The translations under genes were made by a program, and so were the position numbers. DNA of 64,000 bases, taken from positions 252,986 to 316,985 of the forward strand of contig MNCI01000268.1 of NCBI GenBank assembly GCA_015680685.1, in the 5' to 3' direction. A model generated the notes under the pieces. The model had not been told where the DNA came from and made no database searches. It saw nothing but the letters and a program-made list of their open reading frames with translations. Of this stretch, positions 1 to 64,000 are shown piece after piece. Each line of letters starts with the position of its first letter. Positions within the stretch are counted from its first letter, which is position 1. Source of the DNA: Gnetum montanum. Taxonomy: Eukaryota; Plantae; Gnetophyta.

Positions 1-239
1 GTGGAGGCACCCTAGTAATGTTATGCTTAGGTCATGATGTTGATGTCACTGAAGGGGAAATATGTATGACAATAGGCTCTTTTGGGGTTGAATGTCGTGG
101 TACCCATTTAGATTTTGGGATTGGGCACTAGCTGGTGGTACCTTGATGACAAATAGTTCCCTAGGAGGACTAGAACATTTGGTTGCTATAAACAAGGCAA
201 TGGTATAAGAGTTATTTTTGGAGTTCGAAGAGTTGGGCT

Positions 240-1330
240 CATTCAACCCTAGCTCTCCACAATCAATCACCTTCTGGAGATCATCTTTGAGGGCTATGCA
301 AAAATCAATGTCATGACCAACTAGTTGGTGATAATGGTAGAACCTATCAAGTCTAAATTACTTTGGTAGTTTTGGATCGTCTTATGTTGATATCGTTGGA
401 TCTCTCACTATGTCACAAAGACAATCATGCCTTTTGCAAGCTTCCTTAGACAACTACTTATGTTGAATACGACTATCTTTAAGTAATTTTTATATAAGCT
501 TAGTGGGCTTCATGGTCAACTTTGCATATTTAGACTTGTTCTTATGCTTGAAGTTTAATCTTGACTAGTTGGGGGTGGAGGAGGTAGATAGTTGAGATGA
601 GTTAGAAGATGCATTATTTGGAGGAAATTTTTGCCTCTCTACTAATTTCGTATCCTTGGATACTACATCCATAGTTGTTTGCATTTTTTTGGTCTTATCC
701 ATATCTTTCCTAGAGTACTGGTTCTTGTAGGCCACAAAGGTAGAATCATTACTAGCCTCTACAGCCTCTTCTATGTTCTTGATTTTTAAAAATACTTGGC
801 TTAGTGATTGAGTTCTAAATAGTAAATCTTTAACTTGATGAAGTCATTAACTACTCCCTTAAAAAATATCCAAGAGGTAGGTCTTAAATATCAGCTCAAG
901 AATCTCATTGAGTGTTGCATTCCATCTTTGAATGGTCCTTTGAATAGGTTCAAGTGGCCCTTGCCTCACTTTCATAAGTTTGTCAGGGGTCGTATTAGGC
1001 TTCAAGTTGGATTTGAAGCAGTTGAGAAATGGGAATATCAAGTCATCCAAGGAGGAGATAGAACGTCTAGGTAAAGAACCTCTAGGTAAGTTTTAGTACC
1101 AATATAAAGCCTTTTCTTTTAAGGACATAGGAAAAATGTGTAGTATAGTATGAGGCCATGCTTGGAATAGGAGGCATTCATACTATAAGATAATAAGGTA
1201 TGCAGTACAATATCCTTCACCATTGTATTTGGTAAAGCTCAGGATAGATATATCCATGGGTAAGGTTATTTGAGGAATAGTAGGGTTGATGGGATCATCC
1301 TAATAGAAGTCCATAACCTTTACCATTTGT
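240..1330 (-). pseudogene. gag: Degenerate Tat-type gag
   Basis: Manual translation: KYNGEG...KALYWY...SISSLDDLIFPFLNCF...LMKVRQGPLEPIQRTIQRW (retrotransposon gag), and RFYHYHQLVGHDIDFCIALKDDLQKVIDCGEL (Tat/Ogre-like knuckle). Stops and frameshifts present. Confidence 0.75.
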
Positions 1331-2319
1331 GTTGTGCTAGCATCTAGTTTTTGTAGCTTTTGAAGGTCTTCAATTAGTTGGAAGGCTTGATCCAAACCTT
1401 GTGAAGCTCCTAAGGGCTACACTTGTTGTTGGACAGTTGGTGGTTGTGTAACAAGCAATGGTATAGACTAAAAATCTCTTGTAGTTACCATTGTAGGAGG
1501 GTTAAATATGGAAAATGAGGTTTGCACTAGGGCACGAGGAACAAAGAGATTTTTGGAAATAAATGGGTTATGTGAAATGCTTGGAATTTGCATTCCAGAA
1601 GAAGGACCAGCCAAAATTGTAATAGGTTGATGCATGGTGGGAATTATTGGTAGAGGTTAAGGCATAGTAATGAAGGATGTCAAGGTGAATAGTGAGGTGA
1701 ACAAGGAAATGGATTGGGAACTTGAGCTTGTGGAGGTCATAGGGGGAGTTTGGTTCACTGCTGAAATGGGAGGCATAGAGCTGAACGTGGTCACCTCTAG
1801 GATAGATTATTAGAAAAGATCCCCTTGAACATATCTGGCTCAAAATTAGATCCCAAATCATCTTAATCCTCTAAGTGGAATCCTAAACTATCATTTTAAC
1901 TAAATTTACCATCCTCATATGCACTTACCAACTGTGCCAACAAGTACATGTAAAATTTAGATAATTTAATATGGTCATATGGGGAAGGGATGTATTCCTT
2001 TGCATCTTTGCAAGTTAATTCATAGTAGCACTTAGAGTCAAACTCTTTACATGGGATGGACAAACCTACTTATATTTGTGTGCATATAAAGTTATAGTAC
2101 TATTCATCAACATTTACATGCATCGAGCTGAGTCCTAATTACTTAAGGAAGTCCCTACACTTTGGTATGGTTGGGTCTTTAGGGTCATATACATGAGTAG
2201 ATTCTTGGTTTGAGGCCATGGAAATGATGTTGTAGTGTATGATGGTAGAAGTAAAAGGTATAATATAAGGTAAGCCACCTAAGTAGTTAAGATAGTGAAG
2301 GTTCTTTAGGGTTTTAGCA

Positions 2320-3260
2320 TTCTACATGATGGATTTTAGAAAATCCCAACACAGTTTGAAAAAGCTGGTGAAGAATAACATTGATTATGGAATTGCATGA
2401 TGGTCTTCTTAGCTTGCATGATGGGTTTTTAGCCCAGATGATGGGCTTTTAGGAAAAACCCAGGGTGGATGTCAAATTTTCAAATGAAAGTGAATGTAAG
2501 GCCACATAATGGATTTTTTGTCTACACAATGGGCTTTTCATCCACATGATGAATTTTTAGCCCACATGATGGGTTTTTAGCTCACATGATGGATTTTCAA
2601 CCGACACAATGGATTTTTGGCCCACACGATGGGCTTTTAGAAAAATCCAAATTTGGCTTCAAAGCTACAAATGAAGGTGAAGATAAGGCTACACAATGGA
2701 TTTTCTGTCCACATGATGGGTTTTCAGCCCACATGATGGATTTTTAGTCCACACGATGGGCTTTTGAAAAAATCCAAAATGAACTTCCAAGCTGCAAACA
2801 AAGATGAACACAAGGCTACATGATGGGTTTTCCATCCACATGATGGATTTTTAACCCACATGATGGACTTTCAAGAAAATCCAAAACAGATGCGAAAGTT
2901 GCAAATGAAGGTGAACATAGGACTACACAACGGATTTTTCATCCACATGATGGTTTTTAGCCCACATGATGGGCTTTCAAGAAAATCCAAGGTAGATGCC
3001 AAAGTTTTAAATAAAGGTGAATGAAGGGATACACAATGGATTTTCTATTCACATAATGAGTTTTCCATTAACAGAATGGGTTTTTAGCTCACATGATGGG
3101 CTTTTGGGAAAACCTAAGGCAAACATCAAAGTTACAAATGAAGGTGAACAGAGAGCCACATGATGGATTTTGTATTCACATGTTATATTTTCTATCTACA
3201 TGATGGATTTTTAGCCCACATAATGGGTTTTTAGCTCATAGAATGGGCTTTTGACAAAAT
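2320..3260. repeat. Tandem array of ~21-22 bp units (core CACATGATGGG-TTTT) in higher-order blocks of ~120-180 bp, in the Tat 5' UTR
   Basis: More than 25 visible copies of (g/t)cccacatgatgg(g/a)ttttt. Each block ends in gggcttt..aaaatccaa..aaagttgcaaatgaaggtgaa. Confidence 0.95.
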
Positions 3261-3360
3261 CCAAAATGGACTTCTATTGGACAAGGTGAGTTCACAAGTC
3301 AAAGAATAACATTTGAAGAGGAAATTCATAATGGATTTTAGCAAACAAGTTGGGTGGAGG

Positions 3361-3377
3361 TCCTCCTTCTAGTGCCA
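3361..3377 (-). promoter_or_regulatory. Primer-binding site complementary to tRNA-Asn 3' end
   Basis: Minus strand reads TGGCACTAGAAGGAGGA next to the LTR end. Plant tRNA-Asn ends ...CCTCCTTCTAGCG(CCA). Confidence 0.8.
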
Positions 3378-4029
3378 AAAAACTATAGTGATGGAACATT
3401 CTAACATTGGAAAATTGAAAGATTTCATATGAAGTAGTTCAACTCATAGATTTGTGGGCCTTGAAAAGGATCCAAAGTGCCATGGGTAGTCTTTCTGATC
3501 ACCCAGGGACATGGAAATTCTATTACTGAATTTGATTAAATGTAAGTAAAAAATGTACTAAGAGTTTTTAAAATAAGATTACAATATTGAATACAAGGAT
3601 AAATGAAACAAGAGAATAACAGGCCAAATAGAAATGGTGATAAATCTTATTTTAAATAGAAAATATTAACAAATATGAGAATCAAGGGTTTGATAATATA
3701 GATCAAGGCTTACAAGCCTAAAAAATCAATGTATCTATTATGATCTAGTGCAGCTGGTAGAGTGTGTCCTATGTGGAACCTAGGATTTTCTCCCAACTTG
3801 ATTTACAACTCTCCCAATTAGCGATGTATGGTGTTTCCAAGATGTTGCTAAAATATACTATCAAATCTCTACCAAGTGATTACTACAAAAATTTCCCTAC
3901 AAAAGTTCTAAATGTGATCTTGGATATGGCATTTATAGATTTTGAATCTACAATGCTCACATCTATTACAATATTGAGCATTACGAATAGCTTCCTGGTG
4001 AATGTGTAGTGTGTAGATTGAAGGCCCAA

Positions 4030-4448
4030 GTCTCACACATTGGGCTCACATGTTGGCCATCATGTGGAACTACACCATCCATCATGTGGAGCTATCCAAG
4101 TTACACATGATGACCTCACATGTTGTCCATCATGTGGAGCTACATCACCCATCGTGTGGAGCTACCTAGGTTCCACACGTTGTCCATCATGTGAAGCTAC
4201 ATCACCCATCATGTGGAGATACCTATGTCCCACACACTAACCTCACACACTATCCATTATGTGGGGTTGCATCACCCATCATGTGGAGCTATCCAAGTCC
4301 CATACAGTGACCTCACACACTATCCATTATGCGGAGCTACATCACCCATTGTGTGGAGTTGCCTAGGTCCCACACGTTGAGCTCACATAGTGTCTATTTT
4401 GTGGGCCTACATCATACATTGTATGGAGATACCTAAGTCACACACACT
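4030..4448. repeat. U3 repeat array of the Tat LTR (core CCCATCATGTGGAGCTAC), continuing at 10217-10320 after the SIRE insertion
   Basis: Repeated ccatcatgtggagctac units. The array resumes immediately after TSD ACACT at 10217. Confidence 0.9.
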
Positions 4449-7400
4449 TTTGGATCATTAAACTTAGAAGAAGAGGGTGGGGGGATGAATAAGTTCTCCA
4501 AATTAAAACTTTGCAAAAAAAAAAGCACACACATACTAAATTGAACATGGTTCCCCAACTTGGATAGTGCACACTCAAAGGTTAGATCATACTTTGTTGC
4601 TCTCAAATGTGGTTGAAGGGTCCACATCCTATATAATCTTCAAGCCTCAATTCAGAGTGCTATGTTGCAACACCATCCACTCAACCTTGTAAGATCCTGT
4701 CAAGCTTGAAATGTGGTTTCTAGGGTTCCACAACCTTTACAACCTTGATCTCCACTCCAAAGTGTTATACCATAACACCAACAACTCAATCCCATAGGAT
4801 CTTAACAAGCTCAAGCAAGATGCCTTCTCACAAGAAGCGCATCAACCCCATAGGATAATAAGAGAACACCAATTAGAAGGGATGAATGCAACTTAGTTTG
4901 TTGATCCTTGTACTTTGAGTTATAGCACACTTTACAATGAACAAATGATGATACAATGAATAGAAATAGATATTACAATGATAAATAAATTATTTTACAA
5001 TGATTGTACACAAGCTTGCACATTTCCTAATGCATATGATGTCTTCTTATAGCTATCATATTTCTAAATTAATCTTGGAACTCATGTAATGGCTAGCCAA
5101 TGATCACTAATAGTCATGGAATACATCTTCTTTGTGCCTAAGATGTCTTTTTGAATTTGCATTCTATTCTTGGAAGATGTCTTTGTTTGGGAAAGACATC
5201 TTTGTTTGATGGGAGACATCTTTCTAAATCTCTCTTGCATTCTATTGAGACTTCTTTCTTTGGTGAATATGTCTTTTTCTATGTTCACTTCAATTCTACC
5301 AAAACATCTACTATTTTTGAAAGATATCTTTCTTCAACTTTCTTTATCCTTTGAATTCATCATTCCTTGTTCACAACCTTGATCTTCTACATACTTTAAT
5401 GATGATAACTTTTCTTGTACAGTATTTTGTCCTTGTCCATGTTCTTTGGAATTCTTTCATGTTCATTTGAGACCTTGTGGATGATCTTCTTCCTTCGGCT
5501 CTAGACGAGTTCATTTCTTGTCATCTATGTAGGCTTTAGCTCATCTTGGTTTCCCATGTACGTAGACTTACAAACACAATAATCACACAATCATGCAAAT
5601 AACCTTTGATTCCATTTTACTTAACGTTTTGACATACTAAAAGATCCAAAATCTCCCCCTTTTGGTGATTTTTAAAACTTAAGAAAATGGGTTAATGATC
5701 ATACAAATATAACCATACTACTCTTCCCCTTTTTGAATAATAGCAAAAAAGAGAAAGGACAAAAACTTGATTGAAAAAATAATTTTCAGGCAATATCCAG
5801 AACCAAACATCATGACATAATAGTGAAGTAAGAAAATAAATTTAAGAAGTCCACATTTTCAACACTAGGTTCCATGAATAGTTGCCCTTAATTTGTCAAG
5901 AATTGATCCAAGCCTTCCAAGTGATATTCCAACTTAAAGGTTGAAGTGAAGTATAAACTTTGACAATCAAGTAACCTATATCTAAATCAATAAGTCATTA
6001 GTAGTACATGATGCTTTTAGTGTTCAATAATTAACCATCCTTAAAAAGTATTAGCAAAATATTAGGACATATCTGATAAGGAGAATACATCTTCATAATG
6101 TAAGAGCAACCATGCCATATTTTAAAATCTTAAGCTAGAAAGTAACATCTCAAGGCAAACTACTCAAAGGATGTTTCAATAAAAATTGTGGATATTTTTC
6201 CAAAATTAGAATGATCATGTGCTTGCTCATATTTTTGTAAGGAATAACATCACTATTTGCATTTTTTCTTAAAGATATATGTACTTCTTACTTTAGCTTA
6301 TGCTTGAGTATCAAATAGGTAGGTTAATGATATATTAATACTTGCTCTTATCAAATCAAAATAAGGATCTAAAACTAACCAACAAGAAACCAACAATACA
6401 TGATTTGATGTTAAAGACCAAGTATAGATTAAGTAGCCTATCTAAATATCTCATAAGAACTTGTATCTTTATATTCAACCAAAAATTTGGAAAACATCAA
6501 CACAAAGGATATGAAAGTCATGAAAGAAACATGCATATTTTGCTTTTTGTACAAGGTAATGTCACAAACACAACCATTTTTTAAAAATGAAATGATAATC
6601 ATGACAAAGGATATCACAAATTTAAGACTCCGTGATCCACTTAAAAATACCTCTTGATGTCCTTATCTTGCTCATTTTGGAGTATTTTGCTATTTTAGTG
6701 TCTCTTGGTTGAAGTCTCCAAAGACTTCCCCTACATTGATGATCTCCAAGATGGTGATGGATAATGAGGAATAGGCTTCCCCTACACATGTGCTACTTAT
6801 CTTGGACTCATAGTATACAAATATTGTAAATCACAAACACACTACAACTGTAGGTCAACATTAAGCTCAACTATGGAGACTAAGATCTCCAATTAGTAAT
6901 ATTGATAGGAATGTCTTATCTTATAAATAGAAAAAATATCCCAAAGGCCATGAGCTTAGAAGTAGATCATCATAATGATTTCAGATTAAACATGAAAAAA
7001 AATCAATAAGATAATGATCAAAATCAGTGCTACACACATATTTCCATAGAGCCAGTTATATCAAGCTCAAGAATGAATGTAAGGGATTCTTTAAAGAATT
7101 GTTCTAACACTTTTCAAAACATAAAAAATTTTGGACTTTTCAAATCATGTTCTTATTTACCTAGCAAGCAAAGAGATGAAAACTTACCTTGACTTACCTT
7201 GCTTGCTAGGGAGAATAGAAGATTAATGGAGTTTGAGATGAGGTTTACTATCACAAAGTACTTCCTCATCCTTTGGTTCTCTCTCATTAGATTGTATATG
7301 TGATGTTTCTATTTGCTCATGCTCTTTATGATAGAACCTTTAAGCACTTATTGCATCATTTTCAATTCTTCAACTCTCTTCATTCTCATGTATTGGTACC

Positions 7401-10216
7401 TGCACAATTTCCTTACGAAAGCCTTTTTAACAAGACCAAGAATTAATCTTATTTTGATAATCATGAGTATAGTTAAGAGTTTTCTAACAACCACAATTTT
7501 TACATGCAATGAAGTATTATCCTCATTATCAAAATTATCAAACCTTACTATGCTTGAGCTTGAGCTTTAATCTTCATGTGTTGCTTCCTCTAAATTCTTT
7601 GGCTGATTTTTAGGAGTCTCCTCTTCTTGAACCTTGCTGCAATCCTTATTAAAAGAGGTTAGTGGTTGAATCTTAGCTTTTATGTTTGAGATCTCTTCTT
7701 TCACTTTAGCATGAATAACATCTAGCTTATAGAGTACTAATTTCTTTACCTTCCTAATAAAATGATGCAAAAGAAAAATGTCTCCTTTAAATTCACTATA
7801 CCTCTTATTACACTTACCATCTTGTTTAGTCATATGTGAGGAAGTTTCATCTATAAGCACCATGCACATGAGATGTGAATCTTTGGAAGAATTACATTCT
7901 TCTTCCTCACTTTATTCACCATCATTCCAACTTGTATAAAAGTTGGTCTTTTTGGTTTCTCATCTTTGGATCTATTCTTTGGTTGGACCATGCTATCATT
8001 TGGATCACTAGGACATTTGAAGGCCATATGGCCTCTTCCTCCACAAACCCAAAATTATATAGAAGAGAAATCTAAGTTAAAAGCATTTAAAAAGATTTTA
8101 CCTCTATCTCTACCTTTGAAAAGATTGGGCCTTTGCTAAGAGGCTCCCTTGTTTCTTCTTGTAAGCAATCATTGTAGTTTTCTTGAGAGAAGGCCAATCT
8201 CATCTTCACTACCCTCATCATGCTCATTTTTCTCCTTCTCCTTAGAGGCAGTCTTTAGTGCAATAGGTCTTTCTTGGATCGCTCTTTCTCTTATGAGATT
8301 CATTTCATAAGAAATGAAAGAACTTTGAAGCTCTTCAAATTTCAATGTTAAGAAATTTCTAATTTCCTCTGTAACTATGACCTTTGATCTAAACTTTGGT
8401 TGTAGAGTTCTAATCATTTTGATGGTAACATCACTTTTAGGAAAATCTTTTCCTCTTTCTCTAATAGCTGCAACAAGATCATTAGCTCTAGAAAAATAAT
8501 CCTTTATTTTATCACCTTCTCTCATTTTGACTTTATCGTACTCACTTTGTAAAACTAATAATTTTGATTGCTTAACAATAGATGTTCCCTCATAGATATC
8601 TTCTCAAGTTTGCCAAATTTCTTTGGCCATTGTAGATCCTACTACTTGATTAAATTGATATTTATTCAATGCACAATATAAACATTTTTTCTTTTGAATA
8701 AAACATAAACTTATCCTTTTCCTGTTATGTCCATTTTTTGTGAGGCTTGGTGATGCTAGTGGAGCTATCAACAGGTGGAGCATAGCCTTCAAGGATTGAC
8801 TCCCACACTTCAAATTCCATGGATTTGAAGAAACCTTTCATTCTAACTTTCTATTAGGCAAATTTGAATATGTCAAACATGGATGGCTTTGTGTATGATA
8901 TCCCCTCCATTGTTCACTCTTGAAGTTTATGATGATAAAAAGGAGTACCAAGCTCTAATACCACTTGTGGATCATTGAACTTAGAAGGGAGGGGGATGAA
9001 TAAGTTTCCCAAATTAAAACTTTGTACAACAAAATCACACGCACACACTGAATTTAATGTGGCTTCCCAACTTGGATAGTCCACACTTGGAGGATAGATC
9101 ATTAGCACACCTCCAAACTTTGTTACTCTCAACAATGATTAAAGGGTCCACACCTTATATAATCTTCAAGACTTTCTTCAGAGTGCTATGCCGCAACATT
9201 AGCCACTTAACCCCATAAGGCCCCATCAGGCTTGGAATGGGGTTTCTAGGCTTCAACAACCTTTACAACCTTGAGCTCCACTTTAAAGTGTTGTACTGTA
9301 GCACTAATAACTCAATCCCATAGAATCCCAACAAGCTCAAGTAAGATGCCTTTTAGTAAGAAGCACATTAACCCCACAAGAAAATAAGAGAACAACAATT
9401 ACAAGGGATGAATGCAACTTAGTTTGCTTATTCTTGTACTTTGAGGTACAACACACTTTACAATGAAAAAATGATAATACAATGAAGAGCAACAGATATT
9501 ACAATGATAAAAAAATGATTTGACAATGATTGTACATAAACTTACATATTTCCCAATGCATATGATGTCTTCTTATAGTTATCATGTTTCTAAATCCATC
9601 CTGGGACTCATGCAATGACAAGCCAATGGTCACTAACAATCATGGAAGATGTCTTCTTCATGCTTGAGACATTTTTTTTGAATTTCCCTTCTATTCTAGG
9701 AAGACATCTTTGTTTGGAAAAGACATCTTTGTCTGATTGGAGACGTATTTTTGAATCTGGCCTACAGTTTATGGAGACATCTCCCTTTGGTAAAATATCT
9801 TTGCCTAGGAAAAGACTTCTACTATTTCTTGAAGATGTCTTTGCCTACGTTCACTCTAATTCTGCCAAGACATCTATTATTTCCTAGAGATGTCTTTCAT
9901 TAACTTTCTTTATCCTTTGAATTCATCATTCCTTATCCACAACCTTGATCTTCCGCATGCTTTAATGATGACATTTGTGCTTGTATAGTAGTTGGTCCTT
10001 GTTCACATTCTTTGAAATTCTTGTATGATCATTTGAGATCTTGTGGATGATCTTATCGCTTGGGCTCTAAACCAATTTATTTCTTATTATCTATGTAGGC
10101 TTTAGCTCATCTAAGTTTCTTATATATGTAGACTTACAAACACAATAACCATACAACCATGTAAACAATCTTTGACTCCATTTTACTTAACTTTTTAACA
10201 TACCAAAAGATCCACA
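4449..10216 (-). mobile_element. Ty1/copia SIRE (Sirevirus) element, non-autonomous (gag only); LTRs 4449-5650 and 8966-10216; TSD ACACT
   Basis: Two similar ~1.2 kb LTRs with TGTGGATC...GATCCACA ends. TSD acact at 4444-4448 and 10217-10221. iMet PBS TGGTATTAGAGCTTGG (8948-8963). PPT AAAAAGGGGGAGAT (5651-5664) plus a second PPT at ~5722. C-rich U5 signal and palindromic GAAGACGTCTT-derived repeats in the LTR. Confidence 0.93.
7300..8910 (-). pseudogene. gag: Degenerate SIRE copia gag
   Basis: MEGISYTKPSMFD...KVRMKGFFKSMEFEVW, CALNKYQFNQVVGSTMAKEIWQT and MREGDKIKDYFSRANDLVAAIRERG...LKFEELQSSFISYEM (copia gag, UBN2-type). No pol follows. Confidence 0.85.
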
Positions 10217-10679
10217 ACACTAACTTCACAGGCTACCCATCATGTGTAGTTGCCTAGGTGCCACACGCTAACCTCACATGTTGCCCATTGTGTGAGGCTG
10301 AGATGCCCATAGTATGAGGTTAAAATGTCAAATTTTCATAGCCTACGAAGCCTCTTTAGCTTCCACAAGTTGGCATATATATAATTTTCATCTTGTGAAG
10401 CATTATTTATCCTTACACAAGCTGGAGGACATGACACTTATGGCTTATGAGGCATTTTTAACATTCATGAGCCAAGATGCATGGGATTTGTAGCTTGTGG
10501 ACTGCAAATCTTATTTGTTCATTGAGAAATTCCTTGGAACTATTGGTACAAGGTCACAATATAGGGTCTTTTAGAAAATTGGGCAATTGTATCCACCTTT
10601 ATTTTCACCAAATTACAATGAAAAATTAGGCGATAAACCTTTACATCACAACATGAAGTTTTCCTTGAGGTGTTTCACA

Positions 10680-11507
10680 TGGAAAGGAGAACATATTCCT
10701 ATCCTTCTCATTCTCCTTAAACTATTTTTTAATTTCAAGAAATATGAGTTATGGTAGGTTGATAGGGAGTTTCTTACTTAGAGCCATACATGCCCTAGCA
10801 AAAAAGGTTGTAACCTTACTTGGCCTCACCATTAGATTGAGTTGATAAGTTGCAGTCTTAAAGTAGACTCTCTTTGCCTTTATTAGGACATCGTGCTTCT
10901 TATGATCCATTCCATAGCATCACTAGACCCACTTCTTCCTTGCCTCTAGGTTTATCTACATGGATATTTCTACCAAATTTACTCTATTGTTTGGTAGATT
11001 GAGAGATTTTGTAGTGGCTTCAACCAAGTAGAAGATGTTGATGTCCTTGATTTTAACTAATGCATCTTTTTGTCAACTATTCTAAAAGATTTAATTTTTT
11101 TCCATGTACCATTCCCCACAATTGGATAGAATGGATTACATAGGAGACTCTTGCAACTATTTCTTGATCTCTTCCACTATCATTTTCAAGAATGATCCAA
11201 AATTTAACTCTTATAGGATGGAATTTTTGATCTCCTTGGTTTGAATCCTCTCCAAGAAGGCTTTTGTGATCATGACCTTTAAGTTAGATCTTGGTCTTGG
11301 AACCTCATCCTACTTGGATTGACCTATCTCTATAGAAGAAATTTGCCTAACAAATTCCACCTTGGGCTTCTCCTAAAGAGGCCTAGTAATGTGCATAGCT
11401 TTAGCCACTCATTCCTATGATGCTTGTTGTTGCTAGGTCCTTCCTTAGGATTGCTTCTTCTTATTCGACAATGACCCTCCTACCTATGGTCCTCTTTTAG
11501 GTGCTAT
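10680..11507 (-). pseudogene. env-like extra ORF of element C (N-terminal part, truncated by Tat insertion)
   Basis: Manual translation VMITKAFLERIQTKEIKNSIL*ELNFGSFLKM...LQESPM*SILSNCGEWYMEK...LP*LIFLEIKK...FSFPC aligns with the A extra ORF. Start is ttgtag|ATA(G)GCACCTAAA. Confidence 0.8.
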
Positions 11508-13049
11508 CTACAATTACAAACATAGTCTGAGATTAGCCCTTGGTCATAACCTTTGTTTTCTTTAGATACCTTTCTTGTTATATTATTAAGTTCTTATTCA
11601 TTGATTAAAATATTATGATATTATTTTATTATTATTTTATTCATATTCTATTGAAGTTTGATTATTTGATATTAACTCTTGTGATCATTAATTTAATATT
11701 ACTTTATTATCTTTTTTATGAAAGATAGAAAAATTCTAAAGAATTTTCTATGTCAAAACATAATTTTGAAGCTCCCATGAAGTAAACCATATCTATGGAA
11801 GTTCAAGGATTGAAGAATGAATGAATTTGAATAAGCTATTTGCAAGTTGGAACTCTTTGAAGAAACGGTAAAAAATAAGCTAAGTCTTGCACACAGTTAT
11901 AGTAATTTTGCTATATGTTGATGGAGATGCATCGACTCATCCCATCATGTCAACGGGGATGTGTCAACAAAACTATTCTTAAATATATTTTTCACTTGGA
12001 AAATGGAGGAATTTCAAGTGATTTTTGGAATGAAACAAAAGCCAAATGGAAGTAAAAAAGATGAAGAATAATAGCAACAACATGATCACATACTTTATCA
12101 AGGATCCATTTCTTCATTCTACCATCAAAAAGATGAAGAATAATAGCAACAACATGATAGAAGGTATTTCTTTACAAAATGGATCCTAATAACCTCACAT
12201 TAACATGTTCCTTTTCTTCTACCATCAATAGTCTAGGAGAATCATAGAGGACAACCTTCACTCCAAGAGAAGAAGAAAAGAAAAGAAGTAAAAGGGTCTT
12301 TATTAGAGGGGTTCCTTTAGGCATGGGTAACATGTCTTTTTAGCCCCATAACCATCGCGTGTAGTCCATGAAGTTTCTAAGGCATATGCTTTGAATTTTT
12401 ATTAGTTTTATTGTTGTTTGTTTTCTATGGGAACCAAATGCTTCCTGTTATTATTAATAGAAATGATGGTATACCAATGAGTCATAGACTTAAGAAGGAA
12501 GTTGGGACTAGGTCATATCAAATCCCCTTGAGATGACACCATTTTTCATCCTACTTGATCCTTTCCTAGTTCATTGGGTAACAAGATCACATGTTACTTT
12601 TAGGTTTAATGTGAGATAACCTTCATAGTTCCATGATATAGACTCCAGATGGAATAGATGGAATGGGTGGATGTCATGAGATTATTGCCTAACACCACAA
12701 GAAAACTAATAAATTTTTAGTAGAGAATATAATCCAAGAACAAAATTTTCCTATTCTAAATCAATCAAAATTTCTATAGTTACATTCAAAGCATTTTAAA
12801 ATTTCCACAGTATCAGTGGAACAAAATTTGAAATTTCAAATAAGACTACTTTTTTAAAAATAAGAAATAATAATAAAATGAAAAGATACAAAATAATCAA
12901 TAAAAAAATTAATAAAATAGAGGAAATATAAAGAAACTTATAAAATAAAAAGTGAAAAATTGGTTATCCTCATCAAGATTTTACAATAGATGGAGATCTC
13001 CTCTATGAGTAAGTTAGAAGGAGAAGATCTGAAAAATGGAGTATACCTA

Positions 13050-15827
13050 TTCTTGAGCAAAGGCTTTAGTGTTGCTAATTACTTGGGATTCCATGAATGA
13101 CTTAAATTATGGTATGTTGATTAATATGTTCTTTGAGAGCTAATTTTAGGGTAAATTATCATTGTCCCAAAAGGAAAAGTTGAATGAATAATGTAAGGTC
13201 CTTCCCATAATGTTTAGAACTTAGTTCATTATGGCACATGCATAGGATTCTAATAAAGAAACTTATTTCTAGCTTTGAATGTGATTTTCCTTATCCATAC
13301 ATCATGACGTTATTTTTTTTACACTTGGTATACCTCATTCATCATTAGAAATATTTGTCAATTTTTTTCTAGCAAATTAGGTATCATAAGACATTCTTTC
13401 TATGCTAGGTTAATGTCTAAGTCAAGGTCACAGGTAGTTGTGAGCATACAAAGTTCATATTGGATTGGATGTTTAGGTAACTTTCTATATACTAACTCAT
13501 AGGGACAATAGCCTATAGGAATTTTTGATGTTTAATGATATGCCTAAAGAACATGGTTGAGTTTGGTACTCCAGTCCTCCCTATATTGACTAATGGTTTT
13601 CATTAAGATTCTTGTAATTCCCCTATTGGTAACCTTAACTTAACCATTTTCTTGGGGGTGATAGGGGGTTTTAAGTTTATTTTGCACTACCAAACATTGC
13701 ATCAACTTCCAAAAAATAGACCTTGTAAAATGTGTTCTGCTATCTTGTTATCTGAAATTAGTGCTCTAGGTACACCAAACTTGTTTACCACTTGTTGTTG
13801 AACAAATAGAGCTGTAGTAATAGAAGTATAGTCAGATATGGTTGTAACATCAGCCCATGTGGTGTAGTAATTAATAGAAACTATGATGTAGGTCTTCTCA
13901 TTCAACATGGAAGTGATGGTATCCATGAAGTCAATTCCCTGAAGGTCAAAATTCTCCATTAGTTGGATTCACTATTGGAGCCATTCCATTCATGTTATCA
14001 TTCCTCTATCTCTTTGAGATCTCTTACATGAATAAGATAAATGATGAGAATTTCTAAATATGTTTGGCCAAAAGTCTTTTGCTATGAGGATCTTTGTGGT
14101 TATCCTTCTTCTTGTGTATTGGCCACCACAAGGACCTTCATGAGAATCCTTAAGAATTTGAATTTGATCTCCATCAAGTGCACAGTATTTTACTAGGCTA
14201 TTAATACAAATCTTGTAGAGATTACCTTCAATTTCCATGTAATGTTTTACCCGGTGAAGAAATTGTTGTTTCTTCTCATTATCCCATTCTACAAAGGTCT
14301 CCTATGTAAGTAGATAAGAGAGGAAGTCATCATACCTATTGATAACCTTTAGTCCTTAAACTTCAATGAACTTACCAAGGAGGAGTTCATATGAAAATTG
14401 ATCAAATAAGGGTTATTAATCTCACTACTATCCCATCTTAACCAAGATAAATGATCAACAACTATGTTTTGATTCATTTTCTATTCACCATGGTAAGTTT
14501 GAATTCTTGTAAGATTACTAACCATCATATAACACAAGGCTTAGCACTGTTTTGTTCATCAAGAATTATATTACACTATGGTCTATGTGTATGAAAATTA
14601 GGTATCTAAGCACATAGTACTTGAATTTATCCAAAGCATATACCACTACCATAAGTTCTTTTTCAATGGCAATGTAGCTAGATATTATATGCATTTTTCA
14701 TTATATAAAATAGCTTGGACTAATTTGGGGTGCATAGAATTAGAGCTTCTACAAGCTTCTTCTTTAAGTACAAGAATGTTTGTTCACATTCCTTAGTCCA
14801 TTTAAAGAATTTATCTTTCTTTGTGAGTTTTACTACTTGTTTGATAATCTTAGAGAGATTTTTTATGAAGCACATGTAGTAACCAATATGACTAAAAATT
14901 TACCTTATATCTTTTACTATTTGAGGTTGTCTTGCTATTCCTTGGATGATCCTTAATTTTTTAGGGTCCACCTCTATTCCTTTCCCTGAGACCCAATGCC
15001 CCAATACAATGCTATCTTGGATCATCAAGTGGCTCTTCTACTAGTTGAGCTATAAGTTTGTCTTCATACATTGTTTTAACAACTACTTAAGATAGTCTAA
15101 TGCTTTCTCAAAATTAATACCATAGGTGAAGAATTTATCCACAAAGACTTCCATACCATGACCAATTTTCTGCTTGAAGATGCTTAATACTAGGTTTTGG
15201 AAAGTTGTAAAAGCATTACAAAGGTTGAAGAACATCTTTTTATATGTAAAAGTTCCCCAGGGACTTGTAAAAGTTATCTTGACCTAGTCTTCTGGTACTA
15301 TTTGAATTTGGTTGTAGCCACTATATCCATCCAAAAAACTATAGTAATGGTATCTTATGATTGTATCCAACACTTGGTCCACAAATGGCAATGGAAAATG
15401 ATCTTTGAATGTTGTCATACAAAATAGTCTAAAATCTATATAAATCCTCCACTATCCTCCTTTTTTTTGCATAATAATGAGTTGATTTACCCACTCACTT
15501 TCTACCATAGGATAGATGAATCTAATTTTGAGAAGTTTTTCAACTTCATCTTTGACAATATGTTTTAGCTTAAGATTCAACCTTCTCTACGACTACCTCT
15601 TTATTTTGATGGTGGTCCTTGTATAGCTTTGATGTTGGCATATTCATAGATCTATTTCAATCAATTCATTATATGACCAAGAAAAAGCTATTGGTCATTT
15701 ATTCACAACTTTTAGTAGCTTTTCTTTTTGTTCTATAGTGAGATTGACACTAATCATTAATAGCTTACCATTATTGAGAAAGACATACTCCAGAGTTGCT
15801 AATAAAGAATTTAATTCAAGGGGTTCC
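13050..15827 (-). pseudogene. pol: Degenerate pol (RT-RNaseH-integrase) of element C
   Basis: ORF fragments 13702-13959 and 13990-14238 are integrase (HHCC and core). RT/RH remnants at 14400-15800. Confidence 0.88.
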
Positions 15828-16786
15828 TATGACATCCCATCCCTAGATGTCATGGCAAACATCAAATATACATTTTATTAAACATTATGTGTAAAAAGAC
15901 AATACACCAAACATCATCTATATGTAACATTCGACATTGTGTAAAGGAAATAATAGAGAAAGTATAGAAAGAGAAAGAAAAGAATGCTTCATTGATTTGG
16001 AATAGAGTATCTAGATTATGCTCTGAAAGTTTTCATTTGGTTTTTCTTCCTTCGAAATCTATCCTCTTAGAGGTAGTCCAACACTGCCGTCATGATTAGG
16101 CCTATCATCAACCATCCTACTTTATTCGACACCCATGACTTGCCTTTACTAGCTTCACCACTCCATGCTTGCATGACCTCTAAGCCTGGGTATAAATGCC
16201 TTAGGTCAAACTCCAAAGGTTACCTTAAGATACATGTCCATTATTATAATTCATCCTTTCAAGTCTCAATTACAACATGTACTTTTGAGTCTTGTTATGG
16301 TAATGATAACACTTGTTATGAAAAGGCATCATCTTTGTTATGTAGCAACATTATTTGGGAATGGGGACATTACAATCTACCCCCATTAGGTTTCATTCAT
16401 CCTTGAATTAGTCCATGTTCACTCTCTTTTTCCAACTTTAATGCTTCTGTTATGAACTTCTACTCCGATAATTTAATTTCTCCTTTTGGACTTGAAGTTT
16501 TTTCTTGCTTATTCTACAAACAAAATACATGTGAGAAAATATATGAAAAATTAAATATTACTTTCTTAATACTCACCTCATTTTCTAAGATAATGAAAAG
16601 AGGGTGAATTAAAAATCTACCATTCACCAATCATCGGTCCTAACCGTGGTCACACAAAGTGCGACTCGTATATAGTTATCCAAGTGCAATTAGGATAAAT
16701 CCTTTATATCCAAATTTCATTACCTTAGATATTTTACTTATCTAATTAAAATATAAATTAAACAATAAAGAAAATAATAAGATTTA

Positions 16787-16998
16787 TCAATAAAAGTAAG
16801 AGTGAGATACGTCCTGATCTTGATCAACCTTATGAATTGATGGGAGTAATTGTAATTCTGCCATAAGTCGTAGACGATCAAATGGTCTTGTTTGAGGTGG
16901 AAGGGCTTGATCTTGGTTCTTCTCCACTTATTCTTTAGAATTAACTCTAGTAACTTGGTAACTTAAAAGAATTTAACATTGTACCAAATATAATCTAG
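16787..16998 (-). pseudogene. CCR4: CCR4-like deadenylase, C-terminal segment (piece 3 of 3)
   Basis: LDYIWYNVKFF*VTKLLELI, then a 1-bp frameshift to VEKNQDQALPPQTRPFDRLRLMAELQL...*. Corresponds to CCR4 TLDYIFY...LLELL...ALPS..SSDHIALLAEF. Confidence 0.85.
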
Positions 16999-17003
16999 GG
17001 TCT

Positions 17004-20000
17004 TGATGAGCAACTAGGTATCCCTATGCCCAACCATACGAATACGAGTGTTCATGGGAAATTCGATCGAACTCTAAGGATTAAGTGCTTATGCACTTAC
17101 ACAGAACAAGGATGGGTTATGTGATCATTGTCTTCCCAAGCTTACATGTAAGGCATAATTGTATGGTTAAGTAAACTCAAGGTATATGATTTTTATTGTT
17201 TTATGTTTTATGTTTTTGATGCTTAAAAGAGAGAAATGAAGTAATTTAATAACTAATTTGATTTAACTAATTAACTATTCCCTAACTAGTCTTAACACTA
17301 GCATCCGTTCCCACTCTCTGAACACATTCTAAACTAGTGTAACACTACTAGGATTACCAAACACTAGTCGTTACTAGGTTACCAAGTGTTCCACGTATGC
17401 TCAAAGTGGTTGTACTAAGTGTGCCAATTTGTTGATAATTAACAATTCAATAGAAATAACATTAATTGACTAATGAGAGTAGAAAATAATAGTAAATAAC
17501 ATATAAATGAAATAATTAACTATTCTGAATGTTGCAAGGTTTATCACAAAGTTCATTTTTATTTCCACACACAAGGTGTACTCAAGTACACAATGCTTGA
17601 ATAAAGATCCATTCACTTTATGAATCCTACTATGGGCACTCAGAAATAATTCTAACTCTAGAAGGAAAAAACTGCAAGAGTTCAGCTAAGGGACTAAAAA
17701 CTAATGTGAAACCAAGTACCCCTTGTCTCTTATTTATAGGCAATAAGACAGGTTCCAACATCGCATGTCTGATATCGCTTTGGCATCTCTAATATCACAT
17801 ATCCAATATCAAGGATCCAATATTGGGGGTCTGATATCATGACTCATCATACCCCCATGATTGAATGAAAACTCATCCTTGAGTTCCTTACAAAATATTG
17901 AAAAGGTATGGGATTATTGACCGAACAACAAATGACGATGACATGGAATGACAGACTCAAAGTGCTTGGTGAACAGATCAACAAACGTATTACAGCATTG
18001 GTGTTAATAACCATTATGGTGAACACTACACATAGATGATATCCAAACCCTTATTCGACAGCTTAAAGAAAGAGAGAGAGAAAAGAAAATTAGACACATT
18101 GCTACCGATGTCAAAATTGTGCACATCGTTGTTCATCCATGGCCACATGATTAAGCATGTTCCTTGCATAAATGATCTAGCTACAATCCATCCTGAGTGC
18201 TCCTTCCTATCCCAATCCATTGTTCATGTGATCACCATCTGCACACACAACATAGTCACAAATTAACAAGGATAGATAAAATATAATGTAATTGATACCT
18301 TGCCTCGATATGAAGCACATTAGTTAGGTTATGGGTATGGCAAATAATAGGTTAGAGGTTTGTAACTTAATAACTACCCAAAGTGTAGGGATGAGATAAG
18401 TAATAAAATGGAAAAATTTGCAATAGGCCCCCATGACAAAGAGTGAACCTCTGGTAGCAATAAGATGGAAAACAAAAGAACAAGGAAGATTAGAGAAATA
18501 ACAATGATGAATCCAATAAAAAGGCATAGAAGGGTAGAGAAAACAGATGTAAAAGATGGGGTGAAATGAGAAATAGTTGAGTGCAAGAAATGTTTAAGGG
18601 AAAGAGCTTAACAATTGCATCAAAAAGGAATGCAAGTGGGTCCTCCCAAAAGCAGGCTCATGCCCTTTATGCCTTGATAAACCCACAAACCAAAGAGTCC
18701 GTAGTCTCTAGGAATGACATTTGGAAGTAATAGTTAAGAAGTTACCCACAAGAATTTACCAAAGAATAACAATGCATCGATAGAGATATAGACTACTCAT
18801 AAAATCGACAATGAGGTGGAATATGGGAAGAAACATGGAAAGAGAAGAGAGAATCGAATGGGATCCCAAAATCAGGGTTGTGTAAAGTCCCTTGTGTAGT
18901 ATGTGATTAAGGTAACTTAATAAAATTCAGCCCAAATCCAGATTAAAACTAACCACATCCAGTGACCTCGCATCAACACACATGACCAACCCTTCCTCTT
19001 AAAGCACCAAGAATGCTTCCACAAAGAAACTACCATTCCAACAAGAGAAAAACTGAGAAGCAGAAAGTGAGAAAGGGCCTTAGTTAGAGGGAACCTTCAA
19101 GCATGGGTAACATGTCTTTCAACTGTTCGTTTATTACGTCTAAGGGGTGTGCTTTGAATTTCTACTAGGTTTTTTTTTAGTGAGAACCACACCATGCAAA
19201 GACTTATTTGATTTAGTCAACTTCCTAATATTGGTCAATAGCAAAATGGTGGAGACCCATTAAAAACATCCAAGTACTCAAGAAAATGGCTAGCATAAAT
19301 GCGTTGAATCCCCCTTGAAGTCACACCCTTCTTAATCCATTTGAATCTTTCCTTGGATTGAAGAATACCAAGCCACAAATTCATTAATAAGTTTTCTTAG
19401 AAAAATGGATAGTACAATTCCAAAACCAAATGAGACCATAGAGTTAAGTGGATGAACGGATGACATGGACTCATTGCCTATTTTATCAAAAGGAACCATA
19501 TCTTAGCATCACATTGAAAGTCAAAGGTAAGAACCAAGCATTAGCAATCAACACTATTATAGTACAATCCACCATCATGAGCACTTATTATATGACAAGT
19601 GAGAGTAAATCAAACAAAATGTAATAGAGAAAGAAAGAGTAAAAATTTTAACAATGGTGTAAAACAAAAACAAGTAAATATCAAAAATGTGTAAAACAAA
19701 AATGTGTAAAATAAAAAAGACAAGAGAAACTGAGGGCTTAGAATAATTAGCATGGGTGGCCATCTCCCCCATGACTGAGTTGGAAGGAGGAGATCCAAAA
19801 TAATGAGTAGGGATGTCCATCAACAGAGGTAGTGTTAGTATTGGCCATTTTGGGCTCATGGAAAGGTTTGGTCTACTGAATGTTGACTAATAATTTCTTA
19901 TCTAGACTTTCAGGTTTATAGATCATCATGGCCCCTAAAGGAAAAGTTTCATGAATGATATAAAATCTTTCCCACAGTGTTTAAAATTTAGTTCATTTTG

Positions 20001-23000
20001 GCACATGTGTAGGATTCCAATAAAGAACCCTATCACTTGGTTGGTATTTGACTTTTCTAATTCTTTAGTCATGAGTTGTTTGTTAAAGGCCTTGTCCAGT
20101 TCATTGGATGATAGGATGGATAATCGAATTTCATCTAGCAAGTTAAGGTTCATTCACCATTCCTTTTGTGCTATACTGATGTCAAGGTTAAGGTCACATG
20201 TTGTAGATAGTATATGGAGCTTAGCTTGGATAGAAAGTGTTGGAAGTTTATTGTACACTAACTCATAGGGAGAATATCCTATAGGGAGTTTCCATGTGGA
20301 GCAGTAGGCCCAAAGGGCATCATTCAGTTTGGTGCTTCAGTCTCACCTATATTTGCTAATGGTTCATATCAAAATTTTTGTAATTTCCATATTGGTGACT
20401 TTGGCTTGACCATTCACTTGAGGATAATATGGTGTAGTTAGTTTATGCTCAACTCCTAAGTGTTACATCAACTTTTGAAAAGTCACACCGATAAAGTATG
20501 TACCATTATCAGAAATAAGTGCATGAGGTACACTAAACCTATTTACGATTTGTTGTTGGAGAAATCATGCAGCAGTAGATGATGTACAGTCTGTAACAGT
20601 GGCTACTTTTTCCCACTTTGTAAAATAATCAACAGCAACAACAATGTATGATTTTCCATTAGACATTGGTGTAATAGGCCCCATAAAATTAATTCCCCAT
20701 ATGTCGAAGGGTTCTAAAGATTGAATCCATTGTTGTGGACCCTCCATTCTAGTAGTCATTCACCCATCACGTTGGCAATGCTCACAAGATTGGATAAAAT
20801 GATGGTTATCTAGAAACAACATAGGCCAATAATATCCTACAAGCAAGATTTTAATGGTTGTTCATCTCCTAGCATAATGACCCCCACAAGGGCCCTCATG
20901 AGCATCTTGGAGAACTTACAATTAATCTGCATCAAGAACACAAAATCATACCAAGCCATCAGAACACACCTTGTAAAGGTATCCGTTAATTTGCATGGAG
21001 AAACTGTTATTTCTTTTTAATGTCTAGGCCTTATGGTGTTTCTTGTATGAGAAGATAGGTAAGAATGCTACTATACCAATTTTTATCTATGGGTGATTGA
21101 TTGTTTATTACAACTACAAAGAGGAGTTCATCAGGGAAGGAATCAGAAATTGGGTATTCGTCCTCTTTGTTGTCCCATCGCAACCGAGATAAATGATCGA
21201 CAACAACATTCTCGGTGCCTTTACAATTGATCATCGTAAGATCGAACTCTTGCAAGATCATGAGCCATCGTATGATGCAAGGGCTCACCATTTGTTTATT
21301 CATAAGGAACTAAATTGCACTATGATCTATGTATACAAATATTTTATAGCCTAATACATAGTGCCTAAATTTTTCTAGTATAAACACCACATCCATTAAC
21401 ACTTTTTCTGTTGTGGTGTAGTTGAGTTTTGCATCAGCAATACTTCGACTTGCATAGTGAACGTGATAAGGAAATTTTTGGTCATCTAACTGTGTAAGTA
21501 CAACTTCTAAAGTAAAATTGGATGTGTTAGTCATTATATGGAATGTTCTGGACCAATCAGGAGCTTGTAGAATGGGTATTTCTATGAGCTTCTGCTTCAA
21601 GGTCTGGAAAGCCAGCTCACATTTCTTGGTCCATTCAAAGGATACATCCTTTTTCATTAACTCTACCAATGGTTTTGCAATCTTTGAAAATTTCTTAATG
21701 AAGCATCTATAATAGCCCATATGTCCAAGGAATGATCGTACATCTTTTATGGTTTTAGGTTGATGAGTGATTCCTTGGATGACTTTAATTTTCTCAAGAT
21801 CTACCTCCATCCCTCTTTGTGAAATTTTATGCCCTAATACAATGCCCTATTGGACCATTAAATAGTTTTTCTACCAATTGAGCCTTAGGTTGGTTTCAAC
21901 ACATCATTTTAGTACTTGCTCTAATTGATCCAATGCTTATTCAAAGTCCACTCCGTAGGTGGAGAAATCATCCATAAAAACCTCCACACCATTCCCTATT
22001 TGCTGCTGAAATATACTAAGAACCAGATGTTGAAATGTTGCTGGGGCATTGCACAAGCCAAATGGCATCTACCTATATGAAAATTTTCCCCAAGGACTTG
22101 TGAATGTAGTCTTGTCTTGGTCTTCTAGTGCTATTTTAATTTGGTTGTACCCACTGTAGCCATCCAAAAAACTATAATAGTAATGCCTTGCAATGGTATC
22201 TAAAACTTGGTCAACGAATGACAATGGAAAATGGTCTTTAAATGTTACCATGTTTAATAGTTTAAAGTCTATACATACCCTCCATTTACCTCCCTTCTTA
22301 GGCACAATGACTAATGGACTAACTCATTCACTATCAACAATGGGGTAGATGAACCTAGCTTTTAGAAGTTGTTCAATTTCTTCTTTAACTACTTGCTTAA
22401 TCTTTGGATTTAGTCATCTTTGTGGTTGTCATCGAGGCTTCATAGAGGGGTCAGTGTAAATTCTATGTTGGCATATCCTAGGATCTATTTTAGTCAATTC
22501 GGGATATGACCAAGCAAAGGCTTTTGACCATTTGTTTATCATCTTCAGTAGTTTTTCTTTTTATTGAGGAGCGTACTTAACATTAATGATTACCAATTTT
22601 CCATTCTTGAGAAATGTATACTCCATACCGATGGGTAATGATTTTAATTTGAGGGGCTCTTTCTTAAACTCGTTAGGGATTTTCAACTTCTCCTAGTTGA
22701 TATTTTCAATGTTAGGACTTGCAAGTTGGCAATGGACTTGCTCTAATGTATCTATGGTATCGATATAGGCATAAGTCAAGCTCTCAGTTGCTTTTATGCA
22801 TAAAGTTGAATTGCTCCCACGATTAGCTGTTAGCCACTGGGTGCCTTCCTGTCTTGTGGCTGCTGCATACAAGCATCTTTGTATGTTAGTTACTTGTGCA
22901 CATTGGTTGCATGAAGGCAATGTTAAGCATTGTACAAACTAGGACTTTTGCACGTAGTTACACCCTGTGTCATTGTATGTGATGCATGGAACTTTCTTCT

Positions 23001-25017
23001 TCTCAATCTTTCCAAACACATTTTCTTTTGATATTTCTAAGGAAATATCATATATGCCTAGGTGTGCATCAATCGTACTTAGCCATGCTCTTCCCATTAT
23101 GATTGCGAAGTCCCCCTTACAATTGTTAACTTGGATCACTAGGAAATCGATTGAATACAACCACCCACAAATAGTGGTGGCAATGTCCTCCACTAGTCCC
23201 AATGGAATCATGATGGACTGGTTGGCCAACTCTAAATGAATGTTACTCTTCTTTAGCGGAGGCAAGTTCCAAGCCTTATACATTTCTTGGGAGATTAATT
23301 AACACCAGAACCTAAATCCAAAAGAGCTTTATAGGGCTCATTTCCAGTGATTTTCAAATAAATAAGGGGACTTCCAAGATCAGAAAATTTCCTAGGAAGA
23401 TGGCCAACTTTAATCCAATTAGTGATGGTGTGGGTTAACATAACAGTATGAGTTAAGTGTGGTTTTTGGTTTGAAGGAAGCTCTGAAGATTCGAATGGTG
23501 GTGAGGCATTTGGAGGATTACCCACTTGTGGTTGTAAGGACTTGGTTGGACTATTGGTTTTAAAGAAAGGTTTTTTCTTTAATCGGTGGTGGAATCCTAA
23601 TGTTCACCACCCTCATTTTCATTTAGAACATACGGAACATCCTAAGACCACTTCCCCTTCACATATTTGTAATGTCTCTCCTATTGCAAATCCCTCTAGT
23701 GTTGTGCTTCCGTGGATTGATAATCTCTTGAATCTTGTTCATGCACAATGTACTCCGATTGTAAGTGCTGCATACCAATTCATGTAAGAGCACGAAGAAG
23801 CATGCCTGGGATTGAGTGATCGTGAGGTAACACTATGTTACCTTCTAAATCACGCCATTTCAGTTGTTCATATTGGTGGAGGATAAGGATAAAGTTTGGT
23901 ATATACTCATTAGGACGAACGTATACAATGCGAAACTATTGGGGCACTAGTGGATCATCATGTGCACTCTACCTCTAATTGTTCATGGTGTTGGACCTAG
24001 TCGGTGAAGCACTCTCATAAGAAGAAGAAGACATTATTGATTATTCAGTGTGCAATACTCTTTTTTGACGACTGTTAGACAAATATCCCTAAGGGTTCGT
24101 TCCAATGATGGAAAGATTTCCTAAGTTCTAATCAGTGCACAAACAAAAAAATCCCTAGAAATGGCACCAATGATGAGTGGCTAGGTACCCCTACACCCAA
24201 CCATATGAATACAAGCGTTCATGCATGATCTGGTTGAACTCCAAGGATTAAGTGCCTATGTGCTTACACAAAACAAGGATGGGTTATGCGATCATTGTCT
24301 TCCCAAGCTTACTTGTAAGGCACAATTGTATGGTTAAGTAAACTCAAGGTATGTGATTTTTATTGTTTTATGTTTTATGTTCTTGATGCTTAAAAGAGAG
24401 AAATGAAGTAATTTAATAACTAATTTGATTTAACTAATTAACTATTCCCTAACTAGTCCTAACACCAGCATCCATTCCCACTCTCCAGACACATCTTGAA
24501 CTAATGTAACACTACTGGGATTACTAAATGCTAGTCATTACTGGGTTACCAAGTGTTCCACGTATGCTCGAAATGATCATACTGAGTGTGCTAATTCATT
24601 GATAATTAACAATTCAATATAAATAAAATTAATTAACTAATGAGAGTAGCAAATAATAGTAAATAACATTTAAATGAAATAATTAAGCTATTTTGAATGT
24701 TACAAGGTTTATCACAAAGTTTGTCTTTATTTCTGGACACAAGATGTGCTCAGGTACACAATGCTTGAATAAAGATCCGTTCACTTTATAACTCCTACTG
24801 TGGGCACTCAGAAATAATTCTAACTCTAGAAGGAAAAAACTACAAGAGTTTAGCTAAGAGACTAAAAACTAATGTGAAATCAATTGCCCCCTATCTCTTA
24901 TTTATAAGCAATGAGACAGGTTCCAACATCTCATGTATGATATCATTTCGGCATCTTCGATATCGTGTATCCAATATCGAGGATTCAATATCAGGGGTCT
25001 AATATTATGACTCATTA
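17004..25017 (-). mobile_element. Athila-like Ty3/gypsy element B (8014 bp); LTRs 17004-17849 and 24171-25017; TSD GGTCT
   Basis: Similar ~846 bp LTRs with TGATGAG...CTCATCA termini. TSD ggtct at 16999-17003 and 25018-25022. Decayed tRNA-Asp PBS TGGTGCCATTTCTAGGGA (~24152-24169). PPT tcatgggggta at ~17850-17860. Confidence 0.95.
19850..24053 (-). pseudogene. pol: Degenerate gag N-terminus + PR-RT-RH-INT of element B (capsid region absent)
   Basis: ALLDLGSGVN protease, KWRVCIDF..FLDGYSGYNQI RT, KDVRSFLGHMGYY..RH and [12 protein letters not shown] integrase in the ORF track. Confidence 0.9.
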
Positions 25018-25146
25018 GGTCTCAATGAAGAATGTTGTTGATCCATCTTCATTAATCATAGTAGAGTAATTGGTAAACTATGGTTCTTTATGAGTACTAT
25101 CCATCAACATCATCTGTTCCTAAATTCTAGAATCTGAATTATCTAT
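25018..25146 (-). pseudogene. CCR4: CCR4-like deadenylase, middle segment (piece 2 of 3) between elements B and A
   Basis: 43 codons IDNSDSRI*EQMMLMDSTHKEP*FTNYSTMINEDGSTTFFIET, in frame with both neighbouring pieces once one TSD copy is removed. Corresponds to CCR4 EQQRRRLDP..EPLFTN...FIGT. Confidence 0.85.
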
Positions 25147-26053
25147 TGATGAAGTGCTAAACAGTCGATGTGTTAACTAGGCCATGTATATGGGACCCCG
25201 TATACACGGCCATATCGACGCGGCCCCGTTGATGCATCCTTCCATGAGTCGACGTGGCCCCATTTACGTGGAGCCTGTTTTAGCCTATAAATAAATGGGC
25301 TACCGCCATACTTATGTACCTTTTTGGCAGTTGTAGCGAAGCTCTTCCAATTTGTTTCCATGAGAGTTAGAATATTTACCAAGTGCCCGCAGTAGGTGTA
25401 AGAAAGGTGCTCGACTCTTTATTTGAGTGTTGATGTACCTGAGCCCATTTGCACGAAGGACAATAAAGATGAGCTTTTTAAGAATTCCTTGCAACAATTG
25501 GACTTAATCATTTAATGCATTTTATAGTTTAATATTTCTATGCTTTAATAGTTCATTAAGTCTCTATTGTTATTATTCTAATCGCTATTACTCTTTTATA
25601 GTTCGTAGAAACCATAAGTACGACCATCTCGAACGTAAACCCAACACTTGGCAACCCAGTGACGCTTAACGTCTGGTAGCCCAGTAGTGGTTAGCAAATG
25701 CTCAGGATGTGCCCAGAAGATGGGATCAGATACTTATGTTAAAAAATTTAAGATATAGATTAGAATAACTATAGATTACATAATATTTCATTCCTTACTT
25801 TCCATTCCAAGAATTAGATGCTAGAAGATAAAGTGAAAAATCCATAAAAATCAGTTGCCTTAATCTCACTTAACCATCGCAATCAGAACATCACAAGTGA
25901 GGTTGGGAAGACAACAACTGTTCTAACAAGAGGTTTTGCTGGTTAAGATCTAGTGTATGCAAAGTGCTTATAGTCTACGGAATTTGACCGAGTCGGGTAT
26001 GAACACCCATGATTTGCATGGTTTGGACGTAGGGGTATCTAGCTGCTCATCAT

Positions 26054-26071
26054 TGGCACCGTTGTCGGGGA
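26054..26071 (+). promoter_or_regulatory. Primer-binding site (tRNA-Asp type, Athila hallmark)
   Basis: TGGCACCGTTGTCGGGGA, 1 nt after the 5' LTR end. Confidence 0.9.
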
Positions 26072-26216
26072 CTATTAGTCTTACATGCGCCATTTAACCT
26101 AAGAAACATTATTATTCATGTCATTGGAAAGGACCCAGGATAGTAAGATTTACACACACTAGGCGAACTAAGTAAAAAGTAAGGTACACCAAGTAGTGGA
26201 TCATCTAATATCCAAC

Positions 26217-29200
26217 ATGTCTTCTTCTCACAGGTGAGATGTATCCAACCCACTAGTGCCACAAGAATGTCAGGTGGTCTACATGCATCTAGATGAATAT
26301 ATACCCAACTTCACCTTCATCCTACATCAGGATGAACATTTTGCGATTGGCTCTTGGAATGCTATTTCACAATCTTGCCAGACTAGGCATCCAGGACCAC
26401 AGTGTGGAGTACGTCATGGAGGACCATGACTACTAGGACTATCGTCCCACTGAGGCCCAATGGGCACGAGACTAGGATAATGCAGAACGGTATGAACACA
26501 TGAAGGGGAAACAATTTAGTAACCCCTTATTCTTTCAAGGAATGCAGGACGATGGGGAGCCTATCTTTCACAATTCCCATTTGGCCGAACTTCCTCTAGG
26601 GCATTAGATCATTCAGTCCATCATCCAGAACAAGCAATCAAGTGACTGGGATCCCCAGGAGGATGGAGGATCACGTAGGAGAGGCCACGACACAAGCAAA
26701 GATGGGTAAGAGGATCAAGGCCGTCATCAAAGTAGAGGGGGAGATCAACATACGGGTAGTGGTGATTCCTCTCCTTCTTTTCCATCCTCTTTCTCCCCTC
26801 TACCTTCACCTAGTTCATACTCTGATCATAACTGTGGTAGAAAGGAGTGAGGTGATGGTGGTCGTAAGGATCAAAAGGAACGGCGTGAGAAAGTGCATGA
26901 CCAATCGCGCGAGGCACACCTTCATGAAAGGAGAGGCAGCCAAAATCATCATAGACATCGTGGTCCATAACAGGACTATGACTTAGATGAGCCATTGTTG
27001 GCTACTCGAAGCATGCTCTGTATCACCAAGGTAGTTCAAATACCCAACAGGCACTTAAAGGATAGCCGGATCAAACGCATTGACATGAACAACATCCCCA
27101 AATTTGAAGGGGAATACAATTTTGATCCACAAACTCACCTGCAAGAATTTCATAATGCTTGCACCCTGTAGAACATTGAAAATTATTGGAAAAAGCTTAA
27201 GTTGTTCCCTCACACACTCATCAAGGAAGTAGAGATCTAGTACTAGTCTTTGGAACCAGAATCAATTAGGAGATGGAGTACAATGCTGGATATCTTCAAC
27301 GACAAGTATCAAACCTACTCCAAAGTGGAAAATCTAACACGTCAAATCCAAGGCTGGAAGTAAGGTAATCGTGAACCTTTGGATGTAGCCATGAGTAGGT
27401 ACTATTCATTGTTACATCAGTTCCCTGGCCATGGCTACTCTCAACAGGCATAGTTTTGCCATATCATTAATGGGGTCTGCTTTGAAACTAGAAAGACCCT
27501 TGGCTTATACGCCCAGGGACGATTATTAGAACTAAGGGCCCATCAACTACAGCGCCTCATTGAGTAAGTGGCTAAAGAAGAGGGGGAACTTAGAAAGAAG
27601 GAAAGTGTAAAGGAGTTTAATTGGGATCCCTCCATCAAAAAAATGGAGGTTTGATTTTGTGAAGATGAGGAGGAATCACCACTAGATGCAGCGGTGAACC
27701 GAAAAACCTTGCCCCTACAGCAATTTGCCTCTAAAATATCAACAAAGGTTGAAAAAATGTGGGACTCTTTGGATGAAAAATTCCAAAATGTTTTGAAGAT
27801 CGCAGAGGAGTCTAGAGAGCAAGGTAATGATCATGATCGGTGTAGGAAGAAGGAAGCTAAACGTGCCCACCATAAGGGTAAGGGAAAAATTGTTGTAGTA
27901 GAATAGGTTGCAGACTCTGATACAAAGGAAGATAATGAATATGACATATGCCAATATGAACATCCTAAGGGGTGTTGTCCCATGCTGTTACATCTACAAT
28001 AGTATGGGATGTATGCATTGAACCCTCGTTTGGAAAAGAGACAAATACCCCGAATGTTACCTTACCCACAAGGCAATCCCAAGCAGTTCCACCAGCAGCA
28101 AAGGTATTATCTGAGTGGAGCACCACTACAACCTTATGGACACTTTCAGCAGTGGTAGCACCCACAAGTGTGGGGGATGCCACCTCCAAGGCAATAGTTG
28201 CCTTACCGACAACCAAATCCCTATGGGTACTATGTTCAGCAACCAATCTCTCCACGGGACTCTCCTAGTCATGCAACCTTTCAGAATTACTACCACCCCC
28301 TCGAAATAATTCTAACCTCAGTCTCCATCACCCAAGGAGGAAAGCCCACATCTTTACTATCCTCCTCTACCTTCTCCTATCATCCCTACTCAGCAGTACC
28401 CCACTCAGTTAACACCTGCTCCAGCTATGCAGGGGGAAATCCCACCACATCCATAGCAACGCAACGCTACGAGGGCTGTCAACCTACAACCAGCCCCTCA
28501 GCCAGGTGGAATGGAAGCTAAGCCATGGAAACATCCCTTTTTCGGCCCAATAACTTAAGCACACCCCCACACACACCTGTGGCTAGTTCCTCTGAACCTC
28601 AAACTGCCTCCACTATTCCACCCTTTGAGCAACCTTCAAACCAAACACCCTCCAACATACAAATGGTCATGCTCATACATGTAGTGACTGACTAGATCAA
28701 GGCAAGCCATCTTCCCTGAAAATTGACTAATCCAAGGAGTCCCCTCATTTATCTTCAGGTGGCAGGAAATGAGCCATGTAAAGCCCTTCTGGATTTGGGG
28801 TCAGAAGTCAATTTGATTTCACATGACATGTACAAGAATTGGAACCTACCCTTATTAAAGAAGAGCAACATTCAGCTCGAGCTAGTAGACCAATCCATTA
28901 CTATTCCCTTGGGCTTGGTGGAGGACATTGTGACCATCTTTTGTGGGTGATCCTATTTTGCTAACTTCCTTGTCATCCATGTTGAGAATTGCAAGGGGAA
29001 CTTCCCAATCATAATGGGAAGAGCCTGGATCAGCACAGTGGATGCAAGACTAGGACTCCAAGGTCTTTCCTTTGAAATTTCAAAGGAAAATCCTTTTGGA
29101 AAGATTGAGAAGAAGCGCGTTCCATGCATCGTGTACAGTGACTCTGGGTGCAATTGTGTGCAGCAACTGTGGTCTACTAAGCGGACATCTATTCAAGCAT

Positions 29201-32200
29201 GTAGTTCATGTACTGAGAAATCTCAAGTCCAATAATGCCTGTATGCAACAACCACAACTCAAGAAGGCACCCAGTGGCTGATCGTTAATCCTGCTAGCAG
29301 CACTCTATGCATGGAACCATATGAGGAGCTTATAAGCGCCTACATAGAAAGCATGGATCGATTTAAAGAGTTTTATCAACAAGTATCCATTGTTGATGAC
29401 CATGATGATTGGGAAAAGTTGCAAATCCCTAAAAGTTTCAAAAAAGAGCCCTTGGAACTCAAATCCTTACCAGCCCACCTAGAATATGCATTTTTGCATA
29501 ATGGAAAACTAGTGATTATCAATGCCACCTTTGCTCCTAAACAAAAGAGAAAGTTTCTGAAGGTGGTGAACAAATGGGAAGCTACTTTTGCATGGTCATA
29601 TCTTGAATTAATGAGAGTGGATCCCTGAGTTTGCCAACATTGGATTTATATTGACCCCTCCATGAAGCCACGAAGATAACCATAAGTCTGATTGAACCCC
29701 AAACTGAAGCAGGTCGTCAAAGATGAAATCAAGCAGTTGCTAGAAGCAAGGTTCATCTACTCTATTGCCAATAGTGAATGGGTCAGGCCACTTGTTATTG
29801 TGGCAAAGAAGGATGGCAAATGGAGGGTCTGTATAGATTTCCAATTTCTCAACATGGCTACCTTCAAAGATCACTTCCCACTCTCATTTGTGGACCAAGT
29901 TTTGGATACCATTGTGGGGCATCATTATTATAGCTTTTTGGATGGTTATAGTGGCTATAACCAAATCCAAATTGTGCTAGAGGACCAGGCCAAGACAACC
30001 TTCACAAGTCCATGGGAGACTTTTTCATACAAAAAGATGTCTTTTGGCCTGTGTAATGCACCTGCCACTTTCCAACGCCTTGTCCTCAACATCTTCCAGC
30101 AGCAAATTGGCAATGGGGTAGAAGTCTTCATGGATGACTTCTCTACCTATGGGGCCACATTCGATCAAGCCTTGGACTGCCTTGAGCAAGTTCTGAAAAG
30201 GTGTGTGGACACTAACCTACGGCTCAACTGGCAAAAAAGCCACTTAATGGTCCAGGAGGGCATTGTGCTAGGGCACCGTATTTCACAAATAGGGATTAGC
30301 ATGGATCCTAACAAAATCAGGGTCATCCATGGAATTACCAGGCAACCAAGCACTATAAAAGATGTTTGGTCATTCTTTTCCCACATTGGTTACTACTAGC
30401 ACTTCAACAAAAATTTCTCAAAAATCGCCAAACCATTGGTGGAACTCACAAAGAAAGATGCTCCATTCGTCTGGACCAGGGAATGTGAATCGACATTCCA
30501 AATGCTTAAACAGAAACTCATAGAGACTCTAGTTCTACGGGCACCTGATTAGTCTAGACCTTACCACATCATGACAGATGCATCCAACTATGCATTGGGA
30601 GTCATGCTTACACAGTGTCATGATCAAAAACATCCATACTATATTCACTGTGCAAGCCGTAGCATTGTGTTTTTCCAGCTTAATTACACCACCACCGAAA
30701 AGGAGTTGATGGAGGTGGTGTTCACCTTGGAAAAATTTCGACACTATGTGCTCAGGTATAAGGTGTTTGTGCATACTTACCATAGTGCCATCTAGTTCCT
30801 GATGAACAAACCAACGATGAGCCCCCGTATCATACAGTGGCTAGTGATTCTACAAGAATTTGACCTCACTATGGTAGATCGGAAGGGAAACAATAATGTG
30901 GTTGCTGACCACTTGTCTCAGTTATGATGGGATGATGCAAAAGAGGAGGAGCCCCTCTCCAACCAATTCCTAGATGAACTTCTCTTTGCGAGAGCGGTTG
31001 ATTTGCAAGTGCCCAAGGAATCACCTTGGTTCAGCCACATCCTCACCTATCTAACAACTTAGGAATTTCCAAAGGAGTGGAACCATTGGCATAAATAATA
31101 GTTTCTCCATAAGGCCAAGCGCTTCATGGAAATCAATGGCCACCTTTATAAGGTGTGCGTAGATGGCCTGGTTCGATGGTGTATCCCTGATGATGATACA
31201 CTACGCGTCCTTCAAGATGCTCATGAGGGCCCTTGTGGGGGCCACTATTCTAGATGATGCACAACCATTAAGATCCTGCTTGTAGGATATTATTGGCCCA
31301 CAATTTTTAGGGACACACAATGGTTCGCCCACTCCTGTGAACAATGCTAGAGAGACAGTGGGATGATTGCATAATTGGAGGAACCTCAATAGTGGATCCA
31401 ACCACTCGAGCCCTTCGACATCTAGGGTATCAACTTCATGGGTTCCATCACACCCCTATCCAACGAGAAAGTGTATATCATCGTTGTTGTGGACTATTGC
31501 ACAAAGTGAGCAAAGGCGGCAACCATCATCGATTGTTCCTCAAACACCATCACACGATTTGTCCAACAACAAATCGTCAACATGTTTGGAGTGCCACGTG
31601 CACTCATCTCATATAATGGAACACATTTCATGGGCACCACTTTTCGTAAACTCATGCAACACTTGGGGGTTACCCATAAATTTACAACACCTTATCACCC
31701 CCAATCCAATGGGCATGCCGAAGTCACCAATTGAGAGATCACCAAAATCCTCACTCGAACCATTAGTAAATATAGGAGGGACTAGAGCACCAAACTTAAC
31801 GATGCCCTATAGGCCTATCACTCCACTTGGAAACTTCCTATAGGTTACTCTCCCTATGAGTTAGTGTAAGATAAGTTACCAAAACTCTCAATCCAGGCAG
31901 AACTCTGGACACTATCCACAGCCAGTGACTTAGGTCTTAACCTACCACTAGCACAACGAGAACGACTTATCAACCTAAGTGTGCTAGATGATAATCGATT
32001 AGTGGCCCTATCTTCAAATGAGATCCACAAGGCCTACAATAAAAAACGTCATGATCTTAGGATTCAGAAGATAACATTTTGACGTGGAGATAAAGTGCTT
32101 TACTGGAACCCCACACATGTACCACAACCGACCAAGTTTTAAGCATTGTGGGAGGGACCTTACATTGGCTCTGAAACCTTCCCATCCGGGGCCTTGCTTA

Positions 32201-32290
32201 TACACAAACCTGAGGATCACTAGAACGCAGTTGGTCAATCGGCAACAATTAAAACCTTTCCATGAACTTCACCTAACCAGTGCTACTGCC
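26217..32290 (+). pseudogene. gag-pol: Degenerate gag-pol of element A
   Basis: Gag IPKFEGEYNFDPQTHLQEF..KLFPHTL; PR ALLDLGSEVNL; RT FLDGYSGYNQI/FGLCNAPATFQR/VFMDDF; RH TDASNYALG..NYTTTEKEL; INT DAHEGPCGGHY..YYWPTIF..SCEQC. Many premature stops. Confidence 0.95.
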
Positions 32291-33929
32291 TCATCGTCAT
32301 CACGACAGCCTCGTTCCATTTTTTGTGTCTCCTCGTTTCCACCCAGTCATGGGGGAGACCGTCCTCCATGCTAATCCATCCTACCAATCTCCCCATTGTT
32401 TTTGAAATTTTTTGTTTTACACTTTTTGTTTTACAACATCATTTGTACGTTTGCCAATTCTTACTAACTTTTCCTTTCTTTAATTACTTTTCCATTTCTT
32501 CATTGATTATTTATGCATGTGTGTGTGTTTAATTTTCAATTGGTTGCTAATAAGTCATGTTATGTTCATCAGGTGTCTGGCGCGAATGGTTTTCGTCGTG
32601 ATGGATCATGTAAAGTGGTCCACCTAGTTTATCTCGCTCCTACCCTCACATTATTGTTCTTGGACTTTACGTCTATTTTCATCTCATAAAATTAGTAGTG
32701 AGTCCACGTCATCCACCCATTCACCCACTCCATGGTTTTCCTTCTTTTGGAAACATGCAACCCCTTCACTTAAAAACATTTTAATTAATGTGTGACTTGT
32801 GTAGTTTCCAGACTTGGGGATGACCGAATGGTTTGAATTAGGTGTGACTTCAAGGGGAATGCAACATTCGTCATCCTTTTCTATCCCTTGGGTTGCCGGT
32901 GTGTCCTTACAGATTTTTTACCACTCCACATTCTTCTCTACAAGGAAGCTCCTGGGCAATTTGACCTTGCATGGTGTGGTCCTCATCGCAAAAATTCAAA
33001 AAACAAAAAAAATAAAAAATAAAAAAAACATGAGAATTCAAAGCACACCCCTTGGTCGAATGCATGCAACCAAGCATGGGTCTTTGCATGGTCTGGTTCC
33101 CACAAAATAATAAGAAAAATAAAAATAAAAACCTAAGTTTGTGGGAATTCAAAGCACACCCCTTAGACCGCCTCTCACGAGTCATGAAAACTAGTTATGG
33201 GACTTACTCCATCCCCTCTAACTTAGTCCCATCACTTCCTTTCTCTCACGCCTGTTGGAGTGGTGGTTCTCTATGGGTGCATTCTCGTGTACTTGGTGGA
33301 TGGACAAGGCTTCACATGTTGCTGTGATGTCACTGTATGTGGTTGGTTTTGGGTTTGAACTTAGGAACGGTTCTACCAAGTCACTTAACCACAACTTCAC
33401 ATGGGGTTTCATGTGACCGATGCTCGGAATTTCAATTCTCTCTCTCTCTTCACTCATTTCTCTCCATAACTCACCTCACTGTCCATCTTATGTTTTGAAA
33501 GTTATTTGTGATTTCCATGAACTTCTCATGCCTTGGCAGGTTCTCATGGATGGGAATATTAACTTACGGTCACCATTTCATGGCCCTAGGGCCCACGGAC
33601 TCTGGTGTTGAGGATATGTAAGGGCTACTGAGGCTACCACCTGCTATGGGGAGGACCCACTTGCATATTCTTGGTCCTGTTTGTTAGCCTCCCATCCTTT
33701 TGATTTCATGGTTGATTATTTTCATAATACCCATCGCTCGATTTCTTCTCTGTGGAGTTCTTTTTCCCCACGTTCTCCTACATTTGACTCTTTTTCTAGC
33801 CCAGTTTACCTTCCTCGTGTCCTCAGCTGCATTCCCAGTCTCTCAAGCTCTTCAACCACTCCAATTTGGAGTTTTAAATTCATTTTTTTTATTTTTTCTA
33901 GGTTGGTCAACATTGGTCAATGGGTGCGA

Positions 33930-34030
33930 CCCCCTACGTATACAGGGCCCCATATATGCAGTCCCCTGCATATACACGACCACGTATACGGGGCCCCGTC
34001 GACACAGCCCTTACTCCGTATATATACCCG
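33930..34030 (+). promoter_or_regulatory. Putative internal promoter of extra ORF: LTR-U3-like TATACG/GGCCCC/GTCGAC repeats followed by TATATATA (34019-34026)
   Basis: Same motif vocabulary as element A U3 (25180-25275) preceding its TATA (25286). Confidence 0.55.
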
Positions 34031-34435
34031 TTGTGCCATACACTTTTCATATTTGGAAAAAAACTTGGGGGGATATTTTGCCATTTTTTTGCCTTTCTTC
34101 TTCCCATGTACCTACGTTTCCTATCGCATGTCCACATCATCCTATCCTTTTCCTCTTATGCACCTGGAGCTATGCTCTCAATTGTGGGGGGTGAGGCCTA
34201 TTAGAAATTAATTAATTGATTAAGACTTCGCACCTTTTAAGGGAAGAAACGAAAACAATAGTTTAAACTCCAACTTATCCCTTATTGTTTTTGGTTCTAA
34301 CCCATCAACTAATACTCCGGGGGATCTAACGAGATGCATGTGTCAGCATCATAACTTAGTCAAACAGAGAAGGTGTATGAGGGCCATTTTGAGCAGCTTG
34401 TGCACAATCTAATTAGTGGTTATGTTTAATTACAG

Positions 34436-37277
34436 ATGGCACAAAAACCAAGGCATCCAAGGGGAGAAGGACCATCACAACCTAGGGACAAGCATCCATG
34501 AACGGGAAGAGGATGAGGCGTGCAGCATCCAAAACATGTGGAGGGCTCTCATGCAACTGGCCCCCTCTGTGAAGTACCTGATGTGGAATCTATCCATCAA
34601 ATTCCCGAAGAGGAGATTCCCAGCGAGCAATCACAAGGGGATGAAACTCTGGGGATAGCACCACGCTTGAGGTCACCCTGACCCAAGCATGTCTTGATGC
34701 TATCAAGCCACGAGAAGTGCAACGAATGGTCCTACAAGAGTTAAACTTTGGACCATTTCTCGAGAACACACCAGACGATGTGAGGCTTCAATTACAATAC
34801 TCTCCTATGTGGCCAATCATCACAACTAGTGGTGAATGGTACTTAGGAGAGACCTATCTCTTCTGGACAAATCAGCAACTAGGGTCCAGGGAAAGAATTA
34901 AGGACATCTATGTCTCTTACTCTGCGAAAGCAATTGCGCAAGCTCTAGGGTTGCCAAAGAATAGAGCAGATGTGGTGGAGATCCCGAAGTAAGCTGACCC
35001 CAAGGTAAAAGGGGAGTGGATCAGGTGGTGCTATGGGGTGGATTGCAAATAGTTTGGCACTTTGACCACCATGGAGAGAGTATATTCAAAGATTGTGTCT
35101 TACCAACTAAACCCAATGGTGAGACCCAGTAAAATCACTGCCTTCTCCACTCGTGCATGTGCTTCCTTAAGTGGGAAATTCCCAATGAGCCTCCCACAAT
35201 TGTTATTCTTAGAAATTGAAAAGAGGTTCGCTAAAAGCGAGCGTGGAAGATGGGCTCTCCCCTTTCCCTGCCTAATCAAAAAGTTATGCAAATGGGCAGG
35301 GATGGCATGGTATGCCAATGATACACTTCAGCATGCCCCGATTGCCTCATGGAGGAAAATGATGAAGGACAGGACTCCGGCCACTACACAAACCAAGGAG
35401 GAGTAGCAACCACCTCCACTGCCTACACAAACAATGAGGTCAGGTTTGCAAACCATCGCAGAGCACATAGGCGAAATCTAACAATCACTCTTGATCCAAC
35501 AAGAGTAATCTAGAAGGACAGGTGGAGGAGAAGATCCTTCAGTCTATCGCCCTACAATGAGCCATCTGGAGTAGGTGGCTTACTTTGTAAGTCTGCTAGA
35601 AAGGGCAGGGCCGATGTTCTCTATCACCCGAATGCAGGTACCCACAAGAGCTAATCCTAGCATCTAGGAGGTAATGGTATCCACACAATAGTTATTTCCT
35701 AAAATCTTAGGAAATGCCACTACTTTCTCAGTATGCTTGGAAGATGGCGAGGGGGCGACAGTCTTGGTGATGTAGCACCAAGGACAGGAGGTTGTGGCTG
35801 AAGTGGTTGCTGACACGATTGATACGGCTCTCAACACACTGGCGGCACCTATACCAAACATACATGGACTCGAAGACATACATGCATCTTTCGGGACTTC
35901 ACATAGCAAGATCGATGCAACCCAACATGAAGAGCTTTTGGACCGACTGGTGAAAACTAGAACCATTCCCGGATGTCTTCAACCTTCCGGACAACATCAC
36001 TACAACCCAATCGGAGCTGCTCTCAGAAAGGGGTAAGAGCCTCATCTTGGAAGGGCAACTTGAACATACTCAAGCTAATTGTCAATGCTTGGCAATAGAA
36101 GTTGCTCAATTAAGAACCCAACTTTCTGATCCAGCTCTCCTCAACCATGAGCTCACTAGAGATGAAACTTTTCAATAGCTTCAGATCAAACTTCAGATAG
36201 TTGAGGATGAGCAAGAGTTGGCGATCTTTGATAAGTCCTTGGTAGATGCTCATGCATATCATTTAAAAAAGGACTTGACAGAGGTTCGTCAGGAGAACGT
36301 CAGATTGACTGCGGAGGTTCATCGCCTGCACAATGTTGGTGCTGAAAATGAACACATGAAAAGCTTTATTCACCAACAACATGAAGAGCTAGCTAGGGTG
36401 AACGCTGATGTAAGGAGGTTGGCCATTGAAAATCAAAATTTTTCCATGGAGGAGTTTTGAGCCTTGCAACAAAAATCAGCCATTGAAATCGCCGCTTGGA
36501 AGAATGAATCCCTTAAGTTTTAAAAAGTTAAGAATCATTACAAGGACCAAGTGGGATTACAAAAGGAAGTGAATGAGAAACAAATTCAAGTCACAAAGGC
36601 TAAGATGAACCAAGTGCTCCAGCAACTCCGAGAAGGAGGCGAGGTATGCAACCCATCTTTGATGGGTTGAATTCCTACAACCAGGCTAAGATCTACCTCA
36701 AGGAACTGCAGATCGAGAAATGATAGAATACATGGAGTTGGCCAACCTTCACTACGCAAATCTGGCTATGCTAACAACTGCAGTCTAAATTGGAGAAGCA
36801 AGTGGCCACCTCATATTCTTTATACAAGGGTGAGCTCCAAGCATACAAGGTAACAAAATAAAAATTAGAAACAGCAAACGCAGAACTCGAGGTTCTCCAC
36901 ACGTATTTTGATAAACAACGTGCAGTCACAGAGAACTTGGCCCATCGAATGAATGACTACCAGCAGCTGCAGACATCAATTCGAGCATTCAACATTAAAT
37001 GAAAATAGTTTGTAGCCTGGTTCATCAATTTGAAAGAACTCTTCCCTGCGCTGTCGTCCCCTTGGGAGGTTCCATTCCCGGCACACATTGGTGAAGCTGC
37101 CTGGACAGTGAATGATTCCAAAAGCAAGGAGGAAAAATGAGGGTCCTCTTGGATGCTTTCCAGTTACCTCCAAAAGTCACAGCTACTGCAAGGCAGCCAT
37201 CATTTGTGCCACTACCACCACATGGGCCGGAGGCTGGTGAAGGTCCATTAGAACCACCACCCACAGGGACGGTGTGA
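34436..37277 (+). pseudogene. Extra 3' ORF of element A: env-like/plant transposon domain plus long coiled-coil and Pro-rich tail (~950 codons, disrupted)
   Basis: ttacag|ATG MAQKPRHPRG...; Athila env-like motif ALPFPCLIKKLCKWAG; heptad-rich LKKDLTEVRQENVRLTAEVHRL...ELARVNADVRRL; ends ...GEGPLEPPPTGTV*. Homologues at 10680-11507 and 60745-62738. Confidence 0.8.
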
Positions 37278-38452
37278 TCTTCTCCAGCAACTTTTACATC
37301 TTTCAACATGGCAGAGAATCCAATATCATCAAGGTGTTCAATTTTGTCTCTAAACACCACCATTTTGTAAATTTTCCTTCTCTGTACACTCGGGCACTTG
37401 GCACTTCATGTGTGTATGTATGTCATGTGTGCCAAGTCATGTCTATTGTAATAAAAATTCCATACCTTCCAAATTGTAAAGGAACTCAAGGACGAGTTTT
37501 TACTCAGTCGTGGGGGTATGATGAAGTGCTAAACAGTTGATGCGTTAAATAGGCCATGTATACGGAACCCCATATACAAGGCTGTGTCGACGTGGCCCCA
37601 TATACGTGGCCACGTCGATGCGGCCGCATCGACACATCCTTCCATGCGTCAACGTGGCCCCGTTTACATAGAGCCTATTTCAGCCTCTAAATAAGTGGGC
37701 TCTCGCCATACTTAGGTACCTTTTGGCAGTTGTAGCAAAGCTCTTGCAGTTTGTTTCCATGAGAGTTAGAATATTTTCCAAGTGCCAATAGTAGGTGTAA
37801 GAAAGGTGTCTGACTCTTTATTCGAGCATTGATGTACCTGAGCCCATTGGCGTGAACGACAATAAAGACGAGATTTTCAAGCATTCCTTGCAACAATTGG
37901 ACTTAGTCATTTAATGCATTTAATAGTTTAATATTTCTATGTTTTAATAGTTCATTAAGTCTCTATTGTTATTATTCTAATTGCTATTTCTCTTTTATAG
38001 TTCGTAGAAACCATAAGTACGACCATCTCGAACGTAAACCCAACACTTGGCAACCCAGCGACGCTTAACATCTGGTAGCCCAGTAGTGGTTAGGGGATGC
38101 TCAGGATGTACCCGGAAGATTGGATTGGATACTTATGTTAGGAAAAGTTAAGATATAGATTAGGATAATTATAGATTACATAATATTTCATTCCTTACTT
38201 TCCATTCCAAGAATGAGATGCTACAAGATAAAGTGAAAAAGCCATAAAAATCAGTTGCCTCAATCTCACTTAACCATTGCAATTAGAACATCACAAGTGA
38301 GGTTGGGAAGACAACGACCATTCTAACAAGAGGTTTTGCTGGTTAAGGTCTAGTGTATGCAAAGTGCTTACAGTCTATCGAATTCGACCGAGTCATGTGT
38401 GAATGCCTATGATTCGCATGGTTTGGATGTAGGGGTACCTAGCGGCTCATCA

Positions 38453-39336
38453 TCTATTAAAGATTCAAAGTAAGTAGAATATGCATTGGCCAATGGAGTT
38501 GCGTATTGAATTGATGGAAACATCTTCTTCAAATCAAGTTCATCTTCCAAGGATTCCATTACACATCCATATTTTAAGAATTGATAAACACTACTTCCAA
38601 CTTTCACATTGAAGTCTCTGCAACAGACAAATGGCACTGGATCAGTATATCTAAGAAATAAATTTTTCCTCAAACTTTCCTCTATTTTCTTAATTAAGTA
38701 TGTTTCTTAACTAAGTCTAACATCTAGACATGTTGATTTGGCAATCAAATGTGTGTTGACTACACATACACATCTTCTTGATAGATGGATTTTTGGAATC
38801 ACCACCAAGGCTATGTGATTTTTTTAAAATATTGACTATTCTTTCTTTTCCATGGTTTGACATTCTAGAATTTTGAAAATTATATTTTCTAAACTCCATT
38901 CAAATCTTTGTACCAATTCAAGCTTGGCTTCTTTATAAAAGATCATACAACTATCCATGTTATGATTTCTACAATAGGCTAATCTATATGGCTCAAAAGA
39001 AGAACTTCCATAAGAACCGTTTTGCTTATAAACGCCTCTGTATCACATATTTTCCAAATTTTTTTGGAATTGGTATAGGAATTCCCATGGAAAGACTTCT
39101 TGTAGACATAAAACATTAGCATCCAAATTTTGCAACTCTACTATGATGCATGGGTATTAATATTCATGCCAATCCAAGATTAATTGTGGACATAACAAAT
39201 GTTTTTTCTCACTCACTAAGGATCTTGCAAGCACATTGTATGTTGCAACTTTAATTCTCATTCTTAGATTCTCTTCTAGATCATTTCTCTTCATGGATAT
39301 CATACACCTTATCGAAATGAAATTTTGAGTCTCCAT
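38453..39336 (-). pseudogene. CCR4: CCR4-like deadenylase (EEP superfamily), N-terminal/main segment (piece 1 of 3)
   Basis: Single frame from ATG 39336: KVATYNVLARSL..CPQLILDW..ELQNLDANVLCLQEV..YRGVYK..DSCMIFYK..KNHIALVV..VCVVNTHL..DVRLS*..PFVCCRDFN..GSSVYQFL..PLANAYS. Five in-frame stops, no frameshift. Confidence 0.92.
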
Positions 39337-39410
39337 GTTGTTTTATCATATGTTTTAATTACAAGATGAATTGATATATATTTTCTTGATCATTGAAGAC
39401 CCTTCTATTT

Positions 39411-39540
39411 CATCAACTAATTTCTCCAACTAATTTGATAATATTTAACTATATTATCTAATTTTAGTAATATTAACTAATTTTGGTAATATCTAACTAC
39501 ATTATCTAATTTTGGTAATATATAATTACATCATCTAATT
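39411..39540. repeat. Short AT-rich tandem array (ctaattttggtaatat(c/t)taacta(c/t)attat units) just upstream of the CCR4-like ATG
   Basis: 3-4 imperfect ~30 bp copies. TATATAT at ~39375-39381. Confidence 0.8.
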
Positions 39541-40739
39541 CTTAACAACCTTTTTACCCTCCTTTAAGACACTGACTTCAACAATGTAACTAATGACATG
39601 CTATAGTAATCTTAAGACTACAAGAAAAGATTAAGAATTTGATCTCAAGGCCCAAAAGGTTAAATTTGTTAGTCTCAACAAGGCATGATTAGTTATCCTT
39701 ATGTTATCGACTTCTAAGGCATAGTTTCATGATTTCATCAAATTATTGGGTATTTGAATGATAAATCTAACCTCACCATTGGTTTAGAAGGGCAAAATAT
39801 GTTGAAAATTATTGTTCATATGTTAAAAATGGATATCATATGCTCAAGTTATGTTAAAATTAAAATTTTGAGGGTCTTAAGGTACTTTCTTAGGCAAGGG
39901 ATGAAAACTAATTTTTGGGGTTTCATGGGGTATATTTGACTTCACCATTATGTCTGAAAGGTTGAAATTTGTAGGAAACGACTCTTTGTTTGCTGAAAAA
40001 GGCTTCTAAAATTAAAAGTTATGGCTTCTGGAGTCTAAAACCTTTAGTGTAAAAAAATGATTCTTAAGAGGTCATCCATCCCAGTGCTACTCCACAGTGA
40101 GTGCACTTAATTACAACATTTTTATCCTTGTTGATACCAAGATTCCTAATTCCTTTTTTTAAAAAATATTTTTTTGTATTCTTAATTTAAATCAATGGTT
40201 CAAAGATAGAAATTTTGAATATTTCATCAGTTGACAAGAATTTTAAATATTTTTGTCAATTGAAAAAAAAATTTCCATTGTGCGGTAGGGTAGGGACATT
40301 GGTAGAAATAGTTGTCTTAGTGTGCTAGCAATGGTGTCGGGGGCAAATTGGTGGCATTGGATGCAAATTGTCATCAGTCAGTGTAGACTGACATTTGAGT
40401 AGTAGCCTAGAGTAGAGAAAATTGATGTAATTTTCCATTTTCTCTCTACCACATAGCCCATGTGAGAGCTGATGTGGCTTATGTGTGCCTTGCTTGGCTT
40501 GTGTGGGGACCAATGCAGCTCATGCAGGGCTAGTGTGGCCCCCTCAAGGGCTTGCATGGCCCTAAGCAAGGCCTACGTGCTTTGCGTAGGGATCCACTTG
40601 GCTTGTGTTAGGGCCTATGTAGCCCCAAATGGGGCCTACATTGCCCACACAAAGGGCCAGTGTACCCCAAGCAAGGCTTGTAGCCTTGGCAAAAATAATG
40701 CACGTGTGTCAATGATGAGGGTTTTCTAGCACTAGAGGG

Positions 40740-41100
40740 TGTTGGAGGTGGCCTTTATAGGCGACATCATCAATGCTTGTAGAGCATCAAAGGTGGAAAT
40801 GATCTATCGCATCGTTAGTGCCTACAAAGTGCTAAAGGTGATAATGATCTATGGTGTTGTCAATGGCCACAAAGTGTCAAAGGTGATTGTGCTCTACGAT
40901 GCCATTGGTGCCGTGGAGCATCAGAGATGGTAGTAATCTATGGCATCATTGGTGCCTGTGGAGTGATAGGGATTACCTTTATGGGCAACACCATCAATGC
41001 CTATAGAGTGCTAGAGGTGCCCTTTATGGATGGCACCATAGGTACCCACAGAGCATCGAAGGTGACCTTTATCAATGGCATCATTAGTATCCATGGACAC
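40740..41100. repeat. 45-bp minisatellite, ~8 diverged copies, inside element D
   Basis: (g/a)aggtg anchor recurs at ~40745, 40790, 40835, 40880, 40924, 40969, 41014 and 41059. Confidence 0.85.
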
Positions 41101-43131
41101 CATGGCTGACAATTGTAGCGGATTTTCCAATGGTTGTAGAGGCAACGACAATGACAACAGTGCAATCAATGGCAGTGACAACAACAATGCAAGTGGGGAC
41201 TAGAATAGTAGACAATGAGAAATGTGGTAATGGTTTTGGTGATGGTTGCAATAGGTGTGTAGCTATGAAGTAGCTTACACAACATGATGTGACTAGCAAG
41301 TGGATGACAGACTACAAGCAAGGGAGTAGTGATGGAAGTAGGCAAGTAATGATGGTAGCAAGGTGCAAGTGTAGCAAATGGCAATGTAATGGCAAAAGTT
41401 GGTGTGTGGCAAAGAATGGAGTCTGTTGGTGCCATTGGGTGGAGTGGCAAGGCATGGCATGCTTGAGTGACCATTGGGACCAATTGTGATGCTACGTGGC
41501 TAGGCCTTGTAGCCCTATCACGTAATGATGCAATAGGCCCTGTTACTACCAGAAGCAAGGGCCAATTGTGATCCTAACCTTCCCTTGAGGTTAGGGCTTT
41601 TACCCAAAATTTTAATTAATTTTTAATTAAATTTTTTTAATAATAATTTAATAACTAAATATTATTTTAATGCATTTATAATGAGAAACTTAAAACAATG
41701 ATATCTCTCAAAACCGTAAGTCCAATTGAGATAAAATTTGTACCATTGGAATCATCTTGACAAGTACTATGCATTGAACATAGTATAAAATTTAAAAACA
41801 ATGTTGAAATTTTAGAAATTAAGAGGACCAAAATAGCCTATCTTGTTGAATGAACATTTCTACATTGATGTATGGTAACTTGAGGTCTTCTAGATTACTT
41901 GGAATTGATTAACTAATATATTGAACCTTAGATAAGCATGTAACACTATAGCATACAATTTTGCAAATGATAGAGATCTATCCTCTATATGCTAACAAGA
42001 AGATTATGAAAACATCATTTACTAAGTACTAGTTTCCCTATGCAGATCAAACAATCTTATGGATGGATTAGCTCCCTTATCTTGTCAATACCTAGGTCTT
42101 TGATATGGTGAATAATGCCAAGTTACAAGGGTTAAGTTCTTAAAAAATGAGTTTCAACAAAACAAGATTAATTCAAGTTATGATTACTAACTTTTTGGGA
42201 GAAACTTAACAATGACCTTAATCAATTAATATTTATAGTATTAAGATGAGTAAGAGTTACCTGGAGTAGTGTATTCTTGTCTTACCCACATTTTTTGTAA
42301 TTGATGAATCTTGATGAGGCATAATTAGATCTTCATTGGTCAATGATATCCATGGAAGGATTTTGTTGGTTGGTGGGATTTATGTTTTTTGTAGATGCAT
42401 GAACCATTGTTTATGAAATCAATGGAAATGTATCTTCTAGATTATATCTCAGATATATGATACATCTAGTGATAATCAATGATTTTTCCTATGTCATGGC
42501 TTCATAGTTCATCATCAAGTTCATGTTGTAGTCAGTCCATGGTTTTGAATGGTCCTTGGATCGTGATTTGTTGTGATGCCAATTGTGACATCCCATCCCT
42601 AGATGTCATGGAAAATATCACATTTATGTTATATTAGACATTATGCATAAGAAGAAAAATATCCTAAACATCAAATATATGTAACATTTGACATTATGTA
42701 TAAAGGAAATAACAAAGAAAGCACAAAAAGAAAAAGAAACAATGCTTTATTGATTTGGAATAGAGTATTTGGATCATGCTCTAAGAGTGTTCTTTGGGTT
42801 TTCCTCCTTCAACATCTATCCCCTTAGAGGCAATCTAGCATTGCCACCATGGTTAGGCCTATCATTGGCTAGAAGGGATGGCCAATTCTCTTTTTGTCCC
42901 ACTTCACCTAGCACCTATGACTTGCCTTTATTGGCTCCGCTACTCCATGTCAGCATGACCTCTAAGCTTGGGTATAAATGCCTTAGGTTAAAACCCTAAA
43001 GGTTACCTCAAGAGATATGTCCATTATTATAATGCATCCTTTCAGGTCTTATCACAATAATGATAACACTTGTTATGAAGAGGCACCATCTTCGTTATGC
43101 AGTAGCATCATTTGGGAATGGGAACATTACA

Positions 43132-46033
43132 GTTCTTTTTTAAAGTCTTTAGGAACTTCCAACTTCCCCCAATCTAATTTGGCCTCTTTATGGATGATTT
43201 GGTTTCAAATTTAGTCCATCTCATCCATCTTATCAATATTAGTACTTGTGAGGATCTCTAGTGATTCCATGCATATTGTTGAATTAGACTCAACATCTGT
43301 TATCAACCATAGGGAACCTTCTTGTTTTGTGGCTACTAAATATAGGTAAATTTTAATCTTGAATGTTTTGACATACTTATTGCATGATGTTATAGATGTT
43401 CTTTTTATGGTCCATATCTTTTGCATGCAATGGCACCCCATGTCATTGTACACAATGCATGGAACTCGCTTCTTCTTTACTTTTTTGAAGTCATTTTCCT
43501 TGGAAATTTCCAAGGAGAGGTCTTTGATCCCCATCTTGGCATTAATTGTACTAATTCAAGCCCTTCACATGATAATAGGAAAGTCCTTCTTACAATTATA
43601 TACATGGATTACTAGAAAATCTATTAGATAGGACCATTCACAAATGGTGGTCATAATATCCTCCACTAGTCCTAAGAGAATAGTGATAGATTGATTAGCA
43701 AGCTCTAATATGATATTGCATTTCTTGAGTGGAGGTAGCTTCCAAATTTTATACATTTCTTGAGAGATTAGGTTTACCGAAGGACCTAAGTCAAAAAAAT
43801 TTTTCATGGATCATTTCTTGCAATTTGTAAGTAATTTAGCAAACACCCAGGATCATATATTTTCCTAGGAAGATGTCTTGCCTTGATCCAATCTGTAACT
43901 ACATAAGTTAATATGACAGTATGAAAATTTTGGGATCTTTATTTTGAAGGAGGTTCATTAATAGCTTTCAAAGCAGTGGAAGAAGGATTGATAGCCACTA
44001 ATATCAGCAAGAGTTTTGATGGACAATTGGATCTAAAGAAAGGAAATTTTTAAGGCTTATGCTTAGAACCACTTAGATCATTATCTAGCTATACATTTAT
44101 GGCCCTCATTGCATTGTGTTACTAAGGATCTGGTGAAATTTCTCCTTACGTAGGTGATGCAAGTAGCAAAGAAGTAGTTTTGGATGGTGTAGCGTGAGAT
44201 GGTGGATAATAAGAAAGATAAGTAGAAGAAGATTTAGTTCGTGGAGTGGTTGTTCTATGATATTATGAGGGTTAATAGAAATGGAAGAAGGAAGTATGAC
44301 TCATAAAGCCACAAGGAGATATAGGTTGTTGGACATAATAACCATATGGATTTGGTTGATAGTAAGCATATAGTTACCTTGGTGGTGGCATCTCCCATGA
44401 CTATGAATTTTACCATTACTGATAATGCTACTAAGGTTGAGATGGTGCTCCACTTGGATAGTACAATGATTAGTAGAACTGATGTCGATAATTTCCTTAT
44501 GGATAAGATAATCTCCTAGATGATTACCTTTCTACTAATTTTGGATTTAAAGCATACATCCTAGATTCTTCTAAATGTGAAACTATAGGATAACATCCCT
44601 TGGGATGTTCATATTGGCATATGTAACATACTTCTTCATTTATTTTAGAATCTACAACCTCATCTATAGCTATAGCCTTAGCTTTTTTCTCGTGATAGTT
44701 CATGCATGTATCTTTTCTCCTTCTTCTATCCCTATCTCAATTCCCCTAGTCCATTTTCTTCTTCATAATTTTTAATGTGGTTTACCTTAGTTGATATTTT
44801 TGTGAAAGATTTTTAAATCATTAATATTTTTCTTTGTACCATTTCATCTAGTGGTACTTCCTCCTTTGAATCATAGAAACACATTTCCCTTTTGTGAATC
44901 GAGGGGTCTCTATTGTACTTCTCTACACTCTTCTATTTTTTTAGTTTTCCTTCTTCTATGGCTACTTGTTTGATAAGCCTTTAGATTGATAGATCTTCAT
45001 TTCTAAAAGTCTCTCGTGGGTATACACTCCAATAGTTTTTCTAGTTTTGTTTCAAATCCCATCTATTATGTGATAAAGCTGTTCCCTTTGAGAAAAACCA
45101 TGGCCTAGGTAATGGTGAAAAAGAGAGTAATGCCTATCTAGGGCTACATCAAGGGATTCATAATTACCTTGTTTATAACCTTAAATTTATTACTTCAAAT
45201 TGGATACCCCAGAGTACATTTGATACTTATCATTAAACATCTCTAGTAGTTTACTGCATCTGTGAATAGATTCTAATTCCAAGGACTAGTATCAACTTTC
45301 AACTTCTTTGATACGTGTCCTAGGAAATAATTTAAGTTTCTAACACTTATTCTCAATATTTTGCAAGACACAAGTATCATGAAAGACCTATAAATGATGT
45401 TATCCATCAACTTTATATCCTCTAATTTTTTTATATTATTTATGTCAATTTCTTTAATTCTACTATCTCTTCTAAAATATGCTTAGTAGGGATTTGAACT
45501 TCTTCTAAAATATTAATCATAGTTATTATATTCATGATCATGTCTTCTATAATATTTCCTATTGTAACTTCATTTTCAATGATGCTTCCCTTCTTTTTAT
45601 AGTTGACTATGCTATCTTTTCGAATGACTATGATGGGATCTTTGGTCATGTCCATCTCGATCTTGATAATTTCTTCTTCAGTCTCAACCATGATTTCTCC
45701 TTTTACAAATTGATGAGAAGGAGGATGATGAAGGTGGAGGTTAAACAGAGTGGTGCCTAATGGTTCTTCTCCTATGATCCTTTTATTGTTTTTTTTTTTT
45801 TCATTTTCTTTTGATGGATGTTTTGGAGATCTTTGTCATAAGGTTCTCCTAGTTGTGGATCCTATTCTTCCCTCATCTTGGTTATTCACCGATGTTGGTG
45901 TTGGAAATCTCAGTTGTTGGAACACAAAAATTGAAAGATCCGAGTGCCAAAATAGTCTTAACCCGAAATCCCATGGGCCTCTGAAAAATAGGATTTAGGG
46001 TTCCCTAGATGGTCTTGTCAATCACCCAAGGAC
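43132..46033 (-). pseudogene. gag: Degenerate gag-protease of element C
   Basis: FFDLGPSVNLISQEMYKIWKLPPL; capsid remnants (KLKLFPRT..SLELESI) colinear with A gag. Confidence 0.85.
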
Positions 46034-46034
46034 T

Positions 46035-47400
46035 TAGAGAACGAAAATGGAAATGGCTATGGAAACATAAATGTATCTATGAACGAAATCAAAAACAACA
46101 ACGAAAACAAAAATAAAAATGTAAGTGGATCGGGCCAAACAAAAATGAAAATAGAATTTACAATTATATAAATAGATGTAGAAATGAAGTAGAAACCAAA
46201 AATTTGCATAGCATGAACAATAAAATTTATATAAAAATATAAAAAGGAGTGGGTTCACTATGTACAAGTATATGCCCAGGGGCATAAGAATTTGCTCATC
46301 GAAGCTAGAAGTCTATTGGAGAAGGTTTCCTCCATGATCTAGTCTCTTCCCAGGTCCATTTTTCTACAACTTCCTCTAGTTTTCACCAAATAAGTGAAAT
46401 GGAAATGCGATTAGTGTTGCACATTTGGAGTAATGGAAACCATGTGGGAGTCTCTATGCCTAGCATAGTCCTAGTTTCTACTACCAAACAATACCACCAG
46501 ATGAGGTTGTAATGGCTATAATGGGTTTTGATGGCTAGAAATGGGAAATGATATTATTGTAAAATGGTTTCTAAAATGTCAAAGTACTCCAAATGTTGTA
46601 TGATATCTGCTATATGGTATGCCAATTACAAAATTCTGAAACTGTTCTATGGTGTCAACATTGGATTTTTATAAGGATAGGATTACTGTTTTTGGGTCTA
46701 CCGTGGACTACCATTGATTGCTAACAAATTGCTACTAATTGAGAGTTTAACATGGTTACTTCTATTAATGTAGTTCATTGATTACCATTAGCTTAGTCTA
46801 TTGACTACTAGCAGCATAGTCCACTCAACATAGTTTGCTGACCACTATTAGCATAGTCAATGAACAACTACTAGTGTAGTTGCCATTTGTGGTAAGTCTA
46901 GAATGAACTACACCCACAAAACCCATATGTTTATTATAAATAGCAAACAGAATTTTGTGATTGTTGGTAGTGTTGGAGAATGGTACAAGTGTTGATAATT
47001 GAAAGGGCAGACAAAAACCATAGAAGTGGTGGATCCCATTGGAAAGTGCTATGCCTCATGGTGAATGCTATCTATGTTGGCTATTGTTGACTTGAAATGA
47101 CTACACTAGGTGTTGTTGGAAAAATGAAAATTCCAACAATCCCACTGTTGCATTTATGCTAGGTCTTGATGGTGACTATGTTGGCTATAGCTACTATGAC
47201 CATTGAAAGTGTAGTTCTCGTGACTACTAAAAATGGCTCCAGCGTAGTTGGGATTATATTCTTACCAAAAACCATGGAAATGCCATTTTTGGCCATTCCA
47301 AAGGTGTTTTCAACCTTTCCAAGCCCAAATATGAACATGGGATACCTATTTCTAATTGGGAAACAAGGAAATAACAACTTTTTAAGCATTTTTTAGCTCC
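46035..47400. mobile_element. Possible non-autonomous DNA transposon remnant (hAT-like end)
   Basis: Abrupt break of C gag at TAGAGAACGAAAATGGAAATGG, followed by AAACGG/AAAACGA-like subterminal repeats and short internal repeats (gactacc..gcatagtc). Other terminus not identified. Confidence 0.35.
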
Positions 47401-47559
47401 AAAAAGCTAAAGTATGCAAGATTGTGGCTCCTAGGCTACATACCTCACATTTGCAATGAGTCCTTGTTCCAAGTTAAAGAATGAAGGTTGCAACATGACA
47501 TTTGATGGTGTTTCACTGGTCCCTTTTTGTTGATTTCTTAAGAATTAGAGAAAATGCCC

Positions 47560-49025
47560 AATGGTTTTGGAGATGTTTTTTACTTTATGGAGAGATTATT
47601 AGTTCTTTAAGGTTTTTATGTTAATGCAAGCCTAATATTAAATTTTCTACCTCATATATTTCAAGATTCATGTTAATGTTCTCAAACATGTCATGAAATA
47701 TATCAAAGAAACTTATGATTTTGGGCTTAATTATGTCCAAGGCGATGCATATTACATTCTTATTTAGATGCAATTTTAAAAGGTAATTTGAATGATAGAA
47801 ATTTAACATTAATTACACTCATATTCTAGGGGCCAAACCCAATATATTGGAAGATAAGACCATAAACTTTTGTTATCCTATCTTCTTTTGAAGTTAAATT
47901 TACTACAATGGTTGAATGTCTTCAACACATTCTTTGGCTAAAAAAAAGTTACTCTCACAACTTAGTTTAAGGTAAACTAGCATATTGATTTCTTTGTAGA
48001 TAATATAGAATAATTGAATTCTTTAAAAAAACATGTGTTACATAAAAGTTTAAAGTATATTAACATCAATTATTATTTCATTAAAACAAAGGTGAAGAAA
48101 TATATAATTAAAGCTTTATATTTGGAAGTAAAATATTAATTGATGTAGATGCTTACAAAGTCTATTTAAGTTAATAAGATGCACCAACATATTGAAGATA
48201 CTGGAATCAAGCAAATCACTCATACTCACAAATTTTATTATATTCATGCCCATTGCATATTAAAGTAGAAAATGTTAGAGATAGTGTGAATGGGATGATA
48301 GCTTTGAGTCCTTTTCTTCATGTTCTTATGTTACTTTGTTGTTGATCTATTATCTTGAACTTTAGTTATTTTATGAATCATGGTAAAGCTACTGTTTAGA
48401 CTTATAATTGTACATCATGTATAAAAACTTCCTAAAAATAGAAAGGACACCTCAAATATATAATGGTCATGCATCATGCCTTTAATAACATGTATGGGTC
48501 ATGTATACATATAAATAAAGGTGTTCTATGGCTAAAAAGTTTTTAGAAAAAACTTCATTTTGTTAAGTTTGGCTTTTGCAACTCTTGAAAGACATTGTTT
48601 TAAGGTTTCTTATCTATAGAAGAAAAAGTTGCAATTATTTTAAGCATTTTTCTTAGTTCTTTTTCACATTAATCATAGTCTCTCACAATCAAATTATCTC
48701 ACACTATTCATCATTGAATCTCTTCTAATTCTCATTCATTTCACAATATTACTAGCATAAATATCTTACTTCTATTTCATATTACCAAATCTCTATCAAA
48801 TCTTTGTCATATCTTTATTCTACATCATTATATGTTCAAATTTGTATGTATTTGATGTTTAAAGCTTTAGATCTATTGAATTTCTATGTTAAAGATCAAG
48901 TTTCATTAAGTTTTGATTTTTTTTATCTTAAATCTTTTTTGAATTACTCATCTCATACCAAGTCTTAGTTGTTCTCATAATGATCTACAAATCTACATCA
49001 AATCTACTTTAAAATCTCTACATAT
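47560..49025 (+). mobile_element. Ty1/copia 3' remnant (RT end, RNase H, probable LTR from ~48273)
   Basis: YLDAILKGNLNDR.., GANPIYW...VILSSFEVKF..ECLQHILWLK and HKSLKYININYYFIK are copia RNase H motifs. Purine tract followed by TGTTAGAG. Confidence 0.7.
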
Positions 49026-49974
49026 CAGTTGGTATTAATATAGGCAATTTGTAATGATAAAAAACAAATTCTTATTTATTTTAATTGTGCCAATTGATGA
49101 TGCATGACATCAATAATTCAAACTTGAGCAAAATCAACATATTGTAATACATCGACTACACAACTTCAAGTGACATCATTAGAATGTTATCAATTTACAT
49201 CCATATCATGATATGAAATGACTACATACAAATATTATCCATTTATATCATCTGAACAATATTGGACAATTCCTTCTTTGTTAAAATACAAAATGTATTA
49301 CTCATGGCTCCAATTAATTTTTAAAAATTTTCCACTATTGGTCATAGATCAAGTGATATCTAGCAATAGTGCTACACATTTCATCAAATTTAACTCCAAT
49401 GTCAAGCAATCTAGCTTTTAGGTGTACTTTGACAAATCTAATATGTATGCTTGTGCTTGTAGAAGATGTAAGAAAGTTTAGCTTACAAATTTGTTGCATA
49501 GTTCAATAAGCCACTTACTCGAATTCAAAACTCATGAGGGTTAGCTTAGATTCATCACACAAGACAATGAACCATATACATAGAAATGAAAACTCAATAT
49601 TTATTAGTGATACATATTCAATGCACAAGACATTAGCACATTAAGAGTTCTAAGAAACATTTTGGAAGCATATTTTAATAATGATGCTTAATAGTTTTAA
49701 GATATGGTGTGTATGTTTTCTTAATTTGATAATATTTAATATTTTGTTAATTCATGATGTTAGTGTAGGCATATTATTATGATATCAATGTTTGATAACT
49801 AACTAATGTATTATATTGATGGTGGTTCTAACCTTGGGTTTATGAGCTTTAGGTTATTCTTTAGGCATGATACCTTTGTTAGGTAGTTCTTCATTCTCTA
49901 CTAGAATCTAGATATTGAATTTTCTACTCATTAAGGATTGACCTTGTACCTTTGTATAGGCTATGTTGGTAATA

Positions 49975-50597
49975 ATGTTGAACATGAGGAGGCCTAGATT
50001 GTGGATTACTAAGTATGCTTGGATGTTGCTATTGTTTGGATTATTTAACTTTTATAAAAGCTATTAGTAGAGAGATGCCTAGAAGAAAAAGCATTATTGT
50101 TCCCATTTACAAAAACAAAGGAAATATGCAAAATTATGTAAACTATAAAGGGATCAAGCTAATGAGCCATACTATGAAGCTATCTTATATAGTGCTGAAT
50201 GTTGGGTAGTACATAATAGGCATGAACAACATCAATGTGGTAAAAATGTGAATTCTTTGATAAATGTTGAATGTTATCAAAAGAGATAAAGTGCACAATA
50301 TAGATTAGAGGAAGACTTGGAGTAGCTTCTATTTCAGATAAGTTATAGGAATGGTCTTAGATGGTTTGGTCATGTACAAAGAAAATCAAATAATGAGTCA
50401 ATAAAAAAAGATTGCTAAATCACCATTTTACAAAAGCCACCAAAATGAAGATAAAAGACATGGAAAAAAAGGATTGAAGTTGATTTGAAGAAATTGCAAA
50501 TAAATAAAAATGTAGCTCTTCATAGAGGTAACTAGTGAAAACAAACTCATGTAACCAACCCCATTTTGTTAGGGCAAGCCTATGATGATGATGATCA
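49975..50597 (+). mobile_element. RTE-clade non-LTR retrotransposon remnant, internally deleted, (TGA)n tail
   Basis: MPRRKSIIVPIYKNKGNMQNYVNYKGIKLMSHTMKL; LRWFGHVQRK; ends tatgatgatgatgatc. Confidence 0.88.
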
Positions 50598-50939
50598 TGG
50601 AAAGCTATTGTTCATATTCTATACCAACTTTTCATGAAAGTTGCTAATCATATATTTTCTCTCTCTATGAGAAGTGAATCTAACCAACAATTGGCTTTAA
50701 TTCATTTAAGTTATTTCTTTTAATTATGAATCTTGAAATATTCAATCTCCTTTTTATTCTTTTTCCATTTTAAGATTTTGAATTAATGCTTGTTATTTAT
50801 GTTAGCATTGCTTTATTGATGTCATCATCCTTCTTTCACACTTTATTTTCCACTAACAATATAAAAGATTAAGTTTTTTTTATAATGAAGTATCATTTCA
50901 CTTTTTCAAAGTTACTCAAAGACATGGTGTTACATTTAC

Positions 50940-51560
50940 AAGTCATACCATGAAGCTTTGAGAGAGTAATAGAATAGTGTCTCATACATGACTCATTAAT
51001 ATCGAAAAACCAATTTGGATTTATATTAGGAAGATCTACCATAGAGGCTATTTTCTTGATATGATAATTAATGAAGAAATTTTGAAAACATTAAGAAAAT
51101 CTACATATGATCTTCATTAACTTAGAAAAAGCAAATGATATAGTGATGAAAGATATTATTTGATGAGCATTACAAAGGAAAAATATCACTAATAAATATA
51201 TTAAAGTGATTCAAGGCATATATGAATGAACTACAACTAGAATTAAAATAGCTTATAGAATTACATATGATTTTCTACTCACAATAGGTCTACATCAAGG
51301 ATCTACACTTGGCCCTTGTTTGCTATTGAATTCCTTTAGTGAATCTTGCTTGCTTTTTTTTAGGTGATAAATAGTGGTAGAACATAAGTAACAATTTAAG
51401 GCCAACAATTATCTTATTGCAAACAATTTTGCTACCTAAAATCAATGGTCCAATTAGATGGTGAGATTGATAAAGATGTAAGAAATAGGATTGAAATACA
51501 ATGATCAAAACAAAGATAGGCTAGTGATGTTTTATACGATAAAAGAATCTCAATAAAATT
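50940..51560 (+). mobile_element. Second RTE-clade RT fragment
   Basis: HTMKL*..ISKNQFGFILGRSTIEAIFLI..LHMIFINLEKA..GLHQGSTL. Confidence 0.85.
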
Positions 51561-52562
51561 AAAGGAAAATAAAGAGCCATGATCAACATATCAATTGAAA
51601 GTGAGATAGTAATAATTAGTAGTAAAAAAATATTTTAAAAAAATAAAAATTTATAGGTTAAAATACAATGCTAAAAATTTATTATTACAATTTAATTTGA
51701 AGGGCAAAAGTGAGTTAGCAATTATGGCAAATATCATCCATGCAAGGCAATCAATGAGACATCGCTCAATTGATTACAGCATAAGGCTTGTGATTATCTA
51801 GGTCATAAGTTCACAAGTTTAATTCCAAAAAATACGCCAATATATAGGCCCCCAAAAATGACCTTGATGATTTAAAAATGATATAGCTCCTAAATAAATA
51901 AATGTCCACAACTTGGGCTTTCTGTCTCTACTAATTTTCTCCTCACATTAAGATTATCTTTGCGATTTCATTTAACTTTTATGCAATCCTTACAAGGACG
52001 ATAAATTACAATGTGCAGTTAATTGTACTTCATTGCTATTAATTAGCAATTAATATTGCTAACAAATCAATCGAAAAGAGAAGCTTGCTCCGATCAGATT
52101 ACAACTCATTAATTGCAGATTTTTCATTCACTGTGGACAAAAAGCCATGGGAACTTAAGGATGACTTTTAGGACCATTTCCTGTACAAATGACTACAGGT
52201 GCATAAATGATAACAGTTTTATCAAAATGAGCAACAATACATGTGTCGGTAAAGATTTCTTTCCCATGTATCAAACCCCCACTTCAATGATTAAAAAATA
52301 GCATAGAGACAAAGGCTTATCAATTTGCAACTTTTCAAATTTTGCGAAGCATTTTATCGATAAATAGAACAGGAATACTGTTGTGAAGCTTTTGAAATGT
52401 ATACTTGTATATGACTGGCAGATTGAACCAAATAGAAGCATCATCATTGTATTGATACTGGAAAGCTATTATAACAAGTTCAAATAGGTCTGAATTTCTG
52501 CAAATATGAAAAATTTTAAAATTTTTAATTACGAATGAATACTTCATACCAACGAAATATTT

Positions 52563-55500
52563 TCATCTGGTCAATTTCTGTATGCATTTCACTCTTTCAA
52601 AATTTGGAACAACAAGGTTCTTCTCAACCTCCCAGGCTAGCTGAGCCATTAATGTCAAAGATGATTTAGCATCTTTTTCATCCTTCACTTCCCTTGGAAA
52701 AGGAATACGAACTTCCAAAGCTTCATTTCGTGACCGTGTGGTAAGATGCAAGTCAAATCCTAGTTTATCAATCCATACCATCTTTGTTTCCTCAACCTAA
52801 CATTCATGCAGATCATGAAATTAAAAAGGTCACAAAAGAAATGGATCATAATCATCTTATGTACACTACGCAGTAGTGAATGAAGATAAATAAATGAATT
52901 TAATGCACAGTTATATACATTTGCATCGAAAATGCATACTGCAACACACATTTGCACTACTTTTCTATTATATCTGATGAACTCTGTTTCCATAAAGACT
53001 TGAATCTATTGATATCCTAATTTAATTTCACCTCATGATTTTTATTTTAAAAAAAAAAAGATATCACACCAATGGCATTCAGTGCATGCATTAAAATGGA
53101 CTAAGACTGAAAATATTTAGAGATGAGGAACCACGCTCCATGGGCTTTGTACCAAGTAGTGGCTAGGTTAAAACCCAGTAACACATTAGGGCAAAAATTC
53201 TCACCTAATGATGTGTGAGTGGTAAGTTCATTTATTATTCCCTTTTCTGAACATAGAAAATGATATTAAAGCAATATTGCACCCTTAGAGTTCAATCAAG
53301 GTAGAAAACAATATAGAATGGCCCACTATTAAGAAGCTATGCCCTGAAGGCCAAAACTTTGAAACTTCTTGTCTCAGTCATCTATATGCATGCATATGTA
53401 CATGTTCATTGTTGTTTCTAAATTCTCAACATTTCAAGTTTATTCTAATCCACACTATGGCTAGCTACCATATTAAGCATGCAATACGTTAGGTTTCTTA
53501 TATTCCACCCGCCCCACTTCTTCTCCAACAGAGAAAAAAAACAAAACAAAACAAAATTTCAAACAAACAAACAGATTTAGTAAGAATAATTTCCCATTGA
53601 AGTGATTTATTTAACGTTGACATGTCATGTAACTAGCACAAAAAGGTAGAGATGAAATTAGTTCAAACCTGAATATCTAAATCAACATAAATTTTACAAA
53701 TACGTTGGATGTCCTCCCAGTGTTTATCATTCATGTCTTTAATAAGCTTTGGTGCGTGGTTGCGCAGCGGATCAGCACTGGCTTCTCTGTACTCTGCAGC
53801 TCCAATCCAAAAACCTTCCTGTGCACAGAACACCCAATTTAAGACTTATTTTCCTATGCATTAATATAGGTAATTGTATAGCTTAAGTTAAATTTTTTTA
53901 AAAAAAATGAAAAGATTCTAGAATTACATACATAGAGTCTGAAAAAGGATGCTTTAAATAATAGGTTTTTTTCTTTCGAAAACAATATCAATGATAGTTA
54001 CCAAATAACTTACCTGACCTACACCTTGTGACTGAAGCACATTTTCAACAGCTATAGTATATAAGTTTTCTTGATCCACTTCTCCAACAAATTGCTTTCT
54101 CCATATGGACTGAAGCCTCTGTTAAATAAAAATCCTTGATATCTTCCCAACAAAAAAAAAAGTTCTACAGACAAATGATGTATAATTTGCTGCACATAGA
54201 CAGCAAAATAGAATGAATGCATGATGGTAAGAAATGTAACTAAGCTCAATTGAAATACACGTAAGGTTTCAGAGGGATTAGAGCAGATGCAAGAAAGTTT
54301 GTGTTTGTAGTAGTGATATGCAAGGTTAATAAACAAAGTTATCATATCCATTCAAACAAGTTACTATACTTTGAAAAAAAAAGCAACTTGGGTAAATTAG
54401 AGTATGCAGATTCATTAACAACCACAATAACATGACCAAAAACGATATCAACCAGTGCCTCTGGATAAAACTTATTTAAAAACTAACATTATAATCTAAG
54501 TTATATATATCATGCCTAAGCATTTAGCAACCGTTGCAAATATAACTATGTTTTGTTTCTTTTAAAATCTTGTGCTATAAAAAATCAAAGGCAGTTCATG
54601 TTAAAGAAACTTTAACATTGCAACCTAGTCATGGAACTGCCACTGGAAGTTTCATTATGCAAAATAAACGGTTGGAGATTTATGTCTGAAAGAGATGGAA
54701 AGGACCTCCAAATGCACACAGTTATTAAAAGTTCAGCTTTAGTTTCAATATGAAAAGTTTAATAATAAAACTTTATTAGTAGAATGTTGCGAAACAGATT
54801 TCTTCGGAAGAAAATGGCAAATCTCTGGTCAGTCATTGAATGAGCTGCAAGATTCCAGCATCAGCCATTGAATTATACAGAAGATATGTTCAAGTTACAT
54901 GAAGTTACACAGAAGATATGTTCAAGTTACATGAAGTTACATGAATATTGGACACATCTACTATACTGATTTATTTTGTATAAGTTAATTTGTTTGACAG
55001 ATCCTTTGCATCAGTACAGACATAATAAAATTTCAGTTTCAGTTCAGTCTCACTTTCTTTTTGGGTACATTTTGCTTGATATTGTAACTTCATACTGTTT
55101 GTGCTTATAATGCTAGCCTAGAAATATTGACGTAGGGACATAAAACAGAGAAATAGATCATGGACAAAAGCTTGAAAAGGAAATAGCTTAGGCATATTAA
55201 AAACATCACCTCCTTCCCCTTGCTATCTTCTGGCTTCCAGAGATTGCCCATGAAAGTGCATTCTAACTTCCTACAGCAAGGCTGGTCCAACTGTTTCGGA
55301 GCAAAATGATCCCCACGAAACTAAGAATTAGCTCTACATGAGATAAAGAAACTTTCTAAAACAACTATATTCATTGAGGAAATAAAAAACCAACATTTAA
55401 TTGACAAATAACAAATCAAATTACTGGTGCACTTAATCCCATCGGTCCAGGGTAACCATGGAAAAATGGTGGCAATGTAAAAACACAATAAACATTCAGC

Positions 55501-56195
55501 TAAGGTTCAAGGTTTTCCATATTCAACCAGTTTACATTTCAGAAGTGAAACTACTCTGTATGACAACCTAAGTTCAAACTCAACAGATAAAATGGTTGTA
55601 CTCCAGCTACGCATGGATAGCAGAATGGCGGGCATCCATGAAATGGGCTGGATGGATGCTACTAGTCATGCTACGACCCCCATAGGTTTGAAAATGTGAG
55701 GTTAAAAAGACTAAGTTAAAATCTGAAAAAGAAGATGTTATTCCTTGCATATGCTACTGAACTGTATTGTTTTGTTTCGTGTACCTGTACATGCAAGCTA
55801 CATCGTGAATGATGCAAGAAATGCTTTGAATGAATGGATGAAGGATGCAGAAATAGCACTGGCATGCCAAGATCATCCACGGTGAAGTTGATAGAATCGC
55901 AGAAAGGCCATCCAGACTCGGTCAAAGTGCATATTGTGCCCTCACAGCAGAGCTCCACCACTGTTCTGCTTGTTTCTGCAGGCCATGGCCTTGCTGTCTG
56001 CAATTGCAATGCACCACCGCTGCTACATTTGCTGCTGTATTTCGCAATCAAATTTGGAGACTTTGAATTTGAATTTGAGCCTATTATTATGTGTCTTCGC
56101 ACGGGCTTTGCCCTAGCTTCTGAAAGGGGGCGACCAGTAGCAGTGCCAATTCCAGGGGCAATGGCAGCACATGAATAGGTGAGCACCAAATTCAT
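52563..56195 (-). CDS. GluTRBP: Glutamyl-tRNA reductase-binding protein, chloroplastic (GluTRBP/PGR7-like), 326 aa; exons 56195-55785, 55290-55210, 54118-54014, 53818-53669, 52796-52563
   Basis: All four introns are GT-AG, phase 0. Joined protein: transit-peptide-like N-terminus, RPWPAETSRTVVELCCEGTICTLTESGWP..CSLHVQ|LDQPCCRKLECTFMGNL|RLQSIWRKQF..LYTIAVENVLQ|EGFWI..ASADPLR..EDIQRICKIYVDLD|VEETKMVWIDKLGFD..VRIPFPREVKDEKDAKSS..QLAWEVEK. Matches the Arabidopsis GBP as recalled from memory. Confidence 0.95.
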
Positions 56196-56789
56196 TTGAG
56201 AAACGAAATGTGCACCAAATTGCCTCGCAATTTCTACAACACAAAACTTAAAAGCGTTCGGAGTAGTAGAGTATGCTCAGACGGTATTCTGCGCAGCTGC
56301 GTATATAATCTGATCTAAGGAAAGCAAAAGATGATGCAGGATTCTGCTAAATGCAGTAAAAGACAGACATGGACGGACGGATGCCATTTATGCTCTTCGC
56401 TGCATCCATTGATATGGAATTTGCGTCGTTGTATTTCGTAAAAAACAAGCTTCAATTGTAGTAAGTTAAACATAAACATAGCTGGCTTCTGTCAGGCGAC
56501 TTACCTTGCAAGTTCCAACAAATTCTCCACACCACACCACTCCAGTCCACTGGATGGATGAACGGATAGACTTTACAGCAATCTCAATCTCAATGTCTGC
56601 ATCTTTTCTTGCCTTCGAATTCAGGCAAATCACTACGCAACCTCAGCATACTTGCATTTGCATTCAACACATCCTTTTAATAAAATACATTTTCGGATCT
56701 AACAAAAGTTAGAAATCTCTGTCATCCTATCCATGATGATTAGGCCAATTGGAGCTTGCTTTTACGGCGAGTAGAGTAATTTGTCCCTT

Positions 56790-56795
56790 CACGTG
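56790..56795. promoter_or_regulatory. G-box (CACGTG) in proximal upstream region of GluTRBP
   Basis: Exact hexamer ~600 bp upstream of the ATG of a tetrapyrrole-pathway gene. Function inferred only. Confidence 0.35.
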
Positions 56796-56879
56796 CCTGT
56801 TGAATTCCTTAACCTGAAACTCAGAATTCCTTTTATGAAATTTTTTTAATTTATAGTTTAGTGCTTCTCATTCGAATTG

Positions 56880-59800
56880 AAATTGGGGGTTGCCAAAAAT
56901 TTTATTAATGAACAGCAGCAATATATCTAAGGATGGTTCATTACCGAAAGCTCATATCCAAAATGCATTACATTATACATATCTAAGGATGGTTCGTTAT
57001 CAAAAGCTCATATCCAAAATGCATTACATTATACTTTCAAAGCATCAAAAATAGTAGGAGGAAGAAAGGAAAGGCTCAACAATTTTGGGGTGGTAATATT
57101 GGTTTTCACCCTTGCAACCAATCCTAAAAAATCTTCTCTCGAGGGTAGGAAAAGGATCAAGCCAAGCCCTCTATTAGAAGTGCCCTTTCAAGTTTTCACT
57201 TCCAGTAAGAGGTTTCCTAAAAAATCAAACATCATCTAAATAAAATCAAGGAATAGCACAAGGAGCATACTTCCATACACATATGGAAGTTTTCAGTATT
57301 CCTAGGATACCTCTTTTATTATGAACTTGAAATTAAAAATTCATACGAAAAGTTAATTGTATCTCAAAATTGAAGCTCTGCTTTGTAAAATATTTCTTGT
57401 AGATCACATCACATTTGTGCTTCCAAATGCAAAAAAGGACATCAAGCTTAAACATATTTTAAAAAGTTATCAAAACTATCAATATTTATTGTCCCTACTA
57501 AAGATATTTATTGTCAATATTTATAAATCTTCTTACTAAAGATAACAATTTGCCAACCCATTTACTAATTTTCTGATGAACTTTATGAAGAACTTTCACC
57601 TAGAAATGATTGACCAAAGCGAAGGAACAAAATAGAATGCTCAATAGAGTTATAAACTCAAAGGTTAAACACAGCTTCATGGAAAATTAGAAAGCTCCAG
57701 AGGAATATTGCCAAGCTTGGACCTCATAGCATGAATTTTGTTCCAATTAATAGCAAAACCAAAGAATAAAACACAATGTTTAAATTATCTTCCATTGCTT
57801 GTAGAAGGAGAAAACTATCATTTGCAAAGTGATTATTAATAATTTGAGGTCGAATAGTCTAAAGAGATAAACCTTGGATCTTATCTTGAAAAAGATAGTG
57901 CTGTAAAATATAACTAATAGCTTCAGCAACAAGAATAAAAAGATAAGAAGAAAGAGGACAACCTTTCCTAACTAATCTTTGAATAGTAATTATAGAAGAG
58001 CAACTCTTATTAATGCATATCTTGATACTAGCAAAGATAAATAACATTCTAACATGAGAGATAAAAGAAAAACATAAGCCTAACTTCTATAACATAACCA
58101 AAATAAAAGGCCACTCCATCCTATCATAAGCTTTACCATAATCTAATTTTAGAAGAACAATATCTTGATTAGTATCCATGGCCAAATTCATTACCTCTGT
58201 AGCTATGAAAACATTAATCAAAATAAACCTAACTAGAACAAAACCAGTTTGTTCTTCTTTAACTAATTAAGATAAATACCTTCAAACTTCTAAAGTTAAA
58301 GCCTTAGCAATAATTTTATAGCTAACATTCAACAAAGTGATAGGCCAGTAATTATTAATCTCAAATTTATTACCTGCCTTCAAAATCAGTTTTATCAAAC
58401 CATAATAAACCATTTGACTAAAAGAATCTTTAGATAGAGCTTTCTGATACATGTTGAAAAAATCAATAGCAATGGCATCCTAAAATTCTTTATAAAACTC
58501 ACAAGGTAGATTCTCAGGCTAGGAGATTTGTCATTAGCCATAGAGAAAATAGCATATTTAAAATCCTACATGGTTTATATATCATCCTCTTCCAAAATAG
58601 AGTAAGAATAAGTAGGAGTCATAGATGTACAAAAATCTAGATCCTCTTTATCAATACCTTGTAAAGTAAACACATCTCAATAATGAGCAATGAAAGCATC
58701 TAAAATATTTGTAAAACTAGAGAGAATCTCACCATTAACATGAATTTCATCAATTTGATAACTTACTTTAGGATATTTTAAAAACTTGAAGAATTCTTTT
58801 GAAGCTTTGTCCCTTGTTTTCAACAAAGATAACTAACACCTAAGTAAATCATCTTACATCTTGTAATTTTCAAAAATTTTCTACTACGATTAAAGGCTCA
58901 GAAGTTGTTGCTAAATACTTTCATCATGAGCTATATGAAACAAATATTTTGTCAATTGATGAATTTTGTGCCTAGTTTCAAGAGTAACAACTTGAAACTT
59001 TTGAGCTAAGCATTTACCAAAGTATCTTAAAAATCTCATAGTGTAAATAATAGTATTTTTCTACTATTCAATAAAACCATTAGAATTTAATAGTCTTGGA
59101 ATCAAGTTTCAAACATGCTGAAAGGATTTGTGAAAATTTTTATTAGATAAAAAAATAGTATTATCAATAATAATCTCAAAGGGAAGGTTCACATGGCCTA
59201 TTCTTTCAATTGAGAATTTGATGAGCAGATGATATGAAAGAGTGCATTTTGGATGTGCTTGAACAAATAAACTATGTTGAAACTCAAAGCATTAATCAAG
59301 AGAAGTGGAAAGATAAGCTTTATCTAAGCTATGACAAATTCTTAGCAAGCCAAATCTACTACTAGACTAGTTAAAGTAGCCTATATCTCTATGATTTCCA
59401 CTATCATTAGGATCTCAAAATGCAAACCTATTTCTAAATGAAGACCAAGCTCTCCATTCATCTTGTTGAAAAGTAAAAGGTATCCCTCCTATTTTTTCTA
59501 AGTTATTTTCTGACATATTAAATTCCCCACAAATTGACCAAATATCATTAGGAAAACCATTGTTAAGTTGAAACCAATGCATAACTCTTTCTTGGAAATC
59601 ATTTGAAACATATATACTACAAATGCCAAAAATTGCACCAAAAACATTTAAGCAAACTCAAATATCTCTAGTTTCTGAAATAGAACCAGAATCAATGATG
59701 TACTAAGAATATTTTGAAGCAACACAAAGAAGAACACCACCTCTTTTAACTTCATGATTTCTAAGAAAATATCTTCCCCTAGGCATAAAAAAATTAGCTA

Positions 59801-60745
59801 GTAAAGTCAAATTAAAATAACCTATTTTAACCTATTGAAGACATAAAAAATTAGAATTTTCACAATGATATCAAATAATTTCCTATCATCAAGGATATGT
59901 TAATCCTTGAACATTCCAAGAGATTAACTTCATGAGGGTACAATGCCCAACTTAATTCCTTCTTCAATATCCCTACCATAATAAAAAGGCTTAACTTGCT
60001 CAAAATTAGAAACAATTCACTTATGGGTTTGACAAGTAATTTTCTTTGAAGTTCTTGAGGTCTTCCTCTTTAGGATCGTTGCATATGATGCATTACTTTC
60101 TTCCCTATGAGAATGAAAATCACTTGAAAGCACGACATCATTTCTAAAGACTTGTAACGTTTCTTGGATAATAGAATTTGAAGGTGGTAGCTTCTCTATT
60201 TTTTTCTAACGTCTCTTTACCTCTATCCATCCATCTTTTTAAGGATTCATTTGCTTTTCTAACAATTCATCTAAAACATTTGCAACTCCTTTGTTAGAAT
60301 TTTGGAAAGCATCTTCTATAGTCTTAATTTCTTATCTTTAGCAGTTCTTTTGGCATTTAGTTTGGAATAATTAAAAACCTTGTAAGATGGCTCATGACTA
60401 CAAAAACATGTATTAGGAAGGGTCAAATAAGAAATGTTTTATTCTAAAATCTTTCCTCTGTATGCTAGCTCAATAAAAGATGAAAGTTCTTTGATTAAAT
60501 CTAGTTTTAGACAAACCCTTCTAGTTGGGCAAGCATAGAAACCCCATTTTTTTTTCTAAAAATAATACTTTTCTAATCATGCTAGCAATATTAGTGGTTA
60601 AAGAAAAATAACCATTGGCAAATTAGGAAACTCAATGCAAATTAGTAAAATACTTTTTTGTGCTTTAGTAGGATCAAAGTCTTCTTGCCATTTGTGCAGT
60701 ACTAAAAAAGTATTGTGCACAAACCATGGAGTGTTCTATCATACT
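56880..60745 (-). mobile_element. L1-clade LINE, degenerate, 5'-truncated (ORF1 remnant ~60000-60745; ORF2 from 59933)
   Basis: ORF2 start MKLISWNVQGL, CGEFN endonuclease, WPITLLNVSYKIIAKAL, QTGFV, KLDYGKAYDR, VRKGCPLSSYLFILVAE and FAND RT motifs. ORF1 PWFV..LHKW..FDP..IEFPNLP. AATAAA at ~56901-56906. Confidence 0.9.
56923..57034. repeat. 56-bp direct tandem duplication
   Basis: atatctaaggatggttc(a/g)tta(c/t)c(g/a)aaagctcatatccaaaatgcattacattatac x2. Confidence 0.95.
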
Positions 60746-62738
60746 ACCACACTTCCTCCATTGATAAAGTTATATTTTCTTTAGCAAATTTCTTCATGTC
60801 AAGGTTGACTTTGGCAAACTGCTCTTGTAGCTGATGGATGCTTTCTTTAAGCATATTATTTTATTTTTCAATTTTAGTCAACCTTACATTTTCTGTAGCA
60901 ATTTTCTTATTTTCATCTTTTAAGGTAGTTAAGTCTTTGGCATGGGCATAAGTTTGTGCTTCTACCATTGAGGCATTTCATGTTGCCTTTTCTTTTTCCT
61001 TCTGCATTTGGGTATATTTGGCCATTTGTTCAATTCTAAATTTTTCTAGCTAGTCTAGTGTAATATATCATGAAGGGTCTTGTCTTTTTGATTTTAAAGA
61101 AGCTAATTCTGCTTATAACTTCTACACTTCATTTTCTACATGATCTACTTATGTCTTTGCCATTACCAGCTTGCCCTTGGTTGAAATTAGTTCTAACTAT
61201 ACTGCAATGATATCACTTGAAATATCAATAAGATTCTACATCACTTGCCCAATTTGTAGCAATCAATCCAAAATATCTTCATGCTCCTCTCTGGTCATGG
61301 ATGTTCTAGCTATAGTTTCAACATCTTTTGCTCCAATGATATCTGTCAATTGTATAATGGAAACAGTAAAGGATTCTTTGATATGATCTATTATTACTTA
61401 TGCAACTCCTACTACATCCTAATGTTGCATAACCATCACTATGGCACCTTCTCTTGTTTCTAGCATTACCAAGAAAGATGTAGCATTCCTAGATATTTGT
61501 AGTATCTAGTCCTCATCTTCTCCTGCTTGTAATGAGATCTGACCACTTTCAAGTCCTATTGATATAGTAGGCTTGCTTGAATTGTCTCTTACTCTATATA
61601 TGCTAAAGACCTCTTTGCTTTCCCAACTTATTGTTTCAGCTATTTTTTGTAAATGTCTCATTAAGAGTTAGTAGTCTTGCTATGCCAATGAAGCACTTGG
61701 TCTTGGTCTACCAATGGCTAGTGTTAACCCACTTGATCATCCTTGCTCTTGTCCTGAAGTTGGGATGTTTCCAACCAATGTAGATCCAGTTACTCTCTCA
61801 ATGCTTGCTGGATGATCCAACTAATCTTTCTTTGGAGGCACTGGTTTTAAAATTTTGGCATACAACTTCTATGCTTTATAGAGAACATCATTTGTGTAAC
61901 CTAGAATTCTTGCTTGTCAACATAGTCTTCTAATAAAGCAAAGAAATGATAGGGTGAGTTTCCTTTCCTTCTTCTTCTTAAATCTCCTTTGGATTTCCAA
62001 AAATAACAAACGAGTCATATTAGCCTAGAATGTCCCCATTATGATAGCCCTTCCTCTAGTGGCATAAGTAGAAATTCTATTTAGTCTTTTGATTAGAAAG
62101 AGATGGTAGGTCCCAATTTTAGAGTAAATCTTCTCTACTATGAACAATCCACTGTATTCTTTTTTGCTTATACTATAGATCCTTTACATCCATAAATTTC
62201 TTACCTCTGTGTCAAACCTTATAGAGATTTGAGCTATTTTGGCTCTAACATTTGGAAAATTAAGTACCTCAGCTATCACCTCAACTAAATATGGCACTGT
62301 GATTCCTTCTATCTTGACTATAGCATCAGCATGTTTGTTCTTTCAAAACTAGTGCACTTTCCCCAAGATCAATTTGTCATTACATGAGATTGTAGGCCAA
62401 AGAGGAGAGGCTTGGAGTTGCACTTGAATATCAATAGGGGTAAATTCCATGAATGATCCAAAGTTGAATTCCACTATGATAGTGAACATGATGGAATTTT
62501 CTTGAATTGGTTGGAGACATTCATCTAACAACATGAGGTGTTGTCCTTGCTCTTGACCAAGTAATGCATCAACTTTAGCTTGCAAAGATTACTCCATCAT
62601 AAATGTAGGCTACTAGATGATATAGAATTAAGCCTCTTGCTCAGCAAGTAAAGTATGTTCTCTAGCTTGTCCTCTTCCTCTAGGTCTCATACCCCTTTTT
62701 TGTGAGGATCCTTCAGCTGTGAGTCTTTTGGGAGTCAT
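60745..62738 (-). pseudogene. Third copy of the env-like/coiled-coil extra ORF (Athila-like remnant)
   Basis: ttgcag|ATG MTPKRLTAEGSSQKRG..; LLDECLQPIQ..VEFNFGSFMEFTPIDIQVQLQASPLWPTIS..LILG; ...SIHQLQEQFAKVNLDMKKFAKENITLSMEEV. Aligns to the A extra ORF. Confidence 0.85.
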
Positions 62739-63600
62739 CTGCAATCATAAAGGATTCATTTAAGATCACCCCAAGGATTTTAAATAAGTTTCTAATAATT
62801 AATAATCCTTTCTCGAGGTTTTTTGCTTAACCATAATCAATTCTTATTATTATTATTTGATCTCTCATTAAGATTTTAGATTTAGAAAAAATTCCAAAGA
62901 AATCCTTAATTGTTGTATTTTCTTTTACAAACAAGTTTTTTTTATGATCTCTCACAATTGTTAATTTCTTGTTTAACATATGTTTGAATGGTTAATTAGG
63001 AAGAATTGTTAGCCTTTATTTAGTTATTTAGTTAACATATAATCCATTCTTATTATTCTTACCCTTCATATGTTCTTCTAGACATTAGAAAAATTTGATG
63101 TGAATCACACAAACTACATGCAACACTCTCCCCCATGACTAAGTTGGTCACTCTATTAACAAAGGATTTAATAATCACGTAAATTAAAGTTGTAGTGAGG
63201 AAGATACGAAGCTCAAAATTTTGGGTGTAGAGGATCAAAAAAACAACATGAACTCCCTATATGTGAAATGAGATAAATGAATAATTTTCTAACTCCTCAT
63301 GCATATATATAGTTTTTCTCGAGGATACATCATAGATACAACATCATGGATGCAATATTGCAGGGGCCAATACATCGTATCTATGATATCACCTTTTAAT
63401 TTTTCGAGACTTTGAGCGATTTTTTATGGAAAAATTAAGCAAAATGGATAGTTTGGAAGGTATAGAGATGGTTCAAAGAATTCTTGATCATGGGTGATGC
63501 TCAAAACATAAGAATTTATCATTGAAAGTATGTAAAAGAAGGAATTTTAGCAAGGTAGGTTGATAAAGTCTGTAGAAGATGAGTTGATAGGAAATAAGTC

Positions 63601-64000
63601 TGATGAGTGGCGAGGTACCCCTACACTCAACCATACAAATACGAGCGTGCACGCGCGATCCAATTGAACTCCGCAGACTAAATGCCTTAACACCACAACA
63701 AACACTTGGGGTTAATCGTTCGTTGTCTTCCCAGGCTTGCTTGTAAGTGTCACGGTGTATGGTTAAGCAAGTCTGAGGTATGTGATTTTTTTGGTAATTT
63801 TCGGTTTATCTTCTATGCTATCAAGGGAAAAGGGTTGAGAAACTAACTAACTCTAACTAATGTCCTAAGTCTAAGTTAACTAGCGTCAGCATCTGTTCCC
63901 ACTTTCCGGACACACCCTGAACTATGCAACTGTGGCTTACCAAACGCTAATCGTTACTGGGATCGCCACACGTAACGCAACTGCTCGAAGTGGTCGTACT
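63601..64000 (-). mobile_element. Athila-like LTR (U5 end; related to B LTR), continues beyond window
   Basis: TGATGAGTGGCGAGGTACCCCTACAC... closely matches B LTR starts at 17004 and 24171. No PBS adjacent. Confidence 0.88.

Follow-up and report, generated by a model that had tools for sequence, protein, structure and literature searches.

LTR retrotransposons are known to capture host genes, usually as fragments that occur in few copies. In plants, LTR retrotransposons are restrained by the deadenylation pathway. CCR4a/b-type proteins have an N-terminal partner-binding region, which in opisthokonts is an LRR and in the green lineage a zf-MYND-like or PDE12-like N domain. Plants further possess CCR4-family paralogues of the stand-alone type, approximately 400-450 aa in length.

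Within the window, the 64,000-nucleotide stretch of Gnetum montanum DNA analysed here, is an LTR element, D, that resembles the known cases of gene capture in having an intronless host coding sequence between its LTRs, apparently amplified by retrotransposition, but differs from them in that its family carries a whole catalytic coding sequence as its sole coding content, in thousands of copies. D is also similar to the LARD and TR-GAG elements (Dasheng, Sukkula, and those of a sugar beet survey, PMC13570524), which keep their LTRs, PBS and PPT, lack pol, are present in high copy number, and are presumed to be mobilised in trans; however, the interiors of these are non-coding or contain only gag, whereas D holds a foreign enzyme gene. 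Host-type nucleic-acid-modifying enzymes are found, as in D, in an orchid Ty3/gypsy element with an m6A demethylase domain (PMC9289625) and in DNMT-carrying retrotransposons (PMC5890265), and the extra ORFs of bdelloid elements (PMC5408684) likewise place an additional enzyme in an LTR retrotransposon. All of these share with D a plausible tie to the control of TE RNA, but they are autonomous, with an intact extra domain whose function has been shown or argued, whereas D has neither gag nor pol and any function of its cargo is hypothetical. The two gene-capture papers that we compared do not mention CCR4-family cargo.

D is a true LTR-bounded, non-autonomous element that is precisely inserted into the pol gene of an older gypsy element, E, and is itself interrupted by two Ty3/gypsy elements, A and B (Table 1). 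Excision of positions 15828-43136 gives a continuous alignment of E pol, and blastn against B and against A each yields one HSP that runs across the point of excision. The D LTRs are 83% identical (K2P 0.203), and the PBS-like site is similar to those of A and B, TTGGCACC and TTGGTGCC. Element B has a TG..CA LTR pair with 88% identity and an RNase H domain (E 1e-26), and its minus orientation is given by its PBS and PPT; the TG..CA LTRs of A are 89% identical and it encodes an RVT_1 domain (E 7e-22), its RT matching plant proteins at only 49-62% identity. A plus orientation of D was rejected because it would leave the element with neither PBS nor PPT and because the transcripts have their poly(A) site on the minus strand. 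No segment of D is gag-like, the leader lacks long ORFs, and tblastn of D with all ORF segments found elsewhere in the window revealed no similarity to gag or pol. The segment of the leader that is specific to this copy has a depth of 8-30, with exact contigs at ∼6.7, and has no Pfam matches; an Rfam search of the window and of D found neither 5S nor any other RNA family. The ORF at 55716-56195, outside D, likewise had no match when searched.

Table 1. Coordinates of element D, its component parts, and the elements nested within it or surrounding it; positions are those of the window.
Feature	Coordinates	Strand	Remarks
Element D	15828-43131	-	~6 kb after removal of A and B
Left TSD of D, GTTCC	15823..15827	.	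4/5 match to GTTCT at 43132-43136
Right TSD of D, GTTCT	43132..43136	.	
3' LTR of D, 547 bp, TG..CA ends	15828..16374	-	aligns to 42584-43131
5' LTR of D, 548 bp	42584..43131	-	family transcripts polyadenylated near 42737-42741
PPT-like site adjoining 3' LTR of D	16375..16394	-	reads ..AATGGGGGTAGAT; putative role
PBS-like site adjoining 5' LTR of D	42570..42583	-	reads ATTGGCATCACAAC; putative role
D leader, non-coding, without gag or pol	39337..42569	-	39389-40324 and 41573-42508 repeated in genome
Single-copy GC-rich (41-51%) segment in D leader	40325..41572	.	specific to this copy
ORF piece 1	38453..39336	-	ATG to ..YFESLI; 5 stops; motifs TYNVLA, CPxxxLxW, DANVLCLQEV, DSC, NHIALVV, VNTH, DVRL, RDFN, PLANAY
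ORF piece 2	25018..25141	-	region of EP*FTNY motif
ORF piece 3	16787..16998	-	TLDYIWY, one stop, frameshift near 16928-16940, ALPP..FDRLRLMAEL, stop codon
Ty3/gypsy element B	17004-25017	-	TSD GGTCT at 16999-17003 and 25018-25022; splits ORF
Ty3/gypsy element A	25147-38452	+	TSD TCTAT at 25142-25146 and 38453-38457; splits ORF
Older gypsy element E, left half	13152..15822	-	right half 43137 to ~45500; pol interrupted by D

Removal of A and B at their 5-bp TSDs joins three pieces in the 3' half of D into one minus-strand frame of approximately 403 codons, which is in the sense orientation relative to the element, runs from ATG to stop, and lacks introns. This excision is the only joining that was done; we used neither a consensus nor a repaired frame, and placed an X at each stop and at the frameshift. 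Frame 0 is preserved over both junctions (..ESLI|DNSD.. and ..FFIE|TLDYIWY..). The joined ORF contains eight in-frame stops and a single late frameshift, through which the C-terminal motif is reached. The frameshifted C-terminus scores 4-6 bits higher than frame 0 and pairs with LP..SDHISLMAEFQ of a real CCR4 protein; the alternative of keeping frame 0 to the end, reading QDHL rather than FDRL, gives no alignment there and was rejected. All of the family motifs are found and in order, and six of the seven catalytic-type positions are retained despite the decay, with the histidine of SDH replaced by arginine and the glycine of GDFN also by arginine (RDFN). The ORF of this copy of D is dead and does nothing.

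To place the ORF we compared rebuilt D with its best match, L038, a real CCR4-family protein from a metagenome, which itself matches CNOT6 (E 2e-53). Residues 243-580 of L038 produce a single tblastn HSP at 3832-4869 of rebuilt D (E 6e-25, 27% identity, 371 aa), which crosses the excision junctions at 4688 and 4812. With phmmer the score is 83 bits unmasked and 56-66 bits (E 1e-17 to 1e-20) when the selection motif DANVLCLQEV is masked, and shuffled or reversed control queries give no matches. When the seven stop-free pieces were searched one by one against PDB, five had no relevant match and two gave weak but colinear matches to Angel2, at 86-120 (E 0.069, the top match) and 229-253 (E 0.62). 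Angel2 is the sole EEP match of these pieces, and L1 and APE endonucleases are absent from their matches although PDB contains them. The Pfam model Exo_endo_phos, run on stop-free pieces only, reaches at best E 0.27 and 11.4 bits, below the gathering score of 24.5, because these pieces are too short for a weak model. The similarity is far beyond chance and confirms the predicted assignment of the ORF to the CCR4-family EEP nucleases. As judged by its sequence, this copy would be a member of the family by descent, without a working enzyme.

The relationship to the CCR4/CNOT6/Angel/nocturnin/PDE12 family is apparent in the ordered motifs, in the end-to-end alignment with CCR4-family domains, and in the best PDB match being Angel2; D differs in that this copy is a pseudogene and has no LRR, zf-MYND-like or PDE12-like N-terminal domain, and its ORF has loop residues additional to those of algal-type CCR4-family proteins. 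Searches with individual pieces found no relatives: an 84-aa piece retrieved one spurious repeat protein from 1.84 billion representatives and nothing in a related-locus search of metagenomes, and a word-indexed search with a 68-aa piece returned no candidate. In the ESM Atlas, the top three matches of the 84-aa piece are EEP clusters (0.84-0.87) and a 59-aa piece matches weakly; we treat both as leads only.

These results bear out much of the first-pass annotation, which had proposed a single minus-strand frame in three pieces recovered by excising B and A at GGTCT and TCTAT, with about eight stops, one late frameshift, and EEP/CCR4 motifs in order. The absence of introns that it had described agrees with a single HSP spanning both junctions, and its placement of the ORF within an LTR element is upheld by the LTR pair, the 4/5 TSD, the PBS- and PPT-like sites, and the contiguity of E when D is removed. 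It had named a CCR4-family rather than an L1-type nuclease, to be checked with Pfam and HMMER; the comparison with CCR4 proteins succeeded, as did the masked phmmer search, the PDB search and the CNOT6 match of the query, but Exo_endo_phos stayed below its gathering score on the stop-free pieces.

Judged by depth along one copy, the ORF and the D LTR are both highly repeated in the genome and are probably linked. Summed read depth over the ORF and LTR is 15,000-87,000 in two species, compared with ∼7 for unique sequence; by summed contig depth, which is a rough guide to copy number only, ORF bins are at 15,000-58,000 and LTR bins at 32,000-64,000, with exact unique contigs at ∼6.7. This depth makes D a single member of a high-copy family that is non-autonomous. 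The ORF region is about as abundant as the LTR, and neighbouring internal sequence is 5-10-fold lower. Higher representation of this kind is not predicted if the ORF is passive cargo. RNA reads of the family are polyadenylated on the minus strand approximately 390 nt into the LTR, as seen from T-runs directly before 42737 and 42741 on the plus strand; their coverage is low considering how many copies there are, and it includes an antisense share derived from few loci.

By default we consider the CCR4-family coding sequence to have been captured and carried as passive cargo, and D is probably a decayed member of such an LTR family, non-autonomous and high in copy number. Reverse transcriptase may have switched templates and so joined a processed host mRNA to an LTR element, giving a chimera that presumably retained LTRs, PBS and PPT and could be amplified, cargo included, by proteins that an autonomous partner supplied in trans. 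This copy would then have inserted into pol of the older gypsy element E and later been struck by B and A, and neutral decay would account for the eight stops, the frameshift, the loss of the SDH histidine, and the change of GDFN to RDFN. The eight stops are more than the ∼3.2 expected from decay since insertion of D (P ∼0.01), and the ORF may therefore have lost its integrity before D transposed. Nine of the twelve visible near-fixed private changes of this copy are non-synonymous, which, like the stops, speaks for its neutral decay.

Selection of the ORF as an accessory gene, as earlier proposed, is not directly supported, given the stop excess, these mostly non-synonymous changes, and the lack of a relative among the 1.84 billion representatives. 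Other elements of that proposal fare better. An old capture rather than a fresh transduplicate agrees with the LTR divergence of K2P 0.20, a multi-copy family rather than a chance retropseudogene agrees with the depth of ORF and LTR in two species, and our literature searches found no description of an LTR family with CCR4 cargo, as had been supposed. The short N-terminus was taken as a sign of remodelling. Its shortness is real: there are stops immediately upstream of the ATG, the CCR4a/b-type partner-binding region, whether LRR or zf-MYND-like/PDE12-like, is absent from D, and tblastn across all of D with residues 1-240 of L038, L031 and L042 and with the LRR of L057 found no similarity. Remodelling is not a necessary conclusion, however, since the stand-alone plant paralogues are of similar length.

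It is nonetheless conceivable, if unlikely, that the ORF is a present or past accessory gene, intact in master copies, with a product that aids the element. Such a product could be a stand-alone deadenylase or other EEP enzyme akin to it, or it could be inactive and compete with the host enzyme, altering for example the decay of TE or host RNA. The abundance of the ORF relative to its flanking internal sequence would fit its conservation across subfamilies, but the high depth could be explained equally well by subfamilies of modular structure or by a role of the RNA in cis. An ORF that is complete from ATG to stop and lies in sense on polyadenylated family transcripts, with most catalytic-type positions surviving its decay, also argues for a gene product; set against this are the low and partly antisense RNA coverage, the number of stops, the failure of the representative and word-indexed searches to find a related protein, and the fact that no intact copy was seen, one full copy of D having been read.

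Action at the level of RNA is a yet more doubtful explanation, in which thousands of copies with homology to a CCR4-family gene of the host would feed cross-silencing small RNAs and so set TE silencing against host expression. In its favour are the high copy number, the transcription of some family members from both strands, and the cross-talk described in maize between parent genes and the fragments captured from them (bioRxiv 10.1101/777037), but if the parent is as diverged as the protein comparisons indicate, it may no longer be matched by small RNAs. We give very little credence to a one-off event, either a processed pseudogene that landed in one LTR element or the remnant of an L1-type endonuclease. 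The ORF is indeed intronless and decayed, and the APE-type endonucleases of LINE/L1 elements likewise bring an EEP fold into a retroelement. However, two species contain thousands of repeats of the ORF region, and the best matches are to CCR4-family proteins with EPxFTN, TLDYIWY, CLQEV and NTH, together with Angel2, rather than to L1 or APE; LINE/L1 endonucleases lack the CPxxxLxW, NTH, EPxFTN and TLDYI motifs that are present in the D ORF.

In the D family, which lacks pol, a complete CCR4-family nuclease coding sequence makes up all of the coding content; the family has thousands of copies and is common to related species. It is rather improbable that its active members produce, or in the past produced, a CCR4-type enzyme that stands alone or a competitor without activity, or use the captured sequence to silence the host gene, and in this way interfere with deadenylation; if they do, this would be a retrotransposon with a counter-defence gene drawn from the host RNA-decay machinery. 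If the cargo is a mere passenger, the family would still supply this genome with CCR4-like pseudogenes in large numbers, a source of error for gene annotation and for the mapping of small RNAs. The family offers a natural test of whether transposons turn host RNA-decay genes on their host, be it through protein, competition, or small RNAs.

Self-comparison of the window reveals three LTR pairs surrounding the decayed CCR4-type reading frame (the ORF), those of the outer element D that carries it and those of elements A and B (see table). The target duplications proposed for the nested elements in the first-pass annotation are present, with GGTCT on both sides of B and TCTAT on both sides of A. 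A and B are both Ty3/gypsy elements, with an RVT_1 domain in A (E 7e-22) and an RT-RNase H domain in B (E 1e-26). The D LTRs have TG..CA ends flanked by GTTCC and GTTCT, and outside them lies pol sequence of the older gypsy element E. When 15828-43136 is removed, one blastn HSP crosses the junction without a break, against B and against A alike, and D is therefore a precise insertion. With D inside E, and A and B inside D, there are three nesting layers. The 13-kb element A also includes a 176-aa ORF without a Pfam match, and a further LTR-bounded unit in the window falls into D's age class.

RNA reads from family members have T-runs on the plus strand immediately before 42737/42741, indicating minus-strand transcripts polyadenylated approximately 390 nt into the 548-bp LTR, a position that agrees with the expected R/U5 border. 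Together with the sides on which the primer-binding-like site and purine tract lie, this shows that D is minus-oriented, with the ORF in sense in its 3' half, some 400 bp ahead of the purine tract. Without A and B, D is about 6 kb long, and because it has neither protein-level similarity to the remaining window nor a gag-like segment, it is a non-autonomous LTR element. The LTR pair, flanks, emptied site, and primer-binding- and purine-tract-like sites thus bear out the earlier proposal that an LTR element carries the ORF.

Features in and around element D and elsewhere in the window; depths are summed contig depths, which are not copy numbers
Feature	Coordinates	Strand	Details
ORF pieces	39336-38453, 25141-25018, 16998-16787	minus	
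Element B	17004-25017		LTRs 846/847 bp, 88% identical, K2P 0.133
Element A	25147-38452		LTRs ~907 bp, 89% identical, K2P 0.124
ORF within A	33681-34211		176 aa
D LTR pair (outer)	15828-16374, 42584-43131		83% identical, K2P 0.203
PBS-like site of D	adjoins right LTR	minus	ATTGGCATCACAAC
Purine tract of D	adjoins left LTR	minus	ends ..GGGGGTAGAT
Element E (older Ty3/gypsy)	13152-15822, 43137 to ~45500	minus	pol split by D
ORF bins			depth 15,000-58,000 (organism A), up to 87,000 (species B)
LTR bins of D			depth 32,000-83,000
Leader of D	outside 40325-41572		depth 300-24,000
Segment in D	40325-41572		depth 8-30 (one bin 164-260)
Further LTR-bounded unit	4445-10214		~5.8 kb; LTRs ~1.2 kb, 83% identical, K2P 0.20
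Tandem-repeat blocks	2417-3274, 4025-4449		periods ~127/107/20 nt and 70 nt; directly upstream of the LTR at 4445
159-aa ORF	55716-56195	minus	weak, sub-threshold match to CREG beta-barrel (E 2e-4); no homologue in protein search

The reading frame was rebuilt by excising A and B with one target-duplication copy each, and the joined pieces continue unshifted in frame 0 through both junctions, with eight stops. A frame change near 16928-16940 is required for the last motif, and the frameshifted C-terminus, in which ..LPP..FDRLRLMAELQ aligns with ..LP..SDHISLMAEFQ of a genuine CCR4 protein, outscores by 4-6 bits the version kept in frame 0 (QDHL motif), whose alignment ends before the motif. Every detail of the frame as first described, including the eight stops and the late frameshift, is thus reproduced. 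No trace of an N-terminal domain was found upstream of the ATG. Over its first 1,125 nt the ORF is frameshift-free, whereas the D LTRs differ by seven indel events in ~547 bp, none a multiple of three; sequence context (LTR homopolymer runs) may explain this contrast.

Searched one by one, the stop-free pieces give faint signals. The CLQEV piece matches only Exo_endo_phos in Pfam (E 0.27), and its top-ranked PDB phmmer match is Angel homolog 2 (residues 86-120, E 0.069), colinear with the Angel2 match of the GDFN piece (residues 229-253, E 0.62); the remaining pieces have no relevant PDB match, and no relatives were recovered from 1.84 billion representatives and a word index. We therefore compared the joined frame locally, with each stop and the frameshift as X, with EEP ORFs from 119 loci found by scanning metagenome contigs with a degenerate pattern encoding A-D-[IV]-x-C-L-Q-E-V. 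The best matches, at 83 bits, are three metagenome proteins, L038, L031, and L042. Masking the ten selection-motif residues still leaves them at 56-66 bits (E 1e-17 to 1e-20), and shuffled and reversed queries match none of these ORFs. L038 belongs to the CCR4 family, matching CNOT6 in PDB (E 2e-53), then yeast Ccr4, PDE12, Angel2, and nocturnin, and by tblastn it aligns to rebuilt D in a single HSP (residues 243-580 on D 3832-4869, E 6e-25, 27% identity) spanning both excision junctions (D 4688, 4812). L042 has a zf-MYND-like, PDE12-like_N, and EEP layout. No L1 or APE endonuclease appears in any ORF search. The best match is not an L1-type enzyme, and the masked search, the continuous HSP, and the blank controls uphold the CCR4-family identity. 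Similarity places the ORF at the CCR4-family level, where both CCR4a/b-like and Angel/CCR4c-g-like assignments are possible.

Mapping DNA-run contigs of organism A (the source of the window DNA) and of a second species, species B, onto 38453-43131 shows depths that differ between regions by three to four orders of magnitude, indicating that the ORF region occurs in thousands of copies, with a similar abundance for the LTR. The first-pass annotation was correct on the identity and location of the gene in its carrier, but read depth shows that it understated how common the element is. Exact organism A contigs with a depth of ~6.7 cover 40161-41712. Species B carries an orthologous single-copy segment 40325-41572 at ~96% identity (contig 14), and the D insertion is therefore older than the split between the two. 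This GC-rich (41-51%), single-copy 1.25 kb segment, with decayed 45-nt tandem repeats and no Pfam match, contrasts with the AT-rich, highly repeated rest of D, and may represent either another captured fragment or an insertion confined to this copy.

No LTR family carrying a CCR4 or EEP-deadenylase cargo came up in a full-text literature search, and none is in the 2026 plant gene-capture review or the rice/sorghum survey. Closest to D among known elements are autonomous ones that have gained an m6A demethylase (PMC9289625) or a DNA methyltransferase (PMC5890265). The link between the CCR4 pathway and retrotransposon control is real. In Arabidopsis, Evade RNA is bound by CCR4a, which suppresses transposition of the element through tail shortening (PMC12501189).

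That the cargo is a selected accessory gene is no more than a possibility, with observations for and against. Sequence of at least 80% identity covers the ORF region 5-10 times more deeply than adjoining internal sequence, and six of seven catalytic-type positions survive, both suggesting some constraint. However, at K = 0.10 (half the divergence between the LTRs) an initially intact ORF is expected to have gained 3.2 +/- 1.7 stops by decay, and the D copy has eight (P(>=8) ~0.01). This excess hints that D already carried a damaged ORF at the time it transposed; the count could likewise have been raised by C-to-T hypermutation of methylated TE DNA. Twelve positions are visible at which the D copy departs from nearly every relative, and nine of these changes are non-synonymous, as expected under neutral decay.

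The family shows low RNA coverage, and some of this is antisense signal from a handful of loci or lies within transcripts that are otherwise unrelated. At 38561-38713, organism A reads match the ORF region over only 40-110 nt and then run into unrelated sequence (loose-end agreement 0.89-1.0), and in one library reads at 38609-38764 are almost all from one strand, antisense to the ORF; it seems that fragments of the D family form part of other transcripts. A functional or an RNA-level role, taken jointly, is unlikely, and the cargo is probably a passive passenger of the D family.
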